Under the pieces are notes generated by a model. It did not search any database. It worked only from the letters and a program-made list of their open reading frames with translations, and was not told the DNA's origin. 64,000 nucleotides of DNA from a virus. This document shows positions 1 through 64,000 of this stretch, one piece after another. Made by a program: the position numbers and the translations under genes. Positions within the stretch are counted from its first letter, which is position 1. Each line of letters opens with the position of its first letter. The stretch spans positions 1-64,000 of IMG/VR virus record IMGVR_UViG_3300045988_178965. The stretch is one strand, 5' to 3'.

Positions 1-32
1 GATTATCGATAATCAACGATAAAGACGTATTC

Positions 33-719
33 GTGTATGTTGAGAAAACAAATGTAAAAATAGAGAACGGACAGGCGATATTATCTATTGATGATACAAC
101 TGAATCGTTAAGAGAATTATCATCGGGCTTAGTAGTCAATGACCCATATAGTTCTTATTCAAAGATACTACCTGCTGAGTATAGGCTAATAAATACTACA
201 GTCGGTGAGGACTTTGGTGCAAAGCCTAAGAATGAAATTCTATTTAAATCTCCAGGCGGAAGATTTAGAGGACAGATAAGCGAAGACCTCAAAGCAGATT
301 TAACTGAAATATCAGTAACAGGCAATTCAACATATAATAATGGTATAGTAGAATCTGTATTTGGAGAATCAGAATCACCCCTATTGAAAATAAAAACTAT
401 TTTCGGTGGGGAATATAGGGCGCTAATATCTGACCAGATACCACCATACAGCGGCCCAAATGCAATTGACACGGTAGAGTCGTTGGCATCTATTAGTAGA
501 AGCTCATTAAAACTCAATATATCATCAATAACACCTTCACAATTATCACGTACATATAGCGACTCTCTTTCATCTGTAAATGGCCCATGGGCCTCGGCTA
601 TATCAAATATTAGTTCTATGGATTTCAGGCAAACTAAATCAAATATCAGTGATTCGTTAAGTACATTATTAATAAATTCTTCTTCAGTAGCGATATCAAT
701 TACATCTGGCGGACAATAA
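33..719 (+). CDS. hypothetical protein (first gene of the plus-strand structural block)
   Basis: 228-aa ORF with a GTG start. Its stop overlaps the next start (TAATG at 717-721). Same strand and packing as the tail module. No recognisable motif. Confidence 0.4.
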   Translation: MYVEKTNVKIENGQAILSIDDTTESLRELSSGLVVNDPYSSYSKILPAEYRLINTTVGEDFGAKPKNEILFKSPGGRFRGQISEDLKADLTEISVTGNSTYNNGIVESVFGESESPLLKIKTIFGGEYRALISDQIPPYSGPNAIDTVESLASISRSSLKLNISSITPSQLSRTYSDSLSSVNGPWASAISNISSMDFRQTKSNISDSLSTLLINSSSVAISITSGGQ

Positions 720-3700
720 TGAAAGCATATGGTTACCCAACAATAACATTAAAAGATAAAGAAACTGGCAAGATTAAAAAAGAGATATCTTGCAAAAATA
801 TTCAGACAATTCCTGCAAAGATGATGTTCTCTAATATCGGGTATATAGATGAAACGTACACGTTGATGATAAGACAGTCTAGCGGTAGTAATCCTATAAG
901 TTTTATATACACTATGCCATATAGGATGCCAAGGACACCGTACTATTATATGGACAACAGGGACGAGGAAGGGTGGGGAAGAAATAAATATATATTTCCA
1001 GATGGCCAGGCATCAAGGGTTGTAACAGATGTTACTGGTGTGGAAAATTTAAGATATGATAAGGATTCCAGTGGAAGAACTATTATAGTCTTTAAAGGTG
1101 TTCTATATGCTCCAGATTCTGGCGTAAGAAAAATAGGTACAATAGCATTAAATATAAGTACTGATGGAACAGAATTCTATACACCTTTGGACGAGATTAT
1201 AATTCAGGATTCTGCAACCGTAGTGGACATAACATATAAGGTTATAGTATCTGGAGACTCAGAAAGAGAATATATAACAAACCTTTCTGGAGTATTATCA
1301 TATAGTTATAGCGGAGATGGTCATGGCAATGGCGATATATCATACCCATTGAATTATAAAGAATCTATAGGAGGTATGGGTGTTAAGTCGGTGTGGAGCA
1401 TTGATGACGATAAAGTTATATTCGGATTATCAGATACGAATATGAAAAGCTCTCAATATAACAGCCTTATTATGTCTACACCTTCTGGTAGTGACAGAAA
1501 CGCCACTATAAATAGATATAGTCATAAAAATATTATGTCTCCAGCCAGAATTAGCGCTGTTAAATATGAAGATATGAAAAAATCGGGCAGCATCATAGGA
1601 TCCATTGGTGCCAGTAGAAGGTCAATATCTCCAGAATCAATTAAAAAAATTAGTAATGGGAAAGGCGTTAGTACAACTTTTTCAAAGGTAAGGGCTAATA
1701 TTAGCTCATCAATTAAGCCATTTTTCGAGGCATCATCCATTAAAAAGGGTACAGGGTTTATAAAGGCAATATCCGCAACAGAAAAATACGGCTTCCCTGA
1801 AAGATGGGAGATCGACGTATTAAAGGGCGGATCATTGGCGGATTCTGAATTTAGGGTTAGGAAAACTATAGTTTCCGGATATTATGGAAATTCCAATGTT
1901 CAATCATTTGAACCTGTTCCTCACCTATCCTATCCCGGCAATATAAATGGTATGGTATATAAAAAATATAACCATCCAGATGGAATGTATTACGAGTCTT
2001 CGCCTGCAATATGGCCGCTTTATGGGCAAAATATCGCCATTGTTATCAGAAAGGGTGTTCTACTTACATCCGTAGGAAATTCTAGGTATATAGTCTTAGA
2101 CGAAACTAACCTACCTCATGAAAACAGAGGAATACAGATTACAGGTATCGCATGGGATGATAGTAAAAAGGGACTATTAATCGGGTGTGGTGAAAGCGGA
2201 TTGTATAAGGTAGAGTTTGACAATGACACAGATGAAAGTCCTATTGTTAAGAGGGTAACAAAGGATGGCATTGAGCGCGTATATGCAATCTCTGGTAACG
2301 GTAAAGGCGGTGTCGCAATTATAACAGATGCGGGAATAATGTACTCTAGTGATCTTGGTGAGACATGGAACACCAAGCCGTTCTCAACTGTTAAAAAGCA
2401 ATTAATGGGAGTAAACTCAGAATTTAATGCCACGTTTGATTATGAAAACAAATTAAAATATGGCAATATGGGATTTGTATTATCTAGGGACGGTAATAGA
2501 GTTGCAATATGTCTATTGGGATATTCATATAATTCCGGGATTCCATTTATAGAACTAAAAACAGAGAAAAAAGGTTCTGGCACGGCATATAACTCAGAAA
2601 GGGACTACTATCAGTCATACCCAATGGCACACAGTAGAGAAGATGTGGTCTCATTAGTTCCGATATGCATTGGTCCACAAAAAGCAGAGGCAGAAAAGAC
2701 AAACGTAAGAGATATGGTTAATTCTGAAAAATATTCTCTTCAGCCAGGCGCAGCGTGGGGCATTGCTATTGACGGACGACCTGTTATGGTAGGTTATGAG
2801 TCAATAAATATAGCTTATGGCGATATCAAGAAACAGGAGTATTACGGTATGGATACACCTACATCGAATGAGTATTCTGAATCCATGCATGCTATTATTG
2901 ACGAAAAAAATAATCCTATAGTTACAAACAGGAGTCAATATCCTAGAAGTATTAGTAACGGCAGATGGTCTATCGACGTGAGAAGAAATGATTTCGGCAA
3001 AACCTATGTATTAGTGGCAGGGCCGAATATGGGTATATCCAAAGACAATCCAGATATATTTGATTATTATTCTAGTGAGAGTCAGTCTTTTACAAAGGTA
3101 AAAGAATCTAAATTTAAAACATCATCAAATAATTTCGAAATAGATGGAGTAAAATTCTCCGCATCAGGAGACAATTTTGTTGCAGGCGATTGTTTTGTAT
3201 TTCATAGGACCTATGCTTATGTAAATGACAATGTATCTACCGCATCATTCGCAATAGAAGAGTCATGTCTACCGGTTTCAAATGAGTTTGAGCAGGCTGG
3301 TACGGTATCGGAGGAAAACAATAAGCCTAAATATCGTCATCCTATTTGTACAAAAACAAATATGTACCTAACAAGAGATGGGAGGCTAAAGACCAAAGAT
3401 AAGACTCATACCCTTTTAGGATATATGAATAAGGCATACCCACAATATATATTGCCGGGATCATCTAAAATGAAGTTCGATTTATCGACGCTCAAGGGAA
3501 CATTTCTTATATCAATAAAAACGGATAGTAATTCTGGCGATTATTTTAATTATAAAAATATATTTATATCTGATATAGGCTCAGGCATATCATATCATTG
3601 TAATACAAAAAGGCCCAATTATTTGGACGATTTTTTATTACCAACAAATACGTTGTTGCAAAATCCTGGCAATTTCTCAATCACCATAGATTCAGAAAAA

Positions 3701-4279
3701 ATGGGCGTAACTGTAAATGATGGGGATAGGGTTATATGGACATCAGGTTCTGATTCTGCTGGCTCATATCAAATGAGCTATGTTACAATTGTGCCGGTAA
3801 CTACATCTAAGGTGTCTGGCACAATAAAGGTTGGATTTACACAATCCTCTCCTAGCTCACTGAATGGTGATGAAGTGGATACCGATCCGGAAATGAGATT
3901 ACCTACATTTGAATATGCATATAGAGGTGTCTTATGTACAAGACTTGGGAATGAAGATTCACGGTCTGGCACATTTGATCCAGTATTTTATGGGTTGCCT
4001 TTTATCGGTTCTCCAGATATGATAAATGTCGAGATAGATGGCAGAAATGCAGAGGTTGTATATACAAATTACCTATATCTTGAGCCTAAATTCTTCATAA
4101 AATCAGATAAGCCAAATCGTGGTGGAGTCGCTGCAAACATCTCAGCTGGACAAGTAAAAATAGAGCCCTATACTGGTCTCGTATTTTTCTCCGATGAGGA
4201 TATAGGTAAGCCATATAGAATTAGATACAAATATTACAAAGGCGATAGTCTTGGAATAGGTGAGGAAATAATTGAATAA
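719..4279 (+). CDS. large virion structural protein (1186 aa) with an Asp-box/BNR-like motif
   Basis: Long uninterrupted ORF, translationally coupled to its neighbours. One S-x-D-x-G-x-T-W Asp-box (SSDLGETW, nt 2345-2368), typical of beta-propeller/sialidase-like folds. The structural role is inferred only from position. Confidence 0.6.
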   Translation: MKAYGYPTITLKDKETGKIKKEISCKNIQTIPAKMMFSNIGYIDETYTLMIRQSSGSNPISFIYTMPYRMPRTPYYYMDNRDEEGWGRNKYIFPDGQASRVVTDVTGVENLRYDKDSSGRTIIVFKGVLYAPDSGVRKIGTIALNISTDGTEFYTPLDEIIIQDSATVVDITYKVIVSGDSEREYITNLSGVLSYSYSGDGHGNGDISYPLNYKESIGGMGVKSVWSIDDDKVIFGLSDTNMKSSQYNSLIMSTPSGSDRNATINRYSHKNIMSPARISAVKYEDMKKSGSIIGSIGASRRSISPESIKKISNGKGVSTTFSKVRANISSSIKPFFEASSIKKGTGFIKAISATEKYGFPERWEIDVLKGGSLADSEFRVRKTIVSGYYGNSNVQSFEPVPHLSYPGNINGMVYKKYNHPDGMYYESSPAIWPLYGQNIAIVIRKGVLLTSVGNSRYIVLDETNLPHENRGIQITGIAWDDSKKGLLIGCGESGLYKVEFDNDTDESPIVKRVTKDGIERVYAISGNGKGGVAIITDAGIMYSSDLGETWNTKPFSTVKKQLMGVNSEFNATFDYENKLKYGNMGFVLSRDGNRVAICLLGYSYNSGIPFIELKTEKKGSGTAYNSERDYYQSYPMAHSREDVVSLVPICIGPQKAEAEKTNVRDMVNSEKYSLQPGAAWGIAIDGRPVMVGYESINIAYGDIKKQEYYGMDTPTSNEYSESMHAIIDEKNNPIVTNRSQYPRSISNGRWSIDVRRNDFGKTYVLVAGPNMGISKDNPDIFDYYSSESQSFTKVKESKFKTSSNNFEIDGVKFSASGDNFVAGDCFVFHRTYAYVNDNVSTASFAIEESCLPVSNEFEQAGTVSEENNKPKYRHPICTKTNMYLTRDGRLKTKDKTHTLLGYMNKAYPQYILPGSSKMKFDLSTLKGTFLISIKTDSNSGDYFNYKNIFISDIGSGISYHCNTKRPNYLDDFLLPTNTLLQNPGNFSITIDSEKMGVTVNDGDRVIWTSGSDSAGSYQMSYVTIVPVTTSKVSGTIKVGFTQSSPSSLNGDEVDTDPEMRLPTFEYAYRGVLCTRLGNEDSRSGTFDPVFYGLPFIGSPDMINVEIDGRNAEVVYTNYLYLEPKFFIKSDKPNRGGVAANISAGQVKIEPYTGLVFFSDEDIGKPYRIRYKYYKGDSLGIGEEIIE

Positions 4280-4943
4280 CCGTATAAAAATATACGGATT
4301 TAAAGTCGACTTTAAGGATGGGGACTCTGTTAATGTAGCAGAGTCTACATCTGAAATTTCTCTTTGTCCGTTCTATGCATCAATACGAGACATTGAACTA
4401 AATGTACCGGCCGAGAATGTTTCTTTCACAGATAGCTTCTCAAAAGATGTTTCGGAAATTATATTTAATAAATCCATTTGGATAGATAATTATATTCGCC
4501 GCAAGAAAATTAATTTATCAGAAGAAGAACTATATATGATAAAACGAGATTTTGTCATATGCTCTGTTCTAGCTGGAGTGGCTAATAAACTATACGGAAC
4601 GCTTCTTAAAGGCCAGTCTGTTAAAAAGGTTCTCGGAGACTTCGAAGTTCAGAGAGATTCTACATTTGATGTAAGTTCTGCTCTTAAATTTGCGAATGAA
4701 TCCAAGGACTGTGCAGATGATGTTATTTCTGCCATAGACGATGCATCAACTTTATTAGCAGTCGGATTCGTTAAAGGCAAATGGAATTGTTCAAATCGTG
4801 TCTCTAATCGTGAATGGCATCACCCTAATTACAGAAGTATAATGCCAGTTGCAGCAAACAAATACTTAGAGGCAGACGGAAAATTCTACAAAACAGGATA
4901 TGGACATGGCAACGAATATATCCCCCTTTATCGCAGAGGTTGA
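4272..4943 (+). CDS. hypothetical structural-module protein
   Basis: 223-aa ORF. The only in-frame start near the upstream stop is TTG at 4272, overlapping the previous gene's stop. No motif recognised. Confidence 0.45.
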   Translation: MNNRIKIYGFKVDFKDGDSVNVAESTSEISLCPFYASIRDIELNVPAENVSFTDSFSKDVSEIIFNKSIWIDNYIRRKKINLSEEELYMIKRDFVICSVLAGVANKLYGTLLKGQSVKKVLGDFEVQRDSTFDVSSALKFANESKDCADDVISAIDDASTLLAVGFVKGKWNCSNRVSNREWHHPNYRSIMPVAANKYLEADGKFYKTGYGHGNEYIPLYRRG

Positions 4944-5430
4944 TTTAAGGCAAGAGATGGTCGATTTATTTACAGGTGACGAATTTGTAAATAAATTAAG
5001 ACCATTTATATATCGCAAATCAAGACATAATGAAGATGGAACAAAAGTAAAGTGCCACTGTTATAACGAGATAAGTAAAGAGGGTATGGCTGACTGTCCA
5101 GACTGCGGCGGCGCAGGATATCTGTGGGATGAAGAAATAGTCCCAGGACATATGTGGTTAACACGATCAATAATGCCAACAACAGGTTCATCATACAATA
5201 ACGGCATATCTCGTATTGGACGATCAATAGACTCAGCATGGGTATTAGTAATACCATATAAATTAGAGGCATTTGAAAAAGATGTTATCTATCTTCCAGT
5301 CATGAATGATGAGGGCTCAATAAAGTTTCCTATTAGAGTAGAGAAATCCTACTACATTACAGAAGTTTTAAGAGTTGGATTCGATATGGGGAGAAAAGAC
5401 TTCACAGCAATAGGACTTCAAACAAGATGA
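4900..5430 (+). CDS. hypothetical protein with a DnaJ-type zinc-ribbon motif
   Basis: 176-aa ORF. Contains CHC-x12-CPDCGGAGY, i.e. CxC ... CxxCxGxG, a four-Cys zinc-binding arrangement. Overlaps the upstream gene by 44 nt; an alternative ATG lies at 4906. Confidence 0.55.
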   Translation: MDMATNISPFIAEVDLRQEMVDLFTGDEFVNKLRPFIYRKSRHNEDGTKVKCHCYNEISKEGMADCPDCGGAGYLWDEEIVPGHMWLTRSIMPTTGSSYNNGISRIGRSIDSAWVLVIPYKLEAFEKDVIYLPVMNDEGSIKFPIRVEKSYYITEVLRVGFDMGRKDFTAIGLQTR

Positions 5431-6182
5431 TAGAAGAATATGATCTAAGAGACCCCTACGAATACGCATTAAAGCAACTTGTTCAAGTGTCAAACAGAAA
5501 GACAATTGAATCAATGTCTTTGGAGCAGGTATTTGAGGATCGTGCAGGATTAACGATTGACAATTTCATGGAATCGCTATATCCTCTATTCAAATCAGAA
5601 GGGCTTCTCATCGAAAATGAATCAGATTTTGGTCCATATGACTCAAATAAGTTTTACTTTACTGAAATTTTCCCTGACCAGCCAGATGATACGCCGGTTC
5701 AAAATGTAGTAACGTGGGAAATCTCACGAAGAGAACCGGCACTTTTTGATTCAAAGGTAGTACAAGGTGGTACTAAACAATACAGACCCGTACTGCTTGG
5801 TCAAGTAAAGACCAATCAAAACCGACTAGCAGTTGTCTATGAAGCAATGTATGACAACCTGGTTAGTTTTACGGCCTGGTCTACAAACGCTAGGGATGCA
5901 AGAAGGTTAGCTTCAACTCTGGAAAATCTTTTCCTAAAATTTAATCCGCAATTTAAACGGGCGGTTAGATATATGGTTTATAAAGGTAGGTCTTCTACTA
6001 TTAATACTGACCATTATAAAAACCGGAGACTGTTTGGAGTTACACTTTCCTATCTCATAGGAACAGCAGAACCTGGGTTCATCAAACAAGACGAGATTGT
6101 AGCAATTAAAACCTATAGTCAAGTCGTTAATTCTCTAAAGAATAGGGAAGTAGAAAAAATAACACAATTGATAGATAAATGA
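5427..6182 (+). CDS. hypothetical protein immediately upstream of the sheath gene (possible neck or tail-completion component)
   Basis: 251-aa ORF with an ATGA overlap to the previous gene. The role is inferred from position only. Confidence 0.5.
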   Translation: MIEEYDLRDPYEYALKQLVQVSNRKTIESMSLEQVFEDRAGLTIDNFMESLYPLFKSEGLLIENESDFGPYDSNKFYFTEIFPDQPDDTPVQNVVTWEISRREPALFDSKVVQGGTKQYRPVLLGQVKTNQNRLAVVYEAMYDNLVSFTAWSTNARDARRLASTLENLFLKFNPQFKRAVRYMVYKGRSSTINTDHYKNRRLFGVTLSYLIGTAEPGFIKQDEIVAIKTYSQVVNSLKNREVEKITQLIDK

Positions 6183-6194
6183 TAAGGTAAATAA

Positions 6195-8450
6195 ATGGCC
6201 ACATATCAACACTTACCAGGTGTAAACCTAGAGCTTCTGGATGGTAACCTTCGTCTTGACCAGACCGATAGCTCTCCTCGCGTACTTATTATCGGTCGCG
6301 CAGAAAAGGGTCTAACTAATGCACTGTATCCAGTAACTGACACCAACCGTGCAGCCGCTGTATTCGGTCAAGACTCTCCATTAATCCGTAAGATGTCAGA
6401 AGCTCTTATCGGCGGTGCCCGTAGAGTTTCTCTGTATCGTATTGGTGGTAAGCAAGCTAAACTGAAAAATATCTTCGGTAAAGACAGCTATCTTGCTGCA
6501 GTAGAGGCATCAGTATCAGCAGTAGACAATCTTAAAGTATACGTTGGTCCTCGTCCAAATAACGACGGTAAAGCATGTCTGATCGTATTTAAGGGCAACG
6601 AAATCGTATACTCTAACGTTCCAGGTTCAGAAATTAACCGTAACCAAGTAGAAGTATTTGGTTTTGACCCTGAGACTAAAGTTAAGATTGGTACACCAAC
6701 CGAACCAATCCCATTCTCTGAAGTTATCCTGAAAGAATACAGCCGCACTGCTAAGTTCGTTGGCAATGGTACTACTACCAAATTCAGCCTACCGGGCGTA
6801 ACAAAAACAGACGAAGTTACTGTTAAAAAATTAACTGTTGCTGGTCAAGATAAAAACTCTGGATCAGATTTCTCTGTAAAAATCGATAAAACTACATCTT
6901 CTCAGTATGTAGAGTTTACTACTGCTCCAGAGCAATCACAAGAAATTCAAGTTCTTTATTCATTCAAATCTACTGGTAAGGTTGCAGGTTCTGCAGTATT
7001 TATCGGTAACGGTACTAAAGATGAATTTGTTCTGCCAGGAACCAAGAAAACCTACGAAGTTACACTTGACGTAGTTAAAGTTGCCGGTCAAGATAAAACT
7101 GACACTGCGACTGCACAAGATGACAGCAACGGTTCTGATACCAAAACATTAAAATTGACCGAAGCTCCTAGCGAACAAAGTTCAGTGATCGTAGAATATA
7201 CCATCGACACTAAACGTGAAACCGTTGTTGGTGAGTATGAAGAGGGTGAAGATAACATCAACACCACTTGGAAAAACTACTACGAATTACTGCACACAGC
7301 TTTGGCTGAGTTGGAATCTGTTAACGCTATCTCTGTTGTAACCGACTACGCTGTAATTGATGCTCCAAACATCGCAGATGGTTCTAACGATCTTGATCGT
7401 CTGGACTACGTTTACGTTTCTGAAGATAACGGTGAGCTGAAATACGAATGGTCAACAGAAAAAGTTCTGTACCGTAAAAACCGCGGCACTGCTACCACTT
7501 CAGATCCTGCTGAAGCAGACATCAACGGTAATGGACAGCCAATTGTTCATAGACGTTACAACGAAGCAAACTTTGCACACCTGCTGGCTAACTTCGCTAA
7601 CACTATTTCTGAGAATGAACAATTCTGTCTAGTTACAATTGGTGCAACAATGCCACGTTCATTGTCTCAATACGAAGTTAACCGCTGGATTGGCTCTCCT
7701 GCAACTTATGATGCACTTGGAAACATCGTATCTAACGGTACAGGTCTGCTAGGACTGCGCAATATGGTTGAACGCGCTGACACACGTCGCGGCTTCTATA
7801 AAACCATTTCTGGCTTCGTAGACGGCGCTATTGTAACAGACTCTAACGGTGCACCAATTAATATTGGTAAATTCCTGTCTGTTGTTCCACAAGTAATCGT
7901 AACTCCATCTTACTCTTCTGCTGGTTCTAACACCATTGTTACTAACGGTGCAGCAGTTTATGCCGGTCTGATTACTACTATCGACGCCAGCGTATCTACT
8001 ACCAACATGTTGATCCCTCGTATCTCATTGCCAGGTGAAATCAAAAAACTGAAACTTGACCAACTAACCGGTGCAGGCTATGTCTTCTTCAAGACTACCA
8101 ACAACAGCGTTCGCGTAGTTTCAGGTGAACTGGCCACAACCGCCGATTCAGACTACCGTCTGCTTTCAACCACTATGGCTGTTGCTGAGGCATCTAACGC
8201 TGTACGTGATGTTGTTCAACCGTTCATCGGTCGTGGCTTGACAGAGGCGACTCTGGCTGCTGTTGACGTAGCTATTGAAGGCGCTCTGCAACGTCTGGTT
8301 GAGCAAGGACACATTGTAAAATATCTGCATGTAGTAAATCAACGTCCTATCGTTAATGGACGTGCAAGTCTGGACGTAGCTCTTACTATCGTTCCTGCAT
8401 TTGAACTGCGTGAGATTAACGTAGCCGTTAAACTGGCCCTAGAAATCTAA
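6195..8450 (+). CDS. tail sheath protein (751 aa) with a tandem internal domain duplication
   Basis: Lies directly upstream of the tube-family genes. The C-terminal region (GYVFF...SDYRLLST...VRDVVQPFIG...GALQRLVEQGHIVKY...NGRASLDVALTIVPAFELREINVAV) follows the pattern of sheath C-terminal domains recalled from T4 gp18-type proteins. Codon usage looks strongly expression-adapted (cgt/ctg/ggt/acc), unlike the neighbouring genes. Two insertion-domain repeats of about 72 aa at nt 6750-6965 and 6990-7205. Confidence 0.72.
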   Translation: MATYQHLPGVNLELLDGNLRLDQTDSSPRVLIIGRAEKGLTNALYPVTDTNRAAAVFGQDSPLIRKMSEALIGGARRVSLYRIGGKQAKLKNIFGKDSYLAAVEASVSAVDNLKVYVGPRPNNDGKACLIVFKGNEIVYSNVPGSEINRNQVEVFGFDPETKVKIGTPTEPIPFSEVILKEYSRTAKFVGNGTTTKFSLPGVTKTDEVTVKKLTVAGQDKNSGSDFSVKIDKTTSSQYVEFTTAPEQSQEIQVLYSFKSTGKVAGSAVFIGNGTKDEFVLPGTKKTYEVTLDVVKVAGQDKTDTATAQDDSNGSDTKTLKLTEAPSEQSSVIVEYTIDTKRETVVGEYEEGEDNINTTWKNYYELLHTALAELESVNAISVVTDYAVIDAPNIADGSNDLDRLDYVYVSEDNGELKYEWSTEKVLYRKNRGTATTSDPAEADINGNGQPIVHRRYNEANFAHLLANFANTISENEQFCLVTIGATMPRSLSQYEVNRWIGSPATYDALGNIVSNGTGLLGLRNMVERADTRRGFYKTISGFVDGAIVTDSNGAPINIGKFLSVVPQVIVTPSYSSAGSNTIVTNGAAVYAGLITTIDASVSTTNMLIPRISLPGEIKKLKLDQLTGAGYVFFKTTNNSVRVVSGELATTADSDYRLLSTTMAVAEASNAVRDVVQPFIGRGLTEATLAAVDVAIEGALQRLVEQGHIVKYLHVVNQRPIVNGRASLDVALTIVPAFELREINVAVKLALEI

Positions 8451-8456
8451 GATAAA

Positions 8457-8476
8457 GGAGGGGTGATAACCCCTCC
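8457..8476 (+). promoter_or_regulatory. GC-rich stem-loop between the sheath and tube genes
   Basis: GGAGGGG-tgataa-CCCCTCC, a 7-bp perfect stem, 7 nt after the sheath stop. It is followed by aaattaaat, not a clean U-tract. It could be a partial terminator or an mRNA-stabilising hairpin setting sheath:tube stoichiometry. Confidence 0.4.
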
Positions 8477-8495
8477 AAATTAAATCAGGAATATT

Positions 8496-9200
8496 ATGTC
8501 AGATTTTGTTACATATAATGCCACCACCTCTGGTGTAGATATTACACCTGTATTAGCTGGTAAGCCAATCGGCACCATGCAGATGATTTCATATCGTCTT
8601 GACCGTGAAAAAGTACCTATTCATACCATGGGTTCTCCAGATGCTCGTGCAATCGCTCGTGGTAAACGTACCTGTATGGGTTCTTGCGTATTCACAGTAT
8701 TTGACCGTGAAGCGTTATTTGATATTATGGATGAGATGGGTCGTTCAGATGTGTGGCTTGGTAAACATGAAACCGCAAACTATCGTCGTGGCGGTACTTA
8801 CAAACACATTAATAATGGCCAATATCAAGATGCTATCCCAGAAGCTGCTCGTAATGCTATCTATGGTTCAACCGATCCTAAAGCAAACAACGGCATTCGC
8901 GGTGGTGGTACATTGAATCCAGAGTATGGTAAACTGGACCTGAATACATCTCAAGGTATTCGTTCAGGCCTGCGCGACTTGACTAAAGCTCGTCTAGCAG
9001 ACCAAATCCTCCCATTTGATATCGTATTGGCTTCTACTAACGAATTCGGTAGCTCTACTAAGATGACAATCTACGGCGTAGAGTTCGTATCTGAATCCGG
9101 TGGTATTTCTATCGATGACTTAACCACAGAGAAACAATATTCATTTATTGCTCGCTCTGTATCTCCATGGGAACCGATGGATACCTTTAACTCTCGTTAA
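8496..9200 (+). CDS. tail tube protein (paralog 1 of 3)
   Basis: 234-aa ORF directly after the sheath gene, with the same highly biased codon usage. It shares two sequence blocks with the next two ORFs (..KVPIHTMGSPDARAIARGKRTCMGSCVF.. and ..ILPFDIVLASTNEFGSSTKMTIYGVEFVSESGGISIDDLTTEKQYSFIARSVSP). Confidence 0.65.
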   Translation: MSDFVTYNATTSGVDITPVLAGKPIGTMQMISYRLDREKVPIHTMGSPDARAIARGKRTCMGSCVFTVFDREALFDIMDEMGRSDVWLGKHETANYRRGGTYKHINNGQYQDAIPEAARNAIYGSTDPKANNGIRGGGTLNPEYGKLDLNTSQGIRSGLRDLTKARLADQILPFDIVLASTNEFGSSTKMTIYGVEFVSESGGISIDDLTTEKQYSFIARSVSPWEPMDTFNSR

Positions 9201-9230
9201 TACTTAAACTTATTCTCCTATAGGTGTAAT

Positions 9231-10631
9231 ATGCAAGATTACAAAAATCAGCCATTACACAAGGAAGAATATCATTCTGTGGGTGGCGATGCCACCCACA
9301 TTATTTTTAACTTCCCTGGATACGGCTATCTTTATATGGGCAGTCTTTTGTCGCTGTCCTACCAGATATTCAGAGACAAGGTCCCTGTATATAATTTGGG
9401 CAATACTAACATTGACGGATTCGCCATAGGCAAAAGATATGTGGCTGGGTCTATCGTTAAAACATCTTTCCTACATGACGACCTTCGCCAATTCATGCAA
9501 GATATCGCAGATGGTATTGGAATTAAAGAACCGGTCGATTCTATCTATCAATTAAAACTCGAAAAACAAAAGGCATATCATCACTTAATGGCGGATGACA
9601 TTTTGCCATTTGATATCATTATTCTTCTTAGTTCAGAATACGGAGGATTTTCCGTTTCAGAGGTTATCTATGGTGCAACTCTAATCAATTCTGGACAGGT
9701 TCATTCTATTCACGATCTTATTACTGAAAATACACTTTCATTTGTCGCTAGAGATGCTAGACAAACACGGAATAAAATTGGCAGCGTCGTATACGGCGAG
9801 GCTAAACATACAGGCGTAAAGGCATCACAGTTGTCTGGAGATTCCGTGAATTATAATAATAGCGATACATCATATTATTACGACAAATGGAATCAATCTG
9901 TAAACGACGCAGTCAAAAAGGGCACATGGTCACAAGACGAAATTAATCGAATCAACGCCTATTCTCAGCTTGCAGGTAATGGTACAAAAGCAGATGTGCC
10001 TCAAAGTTATATAGATGCAGCAAGAGAAGAGTATCGTAAACAGGGCGCAACAGATGCCCCAGATAGCACATCCGGTTCTAAGCCATCTGAGTATGATAGT
10101 AAATATATAGATAAGGCCTCGTTTAAATCAACAGCTCCTGGGTTTTTCGTTGATGACGGTGATACTGTATTTGTACACGCCAAAAATATAGATGGCTCAA
10201 ACTTCAAACAAGTACAGGAAGACGGCAATACCCACTTGCGTTTTATGGGTATCGACACTCCGGAAACTGACCATAATAAAGGTGATCATATAGACAGGGG
10301 TCAAGAGTACGGTTATGCCGCCAAAGATTTTTTAATTAAATATATAGCAGATGGCAGATGGGATAAGGATATTGACGACGGTGTGACAAAGATTACGGGC
10401 ACAGATGTATATGGCCGTAAATTGTTCTTCAATCCAAGATATGTCGAGGCTATCGTTGAGGCAGGTTTAGCATGGTTTAAACCAGAAGGTGCTAGACAGG
10501 CTGGTATGTCAGCAGAAGATATTAATAGGATTAAGAAGAAATATCATGATGCTAAAGCCAATAAGCGTGGGTTGTGGGGCGGCGAGAATATCGTAGATCC
10601 GGCAGCACATAGAAAAACTTGGAAGAAATAA
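9231..10631 (+). CDS. tail-tube-family paralog fused to a staphylococcal nuclease (SNase/thermonuclease) domain
   Basis: The N-terminal ~180 aa align by eye with the tube protein (KVPVYNLGNTNIDGFAIGKRYVAGSIV; ILPFDIIILLSSEYGGFSVSEVIYGATLINSGQVHSIHDLITENTLSFVARDARQ). The C-terminal aa ~303-455 (nt ~10137-10595) carry SNase hallmarks: DDGDTVFV, LRFMGIDTPET, EYGYAAKDFL, DVYGRKLFF, IVEAGLAW, KRGLWG. Confidence 0.8.
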   Translation: MQDYKNQPLHKEEYHSVGGDATHIIFNFPGYGYLYMGSLLSLSYQIFRDKVPVYNLGNTNIDGFAIGKRYVAGSIVKTSFLHDDLRQFMQDIADGIGIKEPVDSIYQLKLEKQKAYHHLMADDILPFDIIILLSSEYGGFSVSEVIYGATLINSGQVHSIHDLITENTLSFVARDARQTRNKIGSVVYGEAKHTGVKASQLSGDSVNYNNSDTSYYYDKWNQSVNDAVKKGTWSQDEINRINAYSQLAGNGTKADVPQSYIDAAREEYRKQGATDAPDSTSGSKPSEYDSKYIDKASFKSTAPGFFVDDGDTVFVHAKNIDGSNFKQVQEDGNTHLRFMGIDTPETDHNKGDHIDRGQEYGYAAKDFLIKYIADGRWDKDIDDGVTKITGTDVYGRKLFFNPRYVEAIVEAGLAWFKPEGARQAGMSAEDINRIKKKYHDAKANKRGLWGGENIVDPAAHRKTWKK

Positions 10632-11569
10632 TGGCTAAATCAAAATATAATATATCAAATACTAATGATGGTATTGTTGTATCTGTAGACGGCAATGTAG
10701 TTGACAATCAATCAAGAGAATATAATATAGGTCTTGAATATTCTTTAGCTAAAGAACTTTTGCCCGGGGCATCTGTTTCTGTAGATAAAATAGTTATAGA
10801 AAAGATGTACCCAAATATCAAGGATACAAGAAAAGGGTCTGTTGATTTCAAGCCAAAAGGCGTGCCAAAAGGTTCAAGCAAAGTAGACCCTGTTGATAAT
10901 ATGTCGGCTATCTCTTCAAAGGGTAGAGCTAGACCATATAACCCTAATCCAGGAGAAACAGACGCAGAAAGAGCTTTAGCTCATAAGAAAGTACAAACTG
11001 CATCATACGATGGACTGTATACAAAGTATTTCTCCTCTAGTGATTTTAATATATATATTGGCGACATTCTAATAGACAGAGCGGCCGGAATTGCTTTAAA
11101 TGAGACTCTAACAAGTACACCAATTTACACTATTGGTAATAGCAGATACGATTTTTTAGCCAGAGGCAATGTCCTAACAAATGGTATTATTAGAATCAAT
11201 AAGGCAGAGAAAGATTATCTAGCAAGAGTAATAGCTCATTACAGAGGAAGAACAAACGAGTTTAGAATCCTAAGTCCATATGAGCAAATACAATTAACAT
11301 CAGAAGAATTAGCCAAGTATAGAAAACAGTTAAAAGAATATCAAAACGAACAAGTATCAGCTAAATCCGTATTAGACTGGGCAGACCTAGGCACCTTTAC
11401 AATAAATATGGTATATAACAATTCTGATGCTGTTACAGAGGGTGTTCAACAACGCATATCTATTGTAGAATGTAGAATAGTTGGGTATGAACATTCAGTA
11501 GATATAGGCTCAGATGGCCAGTTAATTGATGGATATAAATTCATCGCTAAAGAGGTAATTCCAGAATGA
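10631..11569 (+). CDS. tail-tube-family paralog 3 (possible tube initiator or terminator)
   Basis: ATG at 10631 overlaps the upstream stop (TAATG); the track ORF begins at a TTG at 10619. It shares the tube blocks (TPIYTIGNSRYDFLARGNVLTNGIIRI; ISIVECRIVGYEHSVDIGSDGQLIDGYKFIAKEVIP). Confidence 0.55.
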   Translation: MAKSKYNISNTNDGIVVSVDGNVVDNQSREYNIGLEYSLAKELLPGASVSVDKIVIEKMYPNIKDTRKGSVDFKPKGVPKGSSKVDPVDNMSAISSKGRARPYNPNPGETDAERALAHKKVQTASYDGLYTKYFSSSDFNIYIGDILIDRAAGIALNETLTSTPIYTIGNSRYDFLARGNVLTNGIIRINKAEKDYLARVIAHYRGRTNEFRILSPYEQIQLTSEELAKYRKQLKEYQNEQVSAKSVLDWADLGTFTINMVYNNSDAVTEGVQQRISIVECRIVGYEHSVDIGSDGQLIDGYKFIAKEVIPE

Positions 11570-12051
11570 GAGTTGAAAAAATTGAAGGGTTAGAATCATT
11601 ACCACCAGATGATCTATCCCCTGACGAACACGAACAGTTGGCACAGGCCAAAGAAAGCGCTGAGGAAGAGCAAAAGGAACAGACGGATATTGATCTCCTT
11701 CTTAATGCTCTTTCTGATAAAGAAGATGCTCCAAAGGTTTATGATATTGAAGCATGGCTAGAAAAATACGGTACAATCCATGTATCATCAGTTCTAGGTG
11801 GTAAGGATATATTTATTTGGCGCGTATTAAGACGCCAGGAATATTCCAATATGATTAAACAGGGTATGATGGACAATGAGATTCGCGCAGAGGATTCTGT
11901 AGTTCGACGTTGCCTATTGTACCCAGAAGCAAAACAAGAGTTCCTAACCACTGCTCCTGCAGGTTTTATTTCTACATTAAAAGAGCAAATTATGTATCGC
12001 TCAGGATTCGTTCCACTGCAGCAAGCATATTCACAAATTAAGATCCTATAA
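11566..12051 (+). CDS. acidic small protein, putative tail assembly chaperone (by position)
   Basis: 161-aa ORF with an acidic N-terminus. One of two small genes immediately upstream of the tape-measure-like gene. ATGA overlap with the previous gene. Confidence 0.35.
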   Translation: MRVEKIEGLESLPPDDLSPDEHEQLAQAKESAEEEQKEQTDIDLLLNALSDKEDAPKVYDIEAWLEKYGTIHVSSVLGGKDIFIWRVLRRQEYSNMIKQGMMDNEIRAEDSVVRRCLLYPEAKQEFLTTAPAGFISTLKEQIMYRSGFVPLQQAYSQIKIL

Positions 12052-12581
12052 TGAGTGCATTAGATTTGAAGACGGGGACAGTCGTTATCCCCTTTAACAA
12101 CACCCCTATTCAAATCGAGGGGCGAATGTTTAAAAACCTATCAGTATTAGCTAGACTAATGTCTATGACTGAACTAGATAGGGCTATGCGCATTAACCTA
12201 GAAGATGCGGCAACCGAGGACGAATTATACGAAGAGATTTTTAAATCATGTGTAATAGATGTCCCCGGAATACCAAAAGGTGTAGACTACAATAATTCCT
12301 CAGCCGGATTTGTATCCACTGTTGGTAAAATTATTTTTATAAAGTCAAAAGAGTACGTGGAAGATCCATTCGGTGCATATGATAGAGCAGTAGAATCTGT
12401 ACCAATGGTAGAGGCAATGGCGGCCGTCATCTCTAGATTTCTAGGAATAAAATACACAGAAGCAAAATCTCTTCCTATTAATGACTTATTCGAAATGTAT
12501 GCGGCTTGTCACGTTGCATTTCCAAACGAAGTTGCTCCTATTGTTAAGCAAGAAGAAGAAAGAGGGGGTCCTCCAGTATGA
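12051..12581 (+). CDS. putative tail assembly chaperone (by position)
   Basis: 176-aa ORF with a TAATG overlap upstream and an ATGA overlap downstream. No slippery or frameshift signal recognised. Confidence 0.35.
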   Translation: MSALDLKTGTVVIPFNNTPIQIEGRMFKNLSVLARLMSMTELDRAMRINLEDAATEDELYEEIFKSCVIDVPGIPKGVDYNNSSAGFVSTVGKIIFIKSKEYVEDPFGAYDRAVESVPMVEAMAAVISRFLGIKYTEAKSLPINDLFEMYAACHVAFPNEVAPIVKQEEERGGPPV

Positions 12582-15500
12582 TAGCATCTAATTTAGGATG
12601 GTCCGCTATAAATGATTATAGGGATAGACAAGATAGCAGTATGGCTCATCGTAGAATACTGATGGACTCTCAGACTATCGAAGAAAATAAATCAGAACAG
12701 GAAGCCAGAGATATAGTCGGCTCTGTTATGAAATACGGGCTAACTCTTGAAGCTATAGTATTAGCCAATAAAGCTTTAAAAAACAAGGAAGTACAAAGAA
12801 AGGCTGAACGTTATGTAAAACTTAGCTATCTTGCTGACTCTATTAGGGGCACAAAGCAAGATGCTCTTAGCGTATTTGGCGGGGGGAAAGTTACCTTAGC
12901 AAACTTGTCTATGAACGTGGCAAGGGCGTTCGAGGAGCTTTCCCCTTTTTCTATTTTAAGAACATTTAATACTTCACATATATTGGCACCATTTGCAACA
13001 GCAGAATCTGAATTTGAATTCTCCTCTGACTTGTTAAAAGCGCAGAAAAGATACTTTAAATTTCTATCATCTAAATATGGTGAACGAGAATTAACGGATG
13101 CTGACTTTGAAGCCGGACTAAAATACTCTAAGGGCAAACTATTAGACGCGTCTGGCAATACGGTAATTCAAAATACAAGGTTAACACTAACTGAATTCGC
13201 CGGTACAGAGCCAGGACATACTGCTACATCAAATTATAATAAAATTCTACGCAGACATATAGCCGTAAATGAGGGTGCTTCATTTTTTGCGAAAAAAGAG
13301 ATTGGCGATCTTTCAAAAAGTGTTCCTGCTCATAATCCATTTACAATTATCGCAGCTGATAAAAATGCGAGTATAGGTAAGGAATGGATGAAGTCTGTTG
13401 TTGGACAAGCAGTAGCTCAAGGTTTCAATATGGTTAATGAGCCGCTTGGATTCTTAGAAGAGACTGGCGGTACATTAATAAATAGAGACTCCACCCTATT
13501 TAAGATGATTGGTAAATATGGGCGAATCAATCCCAATGCAACATCAGAATCAACAATCAAGGAATTAACAACTGGTTACGCAAAACACGGTATAGCAAAA
13601 ATGGCCGCTCTTGCGGCTGGCTATTATGCTTTAGACAATGCATCTAAGATAATAGGTACAGATAGCTCAGGATTTGGCCATGGCATATCAGAGGGATTGG
13701 CAACAACATTTCTTGGTGCTAAATTACTATATGCAGAAACAGTATCCGATAGATTCGAAGAGTATAGACAAGAGCAAGAATATGTTGCACCAGGCTCTAC
13801 CTCACTATTGAAATTAGCAGGTTTCCCTCTAGCCGGAGCAATGGCTGGCGGTACATTAGCATATGGTAGACGTACACTTCCTGCAGCAATTGCAAATGAT
13901 GGATACATTCGCTCAACAAGAGATGCCGCAAAAGAAAGCTTTATATTCGGACGAAGTGTAGCAACACTTGCAATTAATACGCCGGTCCAAGATGCATTAG
14001 CAGTCGGAACAAGAGCCAGAAGATTTGCAACAAGAGGCGCAGCAATAGGTGCATTATTTGCTTTACCATTCTTACCAGGTGCATTGATTGGCGAAAGTAG
14101 TGATGATATAAGGGCAGAATATCTTGAAGGAAAAGATGTAGCTATTCGTAAAAATAGAGGATGGTTCTCTTCTTCTACACCAATAGAAGGTGAAGGCGTA
14201 AAATACTTCACAAAAAACTGGTATCAAAGATTAATGGCCGACAATAAGGATAAAATCCTTTATGGTGACCAAGATACCAAAGAGGATTTAGATCCATTCC
14301 TTAGCCCATTCGACTACCTTAGAAATCCATACAGATTAGAAGAAATGCACCAAGAAGATATGCCATATCCTGTATGGGGCATGGACGTATCTATGGGTGG
14401 ATGGATTGGACGAGGTCTACAGATGGCATTTGGAGATGCTATCAAGCCGGACCTAATTAATCCAAGAATGAAAGCATTGACTGGAGAGTTACAAGGGTCT
14501 GGTGAGCCCGCAATAATCCCATCGCTATCAATAACCCAGAACGTTTCAAATAAACAAATGTCGCTTATAGGCGAGGGTAAAAGCACATATGGCGAACTCG
14601 CTAAGTATGACCCCAATACGGAGTCTGCGAACTATATCGTATCTTCCGGCCTAGACTTTATAGGTTTAAAAGGATGGGCAGCGTCTGGCGTTCTTAAAGA
14701 TTTTGGGTTAGGTATTCCGGAGTTAAAAACACAATATGCTCGATCAGGAGAAGCTACCAACGTAGCCAAAGAGTTTGAGGCACAGAACTTGGGTGGTATG
14801 CTTGGCGCAGCTGACGTAACAAGACGTATTATTCCGATGTCTGCCGATGTAACCGGAGAGCGATTCAATCCTTTGAGTAATACAGTCTCGCCAGAATGGT
14901 TGCCTAGTGGTGGTTACTTTAACGACTTTTCAAAGGGTGCATTTTGGGACAAAGTAGAAAACGGATACGATAGACTTCCCGGTAAGGGCTATGAAACATG
15001 GAATCCTGAACTATCTGGGGTTGATCCTAATGACTATCCTGATATACATAAATTCGAAATTTTATCAGATGTTGCATTTGGTAGTAATGAATACTACAAA
15101 ATGTATGAAAAGATGGAGGATTTATATAGGAGAAAAGTTGCTGGCGAAGAGACAGAAATGTCTGATGAGGATGCAGCAAGATTCGAAGAGATTTACATAC
15201 AGTCTCAGGAGCGTTCAAGAAAGAAAAGATTCTTCGAGTATAAAACAGAAGAAGAACTTGAAGGTGTTTCTATGTGGGGAAGAATGCTTGGCTCAATATG
15301 GGAAAGCACAACACATAATGCCGAGTTGTCAACCGAACGTTTAACATTCTTCCGTCCGGCCGGTAAGCTATTACATCAAAGGACAGCAATAGAGGACTAT
15401 GTAAAAACACAGCTATCAGAAGGTGACACTGCATTGTGGAATAAGCCATACGAACACTTTATAAGGCCGTTCGTAGAGGACTCATACAAATACATAGATT

Positions 15501-16348
15501 CTGAGCATGTTCCAGGATACATTCAAGAGCGTAGAAACGTTGACAATTATTTCGACGCACTTGAGTTCTACAAACAAATGCAAATCTATCGTAAGTCTGC
15601 TGGCGTAAATAACTACGAAGCTACAATGGCAAAAGAGAAAGCCAACAGGACAGTTTACGGTGCAGTTGCGTCAGGCCTTGATACAAGACAAGATGTAGAG
15701 TCTGCATATAGTGCACTATCAGATAATGAGAGGGCATACTTCTCATCATTTGTTAATGCAAAAGAATCGGACAGAAATAAGATATCAAGAATTGTTGACG
15801 GTAATAATATCTCTGATATGTACCGCATGTTGTGGGCTAGAAAAGACGCTATTGAAAACGGCGATGATATTTCTGCATTGATTCAGCAAGAAGAACAGGA
15901 TCTAATTGATAACAACCGGTCTGCATATTTAGCGTATAAAAATAGCAAAGACGCAGATATAGGAATCTCATTTAGAGAATACGTCCAAGAACTAAGAGCC
16001 GCATCTTTAATAGAAGAGGCAACAGGTATACCAACAGAAGATTTCTCTGGATGGGATCCGAGAATAGAAATTAAAGATGTAAAACTAAGGGCTCTTCAGT
16101 TGTCAAAAGAGGACGTTAGAGAATATGGATTCTGGCAGTCTGATGAAGACAATTTGGCTAGGCAATCATATCTTCTAAATGAAGATCAGGTAACAACACA
16201 ATTAGGCTCAATAAAAGAAACAAGAGCAAGACGAGAGTTTCAAGAATCACTATTAATAAAAGATCAGTTGATGAAAAGAGGAATATTTGCAAAAGATATC
16301 CGATTCTCAAACACTGGATTCAGTGATCAAAATATAAATATAGGTTAA
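12578..16348 (+). CDS. tape-measure-like protein (1256 aa)
   Basis: Large ORF after the two chaperone-position genes. Gly/Ala-rich hydrophobic stretches (e.g. KMAALAAGYYALDN, LAGFPLAGAMAGGTLAYG, RGAAIGALFALPFLPGALIG) and a long predicted-helical remainder, as is typical of tape measures. Confidence 0.5.
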   Translation: MIASNLGWSAINDYRDRQDSSMAHRRILMDSQTIEENKSEQEARDIVGSVMKYGLTLEAIVLANKALKNKEVQRKAERYVKLSYLADSIRGTKQDALSVFGGGKVTLANLSMNVARAFEELSPFSILRTFNTSHILAPFATAESEFEFSSDLLKAQKRYFKFLSSKYGERELTDADFEAGLKYSKGKLLDASGNTVIQNTRLTLTEFAGTEPGHTATSNYNKILRRHIAVNEGASFFAKKEIGDLSKSVPAHNPFTIIAADKNASIGKEWMKSVVGQAVAQGFNMVNEPLGFLEETGGTLINRDSTLFKMIGKYGRINPNATSESTIKELTTGYAKHGIAKMAALAAGYYALDNASKIIGTDSSGFGHGISEGLATTFLGAKLLYAETVSDRFEEYRQEQEYVAPGSTSLLKLAGFPLAGAMAGGTLAYGRRTLPAAIANDGYIRSTRDAAKESFIFGRSVATLAINTPVQDALAVGTRARRFATRGAAIGALFALPFLPGALIGESSDDIRAEYLEGKDVAIRKNRGWFSSSTPIEGEGVKYFTKNWYQRLMADNKDKILYGDQDTKEDLDPFLSPFDYLRNPYRLEEMHQEDMPYPVWGMDVSMGGWIGRGLQMAFGDAIKPDLINPRMKALTGELQGSGEPAIIPSLSITQNVSNKQMSLIGEGKSTYGELAKYDPNTESANYIVSSGLDFIGLKGWAASGVLKDFGLGIPELKTQYARSGEATNVAKEFEAQNLGGMLGAADVTRRIIPMSADVTGERFNPLSNTVSPEWLPSGGYFNDFSKGAFWDKVENGYDRLPGKGYETWNPELSGVDPNDYPDIHKFEILSDVAFGSNEYYKMYEKMEDLYRRKVAGEETEMSDEDAARFEEIYIQSQERSRKKRFFEYKTEEELEGVSMWGRMLGSIWESTTHNAELSTERLTFFRPAGKLLHQRTAIEDYVKTQLSEGDTALWNKPYEHFIRPFVEDSYKYIDSEHVPGYIQERRNVDNYFDALEFYKQMQIYRKSAGVNNYEATMAKEKANRTVYGAVASGLDTRQDVESAYSALSDNERAYFSSFVNAKESDRNKISRIVDGNNISDMYRMLWARKDAIENGDDISALIQQEEQDLIDNNRSAYLAYKNSKDADIGISFREYVQELRAASLIEEATGIPTEDFSGWDPRIEIKDVKLRALQLSKEDVREYGFWQSDEDNLARQSYLLNEDQVTTQLGSIKETRARREFQESLLIKDQLMKRGIFAKDIRFSNTGFSDQNINIG

Positions 16349-16351
16349 TAT

Positions 16352-19300
16352 ATGGCAATGAATAATCTAGTGCTCGGCGGTGCTACCGTCGGCTTTATGG
16401 CAGGTGACCCAATTGACAGTCCGATTTCATCCATCGCTGGCATTGGATTAGGAGCCTTGATTGGTTCTTCAATCGAAGTGGTTAAATCAAATAGAAGAGA
16501 GCGCCTACCTCGTGGTGCATCTGATATTAGAGTTGACCCAACCAAATTGAATAGTAGAGCAAACAGGGCATTAACAGAAGATGGCTATGCCGAAGAAATG
16601 CAACGGCAAGCTAAGCGTCATAATGCAATGACAAGATATTCTGGTAGAAGAAGTATTCGTGAGGTAACGGCAGAGGCTCAAAAGAACAGTGGCATTGTTA
16701 CAGAGTCTATGAGAACTGCCGCAGTTGAACGTGCAAACAGCTCTGTCTCTAAATGGGAAAGTGCCGTTTTGCACAACTTCAACTCTTTGTCTAATATGGA
16801 TTTATCAGAAACATTAGGTCAAAGTGGTGCAATGAAATTTATCCGCGGGGAATATGCCGCAGATGAATTATCAAACCTAGTTGCTAGTGGTAAGCTAACA
16901 GATGAGCACTTCAAAATGCTAAGACGTGCATCATCAAACGAAATGATTTCATCAGAAGTGAAGGCCGGAGAAATCAACTACTCTTCTAAATTAAGAACAG
17001 TAGATATGAGCTGGGTTCAGAACAAAGAAGTGCAGAATATAGGCTCTCTTTCAATTGACAGAACAGCCAGTAAGGAAGAGAAGATAAATGCACTTAAAGG
17101 TTATCTGTCTCAGACATTAGGCCATGATGATGCATTCGCCAATAGATTTGCACATAACATTAGTAATTTCTATCCTGGCGCCGCAATTGACATTTCAAAT
17201 TCCGACATCTCTATTAGAATGCCGAATGGTGAAGTAATTAAAGACCTTATCCCAGTGAGAAGGGACGGAGTATTACAATATGCGAAGAATGGTAATATAT
17301 ATGAAGGAAAGCTATATCAACCATTCATAGATTCTATTGGGGCATCTCTAGGCGGTATAGAATTAGCATCCCTATCATCAGACGGTAAGAGTATCGTTAT
17401 TAATTCCGCTATTACTAATAATGCTATAATAGACGGATTTACTAATCTTGAAGTTGCAGGATTCATGAATCATGTAGAGGGAACACCATACGGCAAAGCA
17501 CTAGAGAAAGTAAACAGTCTTGGTGCTTATGTTGGACCAGATGATGGAAGTAATCCAGTTAGGGATCCATCTCTTGATACAAGACTCCAATTCAGTCAGT
17601 CCGAAGATGGGAAAATAGTAAGAATAAAAGACGCAGGCTCTCTTGAGGATCAAAGAAGAATTGCCAATATATTTGAACGAGAGTTGATTAATCAGACAGG
17701 ATTATCAATAGCTCCATCGAATATTCGTTCAAGAACTTTCAATGTGCCAAGCGTCGACCAGGCCAAACGACCAGTAGGAGGAATAACGCCACATCCAGAA
17801 CGTCAAACAGGTGTAATACAAAGAAACACCGTTATCGATCTTGCAAATACAACGCACGAAGAGACAAGACGTATTGCCGGTGCTTCCAAATTACTAGTAG
17901 AGCAAGGGCTTGGTCATAATTTTAGCGGAGCAATTCTAGCATCTATCGCCGGACATGATAGCAACTTTAATCGTACTATTGGTAGCGCGATAATGGGTAT
18001 GGTACTAGAGGATGGTAAGACAGAACAGATGCTCAAAGGCATTCATCTAAATGCTCCAGGAACCGTTCGTCTTGGACAAGGTGCATTTACGGGTACAGAA
18101 GAACAAATTGCCAAGATGGGGCAAATCCAGAATGGCAATAGTATTTCCTATAAAGGCGGCGAAAGTATAGGTTTCTTCGGTGGCAAAGAATATGCCATTC
18201 CAAAGACAGTAGACTCGTTTACAGTTTCGAGAATAGAAAATACTAGAGATGGATACAAATTTATCGGCACTAATAATGTTATTACTGATACAGACTCAAA
18301 CTCTGGTATAAAAATCTTCAACGATGTCAAATCCACTTCTACGTATAGAACAGAGCGTGACTTTGCATTAAAGGAAATTATAGATAGATTTGAGAGAGAG
18401 GGTTCAATCTCAATGGAGAATGGATCTGTTGTAGTCTCATCAAAAAATACTGGAAACCTTGAAAGGCACAGTCAGCTACAGAAGGTTCTACCTGAAGGCC
18501 GTAGTAGATTCTCGCCAAAAGAGTTTAGGGGTGCTGTTGAAAAGTTTGTAGAGCAAAACGGCGCAGAACTAGATGTTGCATTGTCAAAAGTTAGAAATAC
18601 ATACAGAGACATCAACGTTCGTTCAGAAGACTTCAAAACAGGTTACACTCTTCAAGGCTTAGAAGTTAGCAACTTCAGAGATAAAGGCCAAATTAATAGA
18701 GCTAAAAATATAATCGGAGAAGTTATAACTAATAGCGGGTTAGATGTATCAGGTGAATTGCCAAAAGATGCTCCGCAGGCACTGAAGGATTTGCAACATT
18801 CATTCAGTAAACTATCAGAGGCTGGACTAGATTCAAACGAGGCAGGCAATGAAGCTAAACGAGCAAGGGCAAGTTTATTCGCAGCCAAATCCATCGAGGA
18901 CGCCAAATTCTCTAATATTGCATTGGGTACTATGTTAGGAAACCTGTCACAAGCCCACGATAAAGCACTTAACCGAGGAAAAACATTAACCTTAGATTTC
19001 GCACTGGGTGATGGCTCCACTGTCCCTATACAAATAGGCAAGGATAAAGATATTTCTTCTGCAATGGCCGAGTTTATTAAGGCATCAAGCAAACGTCAAA
19101 ACTTATACTCTTCAGGCAAGATTGGTTATGACCAAATGTATGGCGCAATTAAACATGACTATGGCAAACTAGAATCGCTGGGTGCCAATATGAGTCTATT
19201 TAACCTAGCCGGTTTACGTCCAGGTACAGCAGCACTTACAGGTGAATCAAGTCGTGGTCAGAAGATGTCTTGGATGGCTATGAGTAAATTTGATAATTTA

Positions 19301-21352
19301 ACAGATTCTCGTGAACTGAAAGATGCTCTGACAACATTAAATATGGATGCCATATATGAAGCAAAAGCTAGGGGCATGGAACTTGAGGCTGGGCATGAAT
19401 TCTCACATGTATTCGATGCAGACCAGAGAGAACGCGCCATTCAAATTGAAGATCTATTTAATAAGGACGAAACAAAACGTATCAAGGCCTTCGAAAGCGG
19501 TGGGTCTTTAAGCCATATAAAACCACAAGACGGAATCCTTAATATTAATCTTCCTGTTCCAAAAGGAATGAGCAAAGAATTCAAGGGCTATAAGTCTTTA
19601 TCTATACCAATACTAGATAGTAATATCAGCGGTTATGCAGAGCTTCCAAATGGCAAAGATGCCACAAAAGAAGCAACAAAGATAAGAAGAAATCTTCTAC
19701 TTACTTTATCCGATTATATGAACGCCAAAGGTGTTGGTGGTGTAGCAGAAGAGTTTGCCGCAACGGCTTACATGAATGCATTTAAAGAGTATAAGCAGTT
19801 TCAGAAACAAACAGGCTCCTCTCTTAAAAAAGCGGCAGCAGGTAGGAACTATAGAAATGCATCATACTCAACCGTTCAGCCTTTAAATGAAGCGCAACAA
19901 GCAGTATTTGATGCAGGAATGAATAAGGACAAAGTAAGGGTATTTATATCTGGAGAGGCTGCAGAAGAATACGGTCTTGATAAGAAGAGGTTCCAATATC
20001 AGGAAATTGGAGATAGTGGAATGTTTAGGGTTATAGACAAAGAAACGAAGCATCCTGTACAAGGTTTGTTCACTCGTGAACCTGCAACTGGCCCTAACTC
20101 TGTTCTTAGTACAGAGCTTGTCGTAGACAGAAATATGGGTAAAGGTATGGCTGTCGGGATGGATGCCAACATAATGAAGATCAACTCCGGCGACTTCGAC
20201 GATGATAAGGCCATATTGTCAGTTCTAGATACTAAGTCAAAAGACTTCTCAGAGCATAACAAAGAAATGGTCAGGATCATGAAGCGTCAGGCTGAAATGA
20301 TAAAAAGCCATAAGGCGGCAATAACAAAACTAACACCAAAATTAAATGAGGGTAGTAAAAAGTTTACCAACATTTCAGGTGTTAATGATGTTACACAAAA
20401 ACTTATCGAAAACATTATGTCTGGTAAAGAACGTGATATTGAGGCGCCAAGGGTAACCGCATACCATCAATTGGTAGAAGGCTCTCTAAAACGTGCCAAA
20501 GATGAAGAGATGAATCTGTTATCAAGATTAGAAATGGATGAAGCCGCAAGGAAAGCTGCTGTCGAGGAGATTAGGGCTAGATACTACATCGCCGATCAGG
20601 CTGCATACTTAATGCAAGAAAATACACTTAAATCTGTTCGTCTTGCAAATAAGGATGGAATATCGGCAAGCCTTATGGAGCAGATTGACGAGTTTATGTT
20701 AGAAAACCGTGGTAAACACGCAAACTACAATAAGCTCGGAGACATTATTGGCGACTTTATGGGTTCTTTATATCAGCATAGCAATGATGATATAGGGAAG
20801 TCTATCCAGGACGCAATCAATACTGTTAGGAAGTCTGTAGGTAAATATGGTGGAGAGGTGATAAGTGATGCCGCGGGTATGGTTGGTGGCAAAGGATTTG
20901 GCGCTAACCCAACTTCAGCGGCAGTAGCAGCAGCCGCCAGAAATAGTAAAGTAGGCCCTGAAGTATTGCCTTTTGAGCCGAATTCTAGTACCATTAATAA
21001 AATAGAAGACGGAGCTTATAGCGTCTTAGATACATTGAAACACAATAAGAACAAGCTTATTCTTGGGGCTGCAGGTTTGGCCGGACTGGCAATGATTAGC
21101 AGGTCGGAAACTCCAAATACAAGCTCACCAATGTATAACTCTCCAGTAGCAAGAACAAGTCCCGTACTCGAAGGCAGGACATCAGAAACCAGCTATATAA
21201 AAGACTGGGGCAATGATCCCAATTCAGTTACTATTAATGGACAAGTAATTAGTGGTATTTCTGACGCCAGAATTAAGCAAAACTTAAGGGGCTTAATACA
21301 GGGCGACACAAATCAAAGATCAACAGTAACATTTAACAATAGAAATTACTAA
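16352..21352 (+). CDS. giant tail-module protein with a two-barrel RNA polymerase-like signature (candidate virion RNAP)
   Basis: 1666-aa ORF. aa 1234-1294 read HPVQGLFTREPATGPNSVLSTELVVDRNMGKGMAVGMDANIMKINSGDFDDDKAILSVLDT, with DFDDD at nt 20192-20206. This parallels the beta-prime catalytic barrel NRAPTLH...[13 protein letters not shown]. aa 962-974 (LTGESSRGQKMSW) resemble the beta-barrel GRHGNKG/SRHGQKG motif. Hydrophobic Gly/Ala segments at both termini. The coding call is confident; the function call is motif-level only. Confidence 0.5.
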   Translation: MAMNNLVLGGATVGFMAGDPIDSPISSIAGIGLGALIGSSIEVVKSNRRERLPRGASDIRVDPTKLNSRANRALTEDGYAEEMQRQAKRHNAMTRYSGRRSIREVTAEAQKNSGIVTESMRTAAVERANSSVSKWESAVLHNFNSLSNMDLSETLGQSGAMKFIRGEYAADELSNLVASGKLTDEHFKMLRRASSNEMISSEVKAGEINYSSKLRTVDMSWVQNKEVQNIGSLSIDRTASKEEKINALKGYLSQTLGHDDAFANRFAHNISNFYPGAAIDISNSDISIRMPNGEVIKDLIPVRRDGVLQYAKNGNIYEGKLYQPFIDSIGASLGGIELASLSSDGKSIVINSAITNNAIIDGFTNLEVAGFMNHVEGTPYGKALEKVNSLGAYVGPDDGSNPVRDPSLDTRLQFSQSEDGKIVRIKDAGSLEDQRRIANIFERELINQTGLSIAPSNIRSRTFNVPSVDQAKRPVGGITPHPERQTGVIQRNTVIDLANTTHEETRRIAGASKLLVEQGLGHNFSGAILASIAGHDSNFNRTIGSAIMGMVLEDGKTEQMLKGIHLNAPGTVRLGQGAFTGTEEQIAKMGQIQNGNSISYKGGESIGFFGGKEYAIPKTVDSFTVSRIENTRDGYKFIGTNNVITDTDSNSGIKIFNDVKSTSTYRTERDFALKEIIDRFEREGSISMENGSVVVSSKNTGNLERHSQLQKVLPEGRSRFSPKEFRGAVEKFVEQNGAELDVALSKVRNTYRDINVRSEDFKTGYTLQGLEVSNFRDKGQINRAKNIIGEVITNSGLDVSGELPKDAPQALKDLQHSFSKLSEAGLDSNEAGNEAKRARASLFAAKSIEDAKFSNIALGTMLGNLSQAHDKALNRGKTLTLDFALGDGSTVPIQIGKDKDISSAMAEFIKASSKRQNLYSSGKIGYDQMYGAIKHDYGKLESLGANMSLFNLAGLRPGTAALTGESSRGQKMSWMAMSKFDNLTDSRELKDALTTLNMDAIYEAKARGMELEAGHEFSHVFDADQRERAIQIEDLFNKDETKRIKAFESGGSLSHIKPQDGILNINLPVPKGMSKEFKGYKSLSIPILDSNISGYAELPNGKDATKEATKIRRNLLLTLSDYMNAKGVGGVAEEFAATAYMNAFKEYKQFQKQTGSSLKKAAAGRNYRNASYSTVQPLNEAQQAVFDAGMNKDKVRVFISGEAAEEYGLDKKRFQYQEIGDSGMFRVIDKETKHPVQGLFTREPATGPNSVLSTELVVDRNMGKGMAVGMDANIMKINSGDFDDDKAILSVLDTKSKDFSEHNKEMVRIMKRQAEMIKSHKAAITKLTPKLNEGSKKFTNISGVNDVTQKLIENIMSGKERDIEAPRVTAYHQLVEGSLKRAKDEEMNLLSRLEMDEAARKAAVEEIRARYYIADQAAYLMQENTLKSVRLANKDGISASLMEQIDEFMLENRGKHANYNKLGDIIGDFMGSLYQHSNDDIGKSIQDAINTVRKSVGKYGGEVISDAAGMVGGKGFGANPTSAAVAAAARNSKVGPEVLPFEPNSSTINKIEDGAYSVLDTLKHNKNKLILGAAGLAGLAMISRSETPNTSSPMYNSPVARTSPVLEGRTSETSYIKDWGNDPNSVTINGQVISGISDARIKQNLRGLIQGDTNQRSTVTFNNRNY

Positions 21353-21361
21353 GAGAAGAAT

Positions 21362-24300
21362 ATGGCAAGATTTACTTTTTCTATCAACGGAATGCTAGAT
21401 TTAGAACCGATCTCATTCGATAAGGTTGATAAATTTTATACAACCCAACACGAATTCCTAAGAGATACCTCGGTTCTATCTTCTAAATCCAGATATAGCG
21501 AGATGCTTCATCTTGCCACATTCGCATTTGATGTTTCAGATGCAAAAGAGGTAGAGAAGCTTAAAACCCTGATAGCTATCTGTAATTCATTTCCATACGT
21601 ATTTATCAGATCAGATGCAATTATTGAAAACCATCTGATGCCTTTAAATCTAGCCATAGGTTCTGGGTACTATATGTATGCACTGCATGAATTCCAGGCA
21701 GAAATGTCATCGACAGATGCAGACCAGGGCGTAGTTACCGTATCCTTAAGATTGCAGATGGTTAACTGGAAGCCGCTGGCTAAAAGTATCAAATTTATCT
21801 CTATTGAAGAGGGCGCAGAGGTTAAAACTAAATCAGGAAAAGTTAGGAATATCTCTGAATATAATGGAGAAGAGGGTGACAGCGTAGTATCTACCGGAAG
21901 CTATGTTAAGTATGTTGACAATCCAGAAGAGTCAAACATTCTTAACTTTATGGTTGAAAAGAACCTTAGCGATGACATTGAAGCTATCCTTAATTCTGGA
22001 CTAAGCCGCTCATTTGAGTTTAATCTTGGATGGCCTCTAGTTATGACAGACTTACAGTTTGATGGAAGATCAAAATCAGATTTCTGCTGGAATCTTGTTA
22101 GACAATTTAGGGTATTAAAAACTGTAGACCTAGACGGATCATTGCAGACAAAAGACGGCAAGAAAACATCACAATCAAACATCTCCGAAGTAACAGAGGA
22201 AAATGTAGAGCGTTATGATGAAACCGGAAGAATTTGGGTTGGCTACGTCAGAGAAAGACTGGCTGGAACAAATGTCAAAGATGGAGACGTAGCGTTGCAG
22301 TCTATAACTGTAAGACGCAGAAATAGATTTGCAAATCAAACGGTTCAAGGGTTTGTATATCCATATGCACAATATTTAGGCCGCTCACCATCAGAAGTTT
22401 TAATTACAACAGCAGTTAATCATACAAAAGGTATGGCATCAACAACGGCTATGCAAGCAGTAAAAAAAGCCGATGAGATGACCAACTATGTCAGAGTCTC
22501 AACACCTGCATTGAAAGGACTTGATGTTCTAGCCATAGAGAATCCATTAGTAAATGGTCTCGGTATTAAATATGCAGTTCTAGACTCATCTCATGCAACC
22601 ACTTCTGGTTCACTAAATAATCTTTTAATAAACAACTTTACATTTATAGAGTCTGACTCTTATGGTGCAATAGAATCCAGCAGGTATGCTCTGGCATCAT
22701 CCGTTAATGGATGGAATGATTCAGCAAATAAAGCACAACGTCTTATTGAAGTTATAGGACAATACAAGGCTCTTAAAAAAGACGGCTCTAGCACATCAGA
22801 ATACGACACTATTATCTCTGTTATCAATAACCGCTTAATTGATGCGTTAAATAGGACAGCTAAGTCTGAATTTCCAGAAGCCAAATCTTTGCAAGAATCC
22901 GATGTTTTCAAAAAGGCAGATGCAACACAAAAATCTGTATATATAATTCAACTATATATGCAGCTAATCTCAGCAAATACCGCATCAGGCTCTGAAGAAA
23001 GAATAACGTTAGAGCGTGTAAGACTACTGGACTCAGAAATAGAATCGCTGTATTTTGAGACCATTACAAACCTTAATCCAATAACAATCAAGGCGCTAAA
23101 AGAAGACCTTCAAAAAGAGAAGAATTGGATTGAAAAGATGGAGGGAAACTATACATCGTTTAACGGTGAAGGTATTCCTGACCTAAAAATAAAAGAAATA
23201 TTTGGAGGTTTAACTCCTACAAAAGAGTATAAAAGCTGGAGAGATTTATCGTCATTCCCATTTATATATGACCAAGGAATTCTTTCTCCAGATAAAGTAG
23301 TAGCGTTTTGGGATGAAAAACTTCCCGAGATTAATAGTCTGCTCGAGGCCACTGGCGCGTTGATAAAAACTGACCTTAATATTTATACTACTGCTCCGGC
23401 CATGAATGACGCTGGTGGTAACTCAACCACTGGTGCATCTGTTATGGTTCAAGATCCTTCTGGCGGAACATCGCCAAAAGGAAAAGCCGATGTGAAATTA
23501 GTCTATACCCGAGAACAATATGAGCGCGATTATAAAGTGAGCACCGGGTCTAATAAAAGACTCTTGCCACTTGAAAACATAGTTGCCTATACAAGACTAG
23601 GTAGAGACTTGCAAAACTTCGGTGGAAGGCATATGGGTTTAGATATGCCAGTACCGGTAGGAACTCCTGTACGTGTTGCCGACGATGGTGTTGTATCAGT
23701 AGCCAAATTTCAGATGAATAAAAATGGTAAGCGCGGATACGGTAACGTAATATACGTTAAGCATGCAAATGGTATTGAAACCAGATATGCCCACTTAAGC
23801 AGAATTCTTGTAAGAGAGGGTTCTCGTGTCGGAAGAGGTCAGGTTATTGGTCTATCAGGTAATACTGGTGGGTCTACAGGTCCGCACTTACATTACGAAA
23901 TAAGAATAAATGGCAAGGTAATTAGCCCTAAAGCATACTATGGTAAAACCACGAATGGTCCAACATCAATAGCAACATCTAGCAAGACGAATTCCTCTTA
24001 TTCTGCTGCAGCATATGCAAGAGGCGGCTCAAAGGCACGCTCAGGCATTATGACCTTAAAAGAGTTTATTGCAGCAGGAGAGAGCGGCGGAAGTTATGAT
24101 ATTGCCAACTGGTATACCGGTAGGAAATTAAATTCTGGCAATAAGGGGTTATCAAACAAGACGATTGCCCAAGTTATGGCTATGCAAAATGCAGGTCAGC
24201 TTCATGCTGTAGGTAAATACCAAACGATACCTGTAACATTAAGGGCTGCTGTACAAGGACTTCGCCTAAATGGTAATACTCCGTTCTCTCCATCAGTGCA

Positions 24301-27256
24301 GGAAAAAATCGGCACATGGCTAATTTTCAATAAACGCCCAGCGCTTGGTGCATACATTAGAGGTGAAAGCAACGATTTAGACAAGGCTCACAAAGAGTTT
24401 GCATTGGAATGGAGATCAATTCCTATGCCTGATGGACGTTCTGCAAGTTCAAGCGGCGATAAAGTTCATTCCGGATATACTCCAGAAAGAGTTAGACAAG
24501 CCTTACTCGCAGCAAGAGCTTCATACGTTAAATCATTGTCTAGTGGCAAATCCAAAGAGCAGGCACAAGAAGAGGCTGTTGCGTCAACAGCTTTAGCAAG
24601 AGTTGCTTCCGGTGAGAATGTATCAGATGTTGCAAATAGCTATATCAACGAGCTATACGCAGGAAGAGAAAAAGATCCTATTGAGGCAGTTGTAGACCCA
24701 GTACCATGGACAGAAGAAATCCAGGCTAAATCTAGACTAGAGAATTTCGTCAAGGATCTTAATAGGGGTATTCAAAAATTAATACCGACATATAAGGTTT
24801 ACATGGTTCACGGTAATGACGAAAATAGTTTAATTAATTTAATCAATTATCGTCAACATGCATCATACTATGAAGTTCCTGCAGTTAGAAATATTAGAGT
24901 TGAAATGGCAAATCAGGATAACCCAGTTGCCGTTGCAACATTCGAAGTATTAAACGCTCTGAATACAGCATCTGACCCTAAAGAAATCAGAACATTAAAG
25001 TCTGAGAATATAGATATACGCTCTCTAAATTCTGACGCTGCTAGAATAGTTGCGATGGACCAAATTAGACTTAAAGCTGGTAACAAGATTCAGATTAGAA
25101 TGGGTTATGGAAACGACCCAAATAAACTATCCGTTGTATTCAACGGCATAGTAACAGAGTCTGACGGCGGCGAAGTTCTAACAATCGTTGCAGAGGGTTA
25201 TGGTAGAGAATTACAAAACGAGCAACTCTTCATTGGAGACGTAGTTCCAACATTCTCATTCCTATCAGATATCGATAACCTATATATATCCGCAGCCGTT
25301 GCCAAAGTTCTTAAATCTGCTAATCTAGATAGTTTCGGCAGAAACCCTAGATGGTTTGCAGACAATAATGACTTTAGAGACGTAAGAGGTATGAGCAATG
25401 AAACAGCGGCATCAACTCTTGTCGGTGATAGTGGCATAGGATTTAGTAATTCTCTTTGGAACTCCCAACTAGACGAATACTTCTTCTACTCTGCTAAAGG
25501 TGCAACAGAAAGTCTGGAAAACTTCTGGTTAATGAACGTAGATATGGCAGACAGGTTCTTCGTGACAAGTCTAAAAGATCTATTCCCATTTTCGTTGAAT
25601 GACTTCTTCTCAAACTTTAATGTCGTCAATAAGACTGTTTGGGACGTTCTAACAACAGGAAGAAGAATGTTTCCTTCATCTATTCTTCTTGTTAAGAATA
25701 TAGAGGGACGTTCAACAACCTTCTCTGGCATTAAAGAGCAAATGATGATAGGCAAAGAAAAGCCAACATCATTAGCCGCAGAGTTTTTATCAAAAATACA
25801 GAAGAAAGCTGATTTCAAGAAAGAAGCAAACGAGGCACTTGCAGGAGACACAACTGGCATTGGTAATTCATATGTAGAAAATAATATGAAAGACAAAATC
25901 AATGTCATAGGCGAGCAGACATTAAAATCTAATGGCTCAGATGTAATAGACCTATTGGATGCCGCAAATGCGGATAAATACGTGGATGTTTCATCATATG
26001 TTCCGGCAACCAATTTCCATATGTTTAACAGTTCTTATAATCTGATTTCTAATCAATTGAAATTAGATCAAAACTGCATAACAGGTGCTAAAGTTGAATA
26101 TAACGGCGATCCAGAGGATTTTGGATACGGAGAAAATATATTCGATATGAAGGCAAATGGTGGGCTAAAGGGTTCACTCGCTAAATTTGGATATATCAAT
26201 GACAACTCTATTAGCTCTGTAGGAATGGCAATTAAAACTGCTCAAGGTTATCTATTAGAAGAATTAGAGAAAATGTATAACGGTGCAGTTATTGTCACTG
26301 GAAATCCAGATATACAACCTGGTGATTATGCATTTATCCAAGATGATCTTAGAAATATGTCTGGCGTAATTAAATGTCGTGAAGTTCAACATGTATTTAC
26401 AGAGTATGATGGCTATGTGACAATTATTACACCAGGTATGTTTGTAGAACCATCAACACATATGTATTCAAATCTATACATGAAACTTGGCATATTCATG
26501 AATTTTGTGTCTACAGCAGCATCAGAGTATGCTCAGGTATCCAGTGCAGAAACAATTCCTGGACTTATCTATGAACAAACCGCATTCCAGCCTACTGATC
26601 TTGGTGCATCTGTGTATCTGCTTGGAGTTGGTAACGTTGCCGTTGGTGGACTGACAGGCGCATTCGTATATAGCTCTGCTAGTCGTATAGCTGGTGGTTC
26701 TTTAATAAGTAGAGCATCAAGTGGTTTAAGTCTTGCTGCTAGGGCCGGAAAAGCTGTCGCTGGTGCTGGTTGGGTTCGCTCTTTGGCACACACAGCAATG
26801 GCATTCGGTTCTTCGGTTGGGTCTAAAACACTACAGGCGCTACCAAGAGTTGCAAGAGTAATCTCAGCAGTACGTGGAGTTGTAGCCGGTGGTAGGGCAG
26901 TAGCAACAGCCGCTATGGGATTTGCAGCTGGTGGGTTTATTGCAACAGCAGCGGTCTCAGCACTTTTGGTAGTTTTAGTTTATGGTGCATTGGCAATGGT
27001 TCAGAATTTAATTGAATCATATGCACTCAAACTTGAAATGAGACACAGGGCACTTATGAAGTTTCCAGTAAAAGTATATGGACAAGAATATACGGCTGGT
27101 CTCATAGGATGGAATGATACAGAGACACCATTAGGATTGCAGATAGAGACAGTAAAAGAAACTATTAGGGCTTTAGGCGACATCAACGAGGCTACAACTA
27201 GGGCCGGATATGATGGTTCCCCATATGCCTTATACTTTAAATTAGCTACGGATTAA
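21362..27256 (+). CDS. multidomain tail hub/lysin protein (1964 aa): M23 peptidase, lysozyme/transglycosylase-like domain, hub-like region and hydrophobic C-terminus
   Basis: M23 motifs: GGRHMGLD (H757) ... YGNVIYVKHANGIETRYAHL ... GPHLHYEI (H842/H844), nt ~23564-23941. Next, AAGESGGSYD...AVGKYQTIP (nt ~24044-24490), resembling E-S...G-x-Y-Q peptidoglycan glycosidase domains of tail proteins. Later, IRLKAGNKIQIRMGYGN...FNGIVTE and VTGNPDIQPGDYAFIQD resemble gpD/gp27-type hub proteins. Gly/Ala-rich transmembrane-like segments lie near the C-terminus. Confidence 0.7.
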   Translation: MARFTFSINGMLDLEPISFDKVDKFYTTQHEFLRDTSVLSSKSRYSEMLHLATFAFDVSDAKEVEKLKTLIAICNSFPYVFIRSDAIIENHLMPLNLAIGSGYYMYALHEFQAEMSSTDADQGVVTVSLRLQMVNWKPLAKSIKFISIEEGAEVKTKSGKVRNISEYNGEEGDSVVSTGSYVKYVDNPEESNILNFMVEKNLSDDIEAILNSGLSRSFEFNLGWPLVMTDLQFDGRSKSDFCWNLVRQFRVLKTVDLDGSLQTKDGKKTSQSNISEVTEENVERYDETGRIWVGYVRERLAGTNVKDGDVALQSITVRRRNRFANQTVQGFVYPYAQYLGRSPSEVLITTAVNHTKGMASTTAMQAVKKADEMTNYVRVSTPALKGLDVLAIENPLVNGLGIKYAVLDSSHATTSGSLNNLLINNFTFIESDSYGAIESSRYALASSVNGWNDSANKAQRLIEVIGQYKALKKDGSSTSEYDTIISVINNRLIDALNRTAKSEFPEAKSLQESDVFKKADATQKSVYIIQLYMQLISANTASGSEERITLERVRLLDSEIESLYFETITNLNPITIKALKEDLQKEKNWIEKMEGNYTSFNGEGIPDLKIKEIFGGLTPTKEYKSWRDLSSFPFIYDQGILSPDKVVAFWDEKLPEINSLLEATGALIKTDLNIYTTAPAMNDAGGNSTTGASVMVQDPSGGTSPKGKADVKLVYTREQYERDYKVSTGSNKRLLPLENIVAYTRLGRDLQNFGGRHMGLDMPVPVGTPVRVADDGVVSVAKFQMNKNGKRGYGNVIYVKHANGIETRYAHLSRILVREGSRVGRGQVIGLSGNTGGSTGPHLHYEIRINGKVISPKAYYGKTTNGPTSIATSSKTNSSYSAAAYARGGSKARSGIMTLKEFIAAGESGGSYDIANWYTGRKLNSGNKGLSNKTIAQVMAMQNAGQLHAVGKYQTIPVTLRAAVQGLRLNGNTPFSPSVQEKIGTWLIFNKRPALGAYIRGESNDLDKAHKEFALEWRSIPMPDGRSASSSGDKVHSGYTPERVRQALLAARASYVKSLSSGKSKEQAQEEAVASTALARVASGENVSDVANSYINELYAGREKDPIEAVVDPVPWTEEIQAKSRLENFVKDLNRGIQKLIPTYKVYMVHGNDENSLINLINYRQHASYYEVPAVRNIRVEMANQDNPVAVATFEVLNALNTASDPKEIRTLKSENIDIRSLNSDAARIVAMDQIRLKAGNKIQIRMGYGNDPNKLSVVFNGIVTESDGGEVLTIVAEGYGRELQNEQLFIGDVVPTFSFLSDIDNLYISAAVAKVLKSANLDSFGRNPRWFADNNDFRDVRGMSNETAASTLVGDSGIGFSNSLWNSQLDEYFFYSAKGATESLENFWLMNVDMADRFFVTSLKDLFPFSLNDFFSNFNVVNKTVWDVLTTGRRMFPSSILLVKNIEGRSTTFSGIKEQMMIGKEKPTSLAAEFLSKIQKKADFKKEANEALAGDTTGIGNSYVENNMKDKINVIGEQTLKSNGSDVIDLLDAANADKYVDVSSYVPATNFHMFNSSYNLISNQLKLDQNCITGAKVEYNGDPEDFGYGENIFDMKANGGLKGSLAKFGYINDNSISSVGMAIKTAQGYLLEELEKMYNGAVIVTGNPDIQPGDYAFIQDDLRNMSGVIKCREVQHVFTEYDGYVTIITPGMFVEPSTHMYSNLYMKLGIFMNFVSTAASEYAQVSSAETIPGLIYEQTAFQPTDLGASVYLLGVGNVAVGGLTGAFVYSSASRIAGGSLISRASSGLSLAARAGKAVAGAGWVRSLAHTAMAFGSSVGSKTLQALPRVARVISAVRGVVAGGRAVATAAMGFAAGGFIATAAVSALLVVLVYGALAMVQNLIESYALKLEMRHRALMKFPVKVYGQEYTAGLIGWNDTETPLGLQIETVKETIRALGDINEATTRAGYDGSPYALYFKLATD

Positions 27257-27257
27257 T

Positions 27258-27941
27258 ATGTCAACAGCCCTAGTAAATAAATCTGGGGCTGACTTCACAA
27301 GAGTCGGCTCCATACAATCTATTTCAATTCAAGGAACTCAACTGTTTGCTGTTATAAGACTTGAAGGTGAACCCATGCTAGATATGATGGGGAATACAGT
27401 TAATTGTGGGCGACATCTGGTAGGATTACCTAGATACGCGCCAGAAAGCACTGCAACAATGGCGGAACTGTTAATACCAATTAATATTAATAGTTCTGTA
27501 CAAGCAGTTGACCCTAAAACACTTATTGACTGCAGAGTGATGGTATTTTTCACATCAACAGGGTTCCCTGAAGGCGCAACAATTATAAACAATTCTGACT
27601 CACGCATTATGACTAGACGAGAGTTGTTTGATTTGCGGTCCAGGAATAAGGATGGTATAATAGACCAATTGACGAAGAAGGAAATTAAGACAATGAGCAA
27701 TGAAGCTTCTAAGAATTTAGAAGTTATTCAGAGCGAGGTTTATGACCCAAGATTCCATAAGGGCGCCGTTGGTGTGTATGGCTCAGAGCAAAGTATGTTT
27801 GTAGCAGCACCGCAACATCAATCTCAATATGTTGATTTCTCATCCCGTATTGATAAGAAGTATACAATATTGGATGTACAGAAAGAGACAAGACAAAAGG
27901 ATTGCTATATGCCCGCAACAGTTTTTACAGGACGTAGTTAA
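27258..27941 (+). CDS. hypothetical baseplate-region protein (possible spike or hub component by position)
   Basis: 227-aa ORF between the hub/lysin gene and the gp25-like gene. No motif recognised. Confidence 0.45.
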   Translation: MSTALVNKSGADFTRVGSIQSISIQGTQLFAVIRLEGEPMLDMMGNTVNCGRHLVGLPRYAPESTATMAELLIPININSSVQAVDPKTLIDCRVMVFFTSTGFPEGATIINNSDSRIMTRRELFDLRSRNKDGIIDQLTKKEIKTMSNEASKNLEVIQSEVYDPRFHKGAVGVYGSEQSMFVAAPQHQSQYVDFSSRIDKKYTILDVQKETRQKDCYMPATVFTGRS

Positions 27942-28267
27942 TGTCTCTTTTACTAAGACCATCACCAACAAGTTCAACAGTCGTAGATTTAAGAGAGGAT
28001 GTGACTGCAGTATCATCAGGCTCGATGTCTGTTTCAGTTCACAAAGATTACGGGACGTTTGTTAACGGCCCGTTTTCTGTATCTGCATCTCCAACATCAA
28101 TGACATTTGGTGGATTCTATAAATTCAATCCGGTTGCCTTATCTGGCATGCCGTCAACTATAATTACCCCAGTTCCAACGTTCGAAGTTACAGTTCCAAC
28201 TAAAAATATTGGAACACAAGAGGTATTAAATTCCATAGTTGTAAGCACTATTACAGGAATATTTTAA
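27941..28267 (+). CDS. hypothetical small baseplate-region protein
   Basis: 108-aa ORF with TAATG overlaps at both ends. Confidence 0.45.
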   Translation: MSLLLRPSPTSSTVVDLREDVTAVSSGSMSVSVHKDYGTFVNGPFSVSASPTSMTFGGFYKFNPVALSGMPSTIITPVPTFEVTVPTKNIGTQEVLNSIVVSTITGIF

Positions 28268-28686
28268 TGTACTCTAAAAACATACAAAGAGATCTTCGTA
28301 TGGATAAATACGGGGATATATCATTTAGCGGATATGACATTAAGTCAACAAGAAATGAAAATGATATTGTTGTACAAAATTCTGCACATAGAATTATGAC
28401 TAGTCATAGGGATTTATTTTTGCACAAATTATATGGTGCAAATTTACAGTCATTTATAGGCAGAAAAATTAATCAAAATCTTGCAATTGAGATACAACGA
28501 TCAATTGTAGACTCTTTAACATCAGATAATTTTTTAAATGCATCTCAACTCTCAGTAATTCCAATTCTTGATAGAGATAAAATCTTTTTTAAAATCTCAG
28601 TTGGAACGACTGGTGATTTTTTAACCAATAGAGAGAATGAGTTGAATATAGTATTTAGTCCTTCTGGAGGAATTAGATATGTTTAG
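28267..28686 (+). CDS. baseplate wedge protein, gp25/W-like
   Basis: 139 aa. The pattern HRIMTSHRDLFLHKLYGANLQSFIGRKIN..LAIEIQRSIVDSLTSD matches the conserved core of GPW/gp25-family proteins (..t..ge....p.yG..l...). It sits directly upstream of a J-like gene, as in the P2 V-W-J-I order. Confidence 0.55.
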   Translation: MYSKNIQRDLRMDKYGDISFSGYDIKSTRNENDIVVQNSAHRIMTSHRDLFLHKLYGANLQSFIGRKINQNLAIEIQRSIVDSLTSDNFLNASQLSVIPILDRDKIFFKISVGTTGDFLTNRENELNIVFSPSGGIRYV

Positions 28687-29821
28687 TGAAGTTACTAATC
28701 CAACATTAACAAAAAGACGCATCCTTCAGAAGATGGCAGAAGTTACAGGCGTTAATAATGATAGCCGGTCATCAATTATGGCCGGGATAGCAGAATCTAT
28801 CGGTGGAGTTATATCCGATTCTATCAAATATTCTAATGGACTTGTTAATAGTACATATACGGAATTGGCAGTTGGAGAAACTCTGACAAATAATGCGCTA
28901 GAGTTTGGTGTAGTTAGGGATATTTATTCTGATATTTATGTAGACGAACAGGATGCGGCAATTGCTCTTGAGCCCGAAAATGGGATTTCATTTCCGAAGT
29001 TCTCTGACGGAAAATTAGCAATCAAAGCGGGCAAACAATTCAAAATTGGATCATCTACTATAGAAGTCCTAAAGGATGTTTACATCTCAACTAGCGAAGT
29101 TTCTATCCCTGTAGCAGCAAGAGTTATTTCAAATTCGCAGTCCGATATTAAAACTAACACCTATATTGATATTTTTAGCAAGGACAATATTCATACAACT
29201 GGCGCGATTATCCGATTCAAAAAGCCTATCCATAATAGACTATATGAAGAGGATGACCTTCAGCTTAGAAATAGAGTCTTCTTAGCTAAAAATAAAACAC
29301 ATGGGTCTAGCAATGCGGCGCTGGCAGGAATCATATCTTCAATTCCTTTAATTAAATATTACAGCATAGAAGAGGATAAATCTTTAGGTGTAACAAGGGT
29401 TTATATTGCTACATCAAAAACGCTTTTGAATGAAGCAGAACAAAATTTTGAAGCAATTGTTTCAGCTATTCGTTCAAGGGCAGATTACAAGTTATCTGCA
29501 GAGCAAAGAATAGAAGTCCATGAGGCAGAAGTAATCAGAGTTTCACCTTTGTACACATACACAAATGTAACAGAGGACATGGCTATGGCTGCAATGTCAG
29601 ATGCATTTAATAGCGTTTATACTCCTTTCTCAAAAACTATTAATATTGACGAACTAAACAATAGGATTACAGAGTCGGGAATCGGAGTTAAAGTTGATAG
29701 ATTCATAACATCGCATAATAAGTTAGGTATTATAGGGTCACAATCTAGCGGAACCCTTGCCATTGATGGCCCATATATAGCCGTATTCTCAGATGCGGAA
29801 GCACAAGGGGCACCAGAGTGA
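28679..29821 (+). CDS. baseplate J-like protein
   Basis: 380 aa, follows the gp25-like gene. The N-terminal segment ELAVGETLTNNALEFGVVRD resembles the A.G..Ld..a...G..R motif of Baseplate_J proteins. Confidence 0.45.
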   Translation: MFSEVTNPTLTKRRILQKMAEVTGVNNDSRSSIMAGIAESIGGVISDSIKYSNGLVNSTYTELAVGETLTNNALEFGVVRDIYSDIYVDEQDAAIALEPENGISFPKFSDGKLAIKAGKQFKIGSSTIEVLKDVYISTSEVSIPVAARVISNSQSDIKTNTYIDIFSKDNIHTTGAIIRFKKPIHNRLYEEDDLQLRNRVFLAKNKTHGSSNAALAGIISSIPLIKYYSIEEDKSLGVTRVYIATSKTLLNEAEQNFEAIVSAIRSRADYKLSAEQRIEVHEAEVIRVSPLYTYTNVTEDMAMAAMSDAFNSVYTPFSKTINIDELNNRITESGIGVKVDRFITSHNKLGIIGSQSSGTLAIDGPYIAVFSDAEAQGAPE

Positions 29822-31245
29822 AGCAGAATTTATCGCTAAATCTTCTAACAAAATATTTCGCAAAATGGTCAACTCCATATCTATCACCATATTCAAATGT
29901 AGGTAGAGTATTATCTCCTATATCTGATATCATAAATTCAAATATCGAATACTCCTCTAATCTAATAAATACTAGATACAGACAATCAGGCCTAGATACA
30001 TATTCTAAGTTATATACCATCCCATCTTATGGAGAGTATAATAAGGTAGAAGCAGAATCTACAAGGATTATCAAAGAGGATGGGAGTGTCGAATATATCG
30101 GCACTTCTGTTCTTCAAAACGTAGGTCAGTATGGAGAAGAGTTCTTCGGACTCTATCCTGTTACCGGCGTAGAATTAAAAGAGGATAAATCCAATTGGCT
30201 TGAAGATTCTTTCTCTGTAAGTTTAGAACCTGGTGAAACTCATTTAAATTTAAGATTTGTATCGCCTAATAGAGCATATATAATCTCAAACGGCGGTATT
30301 GAAAGTATCCCAGTTATAATTAGCGGTTATACAAAAGACTACAAGTATATAGTAGAGCCGGTTCTAGTAACACATAAAGGCGTATTCGAGTCTTTTAATG
30401 AATTTTCAGAAATATGTTCAATTCAAACTCCTATAAAAATTGACGTTGCAAATTATATAGATTGTCAGCACGAGCATTCTGTAGTGACAAAAGAAACTAT
30501 TCCTAGCAGAGTTACGGATCTAGATGGCTCATTCTTAGATGCAGGTATTATCTTTGATGAAGAGACCGTATTTATAGTTGATAAGGCTAATGAATTGGCT
30601 TCGCCGATCGGGCAATACGATATGGAGATTCCTGCGAGATTTGGATTTGTATCTTCAATAATGGATGTATATACAGTAGATGAAGCGGGATGGTTGGGTG
30701 TAGCAAAACCGACATTTAATTTATCTTCAGATACAATATCTGACGGGTCTGCAAATAATAATGAGTATGTATACCTAGAAGATTATGAACATAGAGTTGG
30801 TTCTGTTATTAGAGCAAGAGTTAAGGCACATGAAATAGCATCTAAATCAAGCAGCAATAATATAAGAATATCAGTTAAGAATGGTGATACACTATATTAT
30901 GTAGATAGATTTGGCAATCTAATGGTAGATGACAATACATGGATTGATGCACGAATTACGGCTGATATTATTAATATCGCCATTATGTGTGACAATAAAG
31001 ATCCATATATCTTTAAAGTAGAAGATGAAGATGGAAATATTTATTCTACAATGATTGCCCAAATGGTATCTCAATATTTAGATATTATTGATGGATGCAC
31101 AGCTATGTACCTGTATAACAAGGAATTATATGTCGCAAGAAAAGGTTCGGTATATAAAGTTAGACCGTTAAGACATATTTATTCTAGGTATAATAACTCA
31201 AGGATTGCATTAGATTCAGATTATAAAAGGATAAAGGTATCATGA
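29818..31245 (+). CDS. hypothetical baseplate/tail protein
   Basis: 475-aa ORF with a GTG start in a GTGA overlap with the J-like gene. Position equivalent to P2 gpI. Confidence 0.45.
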   Translation: MKQNLSLNLLTKYFAKWSTPYLSPYSNVGRVLSPISDIINSNIEYSSNLINTRYRQSGLDTYSKLYTIPSYGEYNKVEAESTRIIKEDGSVEYIGTSVLQNVGQYGEEFFGLYPVTGVELKEDKSNWLEDSFSVSLEPGETHLNLRFVSPNRAYIISNGGIESIPVIISGYTKDYKYIVEPVLVTHKGVFESFNEFSEICSIQTPIKIDVANYIDCQHEHSVVTKETIPSRVTDLDGSFLDAGIIFDEETVFIVDKANELASPIGQYDMEIPARFGFVSSIMDVYTVDEAGWLGVAKPTFNLSSDTISDGSANNNEYVYLEDYEHRVGSVIRARVKAHEIASKSSSNNIRISVKNGDTLYYVDRFGNLMVDDNTWIDARITADIINIAIMCDNKDPYIFKVEDEDGNIYSTMIAQMVSQYLDIIDGCTAMYLYNKELYVARKGSVYKVRPLRHIYSRYNNSRIALDSDYKRIKVS

Positions 31246-31871
31246 TTAAAGTTGAAGAAATCGACATCGACCCATTTAGAAGGTTAGAACTGTCGCCATC
31301 TTATATCAATACAATTGGTGAAACCTATCCGGCTATTGCAATATACAATACTGACAAGGTGATATCTGTATACGATGGGATTATAAAAGTGGATGGTGAA
31401 TCCATAGACCTAAAAGACCTAACCGTTGCAAAACTTTTTAAGATATTGAAAGATAAAGGCATATCGGCAAAAGTTTTCAAAGGAATGGAAAAAGTCCCTG
31501 CAATATCAATTATGAATTATTCAAATGTAGATCTAGTTGTAACAGAGGCCAAGCGTTCCCCTATATACATCGCTTCACTGGTATCAGAATATATCGCCAA
31601 AGGGCTTATTGGTAGCTACAATGAAAACGTTGAGATACGTATTTTGAGCGACAATACCATTTCTGGTAATAGAAAATATTTTTCAGAAAGCTCAGATATG
31701 CCAGTTGAAATAGAGAGCATTCATAGGGCAAAGACATTCGTCCTATTGTCTGCAGAAGCTAATGTTATTAGGGATATAAAAAGAATTAAAGATATACAGC
31801 AGGTTAATGATGCAATAGTTGATTTTAACCTAAAGACATATGGAAAAGATAATGCCTACATTAACCTATGA
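31242..31871 (+). CDS. hypothetical tail protein
   Basis: 209-aa ORF with an ATGA overlap upstream. Confidence 0.45.
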   Translation: MIKVEEIDIDPFRRLELSPSYINTIGETYPAIAIYNTDKVISVYDGIIKVDGESIDLKDLTVAKLFKILKDKGISAKVFKGMEKVPAISIMNYSNVDLVVTEAKRSPIYIASLVSEYIAKGLIGSYNENVEIRILSDNTISGNRKYFSESSDMPVEIESIHRAKTFVLLSAEANVIRDIKRIKDIQQVNDAIVDFNLKTYGKDNAYINL

Positions 31872-33303
31872 TATAAAAGTTGGATCTAGGGCTGGTATAT
31901 CAGAAGAGTATAAAAATCCTGCACTAAGACTTTCAGAAATAGACGACAACAGGAGTGTTATACTAGAAACATACACGTCTGTTGGATCTGTTTCCAAGTT
32001 CGGGTGGGAGTCTGAGTTAATATTATTTGACGAATTTGGAAAGATGAGCTCTGGATCGATGTCATTTTTAAAAGACAATAGTTCAGTTTCAGCTACGAAT
32101 GGGTATGGATTTATTCCAACTAGTAATAAAATAAGACTAAAGTCGTATGTACCAGTTTCTGCATCTATCTATAAAAGAGGCCCCTCATCTGACTCTGTTT
32201 ATATAAAATATGGCAACAGTAAAGACCATAAATACTATGTCACAACAACAAGGGTTGGAGAGTTGGACCACATAGAGGAAGACTCCCATAATCATGGTAT
32301 AAACCTAGAAGAGGCCGGTGAACTTGCAATTGAAATCTCTCATATTACAATTGACGGAGAGAAAACAAAAATTTCATCGGATAAGGTTATAAAACTGGAT
32401 TACTACCCTGTTGCCAATGTAAGTATCGATGGCTCTACCGATTACATTGTCAATGAGTATTCTGGGATCGTTATAAATAAATCCGGAGCAGAGTTAACCA
32501 TTAGGTATAGTTTAGCGCCACTGGTAATTGTTCATAACGGACCAGCCGTATATACAGACGCAATAGATCCTTCGATTGTTTTAAACTTATTAGAGATAAA
32601 TAACAAGTCGGAAGACAATATCGTCTCTAGCGGCAATACAATAACCTCTAAAGTAAACTTCTTTTTAGAAGCATCAGGGACTATCGATATCAATGGTGTT
32701 GTATATTATCCTGGCAAAAGGCATATCCTTTCTCCTGGTCAGTATACTTTAAATCCTGCAAGTTCAGAGTGGACAAGAGAGGCTCTATCAAAAATAGGCG
32801 AATCTGATATAACTGTCATCAATGATATTAAGTCGAAGCTATTAAGCAGATATAAAGCAGGCGGCGCAAATCCAATATCATATAATAGCGTAGCAAATGG
32901 CGATGTGTATAAAGCAAAAGATAATCCACAGTCTGGTATTTATTCGCTTGAAGTAGTGGTAGATGATAAAGATAGAAGAATTATTCTTCCTTATTTGACA
33001 GATAAGAATTCGATATCTATTGTTAGGATCGGTCATAGAAATTCAAGAACAGAAGTTGCAGACTATGATAAAGATGATGCAGGCACAATAAAGCTCAATT
33101 CAAGTGGAAGATATATTATTAAATATACTCCAATAAAGGAAGATGAATGGGTAGAGTCAAATTCTAATATACTCAATTCAATAGTAGCTGCATTAGGAAC
33201 GCCGCAAAGAGAAGTAGAAATATATTACGGAACCGAAGAAAACGGCTCCATCGAGTATTTGAATATAGCTAACCCTATCACTATAGGTAATAACAATGGA
33301 TAA
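31840..33303 (+). CDS. hypothetical tail protein
   Basis: 487-aa ORF. The ATG at 31852, preceded by GGAAAAG, is an equally plausible start. Confidence 0.5.
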   Translation: MEKIMPTLTYDIKVGSRAGISEEYKNPALRLSEIDDNRSVILETYTSVGSVSKFGWESELILFDEFGKMSSGSMSFLKDNSSVSATNGYGFIPTSNKIRLKSYVPVSASIYKRGPSSDSVYIKYGNSKDHKYYVTTTRVGELDHIEEDSHNHGINLEEAGELAIEISHITIDGEKTKISSDKVIKLDYYPVANVSIDGSTDYIVNEYSGIVINKSGAELTIRYSLAPLVIVHNGPAVYTDAIDPSIVLNLLEINNKSEDNIVSSGNTITSKVNFFLEASGTIDINGVVYYPGKRHILSPGQYTLNPASSEWTREALSKIGESDITVINDIKSKLLSRYKAGGANPISYNSVANGDVYKAKDNPQSGIYSLEVVVDDKDRRIILPYLTDKNSISIVRIGHRNSRTEVADYDKDDAGTIKLNSSGRYIIKYTPIKEDEWVESNSNILNSIVAALGTPQREVEIYYGTEENGSIEYLNIANPITIGNNNG

Positions 33304-36300
33304 ATTAACTCTGCTTTCAGGAAGCACAATAACCCAGCAAGGAACAATTGATGCTATAAACAGGCTTGCAGAAGCAAGTAATAGCATTAATAGCGATATC
33401 GGCGACGTAAATAATTTTACTGGGAAGTCAGACTCTCTTAATAGTACACTTGCTGGTACACTTGGCAATGGTGAACTATTAGCGCCACAAATTCCTTTCG
33501 GCGAAACCATTACAGACTTTACTGAAATCTTTAGCGGATCGTCTTCTCAAGATTTCGTATTGACACTTATACCTTTGACAGATGTAACAATTACTGCTCA
33601 ATCCGGCAAGTCATACGAAAAAGTCGATAAGACTACAATGACTAATGACTCCCATTATTCTATTAATGGTCGAAGACTAAACTTTTATAAGAATCCAGAG
33701 GGCCAATTCTCTGTAACCTATAAAGGAAGATTTCCAAGTGTTCCTGGATATGAAAAATATGTAACCAATACATATCCAAATATAGCAAGTGTAACTAATG
33801 GTAAACAGCCAAGATCAGAAGTTCAAAAGCTAGATAATACAACATATTCTGTAACAATTAAACCTACCACAAAGGTTGGCGATATTAATATCCCCAATGG
33901 TCTACAACCATCATTACCAGAAAAGGTTAGACCATATGTTGATCCAAATGGAACCAAAGAAGCTAATCCGTCTGACGTATCAGTATGGGTTAAGTCAGAT
34001 GAACGTTACCAAAGGGTATCAGATGCAGTTGTATATCTATTAAGCGACTCTACATTTAAATTTAAGACACAGATGTCTCTCCCCGAAAATCCTGAAATCG
34101 TTTTATACGTAAATGGATGGACGGTCGGGGATGGTGTAGGGCTTCTATACAAACTGTTTACTTCTCATGCCCATAACGGCGAAGACCCATCTGCTCTGTT
34201 AAGCCACTCAAAATTGGTGGATTTAATTTCTGATAGGTATGTTAGTGGACAGCCTGGATTTGGCGTCTCTAAACATAAGGGTGATGACCACCCTCATTAT
34301 TTCCATAGAGATGGTTATACGCCAGACAATCCTGGTAACTTTAATAACGCAATCCTCGGCGACGTTCTTATAGGTTCTACAAACCCTGGAGACCTCTATA
34401 ATAATACGTTGGATAATTCAAATAAACTGTTCTTCGGTTCCGTCTCTACCGGTACATCATTGATGTATGATAAAGACTTCCAAGGTATAAAATTATTTGG
34501 TGCAAATTCTGGCCTTAAAATCAATACCCATGGTCTGCCAAGTGAAGAGAAAAACCTATATGCTACTGCCATTGAATTTGATGGAAATAAGATTTACTCT
34601 ACAGGTGATAAGGGTGATGCTAAGAACGTTCTTAATATTAAGGCAAAAGACGGCTTAGTTAAAATCTCTAAAACAGATGAAGAGTTGGCATCAGTAGAGG
34701 CTAAAGATATCTCTGTTCAAGACGCATCTGTATCTGGTACTCTCGCAACTAAGGGTACAGGTGGTATCAAGGTTTCTAAGGTTGATTTCCGCAGTAATGA
34801 TGGCAATAAGGTTGAAGTATCGTCAGATGATGCTGAAGCGTCAGTTGAATTTAAGCTTCCTGTCACCTTTGACAAAATGTCCGCAAAATCTTTTAATCCT
34901 ACGTCTATAGATATAAGCGGAGATGGTTCAATTAAGTTTGGCGGCGAAGATTCTAACTCTATTAAGAGCGTAGGCGGCTCGGCAACAATCGCAGGTAAGA
35001 AACCACTTACTATTGAAGAGTCTGGTAAAAATACCGGTATCCGCTACCAACGCCAAGAAGGTCTACCATTTGCAAATGTTTATGTATCAGCAGAAAACGG
35101 TGGTCAAGCTACACAAACAGACCATGATACATACTTCGAAACTGGCAATGGTGATTTATATTTCCTAAAAGATACCACAAAGGTTAACAGCGTCCTTGGA
35201 ACCAAATATGGCTTCGGGGAACTTGCAAAAGATGGCGCAACAAGGTTAGATAATCTTACATTAATGCCAAGAGCAAATACCTTCGCTGGCACAGGTGATT
35301 TCTACAATATCAAAGTTAAAGAATCATCTTTGCGCGATAGGCAAGGTATCCACGTAGGCCCAGATGCAAATATATATGCAACAGGTGCAGATGCAGACTG
35401 TCCTCCTGGATGGCTCGTTGTAGAATCTAGGAACGGTGTAGTATTCGCCGAAACTAGAGCCGGCGAGATGAACTGTTCTAACCTGTCATATTCAGAGGTT
35501 ACAACAGGTCCATTAAAAATATTTGGCTCAGCATCTATTGATAAGAATATCGGCCTGAACGGCAATATAGATGCCGCTGGTTATATTAGCGCAGAGAGCG
35601 GAGAATTCAGAACTAAGATTTCCACAAAAGAAATTGACGTTTCAGGAAACTCAAGATTCACTGGTAAGGTTGACTTCACAGAAGATGTTGAAATTACATC
35701 TGGACTTTCTGTTGGTGGATCAATCTCAACTAAGAATAGACTTGCTGCGAATGAATTGGCAATTCAATCTAGTTCAATATTCTCAGGTCCTGCAACATTC
35801 TCAAAACAGATCAATATTGAAGGCGATATATATTCTAGAGCCGGATTTAGTGGATCTGGAACTATATCTACAACAGGTGCTATTAATGGCGACTCGGCAA
35901 AATTTAATGCAGCCACCATTGGACAGTTATCAGTAGTAAACAAACTTGATGCTAGAGCAGGTATCTCTGGTGTTGGCGATTTCGTTACAAATGGCAACTT
36001 AACTGCTGATGGCGACGTAACAGCCACAAATGCTAGATATACCGGAACTGCAACTGCATTGATGCTAAGCATAGAGAAAGATACATCTATACAAGGTGAT
36101 ATGTATGTTGGAGGCAAGGTACAGCTAAATGGTGATACCTATATAGGTTCAGATGAAAATGATAAGTTAAATGTCTTGTCTAATGCAACGTTTAACAATA
36201 ATAGAAACATCTTCCTTGGCGATGTAGAAATGTCAGCGCCGGTTTCTATTAAATCTGAATTGGATGTAATAGGTCAATCCAGCTTCCAGTCTGCAATTAA

Positions 36301-37348
36301 AGCAAAAGCAGGTCTAGATATAGATGGCCCAATTAATTCCAAGTCTAGCGCAGAGTTCTCAGCCTTAGATATTAAAGAGAATATTAGTTCAGCTGGTAAT
36401 ATATATGCCAAGGGTGATATTGTTTCTGATGGACAATTAAGAGCCGACAAAGGGGCAACCCTCTTAGGAAATTCTAATATTGGACAGCAGGGCGACAGTA
36501 TTACTATTGCCGGTGATGTAATATTCGGAAACGAAAAAACTACATTCTCTGGTGAAGTATTGATGACCGATAAGGTTACAATATCCGGAGAGACTACTCT
36601 TAACTCAAAAGTGAACGTTGAAGGTTCAATTAAGGCTAAGGGTAATCTTGATGTAGAAGGTATTGCCAATGTTAAAACAATACGCGCAGAAGCTCAATCA
36701 GAGTTTAAGGGCGGTATTATTATTGACAAGCAGGCGGATCTGAATAGTGTCTATATTAGAGACAAGGCAATTGTCGAAAAAGACTTAATCGTTTCTGGAG
36801 GGCTAAGTCTTCAGGGCGATATTACATCGATCCCATCATCAACTGCAACACTTGGACAAGTAAACGTTTCCAGAGGTGTTACACAGATAGGGGCTGCAGA
36901 GGTTAACAGCTTTGCGGGCGAAACCAGATTTAACTCCACAGTTAGCGTATCTGGCAAGATGAACGTATCTGGTGCTATAATGACAGGTAGTGAAAGATCT
37001 GGCGTTATCATTGAAAACAACACTATTCTTATGAATGGTGAAGCTTCATTGATTAAAGCAGACTCGATGTCTGTTAATAGCATAAGAGGCGACTCTACAA
37101 AAACAGTCCCAATAACCTCTTCTAATGCTGCAATGTCTAGAGAGGCAAACAACCTAAGTCGTAAGAAATTTACGACAATCAATAATGCATACATCGAAGA
37201 CTCTATGGTTGCAAACGGTAACTTGTTCTGTCTTGGTACATTGTTTGTAAGCGGTATAGAAGTAGTTGAAAATGATAAATCGAAAAACGAGCTGAATAAT
37301 AAGTCTGTTTTAAATATTATTGCAAGAAGGGCAAAATACGCTCCATGA
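33296..37348 (+). CDS. large tail fibre protein (1350 aa) with a long periodic beta-structure repeat region
   Basis: The C-terminal ~750 aa are a quasi-periodic series of short G/S/T/N-rich units (..ISTKNRLAANELAIQSSSIFSGPATFSKQINIEGDIYSRAGFSGSGTISTTGAING..), typical of trimeric fibre shafts. His-rich motifs SHAHNGED and GDDHPHYFH. Long antisense and alternate-frame ORFs in this region are by-products of the repeat composition. Confidence 0.6.
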   Translation: MDKLTLLSGSTITQQGTIDAINRLAEASNSINSDIGDVNNFTGKSDSLNSTLAGTLGNGELLAPQIPFGETITDFTEIFSGSSSQDFVLTLIPLTDVTITAQSGKSYEKVDKTTMTNDSHYSINGRRLNFYKNPEGQFSVTYKGRFPSVPGYEKYVTNTYPNIASVTNGKQPRSEVQKLDNTTYSVTIKPTTKVGDINIPNGLQPSLPEKVRPYVDPNGTKEANPSDVSVWVKSDERYQRVSDAVVYLLSDSTFKFKTQMSLPENPEIVLYVNGWTVGDGVGLLYKLFTSHAHNGEDPSALLSHSKLVDLISDRYVSGQPGFGVSKHKGDDHPHYFHRDGYTPDNPGNFNNAILGDVLIGSTNPGDLYNNTLDNSNKLFFGSVSTGTSLMYDKDFQGIKLFGANSGLKINTHGLPSEEKNLYATAIEFDGNKIYSTGDKGDAKNVLNIKAKDGLVKISKTDEELASVEAKDISVQDASVSGTLATKGTGGIKVSKVDFRSNDGNKVEVSSDDAEASVEFKLPVTFDKMSAKSFNPTSIDISGDGSIKFGGEDSNSIKSVGGSATIAGKKPLTIEESGKNTGIRYQRQEGLPFANVYVSAENGGQATQTDHDTYFETGNGDLYFLKDTTKVNSVLGTKYGFGELAKDGATRLDNLTLMPRANTFAGTGDFYNIKVKESSLRDRQGIHVGPDANIYATGADADCPPGWLVVESRNGVVFAETRAGEMNCSNLSYSEVTTGPLKIFGSASIDKNIGLNGNIDAAGYISAESGEFRTKISTKEIDVSGNSRFTGKVDFTEDVEITSGLSVGGSISTKNRLAANELAIQSSSIFSGPATFSKQINIEGDIYSRAGFSGSGTISTTGAINGDSAKFNAATIGQLSVVNKLDARAGISGVGDFVTNGNLTADGDVTATNARYTGTATALMLSIEKDTSIQGDMYVGGKVQLNGDTYIGSDENDKLNVLSNATFNNNRNIFLGDVEMSAPVSIKSELDVIGQSSFQSAIKAKAGLDIDGPINSKSSAEFSALDIKENISSAGNIYAKGDIVSDGQLRADKGATLLGNSNIGQQGDSITIAGDVIFGNEKTTFSGEVLMTDKVTISGETTLNSKVNVEGSIKAKGNLDVEGIANVKTIRAEAQSEFKGGIIIDKQADLNSVYIRDKAIVEKDLIVSGGLSLQGDITSIPSSTATLGQVNVSRGVTQIGAAEVNSFAGETRFNSTVSVSGKMNVSGAIMTGSERSGVIIENNTILMNGEASLIKADSMSVNSIRGDSTKTVPITSSNAAMSREANNLSRKKFTTINNAYIEDSMVANGNLFCLGTLFVSGIEVVENDKSKNELNNKSVLNIIARRAKYAP

Positions 37349-39036
37349 CAACAATAACCTACAATATTTCAATTGTAGGGAAAAAGCATTCAGCAGAATT
37401 TCAACAAGCCACAGACAGCAGAAATGCTGTCGTGGCTATTGATACATCTCCTTTGAATGGATCCCTAATTGAAATTGAACACAAAAGCCAAGGAGACAAA
37501 CTCAGATTTGTCAGACTTGAATCAAAATCTATATCCGGAGTTACCATTAGGTCTAGCAGCCCTGATATATTAATTACGGATATATCTCACAATGGATTTC
37601 CGCTTTGGTATAAATATCAGCTTAGAGGGGATCCAATTGTCACAGCAGAACATTGGACAAAAGACGATAAGTGGATATATAGCGATTCACCATATCTTAA
37701 TGTTAAATATGGTAGTATTGAGTTGCGCGAAATCGGAATTCCCGTATTTGTAAAAGAGTCCAATCATTTCCTAAATGCCATTAAGACAATCGACAATAGA
37801 ACATATTCTGTATCCCAAGATGCATCTGGAGAATATATTATTAGATGTAAAAAACAGAATATTTCATTCTCTAGTATATCTGGTGAAATTGCAACAATTT
37901 CTGAATATACAAATCCAAATAGCCCGATAGTAGGCATCTTTGCAAACGAATATTCTAGTGATAGGATTGCCGTAATTAATGAGCTAAAGACGAAGTATAG
38001 ATTTCAGTCTCCAGAGTTCATAGCATCAGTAATTAAAACAAATAAAATAACAGTTCCTGTAAATTCGGGTGTAGCAAAATTACCGCATAGGTATATCAAT
38101 TCTGTTAAATCTCATGCAGATAAGGACGTAGTATATAATCAAGGATTCGTACTTGTTAACCAATCATTGAAATCAATTGAGGTTGAATATGAATATATTG
38201 AGCCTGTAAACAACTATGCATCTATACCATTAAACATTATTAGAAATGCGTCTGTAGTTAAGGTCTATGCAACACCATATTCTATTACAAAGGGTGATGC
38301 AGAGGATTTTTTGAATACAGAACTTTTATTCTCTGCATTTGATAAATTTGGGGTCTGCATTTATTCAACAATGACTGGCATAGACTATTCTGCGCCGTCG
38401 GCTATTGTTATTACACCTAATTCCGTAAACGGGGTTGAATATAAAATAGGCAGTAATAATGCAAAATCAGAGACACCGCGATCATTATTCCACACTTCAC
38501 CAGAATCAGAAAAAGATACGGTATTGGAAATAGCAGAAATACGAATTAAGAAAATGAATTTAGACTATGCCATTTCCGGAAGAAGAGCTATGCCGGCGAA
38601 AGGTAGTATAGGCCTAAGGGATTTAAGGATTCCAAAGCTATCTTTCTCAAGAATAGTTTTATCTGAATATACTCCACAGTCCGTAAACTCTAACGTAACA
38701 GTAATAGACGCAAATTTATCAGCTGGATATCCAATTATTATTGGTGAAACAGAAACCGATATACTTGCAGAGATAGAAAATATAGAAGAAGAAACAGATG
38801 TTGATTTTGTCGATGATGATGATGGCCGTTTCCATAGACGGAATTCTCCTGTATTCCTTGGCGAGAATTCTAAACTATGTTTAGTTAATACATATAATAC
38901 ACATAGAGAGATTTTAGTAGAGCTTGCATCGAAAAAGCTTGATGGTAAAACATATATTAAAGCTAAAAAATCAGATTATCCTATAGGAAGAATTACAGCC
39001 GAATATATACATTTATCTAATATTCCAAAAGGTTGA
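37345..39036 (+). CDS. hypothetical tail/baseplate protein
   Basis: 563-aa ORF with an ATGA overlap upstream. Acidic tract EEETDVDFVDDDDG. Confidence 0.5.
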   Translation: MTTITYNISIVGKKHSAEFQQATDSRNAVVAIDTSPLNGSLIEIEHKSQGDKLRFVRLESKSISGVTIRSSSPDILITDISHNGFPLWYKYQLRGDPIVTAEHWTKDDKWIYSDSPYLNVKYGSIELREIGIPVFVKESNHFLNAIKTIDNRTYSVSQDASGEYIIRCKKQNISFSSISGEIATISEYTNPNSPIVGIFANEYSSDRIAVINELKTKYRFQSPEFIASVIKTNKITVPVNSGVAKLPHRYINSVKSHADKDVVYNQGFVLVNQSLKSIEVEYEYIEPVNNYASIPLNIIRNASVVKVYATPYSITKGDAEDFLNTELLFSAFDKFGVCIYSTMTGIDYSAPSAIVITPNSVNGVEYKIGSNNAKSETPRSLFHTSPESEKDTVLEIAEIRIKKMNLDYAISGRRAMPAKGSIGLRDLRIPKLSFSRIVLSEYTPQSVNSNVTVIDANLSAGYPIIIGETETDILAEIENIEEETDVDFVDDDDGRFHRRNSPVFLGENSKLCLVNTYNTHREILVELASKKLDGKTYIKAKKSDYPIGRITAEYIHLSNIPKG

Positions 39037-39428
39037 GTATGAAAGAGTTTATTCAGAATCATCAGTTTAACTATGTTAACGATGAACTTCAGGTCAAAGG
39101 AATAAAAGACCTAGATACTATAGGCATTTCTTATGTAACAAAAGAAATTTCAAGATTTGGAGAAACTGCTACATCTTCATCTGACTTTATAGTAGAATCA
39201 ATGGATAGAATTGAGTCTGATTTGGAGAAATGGCATAATGGTTATATAGAAAAACTCGGTATTATTAAAAGCGGGTCAGACTTTATACAGGGCAGTAACC
39301 TTTCGTCAGAAGACGCTGGCCATTATGCAATTATGGAAATTGACACCTCAGCAAGAGGAAGTATGATCTACTCTACTACTGATGAGGCATATATTATGCC
39401 ACCATATAATGAAAGGCATTTTTCATGA
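39033..39428 (+). CDS. hypothetical protein
   Basis: 131-aa ORF, overlap-coupled on both sides. Confidence 0.45.
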   Translation: MSMKEFIQNHQFNYVNDELQVKGIKDLDTIGISYVTKEISRFGETATSSSDFIVESMDRIESDLEKWHNGYIEKLGIIKSGSDFIQGSNLSSEDAGHYAIMEIDTSARGSMIYSTTDEAYIMPPYNERHFS

Positions 39429-40213
39429 AAGAATTAAGAGAGACTTTGCGGCCGGGCGTATCATTCTTTAATAGAATTATAATTCGCCCTAACGTAAGAG
39501 ATGTAGTTATATCCTCAATTACAGCAATTGATTCTATGGGAAATACAAGTCCAGTGGTGTCATTTCCTATAGCAGTAGATGAGCCTCTTGTAATCAAGAA
39601 TAAACACAAAAATTCAATGGCAATTGAAATCTCTATTATTCATGAACATATCGAGGACGGAGACTCTTTATCTAAGTTTATCGATATTGATGCCAACCGA
39701 ATCTCGTCAAATGATGTCGCATCTCTAAGAACCAAAAGGGCAGAGATTCTTAACTCTGGGTCATTGAATGTTGTAATCAAGGGTGAGGATTTAGAAACTG
39801 CAATTATATCCGGTAATATCAACGTGACTGGATATTCTCGATCTGGCATAGAGTTAATGGACGAGAAAATTACCCTTGGTTTAGGTAAGACAAGAGAGGT
39901 AGTCTTAGGCAATGAGAAGTTCAAATATAAGATATCGAATGCCTATAAATATAGGGACGGCATGGTGAGTAAGGATGAGGTTGTAATAAAAGATGGCCTT
40001 ATTGAAGATAGAGATGAATCTTGCTTTTATATTGCATCGCCAGATTATAGCAATGGACTATACAAAAATGAAAATATATCCATTGATGAAAATAACTCAA
40101 TTAGAATATTAAATAATGGTGTTTATAGGATAGCTTGTTACTTAGATGCTATTGTGATCGATCCTGACAAGTCAGAACCTAACATTAAGTATGTCGGAAT
40201 AATATCGAAATGA
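39425..40213 (+). CDS. hypothetical protein
   Basis: 262-aa ORF, overlap-coupled on both sides. Confidence 0.45.
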   Translation: MKELRETLRPGVSFFNRIIIRPNVRDVVISSITAIDSMGNTSPVVSFPIAVDEPLVIKNKHKNSMAIEISIIHEHIEDGDSLSKFIDIDANRISSNDVASLRTKRAEILNSGSLNVVIKGEDLETAIISGNINVTGYSRSGIELMDEKITLGLGKTREVVLGNEKFKYKISNAYKYRDGMVSKDEVVIKDGLIEDRDESCFYIASPDYSNGLYKNENISIDENNSIRILNNGVYRIACYLDAIVIDPDKSEPNIKYVGIISK

Positions 40214-42837
40214 TAAAAGACTATTTTAACTCATACTCTATTTATTCAAAGCGTCTTCCAGGATGGAGAGAACAGCTATTGTCTGATATTAAAACAAGGG
40301 CAGACAAAATTGCTACATCTGTTAATGATTCGAATAATAGAGTTGCTATGGCAATAGGTAAATTTGCAGAGGGCGTATCTGATATAAGGGAACAGATGTC
40401 AGAAGTGTCTGACTTGTATTTAACAGTTTCTACTATAAGCGGCAATACGAATAAGCAGTTCGGCATTAACAATATGCCAATCCTAAAAAATAGCGGAATT
40501 GTTATAAGTGGTAGCACAATCTCTCTGCAGACAAAAACATTCTCGCCAGTCCCTATTATTGATGTAAAAATCAGTACAAATGGGCAAGAAGGGAATTCTG
40601 CCGATTTTGATATTCCAAGATATAATGACAAAAATACAATTATATCAGACACCCAGTATGAAATAGAGAAATTTGACTCTGCTATCACGGCGGTTCTTAC
40701 AATTAATCTGCGTGATGTAAATCAGGTAAATAGAATATCGTTAATACATTCTGAATATGGTATTGATAAACCGACAGTGATGTATCTTGAGGTTTCACCT
40801 GATGGCAAACGTTTTTATAGGTCAGACTTCTCAGTGCAAGAGGTAAATGGCGTATCTCAAATAAATTTCCCAGGAGTTAATGCTACATCTGTTAAAGTAT
40901 CTTTTTTACAGAATAATCCATACACCTCAAAGAGTGGACAAACAAGATACGCTATAGGTGTTAAAAACTTGTCTATAGGTATCGCTACATCGATAGAAAG
41001 CGGAGAGGTTGTATTTGGACCTATTACACAGAAAGAAGAAATCTTAAAGGCATCAATTGCTGCATCAATTCCTACTGACAAATATTCTTTTGAAAATATC
41101 GCATTTGAAATCAGTAACGACTCTTCTACATGGTATCAAGTTTCTACACCATTCTCAGTAAGTGATCATCCTAAGCACCTAGATTTTAATACCAAGTCAG
41201 AAAATTCTATTAATACGAAGACTCCTGTAACTACATTATTCTTTAGAATAAGAATGACCGGCAGTAAACATAGCTTACCGCTTATGGCATCTAGTATTGA
41301 TAGACATATACAACAGGTTAGTCAACAGTCTCCTGTAATACAGGTTCCATTTGATTTGTCTGATAAATATATAGTATCAGAAAGACTTGGATATCAATTC
41401 GGAGAAAGAGGATCTTACTTTCTATATAACGACAATGAGAATCTTCTAGACTCTATTAGTTCAATAAAATCTGGACCAGATAGTCTTATTAAAACAGTTG
41501 CACCTATGAAAAACATTACAAGGGCAACAATAAGAGCTAACAAAATTAAATGCGCAATCGAAGGTGGGGAGATTTATAGGATCGTTCCTCCATATGCTAT
41601 TGACCCTAAATCAGCAAAAGCATATAAAGCTTCACTTCCAGTTAAAAGGGAGGTTAGAATATCGGACAGCAACAATATGGTTATACCATTTAAAGAACCT
41701 GCCGGTATATATACTCTTACAGATGGTGAAAATACAAGAAGGCTTAATCTGACATTAGGTGCATTTACATCTTGCTATGAGTGGGTATTTATGCCTTCTG
41801 ACAGAACAGTATCATTAACTGACCCATTTGGCAAAAAGGTTATGGAGTTTGAAGCAGGTAAAACTATAAACCTGTTAGATTATTTTACTGCAACCATACC
41901 GACAAGTTCAGATAAATCTAATATTAACTTAGTATTTAATAGTAGATACCCAGATGTTCTATTAAATGAAGGCGAATTTACTATTATAGATGGTAAGTTT
42001 TATTCGTCCTCTCATTCAGCCATTATAGATGGTATGTATATAAACTACGAAGAAATACCTTTGGTTATGAGATCCAATATTAACGGTATTGATTTATATA
42101 CAGAGGAAGCCAAGTTTTCAAGATCAAAAGAAAAACTGTCCAAGTTTGACGGACAGACATCTGCGAAACTTGAGCATTCTGGCCTCTTAAAAGGCGGGCT
42201 GAAATTTACAAATAAATCATCATCTCTTTTATCATTTGTAAAAGAGGTTCCATATATAAATGGTATTGATGAGTTTAAATCTTCAAGTAAGGCAAATATA
42301 CTTATTCCAAAATCTGTAAATAGATTTAGTCTTGGCAGACTTGTAAATCACTTCGAAGATATTGAAGTCACTGGCGGTGTTGAGCAATTAAGTTCAAAAG
42401 TTTTCAGTAGAGATGAATTAATCTATCGCGGCGACTATATGCTTGAAGATATAGGCAACGAGACATTCGTTCAGCTACCAGATGGCATCAAAACAGACGA
42501 TATTATTGATACATTTATATCTGTAAATATCGCAGACTCAAACGGCTCAAGTGGGTTATACTCTATTGACTATACAAACGGTATGCTGTATTCTCAATCT
42601 ACAATTAGTGGCGAGTCAGAGGTGGAATATATCTATTCAAATATCTTTATATCGGGCTTTCCAATTAAAGTTCTGGATAAGAAATCATACACGGTAAATG
42701 AGCGTCAAGTAGAACTAAAAGATGCAACAATGGACACTGAGTATGTTGTACTATCGGAAAGTAAAACAGATAAAAGTGCAGAAATTTTACGCTCTCCAAC
42801 ATTAAAGAATTTAACATTAAACACAGTAACGGTATAA
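40210..42837 (+). CDS. large tail protein (875 aa), possible carbohydrate-binding jelly-roll domain
   Basis: The segment NRISLIHSEYGIDKPTVMYLEVSPDGKRFYRSDF...ATSVKVSFLQN resembles discoidin/F5-8-type-C-like domains. The call is weak. Confidence 0.5.
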   Translation: MIKDYFNSYSIYSKRLPGWREQLLSDIKTRADKIATSVNDSNNRVAMAIGKFAEGVSDIREQMSEVSDLYLTVSTISGNTNKQFGINNMPILKNSGIVISGSTISLQTKTFSPVPIIDVKISTNGQEGNSADFDIPRYNDKNTIISDTQYEIEKFDSAITAVLTINLRDVNQVNRISLIHSEYGIDKPTVMYLEVSPDGKRFYRSDFSVQEVNGVSQINFPGVNATSVKVSFLQNNPYTSKSGQTRYAIGVKNLSIGIATSIESGEVVFGPITQKEEILKASIAASIPTDKYSFENIAFEISNDSSTWYQVSTPFSVSDHPKHLDFNTKSENSINTKTPVTTLFFRIRMTGSKHSLPLMASSIDRHIQQVSQQSPVIQVPFDLSDKYIVSERLGYQFGERGSYFLYNDNENLLDSISSIKSGPDSLIKTVAPMKNITRATIRANKIKCAIEGGEIYRIVPPYAIDPKSAKAYKASLPVKREVRISDSNNMVIPFKEPAGIYTLTDGENTRRLNLTLGAFTSCYEWVFMPSDRTVSLTDPFGKKVMEFEAGKTINLLDYFTATIPTSSDKSNINLVFNSRYPDVLLNEGEFTIIDGKFYSSSHSAIIDGMYINYEEIPLVMRSNINGIDLYTEEAKFSRSKEKLSKFDGQTSAKLEHSGLLKGGLKFTNKSSSLLSFVKEVPYINGIDEFKSSSKANILIPKSVNRFSLGRLVNHFEDIEVTGGVEQLSSKVFSRDELIYRGDYMLEDIGNETFVQLPDGIKTDDIIDTFISVNIADSNGSSGLYSIDYTNGMLYSQSTISGESEVEYIYSNIFISGFPIKVLDKKSYTVNERQVELKDATMDTEYVVLSESKTDKSAEILRSPTLKNLTLNTVTV

Positions 42838-42838
42838 A

Positions 42839-44575
42839 ATGAATAAAGTAGAAGAAGCTATTTACAATTTAAATTCATTCCAAGCTTCATCTGCTGGAAC
42901 TCAAATACCAGATATTGGTGATGAGTATACTGAAGCTGGATTAAATAAAATTCTAAAAGAATGGTATGACATCCTATTTTGCAATCAGGATAAAATGGAT
43001 GAATTGCTGCCGAGAATAGAGAAGTTTGAAATTAAATCATCTGACTATATAAGAGACATTAAAACAAGGCTGGCTAAGGCATCGTCTGATGCCAAGGCCG
43101 CAAATGTCGCAGATAGGTCAATCACTAAATATACAAAAGCTGTTTATTATTCTCCATCTTCTATTTCATACATAGAGGATGAGACAACTGCTTATGTTGA
43201 TGGTGGAAAAATTGTTGGGGTAAAAGAATCTGATACGTTTGAAAAATCTGAATCTTCCATTATTTCCAATAATACCAATTCAGGAATATCCTGCTATATA
43301 TTTGATAATAATAAGAAGATTGATTTGGTGTGGACCGTTGATAGCGGAGAGGCACAAAATCGCAACATCCTAAATTCAAACGTTAAGTCAACTATATCTT
43401 ACTCTTCATTAAATGGCGGAAGCAAAAGCTTTATACTAGATATTGATAGAAAAGAATACGGCGTATTTAATAATATTCAATTAAAAACAAAACGGGCGTA
43501 TGTATATACAATTTACACAAGCAATGATTCGATAGGCTATAATAGGATAACAGATAGAGTCCTAACAAATAGTCTAAATGAATCAATTGGTGAAACTAAC
43601 GACCGTTATGTTCGTATAGTTATTGATCTTGATAAAAGCTCAGACTACATATCCGGAAGATACATTTACAATGTAGAGATAAGTTCTTTCCATATAGCAG
43701 TAAAAAGATACTCCACCCCAACAGAATACGTTACAGGCGATATTCCTATTAGAGCCACTGGTGAGTTTGTAGCAATAGATACTTGTGATAATTACCAGTC
43801 TAAAAATGTTGATATGCACTATCAGATCTCAATTAATGGTGGCGCATATAAAGACATTAAACCTCTCAGGAAGTTATCAAAAACTGGTAGGTCAATTAGG
43901 AGCATTTTGCCAATAAATGACTATTCTGATAATAACATTGTTACGTTACACTCCCATACTAGAGATTCTGATGGGAACACTTTCACGACTGAAATAGATC
44001 CAGCATTACTAGAGACAAATATCTTTAAGTATTACGATGCCACAAATCCTATATCCGTTAAAGGTAATGTAGTATCTGCATCCGGTATAGCTATTTCAGA
44101 AAAGGTTGTAAACTTTAAGGATACATACTTCGTAAATGGTGTACCATTCTCTGGCGAATCTACTATTTATACAGGGTTTAACAGTTTATCATTCCCTGCT
44201 GACAATTATGTCGAAATTTATGACGTAACTAAATACACTCTAGTATCTTTTAAATCCGGGGAGTTTAGGGTTGTGGATACGGCCGGCGAAGAACATACAA
44301 TCGTAGATGAAGACTGGGAGAAAAACCCATTCACTTCTATTGTTCTATCGCTTAAATATATCCTTGGTAGAGAACTAGAGTACGGCAAAGATATTAATAC
44401 TAGAAAATCAGAGAATGGATACCAGCTAAAAACATCAGAGAATGTAAAAGCTCTATATGTAGCTGCCAGACAAAAGAATGCTATTATTAATACCGCCAGA
44501 ATTAAGATAAAGATGAAAACCTTGGATGGATACACTAAACCTAATGTATCCAGGATTTTAATTAAGGTAGCATAA
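42839..44575 (+). CDS. hypothetical tail protein (578 aa)
   Basis: ORF starts 2 nt after the previous stop and ends in a TAATG overlap with the collagen-like gene. Confidence 0.5.
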
Positions 44576-45489
44576 TGCAGTTAGATTTAAAACTGAAACA
44601 AGCCGCATTCTTCTTCGTCAACGGAATTTCTGTCAAAAAGGAATTTTCAACATTCAATGTTGACAATGGTGATACTGCAGCTTTAATTTCAATAGTCAGA
44701 GGGATTGAAGGCAAAAGGATTGAATCCTCAGTACCTGCCGCATCTATACGAGCAATTGTTACTCCATCTGGCGGAGGTGGAGGCGGAGGAAGTGGTAGTC
44801 CGGGTCCTCAGGGCCCTCAGGGGCCACAAGGCCCAATGGGTCCAGTAGGTCCAGTAGGACCGATGGGACCATCAGGTGCAACTGGTCAACCAGGCCCACA
44901 GGGACAACCTGGCCCGCAAGGACAGACAGGACCTAAAGGTGACACCGGACCAGCAGGGGCAAATGGACTACCTGGCCCTAAAGGCGAGCGTGGTGCAGAC
45001 GGTTTACCTGGTGCAAAAGGAGAGGCCGGAGAACGCGGAAAAGACGGCAAATCTGCTTATGAGATTGCTGTTGAGCATGGCTTTGTTGGAGATGAAGTGC
45101 AGTGGCTTGAAAGCCTAAAAGGACGTAACGGTGAACGCGGCCAAGATGGTCCGGCCGGCCCTAAAGGGGATAAAGGCGAGCCATTTAAATTCTCTGACTT
45201 TACTTCCGAACAGTTAGAGTCACTAAAAGGACCCAAAGGGGACACAGGTCCAGCCGGACCTCCAGGACCTAAAGGTGATGCCGGCACTGGTCAAAATGGA
45301 GCTACTCCAGACCTCTCTCTAAAGATTGCTAAATTCTACAATACTACCGATGATATGAACGCAGACTCTGCTATAGAAGAAGGAACATTCGTTGGAGTTT
45401 TGGACAGAGAGGGTAATCAGGAAAACTCTATTATATACAGAAAGGTTAACGGACTTATGGAAGAAATAGTTAACTTTTCAGAAATCTAA
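44575..45489 (+). CDS. collagen-like tail fibre protein
   Basis: A Gly6 run, then 28 uninterrupted G-X-Y triplets (nt ~44769-45050). These are interrupted by [26 protein letters not shown], then two further blocks of 7 triplets. Confidence 0.75.
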
Positions 45490-45528
45490 GTCCGAACTAT
45501 CTAAACGTATATAAAGGTAATATATAAA

Positions 45529-46845
45529 ATGAACGTTTTACAATTAATGGCATTGCAATTCAAAAAGATTTCGCAGAGCCTAAACGCTTTAAAGTCCAAA
45601 GATAAAGAGCTAGAAGAGAAGGTTGCATCTCTAGAAACTTCAGCTGGTTCTGGTCAAAAAGGTGCGGACGGAAAATCGGCCTATGAGATTGCAAAAGAAA
45701 ATGGTTACACCGGCACAAAAGAAGAGTGGCTGCTATCACTAAAAGGCGATAGGGGACTACAAGGCCCGCCAGGCCCACAAGGGGAACGCGGAACTGATGG
45801 TCTTCCTGGGCCCAAGGGTGACAGAGGTGATGCAGGTGAACGAGGACCAGAAGGACAACGTGGCGAACCAGGTCAGCAAGGCATGCAAGGATTCCAAGGT
45901 GTACAGGGTATACAGGGAGAACGTGGCGAACGGGGAAGCCCATTTTCTATTTATAGAACCTTTAAAACAAAAGAACAGCTTAAGGCATATACAGGTATAC
46001 CAGAAGGCGGAATGGCAGTCGTAGCCTCTGACAATCCTGATACAGACGAAGATAATGGTAGATTGTATGTTCGAACTGCAGAAGGATGGGACTTCCTTTT
46101 AGACCTATCGGGCGTTAAAGGTATTCAAGGTCCGGCAGGTGAACGTGGCCCACAAGGCATTCAAGGTCCGGCAGGTGTAGGCGTCCCTCAAAAGTTAACA
46201 CTATCCGAAAATACTCTTACCTTATCAGACGGTGGTGGGAGTGTAACGCTACCAAGTTCATCCGGACAGGGAAGCCAATATGAAATCCACGGTACCGGTA
46301 TGCCTAACGGAAATGTTGCCGCTCCAGTAGGTACAACATATGTAGATACCAATGCTACAAATGGCGCTTTAAAATGGATAAAACGAACCGGAACTAATAA
46401 TCAGGGATGGGAAGTTCTAACTGGAGATACTGGATGGCGAACACTCAATATCCATTCAAAACTGGGCGCGTCATACCTAAAAGTTAGACGCAAAAACGAT
46501 ACCGTTATGTATCAATTCGGTGGTCTAAGCTGGGGCTGGTTTGGTATTGTTCGACGTGGTGGACCAGGGTATTCTATCCAGCCATCTGACAGAGAACGAA
46601 ACGTTTTTATTTTAGGTTTGCGAGGAATACCGGAAGGATTTAGATCAGAATTTAGCTTAATTGGCAACATCTACAATGACAAGGGTACACCATATGGTAC
46701 TTGGTACGTTGGAGGACCTACCGATGCGAATATGTTACGTTTCCAATTTACTGACCCTGTTCCTACTGACCGAGATATTGGTGACATTCGTGTAAGCCCT
46801 ATTATGTATCTAACTAGCGAACCTTGGCCTACTGCCTTACCATAA
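45529..46845 (+). CDS. collagen-like tail fibre protein with a globular C-terminal (receptor-binding-type) domain
   Basis: [26 protein letters not shown], followed by 21 G-X-Y triplets (nt ~45745-45940) and a second block of 8. The C-terminal ~190 aa contain GTGMPNGNVAAPVGTTYVDT...GALKWIKRTGTNNQGWEVL, a motif pattern common in fibre tips. Confidence 0.75.
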   Translation: MNVLQLMALQFKKISQSLNALKSKDKELEEKVASLETSAGSGQKGADGKSAYEIAKENGYTGTKEEWLLSLKGDRGLQGPPGPQGERGTDGLPGPKGDRGDAGERGPEGQRGEPGQQGMQGFQGVQGIQGERGERGSPFSIYRTFKTKEQLKAYTGIPEGGMAVVASDNPDTDEDNGRLYVRTAEGWDFLLDLSGVKGIQGPAGERGPQGIQGPAGVGVPQKLTLSENTLTLSDGGGSVTLPSSSGQGSQYEIHGTGMPNGNVAAPVGTTYVDTNATNGALKWIKRTGTNNQGWEVLTGDTGWRTLNIHSKLGASYLKVRRKNDTVMYQFGGLSWGWFGIVRRGGPGYSIQPSDRERNVFILGLRGIPEGFRSEFSLIGNIYNDKGTPYGTWYVGGPTDANMLRFQFTDPVPTDRDIGDIRVSPIMYLTSEPWPTALP

Positions 46846-46866
46846 TTTTAAAAGGAAAATGAAAAA

Positions 46867-47226
46867 ATGAAATTAAGTAAAGAAGGTATTGTTGAGTACG
46901 TAAAGGATGTTATACCTTTATGGGTAAAAGTACTTCCAGCTATTTTTATTTTAGGGCTTACAGCCGCGTTAGTCTATGAATATGGACAAAACCAGTATCA
47001 ACGTGGACGAACTGATGCTGAGGCAATGTATCTTAAAACTTCAACTGATTTAGCAAATAGAATTAGAGGAGTAGAGGGTACATTGCTTACCCAGTTTAGA
47101 GAAGGTAGAAAAGGGCTGCAAGAAATGCTAGATAGTAACAACTCTGAGATACGCTCTCTTATAGTTGACAAAGAATGTGTTTCTGAAGACTTTAAAACTG
47201 AATATAACAAAAGGCTGAAAAAATGA
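46867..47226 (+). CDS. N-terminally anchored membrane protein (i-spanin-like architecture)
   Basis: 119 aa. Single hydrophobic segment IPLWVKVLPAIFILGLTAALVY, then a charged helical tail. ATGA overlap with the downstream lipoprotein gene. Confidence 0.45.
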   Translation: MKLSKEGIVEYVKDVIPLWVKVLPAIFILGLTAALVYEYGQNQYQRGRTDAEAMYLKTSTDLANRIRGVEGTLLTQFREGRKGLQEMLDSNNSEIRSLIVDKECVSEDFKTEYNKRLKK

Positions 47227-47492
47227 AAAGATTATTAATAGTCTTGACAGTATTATCCATGAGTGCTTGTTCTACCTTTGCACAAAAACCTAAAAAAGCA
47301 CAACAAATACAGATAGCAGAAGAAGTAAGACTCGGAAAATGTGAAGAGGAAATACAAGAACTACAAGGAACTACATCAAGAGCATTAATTGAGCATTCAT
47401 TATCGCTTATTGGTAAAGTTCATAATTGCAGACTTGAGAAACAATACCTAGTAAACCTAATCGAAAGTTACAATAAAGAGGTAAATAAATGA
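47223..47492 (+). CDS. small lipoprotein (o-spanin-like, or a superinfection-exclusion lipoprotein)
   Basis: 89 aa. Signal peptide MKRLLIVLTVLSMSA|C with a lipobox-like SMSAC. Confidence 0.5.
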   Translation: MKRLLIVLTVLSMSACSTFAQKPKKAQQIQIAEEVRLGKCEEEIQELQGTTSRALIEHSLSLIGKVHNCRLEKQYLVNLIESYNKEVNK

Positions 47493-47836
47493 AATGGCTG
47501 GTTAAGAAAAAGTACCTAAATGAGTATATTACATTTGAAGGTGTAAATATCGGTACAACCGAAACAGAAATTAAAGTTAGCGATGACAATGGTTCAGCTA
47601 TTCGTGCAGTAAAAAACACTTTATCTCGACTAAAACGCGAAGGACGTATTGAAATCGTATCTGGAGATGTTCCAGAAAAAGTTACAACCGTCTATGCCAA
47701 AAGAGATGAAAGACAAAAGCTTAAAGAAGCCTCTCCGGCAAAACCAGTTCCAGCGGAACCAGCACCAGCAACTAGAGAAGAAGATAGTCGCGAAAATCGT
47801 GGTCCACAAACCGTTGGTCCAGAGGATAGATTATAA
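47489..47836 (+). CDS. small protein, paralog A of a tandem pair
   Basis: 115 aa. The N-terminal ~65 aa align with the next ORF (MKWLVKKKYLNEYITFEGVNI..TEIKV..IRAVKNTLSRLKREGRIEIVSGD). Pro/Ala-rich tail. Confidence 0.5.
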   Translation: MKWLVKKKYLNEYITFEGVNIGTTETEIKVSDDNGSAIRAVKNTLSRLKREGRIEIVSGDVPEKVTTVYAKRDERQKLKEASPAKPVPAEPAPATREEDSRENRGPQTVGPEDRL

Positions 47837-47855
47837 ACAAAGGTAATGTCATAAT

Positions 47856-48239
47856 ATGAAATGGGTAGTTAGAAAACTTCGAAAGAATGATTATATTACT
47901 TTCGAGGGAAAAACAATCAAAGACGAACCAACTGAAATAAGCATTCCTGATAATCCAAGCACAATTCGTTCTGTAAATAATACACTTAATCGCCTTAAGA
48001 ATGAAAACAGAATCGAAGTGCTATCAGGAGAAACTTCAGACGGTAGCAATTCATATATCGGTTCAGGAAACGGGAATATTAAATTGGACGGACCTACCAT
48101 TGATTCTTCTACATCAACTGAGGTTAAAACCGAAGTTACTCCAGATGGAAAAGAAAAAATCATAGAAAAAGTTACTGTTACAAAAATCGTAGATATTAGT
48201 AATAGTACCAAAAACGAGATAGAAAAAATCCTAGCTTAA
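47856..48239 (+). CDS. small protein, paralog B of a tandem pair
   Basis: 127 aa: MKWVVRKLRKNDYITFEGKTI..TEISI..IRSVNNTLNRLKNENRIEVLSGE. Divergent Ser/Thr-rich tail. Confidence 0.5.
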   Translation: MKWVVRKLRKNDYITFEGKTIKDEPTEISIPDNPSTIRSVNNTLNRLKNENRIEVLSGETSDGSNSYIGSGNGNIKLDGPTIDSSTSTEVKTEVTPDGKEKIIEKVTVTKIVDISNSTKNEIEKILA

Positions 48240-48248
48240 GAGGCCAAT

Positions 48249-51200
48249 ATGACAACTCCAAATTTAGATGCAGTAACCCTTTTAATGGCCCAGAAAATTG
48301 CTGCCAATAAAGCTACTCAAAATACAATCAAAGAGACCTTAGAAAAAGTAAAAGAGTCTCAAACCGAGTCAGAAAAGAAAGCAGCAGAAGCTATTCAGAC
48401 TGCCAATACTGTCAGTGGCAAGGTTGCACAAACAGAGCAGGCTATTAATCAAATTAAGCAAGAAGCTCAGGCAACCAAAGAGGAAGTAAAAGTTGCTGCA
48501 ACACAAGCCGCAACGGAAGCTGCTACTCAAGCCGCTACACAGGCAGCAACTCAAACTGCCGAAAGAGTCGTAGGCGAGCAAGTTGCCCAAGAGGTGACTA
48601 GAAAAACTGGTGAAATGGCTCAAGATGTTGCCACTGCAAAATCAACTGCGCAAGAAGCTTTAGCAAAAGCAAACGAAGCTAAAGAGTCTATTGTTCAACC
48701 TAAGGTTGATATTACTGTCGGTGATGAAGGCGACATTAAAGTTAACGATAAGAATACTGGCGTAAAAGTAGTAACACCAAGTACAGTCGAAACTGAAGTG
48801 AGCAAAGCTTTAGGTTCGGAAAATGCCAGTGAAAAGATTCTTAACAAACAAATTGAACAATCTTCAGGTGGAGAAAAATTAAAATCTCCTTTGCGTTTAG
48901 CATTAGAAGCTAATATCTTCTACATTGAAGACGCACTAACAGAAGAGCTACGCAAAAAAGTAACATCACGATACTACGAGCCTTTGGATAAGAAAGCCGA
49001 GGGTAAAGAAGATGCGAAACAAATCGTTCGTTTGATTCAAGAGTGGTACGATAAACTTCCTTCGAACTGCTACATCTCTTCTCGCGGCGGCGTATTCCCT
49101 TTTACCAAAAACAAAGGTTACAAACCTGAATACTACGGTGCAGACAACCGCTCAATCAGACGTAACCGTAATGATCCAATGACATTAGTCGTTCATGGTC
49201 AACAACCATGTGTTTCATTCTACAAATCAATTGGCAATAAATTCGACTTTAAACTTGCCAAGTTTGTAATTGAAGAAGCAGGTCAAGATGCATTCCATCT
49301 TTGCGGCGATTCAGTTGACAATGAGATTATTCACGGCGGTACGATCATATCTCGTGCATATCAAGAGTTTAGCTACAAAAAAGGCGCAGACTTAGATAAA
49401 ATGCTATTCCCACCTATTGATGGATGGACCAAAGAAAATCCTCACATCGGTACAGGTATGGGTGATAAAGGTACAGCTGAAGCAGGCTTCAATACAACTA
49501 CCCAACGTCATGATCTAGCAGGATACATGAATAACGGTTATGAAGCACAAGACATTGAACAACCAGAAGGTTTCAATGAAGAAAAAATCATTCAACTGCT
49601 AAGAGACGGAGCTTCATTACGTTTCCGCAGTGCTGGTGGATACTTCAATGCTCAAGGCGAATCTGCATTCCCACAAGATGATGGAACAACATCAAGAAAA
49701 TGGGGAACATGGCGCGGTGGTCAACATGGTAGCCGTGCATATGGATGGCGTTTATTTGGAACCCGCAATACTGTCATTAGAGACTTCGATGTTCGAGGAT
49801 TAACAGGTGGTGCTATTAACTGTGGCCTATACGGTACACCATCAGGCGAAGCGGTTGATGCCCGAGATTCTGAAGCTGCATTCAGAGCAGGTATTGTTGC
49901 TACTAATACCAAAATTACCGGCGGATACTTTACCCATAACTACACCTGTGGTATCGAATGTATTCGTGCTTCAGGATTTGAACTTACTGGTATTTATGCA
50001 CCAGATTCAGTTGTAGGTCACCCAGATGCACACCTAGAACATACACGTGGCATCGGTGGCGGTACTTCATTAGACCCTGGTTACCAACAATGTACATCAC
50101 GCTATCTGCCTATGGATAACATCTTTATCCACGATAACGTTTTTGGTAGAGGTATGCGTAAGGTAATGGATATCCATACCGGTAACAATGTTCGCATTAT
50201 TAATAATAAAGGTGAAGCTCAATATTACGGTGTATCAACAGTAATCGAAGAGCTATTTGCAGGTAAACTTATTAGCGACACTCCAGGTAGCAAAGATATT
50301 CCAGATCCACATTCTTTCTATTACCAAGATAGCAATATCGAAGTAAGAGGAAATACAATTCTTTCCGGTCAATACGGATTGCATCCTATCAATGGTGCAA
50401 GAGGTGTTAAATTTAGACGCGACGGTAAAAAATGGTGGTTGCGTTGTCACCAAGTATGGGCAGACAATGTCGTATATGCTCCGCGCGGTATGCAATGTAA
50501 CTTCGGTCATAACCACTACTTGATCGAAAACAACCAATTCACATTTGCACTTCCATTCGGTGAATTCTGGGGACAAAGATATATCTCTGCATTGACCATT
50601 ACAAACCCTGGTTCAGGATACACTACACCTCCTAAAGTAATTGTAGAGGGTGGTGGTCCAGAAGCATTCGGTGCTAAAGTAACAGCACAAATAAAAGATG
50701 GTAAAGTTGTAAATCTAAAACTAGACCGTATGGGAAGCCGATTCTCAGAACCACCTACTATCCGATTTGAAGGTGGTGGCGGTTCAGGAGCCGAAGCAAC
50801 TGCATTTGTTAACACTGCAACATACGGCATGCTAGTAGGTTCTGAGCCACATTACGGCGAAATGCTTGGATGCGTTATCTCCAAAAACTGGGTACAAAAC
50901 TCTCCAGAAGGAAACTTTGCTCGTCAAATCCTAGTCGGTAGACTAAAAGGATCTAGCCTTGCATTTAACTACACTGACGTAACTCCATATACAAGCGTAG
51001 AAAAAGGAAGACTTCCATTTGGTGATCCATATGTGTCAAACACTATGAAATATCGAGATGGTATCCAAAGTCTTGGATTCTATGGTGGTAATTTGGAAAC
51101 ATGTGAAGTAATTGGCAACTATGAATATGACCAGCTAAAACAAAGTCTAACTCCTTGGACTGGTAAAAATAGCAACGGTAGTGTACATAAGGGCTATGTA

Positions 51201-52124
51201 CCAACATACTATCAATCAGTTCTTAATATGGAAGAAATTTCCAAATTGACAGCTAAAATCACAGAGCTAGAGAAAAAACTTGCATCTAACCAAAATGCAT
51301 CTCCAGCCGCACCTAGCACTGAGAATACCGGTACACCAGTACCTCCTGTTGCAAAACCAGAGGAAACACCAGGACAACCAGTAGCTCCAACACCAGGTGA
51401 AGGAAATCCTCCATCAGGTTCTGAGAGCCCTGCTCCAGTAAGACCAGAGCCAGCTGTACCTGCAGCTCCAACTCCAGCCACAGAAGAGCAAGGTGAACCT
51501 GTTGTAACGACTTTCGACTTTAGTTCTTTAGAGAGTACAGCAGAAACAGCAGAAGCTGGAAGTCTAAAACTGAAAAGCCTGAACTCTTCAATTAAAGCAG
51601 GAGATCCAGTTGACTGGGCCGGCGCAGTAAAAGAGTTTGATGGTCATAAATCTATGATCACAATGGCTTCTGACGGTAAAGGATTTAGATACTTAGAAAC
51701 AGAAGGATTTGCATCTGAGTCTGGTAAACCTAAAGCCGTAATCGTTCCATTTAGACAATCTAAAGGTGGTTCTAATGGTTCAGCATTCTCAATCATAGGA
51801 CTGAAAGATACAAATATCATCGCTCCTGCATTAATTACTACTAATGAAGAAAACGGATTTAAAGTCCGTCATTATCCAGACGTTAAGATTAATGGTAAAG
51901 GTATTGACCCTAGCAAAGTCTATGAATACGATAAATGGTATGTCATCACATTACCAGTTAAATCTGACGTAGAATTCAACAAATTTAGATTCGGTGCTAA
52001 CCAACATGCCAACACTATACGTCTAGTAGCAATTGGTTCAGGAATTGAATTTGTAGAAGGCAATATCTCCAAAGTTGAAGAAAGAGCTAAAGCACTTATG
52101 ACTAAATACGGAATTGAAGGGTAA
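48249..52124 (+). CDS. tail fibre/spike protein (1291 aa) with a parallel beta-helix-like central domain
   Basis: Contains an N-terminal coiled-coil with AATQ/AATE tetrapeptide repeats (nt ~48500-48560). The central region has beta-helix-like turns (GGAINCGLYG, IHDNVFGRGMRKVMDIHTGNNVRIINNKGE). It also has paired ..GSGYTTPPKVIVEGGG../..PPTIRFEGGGGSGAEATA.. motifs. A 70-aa Pro-rich linker (nt ~51290-51500) precedes a C-terminal globular domain. Codon usage is expression-adapted, like the sheath and tube genes. Confidence 0.65.
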   Translation: MTTPNLDAVTLLMAQKIAANKATQNTIKETLEKVKESQTESEKKAAEAIQTANTVSGKVAQTEQAINQIKQEAQATKEEVKVAATQAATEAATQAATQAATQTAERVVGEQVAQEVTRKTGEMAQDVATAKSTAQEALAKANEAKESIVQPKVDITVGDEGDIKVNDKNTGVKVVTPSTVETEVSKALGSENASEKILNKQIEQSSGGEKLKSPLRLALEANIFYIEDALTEELRKKVTSRYYEPLDKKAEGKEDAKQIVRLIQEWYDKLPSNCYISSRGGVFPFTKNKGYKPEYYGADNRSIRRNRNDPMTLVVHGQQPCVSFYKSIGNKFDFKLAKFVIEEAGQDAFHLCGDSVDNEIIHGGTIISRAYQEFSYKKGADLDKMLFPPIDGWTKENPHIGTGMGDKGTAEAGFNTTTQRHDLAGYMNNGYEAQDIEQPEGFNEEKIIQLLRDGASLRFRSAGGYFNAQGESAFPQDDGTTSRKWGTWRGGQHGSRAYGWRLFGTRNTVIRDFDVRGLTGGAINCGLYGTPSGEAVDARDSEAAFRAGIVATNTKITGGYFTHNYTCGIECIRASGFELTGIYAPDSVVGHPDAHLEHTRGIGGGTSLDPGYQQCTSRYLPMDNIFIHDNVFGRGMRKVMDIHTGNNVRIINNKGEAQYYGVSTVIEELFAGKLISDTPGSKDIPDPHSFYYQDSNIEVRGNTILSGQYGLHPINGARGVKFRRDGKKWWLRCHQVWADNVVYAPRGMQCNFGHNHYLIENNQFTFALPFGEFWGQRYISALTITNPGSGYTTPPKVIVEGGGPEAFGAKVTAQIKDGKVVNLKLDRMGSRFSEPPTIRFEGGGGSGAEATAFVNTATYGMLVGSEPHYGEMLGCVISKNWVQNSPEGNFARQILVGRLKGSSLAFNYTDVTPYTSVEKGRLPFGDPYVSNTMKYRDGIQSLGFYGGNLETCEVIGNYEYDQLKQSLTPWTGKNSNGSVHKGYVPTYYQSVLNMEEISKLTAKITELEKKLASNQNASPAAPSTENTGTPVPPVAKPEETPGQPVAPTPGEGNPPSGSESPAPVRPEPAVPAAPTPATEEQGEPVVTTFDFSSLESTAETAEAGSLKLKSLNSSIKAGDPVDWAGAVKEFDGHKSMITMASDGKGFRYLETEGFASESGKPKAVIVPFRQSKGGSNGSAFSIIGLKDTNIIAPALITTNEENGFKVRHYPDVKINGKGIDPSKVYEYDKWYVITLPVKSDVEFNKFRFGANQHANTIRLVAIGSGIEFVEGNISKVEERAKALMTKYGIEG

Positions 52125-52132
52125 GGACTAAA

Positions 52133-52330
52133 ATGGAAAAAGATCTATTACTTCAGCAAATAGAGGACCTGAAACGTCATTGCAGAAATCTTCAAGATAA
52201 TATCCACGAGATGCTGGCAAATGAAAACCAGGGCGGCGCAATGGCACTAATGGACGACCTCCAAGACGCAGAATTCCTCATTGATGTAAAGAAATCACAA
52301 GTAGAAGAATTAGAGTCTAAAGGACAATAG
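52133..52330 (+). CDS. small acidic coiled-coil protein
   Basis: 65-aa ORF preceded by TAAGGA. Lies downstream of the fibre gene, so it is a possible fibre chaperone by position only. Confidence 0.4.
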   Translation: MEKDLLLQQIEDLKRHCRNLQDNIHEMLANENQGGAMALMDDLQDAEFLIDVKKSQVEELESKGQ

Positions 52331-52333
52331 TCT

Positions 52334-52861
52334 ATGATAGAGACCATTACCATTACAGGTACTGGCGAATCTGTCTATGAAGTTCCCGCAAAAGCAAAAC
52401 GCGGGTCAGTTAAATCTACTAATGATAACTATCAACTACAAGAAATCGACGGTAGCCTGGACACAAATTCGGGCACTGTCCTTGTATTGATTACACCAGA
52501 ACTACCAGTAGGCTTTAAATTAGATTTGGAATACGAAGTTCCAGATAAAGAGGCATTACAAAAAGTAGAACGAGCAGTATTTGGTGAACAAATAAAATCA
52601 TCTTCACTAAAAGATATCATAGTTGTATTAACGAATATCATAGAAAGACAAGATAACTTAGAAAAACTCTTATATGATAAAGTCGGATATTCTGAACTTG
52701 ATGCAGCTGTGTATCCGGTAAAAGAATCTCTATCTTTAATCGTAGAAGATATTAAGTTACGTCAAAAGAAAAAGACTTCGGAGAAATCAAAAGATAACTC
52801 TGGAAGTTTTGACCTGTCACCTACAGTAGTTAAAAAAGTTGAGGATCTTCTCAGCAATTAG
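52334..52861 (+). CDS. hypothetical protein (last gene of the plus-strand block)
   Basis: 175-aa ORF, followed by a terminator. Confidence 0.45.
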   Translation: MIETITITGTGESVYEVPAKAKRGSVKSTNDNYQLQEIDGSLDTNSGTVLVLITPELPVGFKLDLEYEVPDKEALQKVERAVFGEQIKSSSLKDIIVVLTNIIERQDNLEKLLYDKVGYSELDAAVYPVKESLSLIVEDIKLRQKKKTSEKSKDNSGSFDLSPTVVKKVEDLLSN

Positions 52862-52870
52862 TCAAAACAA

Positions 52871-52909
52871 AACCCCGGCACCAATTAAGGTGTCGGGGTT
52901 ATTTTTATT
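52871..52909. terminator. bidirectional rho-independent terminator between convergent gene blocks
   Basis: AACCCCGGCACC-aattaa-GGTGTCGGGGTT, a 12-bp stem with one G-U. Followed by ATTTTTATT on the plus strand and preceded by the complement of TTGTTTTG for the minus strand. Confidence 0.75.
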
Positions 52910-53618
52910 GATACAAAGATTTATTATATGTATCAGTAGTAAAATATTTTAAAGGATCAACACGCCCAGCGAGACCTTTCCCTGGATGCTGAGTAGTTCT
53001 AACTTCAAAATGAAGATGAGAACCTCCAGCCATATCACGCATTGTCCTAGCATTACCAGAAGAACCGGTTAATGCAACAGCAGTTCCGGCTTTTACGCGC
53101 TGACCTTCTTTAACAAGAATGTCTTTAAGATGAGCGTAAACAGCAAATAAACCACTATCAAGTTTAATAATAAGCATTCTTCCATAACCATTGTCATCAG
53201 AAGATTTTACAAATGAAACAACGCCGTCATCAACAGCATAGCAACGGTAGTTATTTGGCACAGCAAGGTCTACACCTTGATGAGCTCTAGTTCCGCCATT
53301 GCGAACCATGCCAAAGCCAGCTGAACGAACAGATGCCAATTTAGCAGTTCTTAAAACATTCAGACCATGCTTTAGTGGTTGAAATTTAAAACCACCCGGT
53401 AAAGGCTTATAGCCGCTCACAGGAGCGTTTTTTACAGCAGGTGGAGCCTCAGTATTAACGGATGGAGAAACCTCTTCTACGATGCTTTTTTGAGCATCTA
53501 CAGAGGCCTCATTTACTTCTTCAAAAGAATCTTCTTCCAACTTGTATGGAATTTTAACTTCGGAGCTTTTATCGTTACCATGATGTAACAATCCTCCAAT
53601 AATATCAAAAATATTCAT
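52905..53618 (-). CDS. M23 (LytM-type) metallopeptidase, candidate endolysin
   Basis: Motifs HQGVDLAVP, YGRMLIIKLDSGLFAVYAHL, GQRVKAGTAVALTGSSGNA and GGSHLHFEV. The start is taken at the internal ATG (MNIFDII..) preceded by AGGAAA. The longer track ORF (to 53714) would overlap the upstream gene by 71 nt. Confidence 0.75.
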   Translation of the reverse strand: MNIFDIIGGLLHHGNDKSSEVKIPYKLEEDSFEEVNEASVDAQKSIVEEVSPSVNTEAPPAVKNAPVSGYKPLPGGFKFQPLKHGLNVLRTAKLASVRSAGFGMVRNGGTRAHQGVDLAVPNNYRCYAVDDGVVSFVKSSDDNGYGRMLIIKLDSGLFAVYAHLKDILVKEGQRVKAGTAVALTGSSGNARTMRDMAGGSHLHFEVRTTQHPGKGLAGRVDPLKYFTTDTYNKSLYQ

Positions 53619-53643
53619 AGACTTTTTCCTAATAATGTAGGGA

Positions 53644-54369
53644 CTAATCCCAAATGTGAAATTTACTAATAAATTCTGCAGCGAGCGGCAAAGCCTGGTC
53701 ATACATGCAGTCATCTATTCCATATGATACCACATCTGGCACATCATCGAAGCCTATGGTTTCCCGCCTCCATATTAGAGAGTCGTATACAGGACCTCTT
53801 CTAAGAAAATCTCTAAATTCATATTCTAAACAATCTGGAAATTGATTAATAAAGAATGTACTGAATTTAAATTTTGCGTCATGATTATATTTTGGCAAAG
53901 ACCAGGTCATGAATTTATTTAGGGCATTATTCCAAAGTGTCGGCCAATTCTCTTCAAGTATCGACCAGTATTTTGAATTTAATTTGAAATGTACCCTTAA
54001 TTCAAATCTAAAAAGAATATCATCTCTTATTAATTTGTAAGAGCCTTTCCATTCCTTTTTAAAGACCTTATCAAAGACAAGATATGATCTTGTTAATCTT
54101 GACATTATTCGATTCATCTTCCTAGTATTCTTGAGTCCCATCATTAGCTCTTCTTGGCTAAAATCGGACAACTCATTAACTAAAGAAGATTTGAAAATTA
54201 ATTCATCTCCAATGGACTTATCTAAACATTTTTCAATCCTAGATGCTCTAGCCTTATTGCGCTTTTGTCTTTTCTCTTTGAATTGACGCTGCGCCTTGTA
54301 ATATGCGGACCAATCGGTAACATATGGGATTTGTCCATCGTATCTATTATTGATAGCTACGTCGTTCAT
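53644..54369 (-). CDS. hypothetical protein (241 aa) with a basic N-terminal region
   Basis: ORF with an ATGA overlap to the upstream small gene. No motif recognised. Confidence 0.5.
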   Translation of the reverse strand: MNDVAINNRYDGQIPYVTDWSAYYKAQRQFKEKRQKRNKARASRIEKCLDKSIGDELIFKSSLVNELSDFSQEELMMGLKNTRKMNRIMSRLTRSYLVFDKVFKKEWKGSYKLIRDDILFRFELRVHFKLNSKYWSILEENWPTLWNNALNKFMTWSLPKYNHDAKFKFSTFFINQFPDCLEYEFRDFLRRGPVYDSLIWRRETIGFDDVPDVVSYGIDDCMYDQALPLAAEFISKFHIWD

Positions 54370-54548
54370 AACTTCATAAAGCTATATAACGATGCCATAG
54401 GATTTTTGCCATAATTGCGTTGAAAAGTTTTTTCTTTACGAGTAAGAGTATCCAATGCAAAGTTGACAATTCTTTTAGCCAAGATAAGCATACTTTGGAA
54501 TGCTAAGATTCCAATGAACTTAGAGAGTGACAACATAAATATTACCAA
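54366..54548 (-). CDS. small hydrophobic protein (possible membrane or holin-like protein)
   Basis: 60-aa ORF with a TTG start at 54548; an ATG start at 54536 is more plausible. One hydrophobic segment (FIGILAFQSMLILA). The stop overlaps the downstream start. Confidence 0.35.
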   Translation of the reverse strand: MVIFMLSLSKFIGILAFQSMLILAKRIVNFALDTLTRKEKTFQRNYGKNPMASLYSFMKL

Positions 54549-54570
54549 GGATTACTTTGCTTGTATCTTT

Positions 54571-54822
54571 CTACGCTAATTTTGAAAGGCGAATCCTATA
54601 ACCTTTTAAATTAGTTTGGGCTGATAAAACAGGCTCAATACGAAATTCATATCCGCAACATCTATCATAACCAGTTATGAAATTCATGTCTGCAGAATCA
54701 TTCCAGGCCAGTTTCAAATCCCATTCAAGAGGAGTACCACAAATATGGCAACAACTCAAAAGTGCCTCTTCTATTGTATCGAATACGGCACCATCTTCAG
54801 CATCTATATAAACAGTATTCAT
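54571..54822 (-). CDS. small Cys-rich (zinc-binding-like) protein
   Basis: 83 aa with CCHICG ... CCGYEF Cys pairs. Overlap-coupled to the dNMP kinase gene. Confidence 0.45.
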   Translation of the reverse strand: MNTVYIDAEDGAVFDTIEEALLSCCHICGTPLEWDLKLAWNDSADMNFITGYDRCCGYEFRIEPVLSAQTNLKGYRIRLSKLA

Positions 54823-55385
54823 AAAGATACCGCAGATTCAAAAACTTCTTTAAGAGAAACCAGATATCGAGAGGAGAAATCATTTTCCAAATCAATAACT
54901 CCATTAACGTTATCTTCAATTCCCCATTCTGACATATGCTCTAAGAATTTAGATTTTTTATGTTTATCACTAGAACTAATAATATTTATGACTAGTCCGC
55001 CATTATTAATAATATAATCGCGCTCATTATTAAATCTAATATCAGAGACAATGATAACATCGAAATCAGAATATCGTTCTGAAATTCTTTTGTCTAAAAT
55101 CTTAACCCATATATCTTCAGAGATCATGTGTCTACCCCAATCAGTACCGAGGCTCTGGAGAATTTCTCTTAAAGAAACTCCAAAACCGTCTATTGGGTCT
55201 TCTTTACTACCACGTCTATAAATATCATCAACATCAAAAATTGGTCTAACCATATCTCTAACAGCATCAGCAAAAGCAACCTTTGCAATTTTTAGGTTAG
55301 GATATTCTTGAATAATATGGTCGGCTGAAAAGTCTTTACCACTGTGGGCCTTTCCAGCGAAGCCCAATAAGAACGGTTTCTTCAT
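54819..55385 (-). CDS. deoxynucleoside monophosphate kinase (T4 gp1-like)
   Basis: P-loop GFAGKAHSGKDFSADHI. Motifs LREILQSLGTDWGR, IWV and VSDIRFNNE match the T4 gp1 pattern (SGKD ... LGTD ... W ... D.R..E) recalled from memory. Confidence 0.7.
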   Translation of the reverse strand: MKKPFLLGFAGKAHSGKDFSADHIIQEYPNLKIAKVAFADAVRDMVRPIFDVDDIYRRGSKEDPIDGFGVSLREILQSLGTDWGRHMISEDIWVKILDKRISERYSDFDVIIVSDIRFNNERDYIINNGGLVINIISSSDKHKKSKFLEHMSEWGIEDNVNGVIDLENDFSSRYLVSLKEVFESAVSL

Positions 55386-55417
55386 TTTTTATTATACCTT
55401 GTTCAACTTATTTATTC

Positions 55418-55609
55418 TTATCGAACTGGGTGTCCTTCTACAGCTACAATCTTGCAGAAGCCCCATGTGTCATCTACCTCTATATCTACATTAATAGTAG
55501 AAAAAGCAGAACGTATTGCATCTTGCTGCTCTTCATTGAACATAGCAGCACAATGATCCAAAGGAGGAATTTCTCCTTCTTCCATTTTAAATTTGCATCT
55601 TACTAGCAT
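55418..55609 (-). CDS. hypothetical small protein
   Basis: The track ORF runs to 55639. The ATG at 55609 is preceded by TAAGGG at a suitable spacing, so the shorter form is preferred. Confidence 0.4.
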   Translation of the reverse strand: MLVRCKFKMEEGEIPPLDHCAAMFNEEQQDAIRSAFSTINVDIEVDDTWGFCKIVAVEGHPVR

Positions 55610-55644
55610 GTTAACCCTTAGCAATATGTAGCTGTACAAACTAT

Positions 55645-55989
55645 TTATCGAACAATAGATCCTAAAATTTTAATAAGCATTGCTGCATCGCGCTTATGTT
55701 TATGAGCATCCAATTTTCGCTGATGTCTTTCTAAAACGGAGACATCATCCTCTTTATCGATAATGCTTGCCATAGTAATAGCGCCAATGAGCTTCAAGAA
55801 CTCTTCAAAGTCTTTTTGATCGCCATCCATATCCTCGCAATCAAACACTTTTGTTGGAACAACTTCTACAGGCTCGTCATCTTGGACTGCTCTTAAATAT
55901 CCAAGTCCGTTAACAGCTTTACTTCGTTCTGCGGCTTTATGAGCCGACATAATTTTGGCGATATCGCCAGGGGATACGTTTAAAATCAT
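55645..55989 (-). CDS. hypothetical protein
   Basis: 114-aa ORF immediately downstream of nrdA, with a 1-nt overlap. Confidence 0.45.
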   Translation of the reverse strand: MILNVSPGDIAKIMSAHKAAERSKAVNGLGYLRAVQDDEPVEVVPTKVFDCEDMDGDQKDFEEFLKLIGAITMASIIDKEDDVSVLERHQRKLDAHKHKRDAAMLIKILGSIVR

Positions 55990-58319
55990 TATAGTTTACA
56001 CGCTACACAATCGTCTTCATCGTCTGTGTTAGAATCATCCGGAATCTCAGTAATATTACCTTCCATAATATCAGAAGATTGACCATCATAGTTATTATTA
56101 TAATACATGGTTTTACCTCCTAATAGGTAATGCAGGTAAATATCCCAAGATACAACTGATGCGGGGACCTTGTTGTTAGGATAATTCTGTTTATTGTAAT
56201 ATGTATTAACAGAGATAGCCTGATCGGTATATCTCTGAATAACAGCATAAGTTTTAATTAATGCCTCATTTGAAGTATGATCCCAAATGCGGTCATATTT
56301 ATCTTTGAGTCGCGCCAATTCAGGCACTACAAATTTAGCTTGTCTATTCTTGCCGCCCTTAGAAATAATCAATTCTCGTATTGGTTCAATACCATTAGTA
56401 GTACCAGAACCGGAAATCTTAGCACTTGTTTCAGCAGGGAACATAGCAATCATAGATGCATTTCTAACACCATGTTTAGCAATTCTAGCACGGAGACTTG
56501 TCCAATCTAATTTCTCCTCATAATTAAATAAAGAGTTATACATAGGAGTAGTCATATCTTTTGGAAGTTTACCTTCCGCCCATAGCGTATCTTTGAATGC
56601 ATCACAGGCGCCACGTTCTTCAGCAAGATTAACTGAAGCACTAATAACTCCATAGGAGAAATGTTGCATCCATTCATCTAACAGTTCATAGCAATTGGAA
56701 TATTTTTTATCATTCTTAGCTAACCAATATGCAAGACCTGTAATACCAATGCCGATAGGTCTAAATAATCTGTTATGTTCCTCAGCAGCCGGGAAAGGAT
56801 GCTCTTGGAAATCTAGCAAATTATCAACAGCACGCATAGTTACATAAGCTACACGTTTCAAATCTTCGGGATTATCAAAAGCCCCAAAGTTAATACCACT
56901 CAAATTACATAAAGCAATCAATCCCTCTTGCTTGTATGTCTTACTTACAGGATCATAAGTTCGTGTAAGTCCTTGAGTTGGAAGAACAATTTCCTGGCAG
57001 AGGTTACTCTGCTTAATGGGATATTTGTCGGTATTATACATAGAATGGCGATTAATATTATCCGCAAACCCCACATATACTCGACCAGTACCAAATCTTT
57101 CTTCCACCAATAGGTCCATTAGGTGTCGTGCATTAATAGTGCCAACAGCCTCGCCTTTATTCATGGCTCTGGTGTAAGCATCATAAAAATGAGAATCAGA
57201 ACAGCTAGAATAAAAAGCATCATAAACCTCTTTAGAAATGTGTGGAGAGAACAAGCCAATATCTCTATTTTCTGCGGCGGCCTTAAGCATGAATCCGTTT
57301 AAAAATATAGAGTGATCAGAATGTTTCATTGATTCAGAATCCTTCTTCATATTGTTTTTATAAAGAAGTATTTCTTCAACATCTGGGTGCAGACCCCACC
57401 AGTTAAATGTTAGCGAGCCCTTCCGAATTGAGCCTTGACTGCATGACAATGCGCTATACTCAATAGATTTAGCGTGATAGAGAGCTCCACTATTTACAGC
57501 GGCACCATTTCTAATTGCCGCATTACGTTCTCTTAATTTAGATGAACCAATACCAAGGCCAGCTCCAAGTGTTGCATATTTACGGGCAGCAGTTGCTACC
57601 TCGCCAATAGAGTCGATAGAGTCATCAGATTCAATCAGAACACATGAACTAAAACTACGAGTAGGCTTTCTCAGATTTGCAATATGGGGAGTCGGTACAT
57701 TTACCCGTCCAAGAGACATATTGTCATAATGTTCTTTAACAAAACTTAGGCGATCAGTATAAGCATCGCCATCATCATTGATAAAATACATCATTGCTGC
57801 AACCATATACGAAATCTGTGGAGTTTCGTAATATTCTTTGGTTTTGGCATTCTTCGCTAAATATTTAGCCTCCCATTCGACAGCACCAGAGATAGAATAC
57901 ATCATATCTCTATTGTGATCGATTTGCTTATTCAGCCACTCTATTTCATCCTCAGAGTATTTTTCAAGAATAATCTTATCATACACTCCAAGTCTTGTAT
58001 TCTTCTTAATAACGGAAAGCAGATTCTTAGGCTCAAAATCGCCATAGACATATTTACGCATATTACAAAGAAGAATACGGCCAGCCACAATAGCATAATC
58101 AGGATGCTCTTCATCAATTAAATTATTAGCACTGGTTAACAATGCCCCATTAATTTCTTCAGTAGTTATCCCATCATAAAACATGATGTTGCTATTTACA
58201 GCAATTTCAGAAACAGAAACGTTATCCAACCCTGCACATACAAATCCCAGGAAAGAATTAATACGTTCAGGGTTGTAAGGAACAACATCACCATTTCTTT
58301 TGGTAACATTGAATCCCAT
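55989..58319 (-). CDS. nrdA: ribonucleotide reductase class Ia, alpha subunit
   Basis: N-terminal ATP-cone (VTKRNGDVVPYNPERI). Motifs FSSCVLIES, QSNLCQEIVLPT (catalytic Cys/Glu) and MFPAETSAKISGSGTTNGIEPI. C-terminal redox Cys pair CVACKL. Confidence 0.92.
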   Translation of the reverse strand: MGFNVTKRNGDVVPYNPERINSFLGFVCAGLDNVSVSEIAVNSNIMFYDGITTEEINGALLTSANNLIDEEHPDYAIVAGRILLCNMRKYVYGDFEPKNLLSVIKKNTRLGVYDKIILEKYSEDEIEWLNKQIDHNRDMMYSISGAVEWEAKYLAKNAKTKEYYETPQISYMVAAMMYFINDDGDAYTDRLSFVKEHYDNMSLGRVNVPTPHIANLRKPTRSFSSCVLIESDDSIDSIGEVATAARKYATLGAGLGIGSSKLRERNAAIRNGAAVNSGALYHAKSIEYSALSCSQGSIRKGSLTFNWWGLHPDVEEILLYKNNMKKDSESMKHSDHSIFLNGFMLKAAAENRDIGLFSPHISKEVYDAFYSSCSDSHFYDAYTRAMNKGEAVGTINARHLMDLLVEERFGTGRVYVGFADNINRHSMYNTDKYPIKQSNLCQEIVLPTQGLTRTYDPVSKTYKQEGLIALCNLSGINFGAFDNPEDLKRVAYVTMRAVDNLLDFQEHPFPAAEEHNRLFRPIGIGITGLAYWLAKNDKKYSNCYELLDEWMQHFSYGVISASVNLAEERGACDAFKDTLWAEGKLPKDMTTPMYNSLFNYEEKLDWTSLRARIAKHGVRNASMIAMFPAETSAKISGSGTTNGIEPIRELIISKGGKNRQAKFVVPELARLKDKYDRIWDHTSNEALIKTYAVIQRYTDQAISVNTYYNKQNYPNNKVPASVVSWDIYLHYLLGGKTMYYNNNYDGQSSDIMEGNITEIPDDSNTDDEDDCVACKL

Positions 58320-58320
58320 A

Positions 58321-58635
58321 TTATTCGCCTTCTTGATTTAAATATTTAACCAATTCAATAACTTTGGCTCGAAGATCTTTGAACTCTACATGCTCATAAG
58401 AGCCTGTATCATCACGGTCAATAAAGATTTGAGGGACAGAGCGCGGCTCTGGCTTACCCATATCTTCAAACCGCTTCTTCATTTCATCCATTTCAGCTTT
58501 ACCGGCATCAACATAAGTTTTTTCAAAATAGAATCGCTTATGCTTATCAATATATTTAGTGCCGAGATTTTCTAAGATGGATGTAGCCTGTACACATTGT
58601 GGACAGCTAGATTTGGAATAAATCAAAATTTTCAT
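58321..58635 (-). CDS. glutaredoxin/NrdH-like redoxin
   Basis: 104 aa with the active-site motif SCPQC near the N-terminus and a downstream VPQIFI motif. Located between nrdB and nrdA. Confidence 0.8.
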   Translation of the reverse strand: MKILIYSKSSCPQCVQATSILENLGTKYIDKHKRFYFEKTYVDAGKAEMDEMKKRFEDMGKPEPRSVPQIFIDRDDTGSYEHVEFKDLRAKVIELVKYLNQEGE

Positions 58636-59096
58636 TGACTTTTCTCCGTGCTATATTTGTTAAACGCGGATAGAATCTCTCCATAATTGGTTTGAGACTT
58701 ATCAATAATCCCACGTTCATAATCTGTCTTCTCTGCTTCTTGCGGAGCCACTTGCTCTTTTTCTTCACCATTCCAAGCTGTAACCCAAGGAATAGGATTC
58801 TTAGTAACAGATGGAATACCACATAGTTCTTCTAATGGCGGTAACCCATATTTCTTTAGTCTTGAGGTGGCCAAATAACACAAATACTCTTCAAGAATAG
58901 ACTGGTTAAATGCAAAGATTTCGCCTTCTTTGAAAAGATATTTACACCATTCAAGCTCTTCTGTTATAGCGTCACGCCATATTCCCTCCACTGCACGTTT
59001 AACCTCGTCTTCTTCAGAGACCATCAAAAAGTCAATATCGTCAACAGGTAAAATGCTTAGAAGATTATTTGTAATCGCCACATGAATGTTCTCATC
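58632..59096 (-). CDS. nrdB: ribonucleotide reductase beta subunit, exon 2
   Basis: The reading frame is open upstream of the track ORF's GTG and reads DENIHVAITNN.., which continues exon 1 (..ARIIKLINR|DENIH). Together these reconstitute the second iron-ligand motif R-D-E-x-x-H. The spliced and intein-free product would be about 378 aa, versus about 376 aa for E. coli NrdB. Confidence 0.85.
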   Translation of the reverse strand, partial: DENIHVAITNNLLSILPVDDIDFLMVSEEDEVKRAVEGIWRDAITEELEWCKYLFKEGEIFAFNQSILEEYLCYLATSRLKKYGLPPLEELCGIPSVTKNPIPWVTAWNGEEKEQVAPQEAEKTDYERGIIDKSQTNYGEILSAFNKYSTEKSQ

Positions 59097-59845
59097 CAGT
59101 AATGTTCAATAGGGTTCGCTACTTCCCTACCAGCTTATTAAGCTTCTGCATATCGCTATGCAGCTCAGACTATATCATTATCTCCGTATTGGAGATATCT
59201 GGCTTTTCGAGTGCCAATAGCTTGCACCCTACGCCTTTCGGCTAGTCGTTGCTCTACTTTTATTCGATTTAGGAAATTTGCCGTATTTTTCTGTAATATG
59301 GCTCCATCGTTTATGCCCTCTTATAAGAGAAACATATCTAGGATGTAAGGAATATAGCGACGCTATACTTTCGTTATCATATCCAGAAAGAAGTAATTCG
59401 CAAATCTTTTCAACATCAGGCTCAGTCAATTTTGACATAGCGTTTCTTGAGCCTAAATTTGTTTTAATACCGATTCGAAATGCATGCTTAAGATTTTCAG
59501 ATTTAGTAACTATTTCTAAATTAGACAAATCATTATTAGTCTTATTACCATCTATATGGTTAACCTCCATGCCAGGAGGTATATCGCCAATAAATGTTTT
59601 AACAACTAGTCTATGAACTAAACCAAGTTTAGAGCCCAGCATATAATACCCGGCCTTTGTCATACAATGTTTCATAAACTTGTTACTAATTTTTGAATAA
59701 ACACGCCCATCGGTGTAAACAATATATTTTCCTATATCTTTATATTTCATAGTTGTAAAAATAGATCAGGATTGTCTACTAGAGATGTCCCCTGAGTTAA
59801 CCAGATTTTCGACTAGGGTCGCCCCTAGAAGCCGCCATATTTTTA
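59097..59845 (-). mobile_element. group I intron interrupting nrdB (749 nt), carrying an HNH endonuclease ORF
   Basis: The 5' exon ends in U (..AACCGU|UAAAAAUAUGGCGG), which can pair with the internal GCGG guide to give a U-G wobble. The intron ends in G (..ACUG|GAU). GNRA-capped hairpins CUAGGG-GCGA-CCCUAG and CUGCAUA-GCGA-UAUGCAG. GAUAUAGUC matches the conserved group I S element, and a P7-like AGAC/GUCU pairing is present. Confidence 0.8.
59229..59750 (-). CDS. HNH homing endonuclease (intron-encoded, I-HmuI-like architecture)
   Basis: NUMOD4-like N-terminus (YIVYTDGRVYS). HNH core HRLVVKTFIGDIPPGMEVNHIDGNKTNNDLSNLEIVTKSENLKHA. C-terminal helix-turn-helix-like segment. Confidence 0.85.
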   Translation of the reverse strand: MKYKDIGKYIVYTDGRVYSKISNKFMKHCMTKAGYYMLGSKLGLVHRLVVKTFIGDIPPGMEVNHIDGNKTNNDLSNLEIVTKSENLKHAFRIGIKTNLGSRNAMSKLTEPDVEKICELLLSGYDNESIASLYSLHPRYVSLIRGHKRWSHITEKYGKFPKSNKSRATTSRKA

Positions 59846-61405
59846 ACGGTTAATGAGCTTGATAATACGTGCAAGTCCAGGTAATTTACCCATTTGTCCA
59901 AAAATAAAGCTACATGCAAAAGAAACCTGGAACCTGATAGACTCTAAAGCGTTAGCAGTATGCAATGCAAGCCATATAGCTCTTACAGCATCAATACGCT
60001 GGCATCTGCCCTCGTAATAATCTTGAACCTTTTGGATAGCATCATCATAGTATTTACAAATACTATCTTTACATTGAACAATTTCCTGAATATCCATAAC
60101 AGTGTCCAACGTCTCTTTCGGATTAACAAAAGATTGTTGGATGATATGAGTATAGGAGAAAGAATGTAAGCAATTACCGGTAACAGAAGGAATACCTTTA
60201 TAGCGAATAACAAATGCGCCGGTAGGAACAGTTAAACAATAGACTTTGCCTTCATATTGCTCATAGGTTTTCTCAACAAGGTCACCACGAACAGTATCTT
60301 CATCACTAACAAATAGAATATATCCACCTTCTTCTTCTTTAAATGTAGAATGAATTCCAGACATCAAAAGTAATGCTTGAATATCATCAATAATTTCTTT
60401 ACGCTCAACCCAAAGGTTATTTTCACCAGACTTCTCAACCATATTTTTAATTAAGCCAAGAAGCTGATAACCTTTAAGGTAAGTCATCGAAGAAAGAGGC
60501 AATACATCAGTAAGGCGATCACAATAGGCATCTTTAATTGCTCCGTCTAATTGAAATTCAATGCGGTCATCTAGTACAAAATTTGGTTGCGCCAGATTTG
60601 ATAACAGATGTGCGGCGTATTTGTTTCTTCCATAAAAATGAAGCTCATCAGGAATATTTTCATCTGTTTTAAGATGATATCCAAGAATGGTTGAATATAT
60701 TTTAGCCGCAGTTATTGCATCAAATTCGCCACTAAATTCTTCATCTTCAAAAGCAGTTCCAGTCAATGGTAAACTAATCAGTTCATGTGGTTCAAAATTA
60801 TCCGCTTCTTCAAAAGCAAAAGAATTCGAAGTAATGAATGGCATTCGATGAGCTTTGGTCACGAACTGTTCAAAATTGCCATCAACAGATTTAAAACGAA
60901 TAAGCTCTTCGTTCTTATCATAAATATGAATCTTTTCAGGGCGAGTCCAATACAAGCCTCTATTGGTAGAGCGATACTGCGCAACCATAGTTTCCACGGT
61001 TACATCTTTGATATCGAGCCATCCCTTATCAGTAAGAACTTCAGTCCCTTCAGCCAAACACTCAAATAGGGACCATGTTTGAATAACACATTCAAGACTT
61101 GGATCGGCAACAGCGGGATTAAATACCGCAGTAGGAGCACGGCCCATAATGGAATCCAATAAGATTTGACGCTTAATATTAGAAATAACAATATGCTCTT
61201 CAGCCTTTGTGAGTAGGGGGAAATTGGTCCTATCATTAGTCATATCAATTTCCTCTGGCCTCCAAATCTTTTCGAGCTGCATTGTAAATAGATCTAAGAT
61301 AACCTTATATCTAGGGTTGTCAAAGCGTTGGACCGTAGCTCCTTGGCTGCGGTCCAAAAATAACGTTTTAGGAAACAATTCGTTTCCAAATACTGTACCT
61401 GTCAT
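59846..61405 (-). CDS. nrdB: ribonucleotide reductase beta subunit, exon 1 (includes an in-frame intein)
   Basis: Start taken at the ATG at 61405 (MTGTVFGNELF..), preceded by AAAGGA; the TTG at 61462 in the track ORF is unlikely. Motifs: WRPEEIDM, LLDSIMGR, WSLFE|[intein]|CLHSFSYTHII (first EXXH plus the radical Tyr), SFACSF, and IIKLINR at the exon end. Confidence 0.88.
60173..61060 (-). mobile_element. intein (296 aa) inserted in the first EXXH iron-ligand motif of NrdB
   Basis: Block A CLAEGTEVLTDKGW begins directly after the Glu of WSLFE. Block B is T-x-x-H (VTKAHRM). The C-terminal blocks read VYCLTVPTGAFVIRYKGIPSVTGN|C, with a terminal Asn and a +1 Cys. The penultimate residue is Gly rather than His. 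Removing it restores FE-CLH-SFSYTHII. Confidence 0.82.
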
Positions 61406-61610
61406 ATTAATTATTCCTTTTGTAATTATTGTAATAGGAACATCTGAAATTGCATTTCGCAATTAAAGGACGGTTTGCAAAAACCGTTGCATCCTGCAGG
61501 CGCCGGCCGCGGGATGCATGAATTCACCTCATTCTTAAATTTGGAACAAATTTAAGAATTGATGTATCACGAACCTCGATTCGTATAGTAAAAACAATAT
61601 TGTCAAAGAT

Positions 61611-61627
61611 CGGAAGGAATTCTTCCG
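61611..61627. repeat. CGGAAG-N5-CTTCCG hairpin repeat, copy 1
   Basis: gtcaaagatCGGAAGgaattCTTCCG. The conserved 5' flank (caaaga/caagg) is shared with copies 2 and 3. Confidence 0.8.
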
Positions 61628-61895
61628 CTTTGGGCCCGGCCTCACCTGGGGCCCAAAGGATCTGGATCAGGACGCAGTCCTGAAATTATTCTCTAGAATA
61701 ATTATCTAAATATTAATAGGCCTAAGCCCTTAAAGATAGAAGACCATAGAATCATCTTGACTTCGACAGAGTCTAGTCAACGAGCCACACGGCTTTAACA
61801 TGTTAGAATACCTTCTAACATGTTAAAATTAAATATACCATCAGCGTATATTTAATTTTATAGTCAAAGTATACTCATCCTAGGATGACAAAGAC

Positions 61896-61912
61896 CGGAA
61901 GGTATGCTTCCG
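61896..61912. repeat. CGGAAG-N5-CTTCCG hairpin repeat, copy 2
   Basis: gacaaagacCGGAAGgtatgCTTCCG. Confidence 0.8.
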
Positions 61913-62035
61913 TAAATCCGGACAGGACCAGATCCTAGTCCTTCCGGACTCCGTCGGACCCTTCGGGACGACGGGCGCATTATTTTGGTAAAATAATGCA
62001 AGTTTATATTAATGGACCTCAATCCATTTCAAGGT

Positions 62036-62052
62036 CGGAAGGCATGCTTCCG
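62036..62052. repeat. CGGAAG-N5-CTTCCG hairpin repeat, copy 3
   Basis: ttcaaggtCGGAAGgcatgCTTCCG. Confidence 0.8.
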
Positions 62053-62270
62053 CGAGGACGGGTGATCCCGGCCTTCGACGCAGCTCTGCAGCTCCGAATT
62101 ACCGCACGGAATTCGGACAGAGCTATTGGGTTTTTATAACAATCCTAAAATTGTATTGCCGACTCTTCCCTGGTCGGCCCGGGTGAAAGGAAAATCATCA
62201 TGCATTGTACTTAATTTAACTAAATCAAATACCTGGAGCTTAATCCAACGTCGCAATTATATTTTTATTT

Positions 62271-62759
62271 TTATGTGGCATTGCGATCAACCACACTTCT
62301 TTGTTTTTGTTCTCTATAACGCTTTGCCCTAATCTCCCTAGCTTTCTCTAAAACTGGATTTTCAGGATTCTTCATTATAGAGTTAAAATCATATTCGATG
62401 TCAGGATAAGGAACTGAATCTATAATAGCCTTTAATTCTTCCTTACTCTTAGGGCATTCTGATTGGAGTATTCTAACAAGTTTGATGCCAGATTCTTCGG
62501 CCAGCAAATCCTTTTTCTTGTCCTTGAACTGCTGCCATCTAAAACCATTGGCATCTTTGTGAAAGTGTTCAATAAATTCAACATGCTGCCGGCCATCCAA
62601 TTCTATAACTATTCCCATTTCTTTCACAAAACAGTCATATCTCGTCCCATCTGGAAGACAAGCTTCATATATAACATTGCATGTAGGATAAAGCTGACAT
62701 AGATATTCATAGATAATACGCTGCTCATTTGAGCCCCTATTATCGAACCCCATAACCAA
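62271..62759 (-). CDS. PD-(D/E)xK-superfamily endonuclease (DUF559/Vsr-like), possible free-standing homing endonuclease
   Basis: 162 aa. The motif RYDCFVKEMGIVIELDGRQHVEF matches the D...(I/V)E-x-D-G-x-x-H signature of DUF559/Vsr-like nucleases. Basic C-terminal tail. Confidence 0.55.
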   Translation of the reverse strand: MVMGFDNRGSNEQRIIYEYLCQLYPTCNVIYEACLPDGTRYDCFVKEMGIVIELDGRQHVEFIEHFHKDANGFRWQQFKDKKKDLLAEESGIKLVRILQSECPKSKEELKAIIDSVPYPDIEYDFNSIMKNPENPVLEKAREIRAKRYREQKQRSVVDRNAT

Positions 62760-63069
62760 TGCCCTGGATATTGTTTAATTGGCCATGAGCTATGCCGTCA
62801 ATAATGCTTCCCAATCCATTATCATAAAAGAATTTACGATAAGCTTCAAACGCCTTATCATCATCAACTCTTTTAAAATTGTGGGTAGCAAATTTCCATA
62901 TAGCGTCTTTGTCGATTAGCTCATTGATATAGCAGGCGTTATATACCTTATCTACAATCAAGGCGACTTGGACGCCATCATCCTCAAGTACAGCTACAAC
63001 AACCTGATGGTCGAAGCTACCCTCTACATTGAATCCCATTCTTTCAGGGGCCATATGCACTATCTTCAT
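62740..63069 (-). CDS. hypothetical protein
   Basis: 109-aa ORF that overlaps its neighbours on both sides. Confidence 0.4.
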   Translation of the reverse strand: MKIVHMAPERMGFNVEGSFDHQVVVAVLEDDGVQVALIVDKVYNACYINELIDKDAIWKFATHNFKRVDDDKAFEAYRKFFYDNGLGSIIDGIAHGQLNNIQGIGYGVR

Positions 63070-63367
63070 CTGAATCCTTTTCTAAACAATCTTTTTTAAT
63101 CTTGCATCTAATTAATATATATGTTTGCTCAATGAGAAGAAGAAATGTAACTAATGCTAGTATACCCAATATGAAAATAACAGGCGACATCAATAGTAAT
63201 GGCCAGGGGATAAATGAAGCTTCACCAGCAGTTTTTAATAATACTATTGGGAATATACCGGCAGTGAACCCAACGCCAATAAGTTTTAAATGCGAAAATG
63301 AAAATTCATTTTCATCTAGAGCGAGTTTGACTTTTCTGTTTTTACTTTTATTTGAACGAACTTTCAT
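63044..63367 (-). CDS. hypothetical membrane protein (two hydrophobic segments)
   Basis: 107 aa. Hydrophobic segments LKLIGVGFTAGIFPIVLL and LLLMSPVIFILGILALVTFLLLI. Confidence 0.45.
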   Translation of the reverse strand: MKVRSNKSKNRKVKLALDENEFSFSHLKLIGVGFTAGIFPIVLLKTAGEASFIPWPLLLMSPVIFILGILALVTFLLLIEQTYILIRCKIKKDCLEKDSDEDSAYGP

Positions 63368-63377
63368 ATCTTAGTCC

Positions 63378-63980
63378 TTAGAAATTATCAGGTATCATTT
63401 TTTGTATTCCACAATAACTGTGGTTTAAACAAGCAGAACATTTCCCTGGGTTTCCGCCAGAAGTAGAATCAGAATTTATGAATTTAATAGCAATTTCTTT
63501 TAAATGACCATCTGAAAAATTGGGCCTTTTGGTTACACTAACATTTGAATTAGGAGTCCATCCAAATGGAACTCTGATATCGTGTATTGTTTTAATAGTA
63601 ATACCAATATCCTCTATATGTTTAACAACAGCCATTGTTCTTGGGTTATTATAAGCATACATAGGATTGTTCCTATTATCCTGATGGAAAGGCGTTAATA
63701 GAAATATTTCAATACCATCATCCATCAGTAATACGAGATCGATTACAGTATGAAATGTTTTTCTTGGTTTTCTACCATAAGACCAAAATATAAGTTCGTC
63801 GTTTATAGCGCCGTTGGAATGATAAACCCTATCCGATATTTTGTCTAAAATTTCAGTAAGAAATCTGCGCAAAGATGCTTTATATGACTCTACACCTTCA
63901 TCTTCATTGGGAAGTATCTTTTTGATTTTACGTTCAAAATAAAGAATAGGTGCATTACTAGGTCCGTTCAAATCAGACAT
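63378..63980 (-). CDS. hypothetical protein with a C-terminal CxxCx5C cluster
   Basis: 200-aa ORF with an ATG start. The C-terminus reads GKCSACLNHSYCG. No other Cys in the protein, and no confident family assignment. Confidence 0.5.
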   Translation of the reverse strand: MSDLNGPSNAPILYFERKIKKILPNEDEGVESYKASLRRFLTEILDKISDRVYHSNGAINDELIFWSYGRKPRKTFHTVIDLVLLMDDGIEIFLLTPFHQDNRNNPMYAYNNPRTMAVVKHIEDIGITIKTIHDIRVPFGWTPNSNVSVTKRPNFSDGHLKEIAIKFINSDSTSGGNPGKCSACLNHSYCGIQKMIPDNF

Positions 63981-64000
63981 ATAGATTTTAATGGCTTCAT

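Follow-up and report, generated by a model that had tools for sequence, protein, structure and literature searches.

A tail-tube paralogue joined to a staphylococcal nuclease-type domain in the tail module of a large uncultured phage

We found that one gene in a 64,000-nucleotide stretch of viral DNA (hereafter the window) encodes the second of three tail-tube paralogues joined to a C-terminal domain that has the fold of the staphylococcal nuclease (SNase) family and all of its Ca2+-ligand and catalytic residues. Because a tube paralogue is joined to an SNase domain with intact catalytic residues, the virus particle probably carries a DNA- or RNA-cutting enzyme on its tail. We favour a reading, to which we give a probability of roughly one half, in which the protein is a minor structural component of a contractile tail, a tube ring that would display the nuclease at the cell envelope.

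The fusion gene and its nuclease domain

The open reading frame of the fusion (466 aa) is preceded by an AGGTG ribosome-binding site, and its stop codon overlaps the start of the next gene (TAATG). The initial annotation had described a tube-family paralogue and an apparently intact SNase in one open reading frame, and paralogy, fold and conservation of the catalytic residues confirmed this description. A lack of conserved catalytic residues among homologues had been named there as a refuting outcome, and the opposite was observed. The parts of the gene, with residues of S. aureus SNase to the right of each equals sign, are:

9231..10631, + strand: whole gene of the fusion (tube2-SNase), with 69 full-length homologues of the same architecture
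9231..9764, + strand: N-terminal tail-tube-fold domain of tube2, aa 1-178, core aa 12-178 (hhalign, AF2, Foldseek)
9765..10142, + strand: linker, aa 179-304 (~126 aa), predicted to be helical (AF2, homologue comparison)
10143..10613, + strand: SNase (thermonuclease, PF00565) domain, aa 305-461 (Pfam, PDB profile, pLDDT, Foldseek)
10130..10430, + strand: divergence hotspot in the SNase domain, covering beta1-beta3, the omega-type loop and helix 1 (DNA identity to the related locus L006)
10155..10166, + strand: DGDT motif, D309-T312 = D19-T22 (alignment of 69 sequences, residue mapping)
10236..10265, + strand: LRFMGIDTPE, with R337 = R35, D342 = D40, T343 = T41 and E345 = E43
10410..10418, + strand: YGR, with Y394 = Y85, G395 = G86 and R396 = R87 (conservation, residue mapping)

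An identical protein is also encoded on contigs of 187,712 bp, and close relatives of this large uncultured phage were found in human metagenomes. Public records name the protein only 'nuclease-like protein', and the PHROG that it matches bears the label 'major head protein'; both labels obscure its structural nature.

The C-terminal domain matched Pfam PF00565 with 39.2 bits (gathering cutoff 21, E 1e-9), and a family profile retrieved S. aureus nuclease from the PDB at 1e-14. The AF2 model of the domain (pLDDT 80-94) has the SNase order of strands and helices, an OB-fold beta-barrel with three helices. Its top Foldseek matches were the SN domains of SND1 (4e-5) and Tudor-SN, and it also matched an SNase variant (1e-3). 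It scored 21.5 against the NCBIfam equivalog for NucI, which has a threshold of 250, and is hence not the specific NucI enzyme. No further SNase copy was found elsewhere in the window.

We examined the conservation of the active site in an alignment of 69 homologues with 33-96% identity. D309, D311 and T312 are invariant (69/69), as are R337, D342, P344 and E345; position 343 is threonine or alanine. Tyrosine 394 and glycine 395 are each present in 68 of the 69 sequences and R396 in all. The equivalents of the Ca2+ ligands Asp21, Asp40 and Thr41 are thus present as D311, D342 and T343, and those of the catalytic residues Arg35, Glu43 and Arg87 as R337, E345 and R396, each invariant in 69/69. 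Thr41 acts as a Ca2+ ligand through its backbone carbonyl. Outside the catalytic residues, identity within the domain falls to 25-48% among homologues. The signature residues proposed earlier from the sequence were all located in this way: LRFMGIDTPE and YGR map as listed above, GLA corresponds to G107-L-A (G412-L-A) and the tryptophan of GLW to W140 (W449). A single-sequence phmmer alignment had placed NIDGSN at the Asp21 motif; we rejected this candidate, which lies in a variable loop insertion, and assigned Asp21 to DGDT, as first annotated, because DGDT is invariant across the 69 homologues.

The nucleotide pocket appears to be less well kept. In the alignment, which is uncertain in this loop, K84, Y113 and Y115 correspond to V393, P418 and G420, while Y85 is retained as Y394; the nearby aromatic residues W415 and F416 may, with the same uncertainty, act as substitutes. 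Because K84, Y113 and Y115 seem to differ, substrate preference may differ from that of S. aureus SNase.

The linker between the two domains is hypervariable (11-87% identity to homologues), with a length kept at 110-140 aa. AF2 placed helices at residues 213-230, 235-247 and 258-272, at low pLDDT.

Tube paralogues, homologues and the C-terminal swap site

The fusion is encoded in a tail module, beside the sheath and tube genes:

6195..8450, + strand: tail sheath, 751 aa (phrog_16991, 1.3e-64; gp102 of Bacillus phage WH1, 5e-17)
8496..9200, + strand: tube1, 234 aa, following the sheath gene; orthologue of WH1 gp101 (8e-40)
10631..11569, + strand: tube3, 312 aa, tube-like part ~aa 129-312 (hhalign against the tube1 family; WH1 gp099)
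11566..12581, + strand: two tail assembly chaperone-like genes, 161 and 176 aa
12578..16348, + strand: tape-measure-like protein, 1256 aa (WH1 gp096, 2e-16)

The order sheath, tube1, tube2, tube3, chaperones, tape measure was found in the window and in loci L001-L009, L002, L004, L006, L007 and L009 among them. It is also that of Bacillus phage WH1, whose annotation lists gp101 and gp100 among the virion structural proteins and in which gp096 is the gene following the chaperonins. Matches to the 'tail chaperonins' of WH1, gp098 (3e-8) and gp097 (1e-7), were found for the 161-aa protein; the 176-aa protein had no significant match (best 0.25, gp097) and is chaperone-like by position only. A hub-like protein of 1964 aa bears a Peptidase_M23 domain.

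The N-terminal half of tube2 had been called a paralogue of the adjacent tube protein, and this was borne out by sequence, profile and fold. BLASTP aligned the domain with tube1 in two collinear blocks (2e-10 and 7e-09), and hhalign profile-profile comparison matched aa 11-177 to aa 4-223 of the tube1 family, for which 65 homologues were found, with 99.5% probability (E 3.7e-23). In a full-length AF2 run the N-terminal domain had pLDDT 35-60; it was remodelled alone from a 78-sequence alignment, which gave a core with pLDDT 70-83 and a tube-type beta-sandwich in which strands 32-54 and 61-78 form a long, lumen-lining beta-hairpin. A Foldseek search of the PDB with this model returned 67 matches at E<=1e-3, with TM-scores to the target of 0.23-0.61. 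Among the matches listed, 50 of 50 had the tail-tube fold and came from phages, phage-tail-like particles and T6SS (Hcp), and they included neck/cap complexes of phage 812, AFP and PVC. Because a search of PDB sequences with the tube1 family profile gave no tube match, the assignment as a tube protein depends on the comparison of folds, and the fold by itself does not tell major tube, initiator and terminator apart. Tube3 matched the tube1 family in hhalign (94.6%, E 6.7e-8) and WH1 gp099 at 8e-9. Hence, the N-terminal domain of the fusion is the second of three tube paralogues in a conserved tail module. No further tube-like gene was detected in the window by tube HMM or by single-sequence hhalign, the latter being an insensitive search since tube3 itself reached only 20%.

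We then considered how often tube2 carries a nuclease. At E<=1e-3, the family of its N-terminal domain comprises 1530 clusters, and the proteins in the best 150 of them are 75-960 aa long. The fusion to SNase was present in 4 of the best 150 clusters (50% identity), all in one clade, and in none of 71 long members of the wider family. PG_binding_1 was present in 35 of these 71, and other long members carry SH3_3, SLH, PG_binding_3, Phage_lysozyme or Ig-like domains; at locus L003, both tube2 and tube3 bear PG_binding_1. The C-terminus of tube2 is thus an evolutionary swap site, mostly for modules that bind or degrade the cell envelope. The earlier suggestion that fusion of SNase to a tube protein is uncommon holds in so far as it is limited to this one clade, but the clade itself is abundant (69 clusters at 90% identity in metagenomes) and C-terminal fusions on tube2 are common. 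The phages of the clade have genomes of ~170-190 kb and are widespread.

Megablast of 8400..10700 against GenBank phages gave no match. In tblastn searches against the same phages, only the N-terminal domain matched, to two Bacillus jumbo phages, and the SNase domain alone gave no match at E<=0.01. Nothing was found when GTDB genomes were scanned with the family alignment. A 213-aa member of cluster P0025 (410 contigs), considered as a split or truncated form of the fusion, was rejected as a clustering artefact; it is a tube3 homologue.

Within the tail module, the SNase domain evolves fastest, as judged against the close relative L006. DNA identity to L006 falls to 53-63% over nt 10130..10430, against a background of 75-97% (mostly 80-95%) over 13 kb. 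At the protein level, the SNase domain is 69% identical, whereas the N-terminal domain is 100% and the remaining module 92-100% identical. Such a pattern would be typical of modules at the host interface, and we count it as support for a role there.

Where the nuclease may sit and act

In the reading that we favour, the N-terminal domain would form a single hexameric ring that continues the tube, most likely at the baseplate end, by comparison with tube-initiator and first-ring proteins of other contractile systems; tube2 is thus probably a minor, baseplate-proximal ring. The helical linker would hold six nuclease copies outside the tube wall, so that the enzyme would work at the host envelope or within it, external to the cytoplasm, and not in the channel through which DNA passes. 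Its action may precede contraction or coincide with the passage of the tube tip across the wall, and its likely substrate would be matrix- or surface-bound nucleic acid that obstructs access. A dependence on millimolar Ca2+ would keep the nuclease silent in the cytoplasm during assembly and thereby spare the phage's own DNA. According to a 2022 review, phages actively degrading eDNA had not been reported (PMC9145820). An intact nuclease mounted on the tail throughout a widespread clade would be a new class of entry enzyme and a candidate anti-biofilm reagent.

Tube2 has the architecture of an initiator, with a tube domain (aa 12-178) followed by a C-terminal helical linker. The genes of classical tube initiators usually lie after the tape measure and not beside the tube gene. 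The tube2 gene instead precedes the chaperones and tape measure. For this reason we do not class tube2 with the classical initiators, but it may work like one despite this position. The tube initiator of phage 812 consists of an N-terminal beta-barrel and a C-terminal helical handle that runs along the hub, and it crosses the wall on the tip of the tube (PMC13433997).

The initial annotation had instead placed the nuclease at or inside the DNA conduit, from where it would enter with the genome and attack host or competitor DNA, or process genome ends. Intact and conserved catalytic residues agree with this idea, and a ring at the tube tip may reach the membrane or cytoplasm; whether core proteins of phage 812 remain on the tip at membrane penetration has been called unknown (PMC13433997). 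However, six extensions of 290 aa would be too big for a lumen of ~4 nm that also contains the tape measure, and the nuclease domain is covalently tied to a ring-forming fold. In lambda gpV, the C-terminal addition to the tube fold lies outside the channel. The same holds for the C-terminal additions to the tube fold in solved tails (PMC13433997). Relatives fill the C-terminal slot with peptidoglycan-binding modules, and the phage's own DNA would be at risk from a non-specific nuclease placed in its path. It is also established biochemistry that SNase enzymes require Ca2+ far above cytoplasmic concentrations, which speaks against this idea. Lumen size, the precedents outside the channel and the envelope modules of relatives leave a location in the conduit and the processing of genome ends without support, and we consider both quite unlikely; should the ring be carried on the tube tip, host nucleic acid may be attacked during injection. 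A ring at the opposite, head-proximal end of the tube, as a terminator or collar with nucleases decorating the neck, also appears improbable. Tube-fold terminators exist, neck/cap complexes are among the Foldseek matches, and the tube2 gene adjoins the tube gene, apart from the baseplate genes, but the peptidoglycan-binding, SLH and lysozyme modules found in the slot fit the cell-proximal end better, and the minor tube paralogue of eCIS (Afp5/Pvc5) builds the baseplate-proximal ring.

Other explanations concern the activity of the domain. Many SNase-fold domains are non-catalytic, among them those of Tudor-SN/SND1, our top Foldseek matches; most modules in the same slot of tube2 are binding domains, and pocket residues K84, Y113 and Y115 seem to have changed. 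The domain could therefore be a non-enzymatic OB-fold for nucleic acid or another polyanion, or a building block of the baseplate. Non-catalytic SN domains lack the Ca2+-binding and catalytic residues, however, whereas D311, R337, D342, E345 and R396 are invariant here, and we hold a purely binding or structural function to be rather improbable. We regard as very unlikely a phosphodiesterase that cuts a non-nucleic substrate, for example teichoic acids or a capsule with phosphodiester links, and works alongside the M23 peptidase of the hub-like protein in wall penetration. The cell-wall modules that otherwise occupy the slot, the apparently altered nucleotide pocket and the fast-evolving loops near the active site are in line with such an enzyme, but we know of no SNase-family member that cuts these polymers.

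A broader version of the favoured reading is speculative and on balance doubtful. Tube2 could be a general platform for display at the tube tip, with cargo swapped according to the host envelope. Its cargo here would be an active SNase-type phosphodiesterase. This would be the first depolymerase carried by a virion that acts on nucleic acid, whether eDNA or RNA of the matrix or wall, or else on wall polymers joined by phosphodiesters. Its requirement for extracellular Ca2+ would make it harmless while particles assemble, and it would be engaged in an arms race with the host, as the fast evolution of its active-site loops suggests.

Comparison with known systems

S. aureus nuclease (PF00565) shares with the fusion its fold, Ca2+ ligands and catalytic residues as well as Y85, G107-L-A and W140. 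The phage domain differs in being joined to a tube-fold domain by the 126-aa linker and in lacking a signal peptide context. Its beta2-beta3 loop is enlarged by 12 inserted residues and its omega-type loop is longer; it also contains a conserved G-x-W-D-x-D motif (aa 375-380) absent from SNase, and K84, Y113 and Y115 appear not to be conserved.

Tube initiators (phage 812 gp113 and those of pyocin R2, E217 and Pam3) and the first-ring paralogues Afp5/Pvc5 of eCIS combine a tube barrel with a C-terminal helical extension, as tube2 does. They form a single hexameric ring that connects hub to tube and is carried at the tip through the wall, a location that we infer for tube2. In these proteins the extension is a short handle that is structural and bears no enzyme, unlike the SNase-bearing extension of tube2, and their genes usually follow the tape measure, which the tube2 gene precedes. 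Tail lysozymes, M23 domains of hubs and tailspike depolymerases resemble the fusion in being modular, fast-evolving enzymes appended to tail proteins. To our knowledge, virion-borne enzymes described to date cut peptidoglycan or polysaccharide, as these do, whereas tube2-SNase is predicted to cut nucleic acid; a nucleic-acid-cutting module in the role of a virion envelope enzyme was not reported in the literature searched.

The only remark on a tube-SNase or virion thermonuclease that we found in the literature concerns BtI1, a relative of 0305phi8-36, whose hub homologue bears an SNase domain of unknown purpose (Hardies et al. 2007; PMC2147016). Fusion of SNase to a tail protein therefore has a precedent, likewise on a structural protein of the tail tip and in the same broad phage lineage. 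The carrier in BtI1 is a gp27-like hub with the SNase domain at its N-terminus, whereas here it is a tube paralogue with the domain at its C-terminus.

Further counterparts of tube2 are the second tube paralogues of Bacillus jumbo myophages, gp100 of the 0305phi8-36-like phage vB_BceM_WH1 and gp179/gp180 of phage G. Their genes lie at the corresponding site of a syntenic module, with the tube gene on one side and the chaperones on the other. The N-terminal domain of tube2 matches WH1 gp100 at 4e-21 and gp101 at 1e-21. WH1 gp100 has 190 aa and no C-terminal extension; tube2 adds the linker and enzyme domain. What the second tube protein does in phage G is an acknowledged open question (PMC8570332), and our results bear on the function of both additional tube proteins, the second and the third, in phage G and 0305phi8-36-like phages. 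Because envelope-directed C-terminal modules recur across the family, they suggest that these proteins are adaptor rings that carry cargo.

Parts of the fusion protein

8496..9200 (+), tube1, the adjacent 234-aa tube protein
9231..10631 (+), tube2, the fusion protein, 466 aa
10631..11569 (+), tube3, a tube-like paralog, 312 aa, with a 125-aa N-terminal extension and a tube-like part at about aa 129-312

A ribosome-binding site (AGGTG) lies close 5' of the tube2 ORF, whose TAA stop codon overlaps the ATG of the downstream gene. The initial annotation described tube2 as a paralog of the neighboring tube protein fused to a staphylococcal nuclease (SNase) domain, and by sequence comparison both halves are real and well past chance. 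The N-terminal ~180 residues aligned with tube1 in two collinear BLASTP blocks (2e-10 and 7e-09), and profile-profile comparison of the two families gave 99.5% probability (E 3.7e-23; aa 11-177 against aa 4-223). The C-terminal part scored 39.2 bits with the Pfam SNase model (cutoff 21), and a profile of 31 homologs matched S. aureus nuclease structures at 1e-14.

No named tube family was found for the N-domain in Pfam, NCBIfam, or a profile search of PDB sequences. The N-domain was poor in the full-length AF2 model (pLDDT 35-60); a second model of aa 1-200, from a 78-sequence alignment combining both paralog families, had a core pLDDT of 70-83 and the long beta-hairpin characteristic of tube folds. 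Searching PDB with the N-domain model, Foldseek gave 67 matches at E≤1e-3. Because all 50 matches listed were tube-fold proteins, including those of HFTV1, phage 812, PVC (Pvc1/Pvc5), AFP, lambda (gpV), SPP1, T4 (gp19), and Hcp, the tube-fold assignment is sound; it does not separate major tube proteins from initiators or terminators. Both tube paralogs (8496..9764) also matched phrog_9206, covering only the tube domain of this 501-position profile; its label, 'major head protein', appears to be a misannotation, which could propagate.

We mapped the active site by aligning tube2 and SNase to the family profile and counted conservation in 69 full-length relatives (33-96% identity). Single-sequence phmmer had placed the Asp21 motif at NIDGSN, with Ser for Asp21; this candidate was rejected, since NIDGSN falls within a variable-length loop, whereas DGDT (D309, D311, and T312) is invariant.

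Active-site residues of tube2, their SNase equivalents, and conservation in 69 sequences
D311; D21; invariant
R337; R35; invariant
D342; D40; invariant
T343; T41; T or A
E345; E43; invariant
Y394; Y85; 68/69
R396; R87; invariant
G412-L-A; G107-L-A; G invariant
W449; W140; 67/69

The catalytic residues recognized initially are thus intact and invariant or nearly so, with variation at position 343, a backbone ligand. In distant homologs, the remainder of the domain falls to 25-48% identity. The AF2 model of the domain had a pLDDT of 80-94, and its Foldseek matches were SN domains and SNase. Together, alignment and model favor an active enzyme. As K84, Y113, and Y115 of the SNase nucleotide pocket are not kept in the alignment, the substrate preference could differ from that of SNase.

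Tail module and relatives

The fusion gene follows those for a 751-aa tail sheath (phrog_16991, 1.3e-64) and the 234-aa protein. The 312-aa protein encoded next is tube-like too (hhalign against the tube1 family: 94.6%, E 6.7e-8), and the module therefore contains three tube-fold genes in a row. No GenBank phage was close to the target region at the DNA level. The only isolated relatives found among GenBank phages by tblastn, for the N-domain only, were the Bacillus jumbo myophages vB_BceM_WH1 (WH1) and Edson. WH1 and the window have a common tail-module gene order.

Tail-module proteins of WH1 and their counterparts in the window
gp102, sheath; 6195..8450; 5e-17
gp101, virion structural protein; tube1 (8496..9200); 8e-40
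gp100, virion structural protein, 190 aa; tube2 N-domain; 4e-21
gp099, 246 aa; 312-aa ORF (10631..11569); 8e-9
gp098 and gp097, tail chaperonins; 161-aa ORF; 3e-8 and 1e-7
gp096, giant gene 3' of the chaperonins; tape-measure-like protein, 1256 aa; 2e-16

Since gp101 matched the N-domain about as well (1e-21) as gp100, the WH1 ortholog of tube2 was picked by gene order. A second chaperone-like gene (176 aa) had no significant match in WH1 and was assigned by position. The module order recurs in four metagenomic relatives (L002, L006, L007, and L009), down to 33% identity. A Human Microbiome Project sample yielded one of the relatives, whose protein is named 'MAG TPA: nuclease-like protein [Caudoviricetes sp.]' at NCBI. 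The exact protein occurs on two independent assemblies (L004 and L005), both of 187,712 bp, with the gene at different offsets; as these contigs start at different points, they suggest a complete genome that is circularly permuted or terminally redundant.

Several other genes were noticed. A ribonucleotide reductase small-subunit gene (58632..61462, -) appears split between a 539-aa ORF with the N-terminal part (59843..61462) and a 149-aa ORF with the C-terminal part (58632..59081), with an HNH_3 endonuclease ORF (59229..59750) between them, suggesting an intron or intein-type insertion. The tape-measure-position protein (11213..16069, 1618 aa) of L009, the relative carrying P0069, has an Intein_splicing match (PF14890), which would be an intein within that gene. 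Two neighboring proteins, of 304 and 438 aa (44575..46845, +), contain collagen triple-helix repeats and coincide with the GC maximum of the window (0.44); they are probably fiber proteins. A 1350-aa protein (33296..37348, +) with a bactofilin-like stretch at aa 736-814 and an 875-aa protein (40210..42837, +) with a borderline F5/8 type C domain are likely tail fiber or receptor-binding components. Besides the M23 domain of the hub-like protein described below, the window encodes a small M23 peptidase of 269 aa (52905..53714, -), which may be the endolysin.

Cargo at the C-terminal site

With the N-domain only as query, a full HMMER scan of 1.84 billion representatives retrieved 1530 clusters at E≤1e-3 (576 at E≤1e-10), and the best 150 of the 1530 spanned 75-960 aa. 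Pfam matches in 71 long members were mostly to envelope modules: PG_binding_1 (35/71), Cadherin-like (4/71), SH3_3 and CarboxypepD_reg (3/71 each), and SLH, PG_binding_3, Phage_lysozyme, and Big_1 (1/71 each). At the same locus in L003 (10001..12564 of a 207-kb contig), PG_binding_1 is present on tube2 (592 aa), possibly with SH3, and also on tube3 (260 aa); the 398-aa tube2 of the L008 locus (8001..9197) has an extension with no match in Pfam. SNase was confined to the four closest 50%-identity clusters and absent from the remaining 146 proteins listed among the best 150. Hence, SNase is cargo specific to this clade, occupying a slot used elsewhere mostly for modules directed at the cell envelope. 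The fusion is uncommon, as first supposed, in this wider family; the SNase clade itself is not rare, with 69 clusters at 90% identity, several of more than 100 member sequences.

Compared with the closest relative, L006, amino-acid identity was 92-100% for the other tail-module proteins and 100, 87, and 69% for the N-domain, linker, and SNase domain of tube2, respectively. DNA identity, 75-97% in the background and mostly 80-95%, dropped to 53-63% at 10130..10430 (+), the minimum within 13 kb. This hotspot spans beta1-beta3, the loop past the PE motif, and helix 1, with its catalytic residues unchanged, a pattern resembling allele replacement around a preserved active site. In the more distant L002, the tube2 N-domain was better conserved (79%) than tube1 (52%) or the sheath (58%). 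A very constrained anchor with fast-changing or recombining cargo would be the pattern of a host-interface protein.

Public databases already contain this protein but label it only 'nuclease-like protein', and the matching PHROG is labeled 'major head protein'. Our literature searches turned up no paper on fusion of a tube protein to SNase or on a thermonuclease carried by virions, and a 2022 review stated that active eDNA degradation by phages was unreported (PMC9145820).

Placement and action of the nuclease

Tube2 is a structural tail protein to which an enzyme, an unusual cargo, has been added. The identity of its parts is secure; its location and substrate we infer. By computation, it has a tube-fold anchor, a variable helical linker, an SNase domain whose active site is complete, a modular C-terminal slot, and a conserved place in the tail module. 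We propose that tube2 forms a ring continuous with the tube. A 290-aa extension pointing outward from every subunit could not fit beneath a sheath, so tube2 would be a minor component. In eCIS, the minor tube paralogs (Afp5/Pvc5) are at the baseplate end. In phage 812, the tube initiator is laid out like tube2, with an N-terminal barrel and a C-terminal helical handle, and passes through the wall at the tube tip together with the peptidoglycan-cutting hub (PMC13433997). These likenesses, and the wall-binding cargo of relatives, which fits there, make the baseplate end the most likely site. From such a ring, the nuclease would act at the envelope and cut nucleic acid bound to the matrix or surface. 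SNase enzymes require Ca2+, and this would keep the nuclease inactive in the cytoplasm during assembly.

The same Ca2+ requirement, together with geometry, the danger to the phage's own DNA, and the cargo types of relatives, disfavors the initial proposal of a nuclease at or inside the DNA conduit or in genome-end processing, although some near-membrane action is conceivable for a ring carried at the tip. A neck-proximal ring is possible. That the SNase domain is a non-catalytic binding module is disfavored by its invariant active site, and a phosphodiester substrate other than nucleic acid is speculative.

Genes of classical tube initiators usually lie 3' of the tape measure gene. Tube2 may work like an initiator, but we do not file it as one because its gene is not so placed. 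In phage G, two tube candidates occupy the tail-module position of tube1 and tube2, and the authors of that study give the role of the second as unknown (PMC8570332). Tube2 sits in a larger, little noticed pattern of second tube paralogs carrying cargo. Two further observations fit a ring at the baseplate end. The window encodes a 1964-aa hub-like protein (21362..27256, +) with Peptidase_M23 at aa 756-856 that resembles gp147, the wall-degrading hub protein of 0305phi8-36, and in the related element BtI1 an SNase domain is on the hub homologue itself (PMC2147016).

Follow-up and report, generated by a model that had tools for sequence, protein, structure and literature searches.

Introduction

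Single-chain two-barrel RNA polymerases (RNAPs) of bacteriophages have a central place in thinking about where the eukaryotic RNAi polymerases came from and about the extent to which the universal RNAP core tolerates remodelling; every further family that is too diverged for sequence searches is an extra branch. One such enzyme, gp96 of the Thermus siphovirus P23-45, is a virion RNAP fused to the tape measure, which is active in vitro and which Western blotting has detected in virions (Chaban et al. 2024, PMC10770324). In phi14:2, which is a crAss-like phage, g066 belongs to a 'gene expression module' along with g065 and g067, and not to a tail operon (Drobysheva et al., bioRxiv 10.1101/2020.03.07.982082). 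The β and β′ homologs of phiKZ/AR9-like jumbo myophages are divided among several subunits (PMC7598289), and YonO-like non-virion enzymes exist in 0305phi8-36 (PMC7824862), a phage related to those considered here.

Here we analyse a giant tail-module protein with a two-barrel RNAP-like core that is encoded in a 64-kb stretch of viral DNA (the window). A preliminary description had proposed it as a candidate injected virion RNAP of a contractile-tailed phage and had been aware of no such enzyme in a sheath/tube tail module. The premise of novelty was overstated, since a two-barrel virion RNAP that forms part of a tail protein, P23-45 gp96, has already been published (PMC10770324).

Results

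The ORF (16352..21352, + strand) starts with ATG and encodes 1666 aa, exactly as originally placed. It belongs to a rare, previously unannotated family of about 30 clusters, whose members are 1560-2040 aa long and share identity down to ~15%. Membership was assigned to 15 plus 14 proteins and, in addition, to protein P0030, with homology over the full length. The distant members came from an exhaustive HMMER scan, and word-indexed searches with alignments gave almost no extra homologs. The alignment of 23 sequences, with identity down to ~15%, has 1061 columns, of which only 14 show no variation. R484, R491, K654, K660, K1160, R1242, P1244, D1281, D1283, D1285, T1369, E1423 and K1427 are invariant at this depth.

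The sole cultured member of the family is gp36 of Acinetobacter phage vB_AbaM_ME3 (AND75197.1, 'hypothetical protein'). It is only ~15% identical to the window protein but clearly belongs to the family (hhalign over 1279 columns, probability 100%, E 5.5e-65; hmmsearch E 9e-142), and it keeps R-E-P-A-Q-G...G-G-D-H-D-Q-D and whose gene neighbourhood is identical in arrangement to that of the window ORF. Neither the genome announcement (PMC5000817) nor other literature that we found mentions gp36 as a polymerase. Searches of the 1666-aa protein and of the family alignment against Pfam, PHROG, NCBIfam and PDB sequences and profiles gave no RNAP match, and glycine-zipper models were the sole matches. 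The window protein had no tblastn match in 50,697 phage records; with ME3 gp36 as the query, ME3 itself was the only match.

The catalytic, β′-like barrel (DPBB-A) is placed by the invariant motif, the structure model and Foldseek at aa ~1214-1291 (19991..20224, +). It contains R1242-E-P1244 (20075-20083, +) and D1281-F-D-D-D1285 (20192-20206, +), and the preliminary description had read this region as a catalytic-barrel motif, with DFDDD at these same positions. The reading is borne out by the homologs: none of the 23 sequences departs from R1242, P1244 or the three Asp residues (D1281, D1283, D1285), so that R1242-x-P1244...D1281-x-D1283-x-D1285 supplies 5 of the 14 invariant columns. The published filter for two-barrel enzymes, [RK]xPx{20,100}DxDxD (PMC10770324 Supp. 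Data 4), is satisfied by R1242-E-P1244, followed after 36 residues by D1281-F-D-D-D1285. The filter also matches one other ORF of the window, which encodes a collagen-repeat protein; we regard that match as chance. The Asp motif of the window protein, DFDDD, differs from the canonical DFDGD. The proposed role of the R1242-x-P...D1281-x-D-x-D barrel is Mg2+ binding.

Profile alignment with known enzymes converges on the same residues. With E. coli β′, the top and only hhalign match sets DxDxD on NADFDGD (E 0.11), and with P23-45 gp96 the top and only match, 21 columns long, sets it on DFDGD (E 0.098). Both matches are below significance, yet both fall on the catalytic motif.

An AlphaFold model of aa 440-1500, built on an MSA of 23 sequences, has a pLDDT of 83.6 and a pTM of 0.78 and shows a compact mixed α/β multidomain fold. 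(A model of aa 860-1480, for which just 8 sequences, most of them close, were used, was discarded; its pLDDT was 50 and its range excluded the likely second barrel.) Around the motif the model has a strand, the R-x-P loop, two further strands, a helix, DxDxD and a strand, and by our own comparison this is the same order of elements as in the E. coli β′ sequence around NADFDGD. In a Foldseek search of the PDB all of the top 50 matches were RNAP largest subunits, including bacterial β′, Pol II Rpb1, AR9 nvRNAP and ASFV RPB1 (best E 4e-4; probability 0.77-1.00, nearly all >=0.9), although the same kind of protein recurs many times among them, which means that they do not amount to 50 independent confirmations. 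E-values are modest throughout (1e-4 to 1e-2), and TM-scores are low (0.1-0.3), meaning that the similarity is local and not global. The BFVD search gave nucleocytoviral and poxviral RPB1, nudivirus LEF-9 and a phiKZ-like β′, as well as crAss-like giant proteins over >1100 columns (E 5e-3 to 9e-2) and a few uncharacterised look-alikes, of which one is named 'minor tail protein' and one is from Microcystis phage MaMV-DC. The structural comparison that had been suggested at the outset thus found the catalytic region to be like β′/Rpb1 (Foldseek best E 4e-4, probability 1.0).

The second, β-like barrel had been assigned in the preliminary description to LTGESSRGQKMSW, which indeed lies at aa 962-974 (19235..19273, +). 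This assignment did not hold. The SSRGQK within it is kept only in relatives of at least 63% identity, and even these have SSHNQK, SSNGQK and SNKGQK as variants; in distant members it is absent or gapped, and only the following S973-W974 is conserved. The model has no barrel strands at this place, and aa 960-964 (model residues 521-525) have a pLDDT <50. We therefore dropped SSRGQK as the second-barrel motif: it is a poorly conserved stretch, not a conserved catalytic motif, and lies in the connector between the putative barrels, partly in a low-confidence loop.

A better candidate for DPBB-B, one that is not proven, is the β-rich domain that DSSP finds in the model at aa ~527-695 (17930..18436, +). 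It contains the motif K654-I-F-N-D-V-K660-S (18311-18334, +), whose two lysines, K654 and K660, do not vary among the 23 sequences. The family consensus, h-K-h-F-G-x-x-K-S, resembles the x-K-G β4 motif of DPBB-B in gp96, gp64, QDE-1 and β. hhalign comparisons with E. coli β, gp64 and isolated DPBB-B regions, including that of gp96, gave no signal.

Other elements expected of a two-barrel core may be recognized by their order. An Arg-bearing duplex-binding helix precedes DPBB-B in gp96, gp64 and β (PMC10770324 Supp. Fig. 8), and by position alone aa 481-496 (P-E-R484...R491; 17792..17839, +), which precede the β-rich domain, could be its analogue. R484 and R491 are invariant, and the model shows coil at these residues (pLDDT 58-78). 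Downstream of the catalytic barrel, the model contains a long helix at aa 1347-1392 (model residues 908-953; 20390..20527, +), a candidate bridge helix judged by order and position, which carries the conserved R-K-x-x-A-P-x-x-T1369 with an invariant T1369. It is followed at aa 1397-1451 (20540..20704, +) by a helix (model residues 958-989), a flexible loop (residues 991-999 at pLDDT <50) and a second helix (residues 1002-1012). This segment includes E1423-N-x-L-K1427-S, with E1423 and K1427 invariant; E1423-N-x-L-K1427 is similar to V-D-x-x-K, the trigger-loop motif found in gp96, gp64, QDE-1 and gp66, and from this likeness and the order of elements we infer a candidate trigger loop.

Outside the core, the protein had been described as having Gly/Ala-rich hydrophobic segments at both ends. 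The N-terminal one, at aa 5-44 (16364..16483, +), is a putative glycine-zipper-type membrane helix: a hydropathy scan flagged aa 25-44, G10, G14 and G34 are invariant in the family, and four family members match the Pfam model Rick_17kDa_Anti (glycine zipper 2TM). The C-terminal one, at aa 1568-1583 (21053..21100, +), is conserved but falls below the hydropathy threshold; the family keeps the block K-L-x-x-G-x-A-G-L-A-A, and a conserved tail continues beyond it to aa 1666.

The gene lies in a tail module. That the tail is contractile is shown by a tail sheath gene at 6195..8450 (+; phrog_16991 tail sheath, E 1e-64), whose product is 38% identical to the ME3 sheath. Two small ORFs of 161 and 176 aa (11566..12581, +) occupy the tail-assembly-chaperone position and match ME3_33/34 and 0305phi8-36 gp143/144 ('tail chaperonin') in position and size; the locus L005 shows the same arrangement. 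It is a 1256-aa ORF (12578..16348, +), not the 1666-aa ORF, that comes directly after them. This upstream conserved partner is a tail-module protein homologous to ME3 gp35 (ME3_35; 31% identical across 1210 aa, E 0, blastp), with partial homology to 0305phi8-36 gp145 (E 1e-13, blastp). Downstream, a 1964-aa hub-like protein (21362..27256, +) is a homolog of ME3 gp37, annotated as 'baseplate hub'. It has an M23 peptidase domain at aa 756-856 (23627-23929, +; Pfam PF01551, E 5e-30), 43% identical to P23-45 gp96 residues 3153-3249, and C-terminal hydrophobic helices, with hydrophobic segments at aa 1747-1887.

The 1666-aa ORF thus lies, as previously noted, between the 1256-aa ORF and the M23-bearing 1964-aa ORF, downstream of the sheath gene, and stop codons at 16348, 21352 and 27256 show that the three giant ORFs are separate. 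The complete order of sheath, tube, chaperones, ~1260-aa protein, 1666-aa homolog and hub is found in the window, ME3 and L005; in the short contigs L006 and L011 just the large flanking ORFs are visible, in the same order. Except for one member at E 0.1, the 1666-aa family has no tape-measure match in PHROG or Pfam. Both 0305phi8-36 gp145 and gp146 are annotated as virion proteins (mass spectrometry), and both were rejected as family members; gp146 is the positional counterpart of the 1666-aa protein, yet it has no detectable homology to it and no DxDxD.

In ME3 we found no second gene with the two-barrel signature at record positions 4,262-234,900, the scan starting after the first 4.2 kb, and DxDxD is also absent from three large ORFs without annotation, ME3_274, ME3_284 and ME3_309. 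In the 64-kb window, scans for Rfam families and tRNAs found nothing.

Discussion

From the above results, the 1666-aa protein is very probably related to cellular RNA polymerases, as a single chain that has diverged strongly from them. The central claim of the preliminary description, a two-barrel RNAP relative in a contractile-tail module, is supported by the invariant motif, the model and the Foldseek matches. An RNAP relative encoded among tail genes suggests that the tail may serve to bring a transcription enzyme of the phage's own into the cell. On balance we favour the reading that the protein is a member of the single-chain two-barrel superfamily, represents a new, very diverged family of ME3-like large myophages and acts as a tail-delivered early RNAP.

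It is rather unlikely, in our judgement, that the protein is a structural tail protein (a tape measure or an internal/ejection protein) whose polymerase-like fold has been exapted, is an inactive relic or performs another nucleotidyl transfer. As in QDE-1 or PolD, this transfer could serve RNA-dependent RNA synthesis, priming or DNA synthesis; RdRPs and PolD are within the two-barrel superfamily. The position of the 1666-aa protein is that of 0305phi8-36 gp146, a 'hypothetical tape measure protein', the best BFVD matches outside the family include the one named 'minor tail protein', and any of the three giant ORFs might be the one that measures the tail. However, the Asp triad, R-x-P, the two lysines and E-N-x-L-K are strictly invariant over very deep divergence, and such invariance of the metal-binding triad and motifs argues for retained catalysis. 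Moreover, DNA-dependent RNAP subunits rank first in Foldseek, and the aa 440-1500 model is compact and multidomain, unlike the long helical rod that tape measures usually form. Fold evidence carries no information on where the protein is located, and a genuine two-barrel homolog might instead be a non-virion RNAP, like YonO or P23-45 gp64, that happens to be encoded in a late structural operon; as mentioned, 0305phi8-36 has YonO-like enzymes. We find this improbable: a late-only enzyme could not start early transcription unless packaged, the gene always sits tightly between those for the gp145-like protein and the hub, just a few nucleotides from each, the hydrophobic segments at the N- and C-termini are conserved, as in tape-measure and ejection proteins, and members of 1560-2040 aa are far above the size of non-virion single-chain RNAPs (616 aa for P23-45 gp64).

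Least probable of all, and very much so, is that there is no true RNAP relationship, in which case a conserved tail protein would contain DxDxD by chance and the matches from Foldseek would be spurious. The exact signature of the superfamily takes up five of the 14 invariant columns, two independent structure libraries (PDB and BFVD) both yield RNAP largest subunits, the secondary-structure order around DxDxD matches that of β′, and the two independent hhalign top matches, to gp96 and to β′, are both on the catalytic motif. These points have to be set against the non-significance of every sequence-based comparison with known RNAPs, Foldseek E-values of only 1e-4 to 1e-2 with low TM-scores, and the small MSA behind the model, just 23 sequences.

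If the protein is indeed a two-barrel polymerase, it would be laid out as a glycine-zipper helix, ~440 aa of unassigned fold, the R484/R491 duplex-binding segment and the K654/K660 β-like barrel, followed by a connector of ~500 aa, the catalytic barrel, the bridge helix, the trigger loop, the hydrophobic segment and the conserved tail. The gene would be expressed late, together with the tail genes, and the protein would be built into the tail, in the lumen or hub region, beside the neighbouring giant proteins. Contraction of the sheath could then expel it into the envelope and cytoplasm, where its terminal hydrophobic segments may anchor it at the site of DNA entry and the first genes of the incoming DNA would be transcribed independently of the host RNA polymerase, as for P23-45 gp96. 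Since a folded protein of 1666 aa does not fit through a tail tube, it would have to be unfolded or extended for delivery. Given that in the scanned part of the ME3 record it is the only gene with the two-barrel signature, the host RNAP would take over the later gene classes. Tentatively, then, ME3-like myophages may carry a membrane-anchored single-chain RNAP in the contractile tail as their sole polymerase of this type, fired by the sheath to transcribe the entering genome and possibly to help draw it in.

To our knowledge, a comparable tail-delivered RNAP has so far been known from only one phage, with a non-contractile tail. If the proposal is true, tail-delivered transcription extends from P23-45 to a different injection machine, the contractile tail, which raises the mechanical question of how a 180-kDa enzyme travels through, or sits in, the tail tube. 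Together with gp96 and the BFVD look-alikes, it would also mean that tail-delivered RNAPs are recurrent and evolved independently across tail types, and the tree of two-barrel polymerases would gain another deep branch. In any case, a giant 'hypothetical protein' gains a candidate function, and as ME3 gp36 comes from a cultured, tractable phage, the hypothesis is directly testable.

Among the known systems, phiKZ/AR9-like phages are also large and contractile-tailed and have a two-barrel RNAP for early transcription. Their virion RNAPs show clear sequence similarity to cellular RNAP, and the genes lie outside the tail module; in contrast to their several subunits, the window phage has one chain without such similarity, encoded in the tail operon. 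The crAss-like gp66 (phi14:2), which is virion-associated, is similar in build: both it and the window protein are giant single polypeptides, with a β-like barrel (only a candidate in the window protein) followed by a β′-like one, both have a non-canonical Asp motif (DFDID in gp66, DFDDD here), and most of each protein lacks recognisable homologs. However, gp66 comes from podoviruses and the window protein from a contractile-tailed phage, and the connector between the putative barrels is ~500 aa long here versus ~140 aa in gp66 and QDE-1.

The closest parallel is P23-45 gp96, even though homology of the window protein to it was not detected outside the motif (hhalign; blastp gave nothing significant). 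RNAP, tape measure, membrane domains and M23 peptidase are not fused in a single polypeptide here, as they are in gp96: the window protein is the product of a separate 1666-aa gene with its catalytic core in the middle and C-terminal part (aa ~480-1450) and the M23 domain in the next gene, whereas the core of gp96 is the N-terminus of a 5002-aa tape measure that itself includes the M23 domain. The tail is contractile in one case and of the siphovirus type in the other, and ME3 is without a second RNAP in the scanned region, whereas P23-45 has gp64. Yet the two proteins share [RK]xP...DxDxD within a single-chain core that is, very probably in the window protein too, of the two-barrel RNAP type, and both are encoded in a tail module. 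They also share a link to membrane segments and an M23 peptidase, sequences in which only the catalytic motif detectably resembles other RNAPs, and the same proposed role, transcription of the first genes during DNA entry.

Results

A giant protein in the core of a contractile-tail module

The 1666-aa ORF (16352-21352, + strand, ATG start) is part of a long, rightward structural operon. Upstream of it lie the tail sheath gene (6195-8450; phrog_16991, E 1e-64), two tube-like genes (8496-9200 and 9231-10631), a pair of small ORFs occupying the tail chaperone position and a 1256-aa ORF (12578-16348). The next gene downstream encodes a 1964-aa protein with a Peptidase_M23 domain, and baseplate-like genes come after it. 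The gene thus belongs to the core of the tail module of a contractile-tailed phage.

The protein had no match in Pfam, PHROGs, NCBIfam or PDB sequence searches, and tblastn against 50,697 phage records returned nothing. A word-indexed search recovered 14 close relatives at 63-100% identity, their contigs being ~173-188 kb long, plus one protein at 26%. Scanning 1.84 billion representatives exhaustively with HMMER, using a profile built on aa 860-1480, added 14 further proteins, all of 1560-2040 aa and with the profile match at the same relative position, and one more came from an additional search. Family members are homologous end to end, with the Gly-rich hydrophobic helix at the N-terminus and the hydrophobic segment and tail at the C-terminus included. 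The family is rare (~30 clusters in ~15 billion proteins), and a literature search found no paper identifying it as a polymerase.

Conservation of the catalytic motif

The preliminary description had read DFDDD (aa 1281-1285, nt 20192-20206, + strand), together with an upstream R-x-P, as the catalytic motif of a beta-prime-like double-psi beta-barrel (DPBB-A), and LTGESSRGQKMSW (aa 962-974, nt 19235-19273, + strand), containing SSRGQK, as a second-barrel motif resembling that of the beta subunit (DPBB-B); both positions were exact on recheck. In an alignment of 23 sequences, down to ~15% identity, 14 of 1061 columns are invariant: R484, R491, G555, K654, K660, K1160, R1242, P1244, D1281, D1283, D1285, T1369, E1423 and K1427. 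Five of them make up R-x-P-(36)-D-x-D-x-D, which is exactly the signature, [RK]xPx{20,100}DxDxD, used by Chaban et al. as a filter for two-barrel RNAPs (PMC10770324). Distant members carry the variants DLDGD, DFDGD, DYDGD, DADGD and DHDQD, the three aspartates being retained throughout. Elsewhere in the window the filter pattern occurs in one collagen-repeat protein only. SSRGQK is variable in close relatives and gapped in distant ones, with only S973-W974 kept, and it maps to the connector, in part to a loop whose pLDDT is <50; its assignment to the second barrel was wrong.

Structural similarity to RNA polymerases

With 8 sequences, aa 860-1480 gave a poor first model (pLDDT 50); with 23 diverse sequences, aa 440-1500 were modelled confidently (pLDDT 83.6, pTM 0.78). 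In a Foldseek search of the PDB with this AlphaFold model the best 50 matches were all RNAP largest subunits (best E 4e-4, probabilities 0.77-1.0). These matches all represent a single protein type and are not independent confirmations. In BFVD the homolog from Acinetobacter phage vB_AbaM_ME3 ranked first (E 1e-15), followed by three uncharacterised proteins (E 9e-8 to 1e-4); lower matches included RPB1-type subunits from giant viruses and poxviruses, LEF-9 of a nudivirus and a phiKZ-like beta-prime, and giant crAss-like proteins over >1100 aligned columns. RNAP-type subunits were returned from both databases, with TM-scores so low (0.1-0.3) that the similarity is local. Around the catalytic motif the model runs strand, R-E-P loop, strand, strand, helix, G-D-F-D-D-D, strand, which in our comparison with the E. 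coli beta-prime sequence equals the order of elements around NADFDGD. The single top hhalign matches to E. coli beta-prime (E 0.11) and to P23-45 gp96 (E 0.098), each non-significant alone, agree in falling on the catalytic motif, where DxDxD is aligned with NADFDGD and DFDGD, respectively.

The three uncharacterised proteins, which are the best BFVD matches outside the family, are A0A8S5SD80 (from Siphoviridae sp. ctnpt50, named 'Minor tail protein'; E 9e-8, 1185 columns), A0A7R7G2L5 and A0A075BUT7 (uncharacterised, Microcystis phage MaMV-DC). They may represent further unrecognised RNAP-like families, possibly tail-associated.

Putative second barrel, bridge helix and trigger loop

Upstream of SSRGQK, a beta-rich domain (aa 527-695) carries the family-wide h-K654-h-F-G-x-x-K660-S, and the invariant R484 and R491 stand ahead of it. 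Published structure-based alignments (Chaban et al., PMC10770324, Supp. Fig. 8) show that in gp96 and gp64 DPBB-B follows a duplex-binding helix bearing an Arg, and that strand beta4 of DPBB-B has x-K-G in gp96, gp64, QDE-1, beta and PolD. This domain is probably the second barrel, and a better candidate than SSRGQK; hhalign against E. coli beta and the gp96 DPBB-B found no match to this barrel. The catalytic barrel is followed in the model by a helix of 46 residues (aa 1347-1392) and then by a helix, flexible loop and helix (aa 1397-1451) with an invariant E-N-x-L-K, reminiscent of the published bridge helix and V-D-x-x-K trigger-loop motif. We infer the order duplex-binding segment, barrel B, connector, barrel A, bridge helix and trigger loop, which is the canonical single-chain order.

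A cultured member of the family

The window sheath is 38% identical to that of the Acinetobacter jumbo phage ME3, and the sheath of Bacillus phage 0305phi8-36 is a more distant relative. ME3 gene order matches the window: sheath, tube, tube paralog, chaperonins, gp35 (1263 aa), gp36 (1603 aa, 'hypothetical') and gp37 ('baseplate hub'). The neighbourhood also recurs at the loci of three distant metagenomic members. On sequence grounds ME3 gp36 is a true member of the family (hhalign probability 100%, E 5.5e-65; hmmsearch E 9e-142), with the motif R-E-P-A-Q-G...G-G-D-H-D-Q-D. Scanned for the signature between 4.2 and 234.9 kb, ME3 gave no candidate other than gp36, and the ME3 genome announcement does not mention an RNA polymerase (PMC5000817).

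In 0305phi8-36 the same slot is filled by gp146, which carries the annotation 'hypothetical tape measure protein' and was identified in virions by mass spectrometry; it shows no detectable homology, lacks DxDxD and was rejected as a homolog. That phage encodes a YonO-like RNAP elsewhere in its genome (PMC7824862).

Additional features

ME3_243 (ME3 record 187426-187638; 41203-41415 of the ME3 locus L013) is small and carries the annotation 'baculo_LEF5_C superfamily'. LEF-5 is a zinc-ribbon factor resembling TFIIS, of the kind acting on two-barrel RNAPs.

In the window, the tube paralog (9231-10631) is extended at its C-terminus, where aa 334-416 weakly match an endonuclease family (phrog_452, E 0.0096), and its counterpart in a distant relative (L005, 2997-4469) has a Pfam SNase domain (PF00565), which suggests the fusion of a nuclease domain to a tube-like protein. 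The 1256-aa protein had no match in PHROG, NCBIfam or PDB sequence searches; in Pfam, its aa 1038-1120 gave a weak, below-cut-off match to the nucleotidyltransferase PF21655 (L544_NTransf, E 0.023). A nucleotidyltransferase adjoining an RNAP-like gene would, if true, be interesting. A 1350-aa tail protein (33296-37348) contains a bactofilin-like domain (PF04519, E 2e-8), and two mutually adjacent ORFs, 44575-45489 and 45529-46845, with collagen triple-helix repeats, probably encode fibres. Short GC-rich hairpins with flanking T/A runs, after the sheath gene (8451-8495, GGAGGGGTGATAACCCCTCC) and between the convergent ORFs 52334-52861 (+) and 52905-53714 (-) (52862-52904, CCCCGGCACCAATTAAGGTGTCGGGG), look like intrinsic terminators. 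In the region 59843-62270 (- strand), the ribonucleotide reductase small-chain ORF is unusually long (539 aa), with its Pfam match in two stretches. It adjoins an 808-bp non-coding stretch (61463-62270) with GC-rich palindromic runs in a genome of 38% GC, where Rfam and tRNA scans found no family and no tRNA; the region may be an intron or homing-element remnant.

Discussion

The polymerase signature noticed in this tail-module protein is real. The protein very likely belongs to the two-barrel fold, its catalytic barrel being well supported, and its family is a new, deeply diverged polymerase family. Injection from the virion is plausible from gene context and precedent, and we regard the full statement, a two-barrel polymerase delivered by the virion, as somewhat favoured. 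Since ME3 gp36 offers a cultured representative, the hypothesis is directly testable.

Functionally, the nearest precedent is gp96 of P23-45, a tape measure of 5002 aa that has a clampless two-barrel RNAP as its N-terminal 1200 aa. This protein was detected by Western blot in virions, and it transcribes the pre-early genes (PMC10770324). Given this precedent, our protein is not a new category. Like gp96, it has a tail-module location, hydrophobic segments and an M23 domain close by, that of the next, 1964-aa gene product being 43% identical to gp96 residues 3153-3249; unlike gp96, it is encoded by a separate gene in a contractile-tailed lineage and shares no detectable sequence homology. The three consecutive giant ORFs at 12578-27256 (1256, 1666 and 1964 aa; 4886 aa in total) jointly hold what gp96 fuses in a single protein, namely the RNAP-like core, hydrophobic segments and M23 peptidase. 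The single-chain two-barrel plan is common to crAss-like gp66 and QDE-1, which, however, come from podoviruses and eukaryotes. The phiKZ-type virion RNAPs are multisubunit.

Follow-up and report, generated by a model that had tools for sequence, protein, structure and literature searches.

The window analysed here (the whole stretch of 64,000 nt, positions 1 to 64,000 of IMG/VR virus record IMGVR_UViG_3300045988_178965) carries an nrdB gene on its minus strand that spans 61405..58632 and is interrupted twice. Exon 1 (61405..59846, 1560 nt, in frame) begins with an N-extein of residues 1-115 (61061..61405), placed by translation and by colinear alignment to NrdB structures. The N-extein ends in ...WSLFE, with a Glu that corresponds to E. 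coli E115 and opens ExxH motif 1. Between that Glu and the xxH of the motif sits a 296-aa intein (60173..61060, CLAEGTEV...SVTGN, with Cys+1 after it), for which we used its coordinates, a match to 6zgq, a structure model and a family alignment. The first part of the C-extein follows (59846..60172, CLHSFSYTHII ... SFACSF ... IIKLINR; translation, alignment and helix table) and includes the motif 1 His, the radical Tyr and the E204 counterpart. It closes with CCGT, which forms P1 of a 749-nt group I intron (59097..59845), and the exon 1 frame meets TAA at once as the first intron codon. Exon 2 (59096..58632, 465 nt including the stop, DENIHVAIT ... stop) supplies both the Glu and the His of ExxH motif 2, as well as the C-terminal Tyr. 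The nrdB stop overlaps the start of a glutaredoxin gene (ATGA), identified by a Pfam match, and this gene and an nrdA partner lie directly downstream. The nrdA product matched the NCBIfam class 1a alpha model at E 2e-195, under the cut-off, and TIGR02506 over the cut-off.

The first-pass annotation had proposed that conceptual removal of the two inserts leaves an NrdB of about 378 aa, and we reproduced all of its numbers. Taking out the intein (61060..60173) and the intron (59845..59097) gives 378 aa, confirmed to the base, with WRPEE, FE|CLHSFSYTHII, SFACSF and LINR|DENIH all present in the spliced product as listed. This product gives one continuous match to Pfam Ribonuc_red_sm (E 6.5e-34), whereas the unspliced ORFs give two fragments. 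It is colinear with class Ia NrdB structures and gapless at both junctions (E 3.7e-69 and 1.1e-65). In the alignment to 1jpr/7ai8 it retains counterparts of the E. coli di-iron ligands (D84, E115, H118, E204, E238 and H241), the radical tyrosine (Y122) and the radical path (W48 and Y356), so the extein is a class Ia NrdB. Each element had been described as sitting exactly at an ExxH motif. That is right for the intein, which lies within motif 1 (E|CLH), but the intron lies one codon upstream of the motif 2 Glu, between the Arg and Asp of RDENIH (R|DENIH).

The second insert is, as had been proposed, a group I intron, of subgroup IA and with an intact HNH ORF. Its 5' splice site follows a U that makes a U.G pair in P1 with the internal guide sequence (IGS, 59837..59832), and its 3' splice site follows the terminal G59097. 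In P1, the exon CCGU and intron UA pair with UGGCGG of the IGS; this pairing is kept in four homologues, with one compensatory change. All helices from P1 to P9.2 can be drawn, and compensatory changes occur in 27 of the 66 predicted pairs across four homologous introns at the identical site. The 5' core (59751..59845; covariation and helix table) comprises the P1 loop and IGS, P2 with a GCGA loop, P3, P4, P5, P4' and P6. The 3' core (59097..59262; Rfam, covariation and helix table) comprises P6', P7, P7.1, P7.2, P3', P8, J8/7, P7', P9, P9.1, P9.2 and the terminal G. P7.1 and P7.2 lie at 59242..59211 (GCC-GAAA-GGC and GUGC...GCAC), and extra helices of this kind between P7 and P3' are reportedly the hallmark of subgroup IA. 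Inspection by eye showed no strong P10 pairing.

The match to Rfam RF00028 (Intron_gpI) scored 44 bits (E 8.8e-9), which is under the gathering score of 50. The model is unable to span the ORF in P6, and we believe that this 493-nt loop is probably the cause of the low score. Rfam placed P2-P6 in the 3' end of the HNH ORF; we rejected that placement because the 95 nt upstream of the ORF carry covarying P1-P6. An ORF-less relative, in the nrdA of one related phage (L009), scored 80.4 bits.

The intron ORF (59229..59750, minus strand) encodes a 173-aa HNH homing endonuclease and is looped out of P6, with its final 34 nt overlapping P6', P7 and P7.1. It matched Pfam HNH_3 (E 5.4e-17, 61.6 bits against a cut-off of 24.8) and PHROG 59 (E 5e-40). 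It is 43% identical over 92% of its length to yosQ, the ORF of the bnrdF intron of Bacillus phage SPbeta, and 44-47% identical to HNH genes, intron-borne or free-standing, from other phages.

A megablast search with the 4.5-kb region as query gave no match among 50,697 phage records, and near relatives were found via proteins. Three of them (L008, L009 and P0003) have an uninterrupted 674-aa NrdB that contains the intein, with LINRDENIH contiguous and no intron or HNH ORF. Ligating our exons restores the frame and the same LINR|DENIH, so the alignment to uninterrupted relatives that the first-pass annotation had suggested confirms the position of the exon junction exactly. The intron is polymorphic in this lineage, present here and absent from two close metagenomic relatives. 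When IMG/VR was scanned for exact matches to the exon/intron junction, no other copy with the intron came up. Three phages in GenBank do have homologous introns at this very site: Pectobacterium phage vB_PatM_CB7, Serratia phage Sureiya (ON287370) and Yersinia phage fHe-Yen9-04 (LT960551). The last two have IA introns at the exact R|DE site, whose IGS GCGG pairs with exon CCGU. The Sureiya intron also carries an HNH ORF (44% identical), while fHe-Yen9-04 has a GIY-YIG ORF in its place, and unlike our gene neither nrdB has the intein. In GenBank, both genes are annotated as split genes and not as introns.

We considered whether the 749 nt might stay in the RNA, so that nrdB would be a split gene whose two chains assemble after translation, as for the mobE-split nrdA of Aeromonas phage Aeh1, or else a dead gene. 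Split RNR genes that work without splicing exist (PMC3045599) and are discussed in PMC7344957, and here exon 2 is covered by a GTG-started ORF (58632..59081) and the Rfam score is below threshold. However, this reading has to account for a complete IA core with heavy covariation, and for a junction that restores the frame and RDENIH exactly. It would also put iron ligand E204 on one chain and E238/H241 on the other, and strong purifying selection acts on the exteins to either side of the intron site. In addition, RT-PCR and Sanger sequencing have shown that the CB7 homologue of this intron is spliced out of nrdB in vivo (Buttimer et al. 2020, PMC7344957). We consider a split or dead gene very unlikely and keep to the reading of a spliced intron.

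The first insert is also what it had been taken for, a real intein. It is in frame, and the extein is continuous and conserved when it is removed. Block A Cys1, block B TxxH, the C-terminal Asn and a +1 Cys are all present. The key residues are Cys1, Thr68-x-x-His71 (T68-K-A-H71), Met73 (B:12), Cys275 (F:4), Thr294 (G:5), Gly295 and Asn296. Six of these (C1, T68, H71, C275, G295 and N296) are invariant across the intein family alignment and all are kept here. The penultimate His of block G (G:6) is absent, and in its place is the family-invariant Gly295. Searches of Pfam, PHROGs and NCBIfam missed the intein (Pfam Intein_splicing, E 0.056); what identified it were a sequence search of the PDB, structure prediction and a scan of representatives with HMMER. 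With the intein as query, a word-indexed protein search returned 2 matches and an exhaustive search 1401. The AceL NrdHF intein (6zgq) matched at E 9e-6, in an alignment that covers blocks A to G. The AlphaFold model (pLDDT 90) has a HINT fold and matched inteins in Foldseek at E 5e-11 to 1e-3, with endonuclease-bearing inteins and the AceL NrdHF intein at the top. Homologues occupy the same E|xxH site in the NrdB of phiTE, CB7 and C-ZP2022, and same-site members make up 33 of 158 family segments (cut from 152 retrieved proteins).

The central domain of the intein (about residues 101-255, 60296..60760, minus strand; secondary structure, Foldseek and motif columns) has a LAGLIDADG-type fold with two alpha-beta-beta-alpha-beta-beta-alpha repeats (residues 115-252), and its Foldseek matches were TliVMA, PhoVMA, PI-PfuI and PI-SceI. 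The catalytic Asp/Glu is missing from both LAGLIDADG helices: QA(D/E)G has become ILGY (L126) and WDG has become NMVE (V208). Judged from these motifs, the endonuclease is probably inactive. Glu209 is close to motif 2 and could conceivably stand in for the acidic residue lost there.

The third explanation that we weighed is that the inserts are ordinary lineage-specific NrdB domains or linkers. We found no point in its support, and we regard it as refuted. The inserts break metal-ligand motifs, one of them opens with a stop codon and does not code for NrdB, and the other has the fold of an intein. The intron is absent from close relatives, and the spliced product aligns to NrdB without gaps. 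Most NrdB genes lack the inserts: among the records listed, the best 30 match the 378-aa extein over 90-98% of its length, and in 27 of these the match is unbroken.

The intein is related to the AceL NrdHF split class 3 intein (PDB 6zgq), whose splicing is biochemically proven (PMC7891396) and which is the only solved structure that we could detect by sequence. It was also a top structural match for the HINT part (TM 0.85 relative to the target). Both have the unusual MCT triplet (Met B:12, Cys F:4, Thr G:5) and lack the penultimate His, and both lie in an R2 directly after the Glu of an ExxH motif (SIRDE|SMHVE in AceL). The AceL intein differs in that it is naturally split, starts with Ala1 and has a free-standing GIY-YIG gene between its halves; its host is a class Ib NrdHF, where it interrupts the second ExxH motif. 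Ours is contiguous, with Cys1, a degenerate LAGLIDADG domain and a position in the first motif.

The features of class 3 are only partly found here. Cys F:4 and Thr G:5 are present, with C275 and T294 opposite C124(A) and T144 of 6zgq in the alignment. The class 3 Trp at B:12 is absent, and the Met73 found there agrees with the MCT variant of AceL NrdHF. The absence of Cys/Ser/Thr at position 1, which does not apply to our Cys1-bearing intein, is the operational definition of PMC7891396; in PMC5222942 such a residue is merely not required. We conclude that the intein is related to the MCT class 3 intein of AceL NrdHF but has Cys1. A more speculative suggestion, and one that we think improbable, is that its three active-site cysteines, Cys1, Cys F:4 and Cys+1, make it a mechanistic hybrid of the rare MCT branch of class 3 and class 1, so that R2 could mature by either pathway or be redox-gated via disulfide trapping. 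Redox control of that kind is reported for the DnaBi1 intein of Mycobacterium smegmatis (PMC6195587). If it were true here, the phage dNTP supply would be coupled to the reducing power from the glutaredoxin gene that overlaps nrdB. A Cys1-bearing MCT class 3-like intein is possible material for studying how splicing classes interconvert.

We compared selection on the exteins and the intein using the three intein-bearing relatives. The extein dN/dS was 0.003-0.03, indicating very strong purifying selection, while that of the intein was about 0.1 (splicing blocks 0.03-0.17, central domain about 0.10-0.13); synonymous sites were near saturation (dS >= 1), so these values are rough. Because the exteins are strongly constrained and the intein is constrained at about 0.1, nrdB is in use while carrying the intein. 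This bears on the possibility that splicing has been lost, leaving a dead 77-kDa precursor and a phage that relies on the host RNR. The missing penultimate His, the degenerate endonuclease motifs and the Pfam intein scores below significance could be read in that way. Against this, the family-invariant residues and Cys+1 are all kept, the AceL NrdHF intein is active with neither the penultimate His nor the F:13 His (PMC7891396), and the extein and splicing-block values are unexpected for a pseudogene. We give a dead intein slightly less credence than the split gene, and prefer an intein that still splices.

We are therefore confident that nrdB carries two independent selfish elements and that a working R2 requires the removal of both. 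At the RNA level, the intron would splice itself out and join ...AACCGU to GAUGAG..., restoring LINR-DENIH. Without this step, translation would end at the TAA that opens the intron, and the product would lack the Glu and His ligands of motif 2. At the protein level, the 674-aa precursor would shed the 296-aa intein and join ...WSLFE to CLHSFSY..., restoring ExxH motif 1 beside the radical tyrosine. The first-pass annotation had stated that R2 activity depends on both RNA and protein splicing, and we infer the same, on what we judge to be sound grounds.

The two elements appear to differ in their present state. We take the intein to be old and fixed in the lineage since it is in all three relatives, its synonymous divergence is about equal to that of the exteins, and both catalytic acidic residues are lost. 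With those residues lost and the intein fixed, it is probably no longer mobile, and it probably persists since it still splices. The intron has an intact HNH endonuclease ORF and so can probably still home into nrdB alleles that lack the intron when phages co-infect a cell. The CGT|GAT exon bases on either side of it, which P1 needs, may be co-converted with it. In the NrdB clade, ExxH motif 2 is empty in L008 and L009, holds the intron in this phage and holds an intein in P0010. There is evidence that both pseudo-symmetric E|xxH sites of R2 are occupied by the same intein family. On a speculative reading that we again think improbable, intron and intein would compete for, and immunise, the same motif 2 target.

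An intron and an intein in one nrdB is not new, as phage CB7 is a precedent (CB7_197 / CB7_196 / CB7_195; KY514263). Its intein belongs to the family of ours and occupies the same position (WAFSE|C...SVTGN|T-I-H); its group I intron is homologous to ours, lies at the same site (CCCGT|GATGAA) and has an HNH ORF in the same place. The exteins are distant (about 40% identity for the nearest phages among the matches listed), and the inteins are about 30% identical, with +1 Thr in CB7 and Cys here. The CB7 intein keeps QAEG/WDS LAGLIDADG-like motifs that are lost in ours. PMC7344957 terms the CB7 intein endonuclease-free, and the CB7 HNH protein has 235 aa against 173 aa here.

In SPbeta, the bnrdF intron adjoins the same RDEAIH motif and its ORF yosQ encodes an HNH protein of the same 173 aa. 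By our own reading, its insertion site is a few nt upstream (LI|IRDE) of the R|DE site here. SPbeta has its intron and intein pair in the large-subunit gene (class Ib bnrdE), and bnrdF has an intron only (Lazarevic et al. 1998; 'Lightning strikes twice: intron-intein coincidence', Derbyshire & Belfort 1998). The phage T4 nrdB intron with I-TevIII is likewise of subgroup IA; it carries an HNH-family ORF, and a free-standing endonuclease gene lies close by, but I-TevIII is truncated and there is no intein. We rejected the T4 intron site as the site of our intron, as it lies after YVSFA, about 25 codons upstream.

These results do not overturn current understanding; they add one case to those that make RNR genes hot spots for selfish elements, and here the targets are the two iron-ligand motifs of R2. 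In annotation, the locus would be called two nrdB fragments, the first of them oversized, and should be one gene that contains an intron and an intein. Close phages with and without the intron form a natural set that defines the homing site and in which HNH specificity could be tested (CGT|GAT versus AGG|GAC alleles).

The first-pass annotation had also named a third nuclease gene upstream at 62271-62759. The structure model of its product (pLDDT 80) had PvuRts1I and Vsr (PD-(D/E)XK-like) as best Foldseek matches, which were not significant (E of at least 0.05), and searches of Pfam and NCBIfam gave no match. PHROG families annotated as endonucleases matched at E 3e-13 and 3e-8, which weakly suggests the nuclease label. 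The ORF itself is conserved in relatives, and we treat it as a conserved neighbour that lies outside the invasion of nrdB.

The nrd genes lie in a minus-strand block (55989-63980) that holds several small ORFs, a 162-aa ORF, a gap, nrdB, a glutaredoxin gene and nrdA. At 1-52124 a long series of ORFs runs along the plus strand, opposite to the nrd block; its products include proteins of 1186-1964 aa, and it presumably encodes structural or tail-fibre functions. The nrdB gene, for the R2 subunit, occupies 61405..58632; the ATG of the glutaredoxin gene (58635..58321) overlaps its stop, and nrdA follows at 58319..55989. The 5' part of nrdB is an ORF of 539 codons when read from an upstream TTG; the likely start is the ATG at 61405. 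This ORF ends in ...IIKLINR followed immediately by TAA. On its 3' side are a 173-codon ORF (59750..59229) and, beyond it, an ORF with a frame that opens with DENIHVAIT.

The frame is kept when 61405..59846 is joined to 59096..58632, which yields 674 codons, and taking out codons 116-411 (CLAEGTEV...SVTGN) leaves 378 residues. Our translation reproduced exactly the numbers of the first-pass annotation, which had read 61405..58632 as an nrdB with a 296-aa intein at the first ExxH motif, a 749-nt intron at the second and a product of about 378 aa. The product matches Pfam Ribonuc_red_sm in one stretch (E 6.5e-34) and aligns over residues 20-360 with solved class Ia NrdB structures (E 3.7e-69 and 1.1e-65), gapless at both junctions. 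At the intein junction wslfe|clhsfsythii aligns with wsfse-tihsrsythii of the solved NrdB, and at the intron junction iiklinr|denihvait aligns with iikdiar-dealhltgt. The insert boundaries are fixed, because any other choice breaks this alignment. Counterparts of E. coli W48, D84, E115, H118, Y122, E204, E238, H241 and Y356 are all kept, and the predicted spliced protein is an ordinary class Ia R2. The observation of a doubly interrupted nrdB is confirmed, and its interpretation is supported. In the order we propose, RNA self-splicing of the intron would come first and protein splicing of the intein second, and the two ExxH iron sites would be restored only by both steps together.

Alignment with uninterrupted nrdB genes of related phages had been proposed as a way to define the homing sites. 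Scanning IMG/VR with the intein as query gave two ~185-kb contigs, L008 and L009, from one metagenome, and a further relative, P0003, came from the representative library. All three have an uninterrupted 674-aa NrdB that is 78-83% identical, with the intein present and no intron. At the sequence level these relatives prove the predicted exon junction, because LINRDENIH is contiguous in all of them.

The Rfam group I model matched 59337..59146 with 44 bits (E 8.8e-9), where the gathering score is 50. Its alignment is convincing in the 3' half (P7, a P7.1/P7.2 insertion, P3', P8, J8/7 and P9). We rejected the 5' half, which was pushed into the end of the HNH ORF with P4-P6 squeezed into 15 nt; the true 5' half of the core is the 95 nt from the splice site to the ORF's ATG. 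P1 pairs exon CCGU plus UA with UGGCGG, P2 is CUAGGG-GCGA-CCCUAG, and P3 pairs AUCUGG with CCAGAU at 59202..59197. P4 and P5 lie within the 95 nt 5' of the ORF, and P6 is a 9-bp helix whose strands are 493 nt apart and enclose the ORF, the last 34 nt of which overlap P6', P7 and P7.1. With the ORF deleted, the minimum free energy fold recovered P1, P2, P4, P5, P6, P7.1, P7.2, P8, P9, P9.1 and P9.2. RNAalifold on four ORF-deleted introns (the window, Serratia phage Sureiya, Pectobacterium phage CB7 and Yersinia phage fHe-Yen9-04) showed compensatory double changes in 27 of the 66 predicted pairs. The ORF encodes an HNH_3 protein (61.6 bits, cut-off 24.8; PHROG 59, E 5e-40), equal in length to SPbeta yosQ and 43% identical to it.

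By BLASTN, related introns are present in nrdB of Sureiya, CB7 and fHe-Yen9-04 at exactly the window's site, CCGT|GATGA. In the GenBank records of fHe-Yen9-04 and Sureiya, nrdB is split into two CDSs, and the product between them is named "hypothetical protein" or "winged helix-turn-helix protein"; the intervening segment is a group I intron in both phages, with a GIY-YIG endonuclease ORF in fHe-Yen9-04 and an HNH endonuclease ORF in Sureiya. The T4 nrdB intron is at a different site, after YVSFA, and that of SPbeta bnrdF precedes the same RDEAIH motif by a few nucleotides.

The predicted intron-less target for the 173-aa HNH protein would be ATTAACCGTGATGAGAAC, with AGG|GAC variants in L008 and L009. 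The Arg-Asp codons are AGG|GAC in L008, L009 and P0003, whereas they are CGT|GAT in all four intron-bearing alleles; the intron-less allele of phage phiTE has CGT|GAT. An exon ending in G cannot form the U.G pair of P1. We infer that the intron, on arrival, co-converted the bases beside it, or else that alleles with AGG|GAC make poor targets. In L009 (IMGVR_UViG_3300045988_164140), it is nrdA that contains a group I intron of the same type, at 6871-7098 and lacking an ORF (Rfam 80.4 bits, above gathering). This intron sits at SCSQG|SIRKG, a position that has no insert in the window's nrdA. The three closely related phages differ in intron content, as expected of mobile introns, and the nrdB intron, which varies between related phages, is probably still mobile.

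The intein was not detected by Pfam, PHROGs or NCBIfam. A PDB sequence search with the full intein gave one relative, the AceL NrdHF intein (6zgq, E 0.002), and without the central domain the match improved to E 9e-6, with the alignment running from block A to block G. When 1.84 billion representatives were scanned with HMMER, 1401 proteins matched at E ≤ 0.001, and we cut 158 intein segments from 152 of these. The segments have in common C-x5-E-V-L-T-x2-G-W, TxxH-R-M, G-K-V-Y-C-L-T-V-P-x-G-x-F and S-V-T-G-N. The AlphaFold model (26-row alignment) has a mean pLDDT of 90.1 and a pTM of 0.88. Its best Foldseek matches are the endonuclease-bearing inteins TliVMA, PhoVMA, PI-PfuI, PI-SceI and PI-TkoII, along with AceL NrdHF (TM-score 0.85 relative to the target). 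AceL NrdHF is an active class 3 intein with Met-Cys-Thr replacing Trp-Cys-Thr and without a His at F:13 or G:6 (PMC7891396). Like it, the window's intein has Met73, Cys275, Thr294 and Gly295; unlike it, the window's intein begins with Cys1 and is followed by Cys+1. Since it combines these residues, its sequence mixes class 1 with class 3 signatures.

In the model, intein residues ~101-255 are arranged as in LAGLIDADG enzymes, in a double alpha-beta-beta-alpha-beta-beta-alpha layout. The nuclease is probably dead, because the family motifs QA(D/E)G and WDG are replaced by ILGY and NMVE, as they are also in the close relative P0003. Against two relatives, dN/dS is about 0.10-0.13 for the LAGLIDADG-like domain, 0.03-0.17 for the splicing blocks and 0.003-0.03 for the exteins, and the intein's dS is about that of the exteins, around 1 and near saturation. 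A dS about that of the exteins and a low dN/dS indicate that the intein has long been inherited vertically and is still constrained. It is old and probably immobile. The NrdB intein of phiTE and CB7 is about 322 aa long and keeps the LAGLIDADG-like motifs VAIQAEGS and EELAEWDSH. The CB7 paper labels it an "intein with no homing endonuclease" (PMC7344957); contrary to this label, its motifs suggest that it may carry an endonuclease domain.

Double interruption of nrdB by an intein and an intron is not very unusual. As in the window, CB7 nrdB (CB7_197/196/195) has an intein of the same family at the E|xxH site and a homologous HNH intron at R|DE. Table 3 of the CB7 paper lists both, and splicing of the NrdB intron was demonstrated by RT-PCR and sequencing; the demonstration covers the intron alone (PMC7344957). 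The NrdA and NrdB labels are interchanged in one paragraph of the paper, but its Table 3, the GenBank annotation and our own translation identify CB7_195/197 as NrdB. An intron and an intein in one RNR gene have been known since SPbeta bnrdE in 1998. Three metagenomic proteins (P0014, P0016 and P0024) are exon-1 products with the first-site intein that end at ...LI(A/S)R, which suggests the same combination in further uncultured phages. Within the intein family, 33 of the 158 segments sit at the first E|xxH of R2 and 20 at the second, where the AceL NrdHF intein itself is found (SIRDE|SMHVE). The metagenomic protein P0010 (1020 aa) has same-family inteins in both motifs, NME|C...N|CLHSYSY and LIQRDE|C...N|CLHVAIT. 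At 64% identity, its extein is far closer to the window's NrdB than that of any phage in the INPHARED collection searched (best 41%). In the clade of the window's NrdB, the second ExxH motif is therefore found empty, intron-occupied or intein-occupied.

Upstream of nrdB is the 162-aa ORF (62759..62271, minus strand), which had been called a third nuclease gene. The ORF is there and hits PHROG families that carry HNH or homing endonuclease annotations (E 3e-13 and 3e-8), but it has no Pfam or NCBIfam match, and Foldseek matches of its model (pLDDT 80) to PvuRts1I and Vsr are non-significant (E ≥ 0.05). A homologue is called a "very-short-patch-repair endonuclease" by one source. The conserved Vsr/DUF559-like pattern D42 ... 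E53-x-D55-G-x-x-H59 makes a Vsr-like fold plausible, and the ORF is a putative nuclease. Full-length homologues in related contigs are 58-89% identical, and this conservation makes it a stable resident rather than a sporadic element. The gap between this ORF and nrdB (62270..61406) is 866 nt from ATG to stop, or 808 nt to the longer TTG-started ORF. It contains three minus-strand copies of a GC-rich hairpin followed by a TTGACA-like box (CGGAAG-N5-CTTCCG-NN-CTTTG), at 61604-61627, 61889-61912 and 62029-62052. All are inside 61463-62270 and none occurs in the rest of the window, with a chance expectation of 0. Similar copies are found 5' of nrdB in L008 (3029) and L009 (3087, 3368), and they may be promoter/stem-loop regulatory cassettes.

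Follow-up and report, generated by a model that had tools for sequence, protein, structure and literature searches.

The stretch of viral DNA analysed here (the window) comprises 64,000 nucleotides, positions 1 to 64,000 of the IMG/VR record IMGVR_UViG_3300045988_178965, and stops 1.7 kb past a gene-free spacer that separates the stop codon of a homing-nuclease-like gene from the ATG of nrdB. The spacer and its two neighbours are arranged as follows.

59843..61405, minus strand: first part of nrdB with an intein-like insert, downstream neighbour (Pfam Ribonuc_red_sm)
61406..62270, minus strand: spacer, 865 nt
62271..62759, minus strand: homing-nuclease-like gene, 162 aa, upstream neighbour (PHROG homing/HNH endonuclease hits)

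The length of 865 nt results from placing the nrdB start at the ATG at 61405, which is most likely correct, as judged by the ribosome-binding site and the conserved MTGTVFGNE beginning found there; the latter is common to all relatives. A first-pass annotation had delimited a hairpin-packed region at 61463-62270; the packing with hairpins is real, but the limit on the nrdB side has to be moved to 61406. The spacer precedes the nrdB-glutaredoxin-nrdA (nrdB-grx-nrdA) operon and lies in a replication and nucleotide-metabolism module, with a primase-helicase and a PD-(D/E)XK nuclease encoded a few kb upstream. Most of the neighbouring small proteins are without a family match. Pfam and PDB sequence searches with the 162-aa nuclease gave nothing useful, and the protein is 40% identical to a 'homing nuclease' by which the RNR alpha-subunit gene (nrdA) of Acinetobacter phage ME3 is interrupted. 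The GC content of the spacer is 42%, compared with about 36% in the surrounding window. Its longest ORF has 68 aa, and neither conserved small ORFs, nor any ORF intact across relatives, nor a conserved ORF or start codon downstream of the AGG motif described below were found in it, in agreement with the earlier statement that the region holds no credible ORF.

Hairpin density and folding

The spacer (61406-62270) contains 19 perfect hairpins with a stem of at least 6 bp and a loop of at most 12 nt, compared with 3.07 ± 1.76 (maximum 9) in 500 dinucleotide shuffles. For stems of at least 8 bp, the values were 7 and 0.21, and these seven are among only 25 such stems in the whole 64 kb. With the stem threshold lowered to 5 bp, 28 perfect hairpins were counted in 61463-62270, where the first-pass annotation had placed them. 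Elsewhere in the window, 808-nt stretches hold a median of 4 such hairpins. The two abutting 15-bp hairpins of that annotation (61794-61827 and 61824-61860) are likewise present. Its description of almost every nucleotide as part of an inverted repeat was overstated, since perfect hairpins with a stem of at least 6 bp hold 49% of the spacer bases and 65% are paired in the local fold. The longest single-stranded run between hairpins is 22 nt. Both strands have a folding z-score of about -10 and nearly equal fold energies overall, and a fold restricted to local spans (at most 50 nt) accounts for -277 of -306 kcal/mol, that is about 90% of the folding energy. A C(UUCG)G loop noticed earlier does exist, but it lies on the plus strand, antisense to the flanking genes, and neither strand is enriched in stable RNA tetraloops, GNRA and UNCG loops being rare.

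Modular architecture of the spacer

The spacer is composed of five to six diverged tandem modules of about 140 nt each, all in gene orientation. Within a module the elements follow one another in the order hairpin B, R-Y-C-U-U box, hairpin A, UAAUAU-like box, long AT-rich hairpin and at least one GC-rich hairpin. The modules and their parts are listed below.

62127..62178, minus strand: module 0, covariance-model match E = 2e-4
62158-62178, minus strand: hairpin B0, GCCGAC-N9-GTCGGC, the most conserved element of the clade, 92-94% conserved even in clade II
62139-62154, minus strand: hairpin A0 of module 0, loop UUAG-G, followed by UAUAAAA
62000..62052, minus strand: module 1 core, covariance-model match E = 2e-12
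62036-62052, minus strand: hairpin B1 of the module 1 core, CGGAAG-CAUGC-CUUCCG, followed by the ACCUU box
62011-62028, minus strand: hairpin A1 of the module 1 core, AAUGGAU-UGAG-GUCCAUU, followed by UAAUAU
61951..61999, minus strand: module 1 tail (hairpins C1 and D1), from the perfect-hairpin scan and relatives
61977-61999, minus strand: hairpin C1, AT-rich, 10-bp stem, 3-nt loop
61951-61974, minus strand: hairpin D1, GC-rich, replaced in relatives by unrelated GC-rich hairpins
61862..61912, minus strand: module 2 core, covariance-model match E = 4e-8
61896-61912, minus strand: hairpin B2, CGGAAG-CAUAC-CUUCCG, followed by GUCUUUG, flagged as terminator-like
61875-61888, minus strand: palindrome/hairpin A2 of the module 2 core, UCAUCCUAGGAUGA, followed by UAUACU
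61794..61860, minus strand: two abutting perfect 15-bp AT-rich hairpins (61824-61860 and 61794-61827), from the hairpin scan
61704..61757, minus strand: module 3, degenerate (…GGUCUUCUAUCUUUAAGGGCUUAGGCCUAUUAAUAU…), weak covariance-model match E = 0.16 at the expected spacing, and alignment
61628..61703, minus strand: three more perfect hairpins at 61684-61703 (9 bp), 61667-61683 (7 bp) and 61628-61658 (10 bp, GC-rich)
61557..61627, minus strand: module 4 core, covariance-model match E = 1.4e-9
61611-61627, minus strand: hairpin B4 of the module 4 core, CGGAAG-AAUUC-CUUCCG, followed by AUCUUUG
61568-61585, minus strand: hairpin A4 of the module 4 core, UACGAAU-CGAG-GUUCGUG
61488..61559, minus strand: module 4 tail (hairpins C4 and D4), from the hairpin scan
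61531-61559, minus strand: hairpin C4, AT-rich, 13-bp stem
61488-61518, minus strand: hairpin D4, GC-rich, with a polylinker-like run of restriction-type palindromes
61406..61487, minus strand: nrdB-proximal module, last ~45 nt highly conserved in clade I
61470-61487, minus strand: B-type hairpin of the nrdB-proximal module, followed by a CCUUUA box
61448-61464, minus strand: hairpin of the nrdB-proximal module
61412-61442, minus strand: conserved UUCCU…AGGAA stem, predicted by folding to be able to sequester the nrdB Shine-Dalgarno sequence

The covariance model (R1) gave four significant matches and one weak match in the 64-kb window, all within the spacer, on the gene-sense strand and spaced by 126-155 nt. 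In 164 kb of relatives, all matches with E < 0.01 also fell in the spacers on the sense strand and included modules left out of training. The only hairpin sequence that recurs is CGGAAG-N5-CTTCCG, which is confined to this locus. The loop of hairpin A reads YNAGG, which is the Shine-Dalgarno consensus of this phage, whose genes carry the ribosome-binding motif nAGG(U/A). The distance between the box and hairpin A is 0-8 nt, extending to about 22-23 nt in two modules (L002_351 and WIN_644), and a TA-rich hexamer follows hairpin B at 22-24 nt.

The promoter-early stem-loops (PeSLs) of T4-type phages are likewise short composite cassettes in which a TA-rich box stands at a constant distance behind a stem-loop (PMC2839356; PMC4122927). 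The modules might be PeSL-like stem-loop and promoter cassettes, left without ORFs or driving tiny sRNAs, in which hairpin B would terminate weakly and the TAATAT/TATACT box, located 22-24 nt downstream, would serve as a -10 element. In accordance with this, both systems belong to large myoviruses, close relatives have gained or lost whole modules, which is what shuffling by PeSLs predicts (PMC4122927; PMC2839356), and among the sense-strand hairpins U-rich tails (at least five U in 8 nt, with no strand asymmetry) are confined to the B hairpins. However, PeSLs possess recognisable sigma-70 or MotA-type promoters and are dispersed in hyperplastic regions, flanking ORFs (PMC2839356; PMC4122927), whereas the module motif occurs at one locus only in five genomes of about 180 kb and nowhere else in the 64-kb window, no ORF accompanies it, and every unit contains the additional hairpins A, C and D. 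Sigma-70 promoter-like sites are not enriched in the spacer (7 against 4.9 ± 2.4 expected), and no -35 element was found; the corresponding position reads RYCTTN. Moreover, the invariant AGG falls in the interval that separates the putative -35 and -10 positions and is unconstrained in promoters, and the real terminators of this phage, e.g. at about 52.87-52.91 kb, have clear U-tracts. The cassette explanation is considered quite improbable.

Conserved motifs, covariation and strand preference

Across 20 modules, the AGG of the hairpin A loop and the C..CUU box are invariant, although the mean column identity is just 44%. Covariation of the stems in homologous spacers, which the first-pass annotation had proposed as a check, was observed: double-sided changes occur in 10 of 13 pairs and 88% of the cells are paired, a result reached by none of 500 shuffles. 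Hairpin A contributes six covarying pairs out of seven. On the gene-sense strand, its inner five pairs comprise 82 Watson-Crick and 18 G·U cells, with no A·C or other combination. Because 10 of these 18 G·U cells belong to the loop-closing pair and the sequences are related, they represent few independent events. A path from U-A through U·G to C-G can be followed among orthologues of the module 1 core, and in each of the five aligned blocks folding is slightly more favourable for the sense strand. No asymmetry between G·U and A·C was found at helix ends, nor a depletion of U-tracts on the sense strand, and the internal single mismatches (about eight) are too few for a strand test.

Conservation among relatives

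Uncultivated myoviruses, represented by at least 20 independent metagenomic contigs with lengths of about 170-190 kb, keep the order nuclease-spacer-nrdB as well as the position and orientation of the spacer. The 180-kb contigs, e.g. IMGVR_UViG_3300011914_000001 and ERZ773010 NODE-4, stem from human-gut samples. The assembly or vector artefact considered earlier can thus be dismissed, as blastn against plasmids and vectors was also negative. The hairpin-dense form is preserved in the closer clades, and a spacer length of 0.6-0.9 kb has persisted in clades with a divergence of 15-30% in the flanking genes. Close relatives (WIN, L001, L002, L003, L004) differ in which of the modules they possess and in the order of these. 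In the orthologues of the two abutting 15-bp hairpins (L001, L003, L004), the stems differ, while complementarity remains perfect and the GCUUWUG loop is conserved. One contig (L056) combines the glutaredoxin of the window with an L001-type spacer and is therefore a recombination mosaic at this locus. The distant clade IV, which lacks this nuclease, has a spacer of just 230 nt, and a canonical terminator stands there immediately before the nrdB ribosome-binding site; therefore, nrdB transcription in this clade must read through a structure.

Evolution of the hairpins

Taken together, the relatives provide 137 distinct perfect hairpins at the locus, compared with about eight that have one internal mismatch, and in this near-total perfection they differ from typical functional RNAs. 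Comparison of relatives reveals an exact inversion of two loops, ACC to GGT in hairpin C1 (L003/L011/L012) and UUC to GAA in hairpin C4 (L016), and sister genomes carry, at one and the same position, GC-rich hairpins that are unrelated to each other. Exact loop inversion combined with near-perfect stems is a signature of DNA template switching, and the loop inversions therefore mean that DNA-level processes shape the hairpins. Template switching, which would rewrite one hairpin arm from the other and occasionally invert a loop, accounts for both the perfection of the stems and their fast turnover. Such a process can also mimic covariation (PMC8794818).

The same features are compatible with hairpins formed in DNA, as single strands at forks or as cruciforms, and not in RNA. 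The spacer would then be a palindrome cluster acting as a replication origin, a single-strand initiation zone or a cruciform/recombination hotspot, as the first-pass annotation had partly suggested. RNA cannot close loops of 0-2 nt, which are found in 23 of the 137 hairpins, many loops having 0-3 nt. Moreover, GNA-type triloops are commoner on the template (plus) strand (12 against 3), long AT-rich perfect palindromes adjoin GC-rich ones, and the perfect Watson-Crick stems, the equal folding of both strands, the inverted loops, the mosaic junction and the location in a replication module point in the same direction. Nevertheless, positive support for an origin or cruciform was lacking: the spacer contains neither iterons nor an AT-rich unwinding element, no DnaA box within one mismatch, and one 14-nt direct repeat only, and its GC content exceeds that of its surroundings. 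Stem sequences are not conserved, and therefore binding of a sequence-specific initiator is unlikely, while stems of 6-15 bp are short for cruciform extrusion. The uniform gene orientation of the modules, the identity of the invariant loop motif with the Shine-Dalgarno consensus and the occurrence of G·U but not A·C pairs in hairpin A also argue against this explanation, which we regard as unlikely.

Another possibility is that the array is a largely non-adaptive by-product of its position beside a homing-endonuclease gene, with palindromes arising from error-prone break repair or template switching and being tolerated rather than used. The neighbouring gene indeed comes from a nuclease family that invades RNR genes, the nuclease-less clade has only the short spacer, and the perfect stems, the unrelated GC-rich hairpins at one position, the inverted loops and the mosaicism are in line with this possibility. 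However, modules with an identity of otherwise about 44% still share the AGG, the C..CUU box and a constant order of elements, their period of 126-155 nt has been maintained, and compact phage genomes of several clades keep the 0.6-0.9 kb spacer. In phage ME3, moreover, the gap beside the homologous nuclease is unstructured (folding z = -0.6). This explanation appears the least probable of those considered.

Comparison with known elements

To judge by the sequence searches, the spacer matches no described RNA or DNA element. Rfam 15 gave no match in the whole window at gathering thresholds, and an E-value scan of 61300-62400 gave two chance-level matches only (E = 0.27 and 0.65), so that the covariance-model check proposed in the first-pass annotation produced no family. 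No tRNA or tmRNA was detected, blastn against phages and plasmids/vectors gave no match to the spacer, and an exact-sequence search of viral contigs for the long hairpin returned nothing. When 185,579 bacterial and archaeal genomes were searched for the most conserved 23-mer of the clade, the one match came from a Solirubrobacterales MAG of high GC content and is most likely due to chance. NrdR boxes are absent from the spacer, neither the T4 late promoter word (TATAAATA) nor other recurring promoter words are enriched, and intrinsic terminators are limited to three weak sites against 1.7 expected. A synthetic polylinker, considered for the restriction-site-like run at 61492-61527, was ruled out by the lack of a plasmid or vector match in blastn. 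Palindromic hexamers are 2.4-fold in excess (32 against 13.3 expected), an enrichment that the hairpins themselves would produce. CsrA-type GGA sites, MotA boxes, rolling-circle nick sites, a topoisomerase IB CCCTT site, CRISPR-repeat mimics and a decayed tRNA array were rejected, since motif or spacing was inconsistent across modules.

Large ornate RNAs such as GOLLD, ROOL and OLE are characterized by conserved long-range helices, junctions and pseudoknots. The array resembles them in size (0.6-0.9 kb), in being non-coding and in their occasional association with phages, but it consists of local hairpins strung in a line, its modules are shuffled and Rfam has no match for it. A long-range tertiary fold would not tolerate the loss and reordering of modules seen among close relatives; this and the local nature of about 90% of the folding energy speak against the GOLLD/ROOL-type RNA proposed earlier. 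The REP elements of enterobacteria form dispersed, sequence-conserved families of hundreds of copies. REP/BIME elements and the array are both mosaic strings of palindromes in transcribed intergenic space (putatively so for the array), with a composition variable between strains; the hairpin sequences here are, however, unique, restricted to one locus and carried by a phage.

Further likenesses concern the two short conserved signals. The conserved box, CG-R-Y-C-U-U-(U)-R (i.e. CG-R-Y-CUUU-R), may be likened to boxA (CGCUCUUA / UGCUCUUUA), but its leading CG belongs to the stem of hairpin B. As in lambda nut sites and rrn leaders (boxA and boxB), a single-stranded pyrimidine box is followed within a few nucleotides by a short hairpin with a conserved loop, here hairpin A with its YNAG-G loop and invariant AGG, on what would be the transcript ahead of a region needing read-through (PMC3177189; PMC2800207). 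The rrn leaders protect long untranslated structured RNA from Rho (PMC3177189; PMC2800207). The array differs in having five or six copies instead of one or two. A second, tentative analogy is with STAB-SD sites. Both involve a long 5' untranslated region that contains an SD-like purine motif remote from start codons (PMC4113751; PMC3997798); in the array this region is a putative leader with no start codon at translation distance from the AGG. STAB-SD consists of one strong GGAGG-type site close to the 5' end, and 5' hairpins also stabilise leaders of this type (PMC4113751; PMC3997798), whereas the array has a weaker nAGG(U/A) in a hairpin loop, recurring every 126-155 nt.

Discussion

The array is co-oriented with nrdB and its last module abuts the nrdB ribosome-binding site. 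A conserved gene-free stretch of 0.6-0.9 kb is rare in tightly packed phage genomes, and a function is therefore implied. We propose, with a probability of roughly 40%, that the spacer is a transcribed, non-coding, cis-acting structured leader (intercistronic RNA) of the nrdB-grx-nrdA operon; its transcription, its binding partners and an effect on nrd expression are what we infer from the arrangement of the locus. Each module would present a pyrimidine box (R-Y-C-U-U) and a hairpin loop displaying the Shine-Dalgarno core (YNAGG), and these signals would be placed between variable, very stable hairpins. Near-continuous pairing, with no long single-stranded stretch, may shield this untranslated RNA of about 0.8 kb from Rho as well as from RNases that scan or act 5'-exonucleolytically. 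The SD-mimic hairpins and pyrimidine boxes are putative sites for 30S subunits, comparable with STAB-SD, or alternatively for elongation factors, comparable with a nut site. Binding of such factors or of 30S could then control read-through into nrdB, stability and translation, and the end stem of the last module could mask the nrdB Shine-Dalgarno sequence. Among the roles suggested in the first-pass annotation, a processing, stability or terminator array regulating the nrd operon comes closest to the evidence, except that canonical terminators are not enriched; a protein or nuclease sponge is possible.

A more specific and rather doubtful version of the structured leader is an undescribed class of phage cis-acting RNA, whose modules of about 140 nt would recruit 30S and/or Nus-type factors, making the leader Rho- and RNase-proof or, in the course of infection, a sponge for ribosomes or factors, and whose hairpins would be continually rebuilt by template switching.

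Summarizing, the locus is a natural example of hairpin evolution in a fast-evolving system, and with 137 distinct perfect stems it makes the template-switch model of hairpin origin and upkeep directly testable, whatever its function. If the structured leader is real, it would represent a new viral means to control or protect the ribonucleotide reductase operon, as well as a new family for RNA databases.

Genomic setting of the spacer

The minus strand is the coding strand of all genes flanking the spacer, and the start of nrdB together with the end of the nuclease gene sets its limits:

62271-62759, minus strand: homing-nuclease-like gene (162 aa), upstream neighbour of the spacer
61406-62270: spacer, 865 nt
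61405, minus strand: ATG start of nrdB, with conserved MTGTVFGNE
after the nrdB start, minus strand: HNH gene within the nrdB insertion, C-terminal part of nrdB, glutaredoxin, nrdA

The nrdB gene (58632-61405, minus strand) is broken at two places, by an in-frame intein-like insert (…SLFE/CLAEGTEV…VTGN/CLHSF…) and by a 0.76-kb insertion with an HNH endonuclease ORF (59229-59750), which separates both nrdB parts; Rfam gave no group I intron match at these interruptions. In the related metagenomic contig L056, nrdB is unbroken (674 aa) and free of the HNH insertion. Among cultured phages, the nearest homologue of the 162-aa nuclease is that of Acinetobacter phage ME3 (L058, 79316-80139), which carries the annotation homing nuclease and is located inside the split gene of the RNR alpha subunit (nrdA); the nuclease family is therefore repeatedly tied to RNR genes.

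The source phage is an uncultivated myovirus with a tail sheath, and its capsid shows only remote similarity to Bacillus jumbo phages. Three successive very large ORFs of 1256, 1666 and 1964 aa (12578-27256) belong to its structural module, and further large ORFs (1186-1350 aa) lie elsewhere in the window. A textbook bidirectional intrinsic terminator at 52874-52905 (AAAACCCCGGCACC…GGTGTCGGGGTTATTTTT) marks the convergent junction of the plus-strand structural and minus-strand replication/nucleotide modules, and exemplifies the appearance of a genuine terminator in this phage.

Hairpin density and modular organisation

The first-pass annotation had described 61463-62270 as an ORF-free region packed with perfect hairpins. 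This description was borne out: a 5-bp minimum stem length yields 28 perfect hairpins in the interval, the folding z-score is about -10, and no spacer ORF is longer than 68 aa or kept in relatives. When a stem of 6 bp or more is required, the whole spacer carries 19 perfect hairpins, compared with 3.07 ± 1.76 (maximum 9) in 500 dinucleotide shuffles; 7 have stems of 8 bp or longer, compared with 0.21. The median for the rest of the window is 4 hairpins per 808 nt. Stems of 8 bp or longer number 25 in the 64 kb, and 7 of these fall within the spacer. RNAfold z-scores were -9.9 for the gene-sense strand and -10.5 for the antisense strand. The local fold pairs 65% of spacer bases, the longest inter-hairpin run is 22 nt, and local hairpins (span up to 50 nt) contribute -277 of -306 kcal/mol. 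The folding models depict the spacers as discrete hairpins strung one after another rather than as one global fold.

The hairpins belong to tandem modules whose elements follow a fixed order, always in the orientation of the genes.

Elements of the module, in order
Hairpin B: 5-8 bp stem; usually a 5-nt loop YWURC; often CGGAAG-N5-CUUCCG
Pyrimidine box: R-Y-C-U-U(U), between hairpins B and A
Hairpin A: 5-7 bp stem; loop YNAG, closed by G
TA-rich box: UAAUAU/UAUACU-like, after hairpin A
Hairpin C: long, AT-rich; 9-15 bp stem, 3-7 nt loop
Hairpin(s) D: one or more per module, GC-rich

Mean column identity in an alignment of 20 modules is only 44%, yet two motifs are invariant, AGG in the A loop and C..C in the box. 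The array box CG-R-Y-CUUU-R has a possible likeness to the boxA consensus (CGCUCUUA / UGCUCUUUA), which is a lead only. A covariance model derived from the alignment located five modules in the window, 126-155 nt apart, and found nothing significant elsewhere in the 64 kb; a sixth module is listed with them:

62178, 62052, 61912, 61757 (weak) and 61627, minus strand: model matches
61406-61487, minus strand: sixth, nrdB-proximal module; its last element is a conserved stem, UUCCU…AGGAA, that covers the nrdB Shine-Dalgarno

Among relatives (164 kb searched), all matches with E < 0.01, also those to modules outside the training set, lie in spacers on the sense strand. The window has three occurrences of CGGAAG-N5-CTTCCG (0.01 expected); with its tail, this motif is confined to this one locus in five complete-length relatives. 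Just upstream of the nrdB SD, the conserved leader segment AGAUGUUCCUAYUAYAAUAA (61412-61445, minus strand) contains a possible 5-codon mini-ORF (M-F-L-L-Q/L-stop) with no evident RBS of its own.

The first-pass annotation had also suggested a GOLLD/ROOL-type RNA. The Rfam search, however, assigned the array to no family, and the defining features of that type are absent. Those of an intrinsic terminator array, REP/BIME, a classical origin and PeSL are likewise lacking. PeSL-like cassettes agree with the array in unit layout and module indels (PMC4122927), but their promoter consensus is not matched and the distribution is not dispersed, which makes this explanation quite improbable.

Conservation among relatives

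The concern that the region might be an artefact or vector sequence proved unfounded, as the spacer resembles no phage or plasmid/vector record, and 20 or more contigs of ~170-190 kb, assembled independently (IMG/VR, ENA and Logan), share the arrangement nuclease, spacer, nrdB. Overlapping 6-8-bp restriction-type palindromes at 61488-61527 (CCTGCAGG, GGCGCC, GCCGGC, CGGCCG, CCGCGG, ATGCAT, GAATTC) resemble a polylinker and make up the GC-rich hairpin D4; this run is natural, since relatives have a different GC-rich hairpin there and no vector matches.

Relatives grouped by nuclease identity to the window
Clade I: at least 82%; spacer 574-865 nt; hairpin-dense
Clade II: ~70%; spacer 624-896 nt; hairpin-dense
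Clade III: ~64%; spacer 381 nt; less structured
Clade IV: nuclease gene absent; spacer ~230 nt; single canonical terminator directly before the nrdB RBS

The clade IV terminator (contig L026, 3900-3955) has a 13-bp stem and a U-tract, so that nrdB can be expressed there only by read-through or antitermination.

Compared with window positions 55989-64000, L056 (a Logan SRR35529386 contig) is 93% identical over nrdA, glutaredoxin and 3' nrdB and 90% over the remaining nrdB, but only 82% on the nuclease side; its glutaredoxin is identical (100%) and its nrdA 93%, but its spacer is of the type of another contig, L001. The spacer locus is a recombination junction, mosaic between relatives.

About 6-7 kb past window position 64000, two relatives contain an ORF-poor stretch of ~1.1 kb (L010, 820-1790; L008, 1110-1650) in which a structured unit of ~200-230 nt (AAAAUCGGUGRAGG…AAUACCGA, …GUAGAGCRUAGA…, CUAnnGGAUAAAAAGCCnnUAG) is present 2-3 times in tandem. 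The stretch folds far better in the gene sense (-276 vs -227 kcal/mol) and has no Rfam match. Its neighbours are a LAGLIDADG-like ORF on one side and a DnaE-type HHH_6 fragment on the other, so it may represent introns of a split polymerase gene or, alternatively, a new ncRNA.

Evolution of the hairpins and the acting strand

Covariation in the relatives' spacers, which the first-pass annotation had proposed as a check, was found: for helices A and B, pairing is kept in 88% of cells, and both sides have changed in 10 of 13 pairs, a level approached by none of 500 shuffles and by no slid register. Orthologous hairpins shift in sequence while complementarity stays perfect (…AUAUAC/GUAUAU… vs AUUUGAAUCUAC/GUAGAUUCAAAU vs AUGAUCUAC/GUAGAUCAU, with the loop GCUUWUG conserved), and GC-rich hairpins at the same position in sister genomes are unrelated in sequence. 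All spacers together contain 137 distinct perfect hairpins (stems of at least 6 bp), 23 of them with loops of 0-2 nt, against ~8 with a single internal mismatch. Two hairpins have exactly inverted loops on identical stems in different genomes (ACC/GGT and UUC/GAA), the latter distinguishing the near-identical contigs L002 and L016. Published hallmarks of replication template switching are the inversion of loops and multi-base compensation in a single step (PMC8794818). In our reading, hairpins C and D are stable stems of a generic kind, and this process dictates their exact form. That the whole spacer is a repair or template-switch scar beside a homing nuclease is very unlikely: RNR genes are indeed invaded by the nuclease family, but the invariant motifs, period and retention point to constraint, and phage ME3 shows no structure in the corresponding gap.

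Several features favour a sense RNA. Every module runs in the same direction as the genes, hairpin A has 82 Watson-Crick, 18 G·U and no A·C or other pairs at its five inner positions, orthologues pass from U-A through U·G to C-G, 5/5 aligned blocks fold slightly better on the sense strand, and the invariant A loop nAGG(U/A) equals the RBS consensus of the phage's own genes. A contribution at the DNA level is suggested, in contrast, by almost strand-symmetric overall fold energies, by the rarity of GNRA and UNCG loops on both strands, by very short loops and loop inversions, by helix ends that favour neither G·U nor A·C, and by the absence of U-tract asymmetry. A DNA palindrome cluster or origin, which would accord with perfect, symmetric stems and nearby replication genes, is nevertheless unlikely, as the spacer has no iterons, DnaA boxes or AT-rich element. 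We read hairpin A and the boxes as RNA signals.

Proposed function

The array is classed as a cis-acting structured non-coding region. The best-supported reading, with a probability of roughly 0.4, is that the array is transcribed but not translated and belongs to the nrdB-grx-nrdA operon as its leader or as an intercistronic RNA. In such an RNA, dense pairing would take away Rho-loading and RNase-entry sites, and the SD-mimic hairpins and pyrimidine boxes could serve as repeated binding sites for 30S subunits, in a STAB-SD-like manner (PMC4113751, PMC3997798), or for elongation factors, in a nut/rrn-like manner (PMC3177189). These sites would control read-through, stability and translation of nrdB. 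The clade IV terminator directly before the nrdB RBS fits a read-through logic at this junction.

No described counterpart of a tandem array of 5-6 such modules in perfect, rapidly renewed hairpins was found in the literature; that the array represents a modular RNA element of a new class is conceivable but doubtful. The array is real, conserved and organised, and its function is a candidate one: the closest functional analogue may be a structured leader, regulatory or protective, whose modules are nut- or STAB-SD-like.
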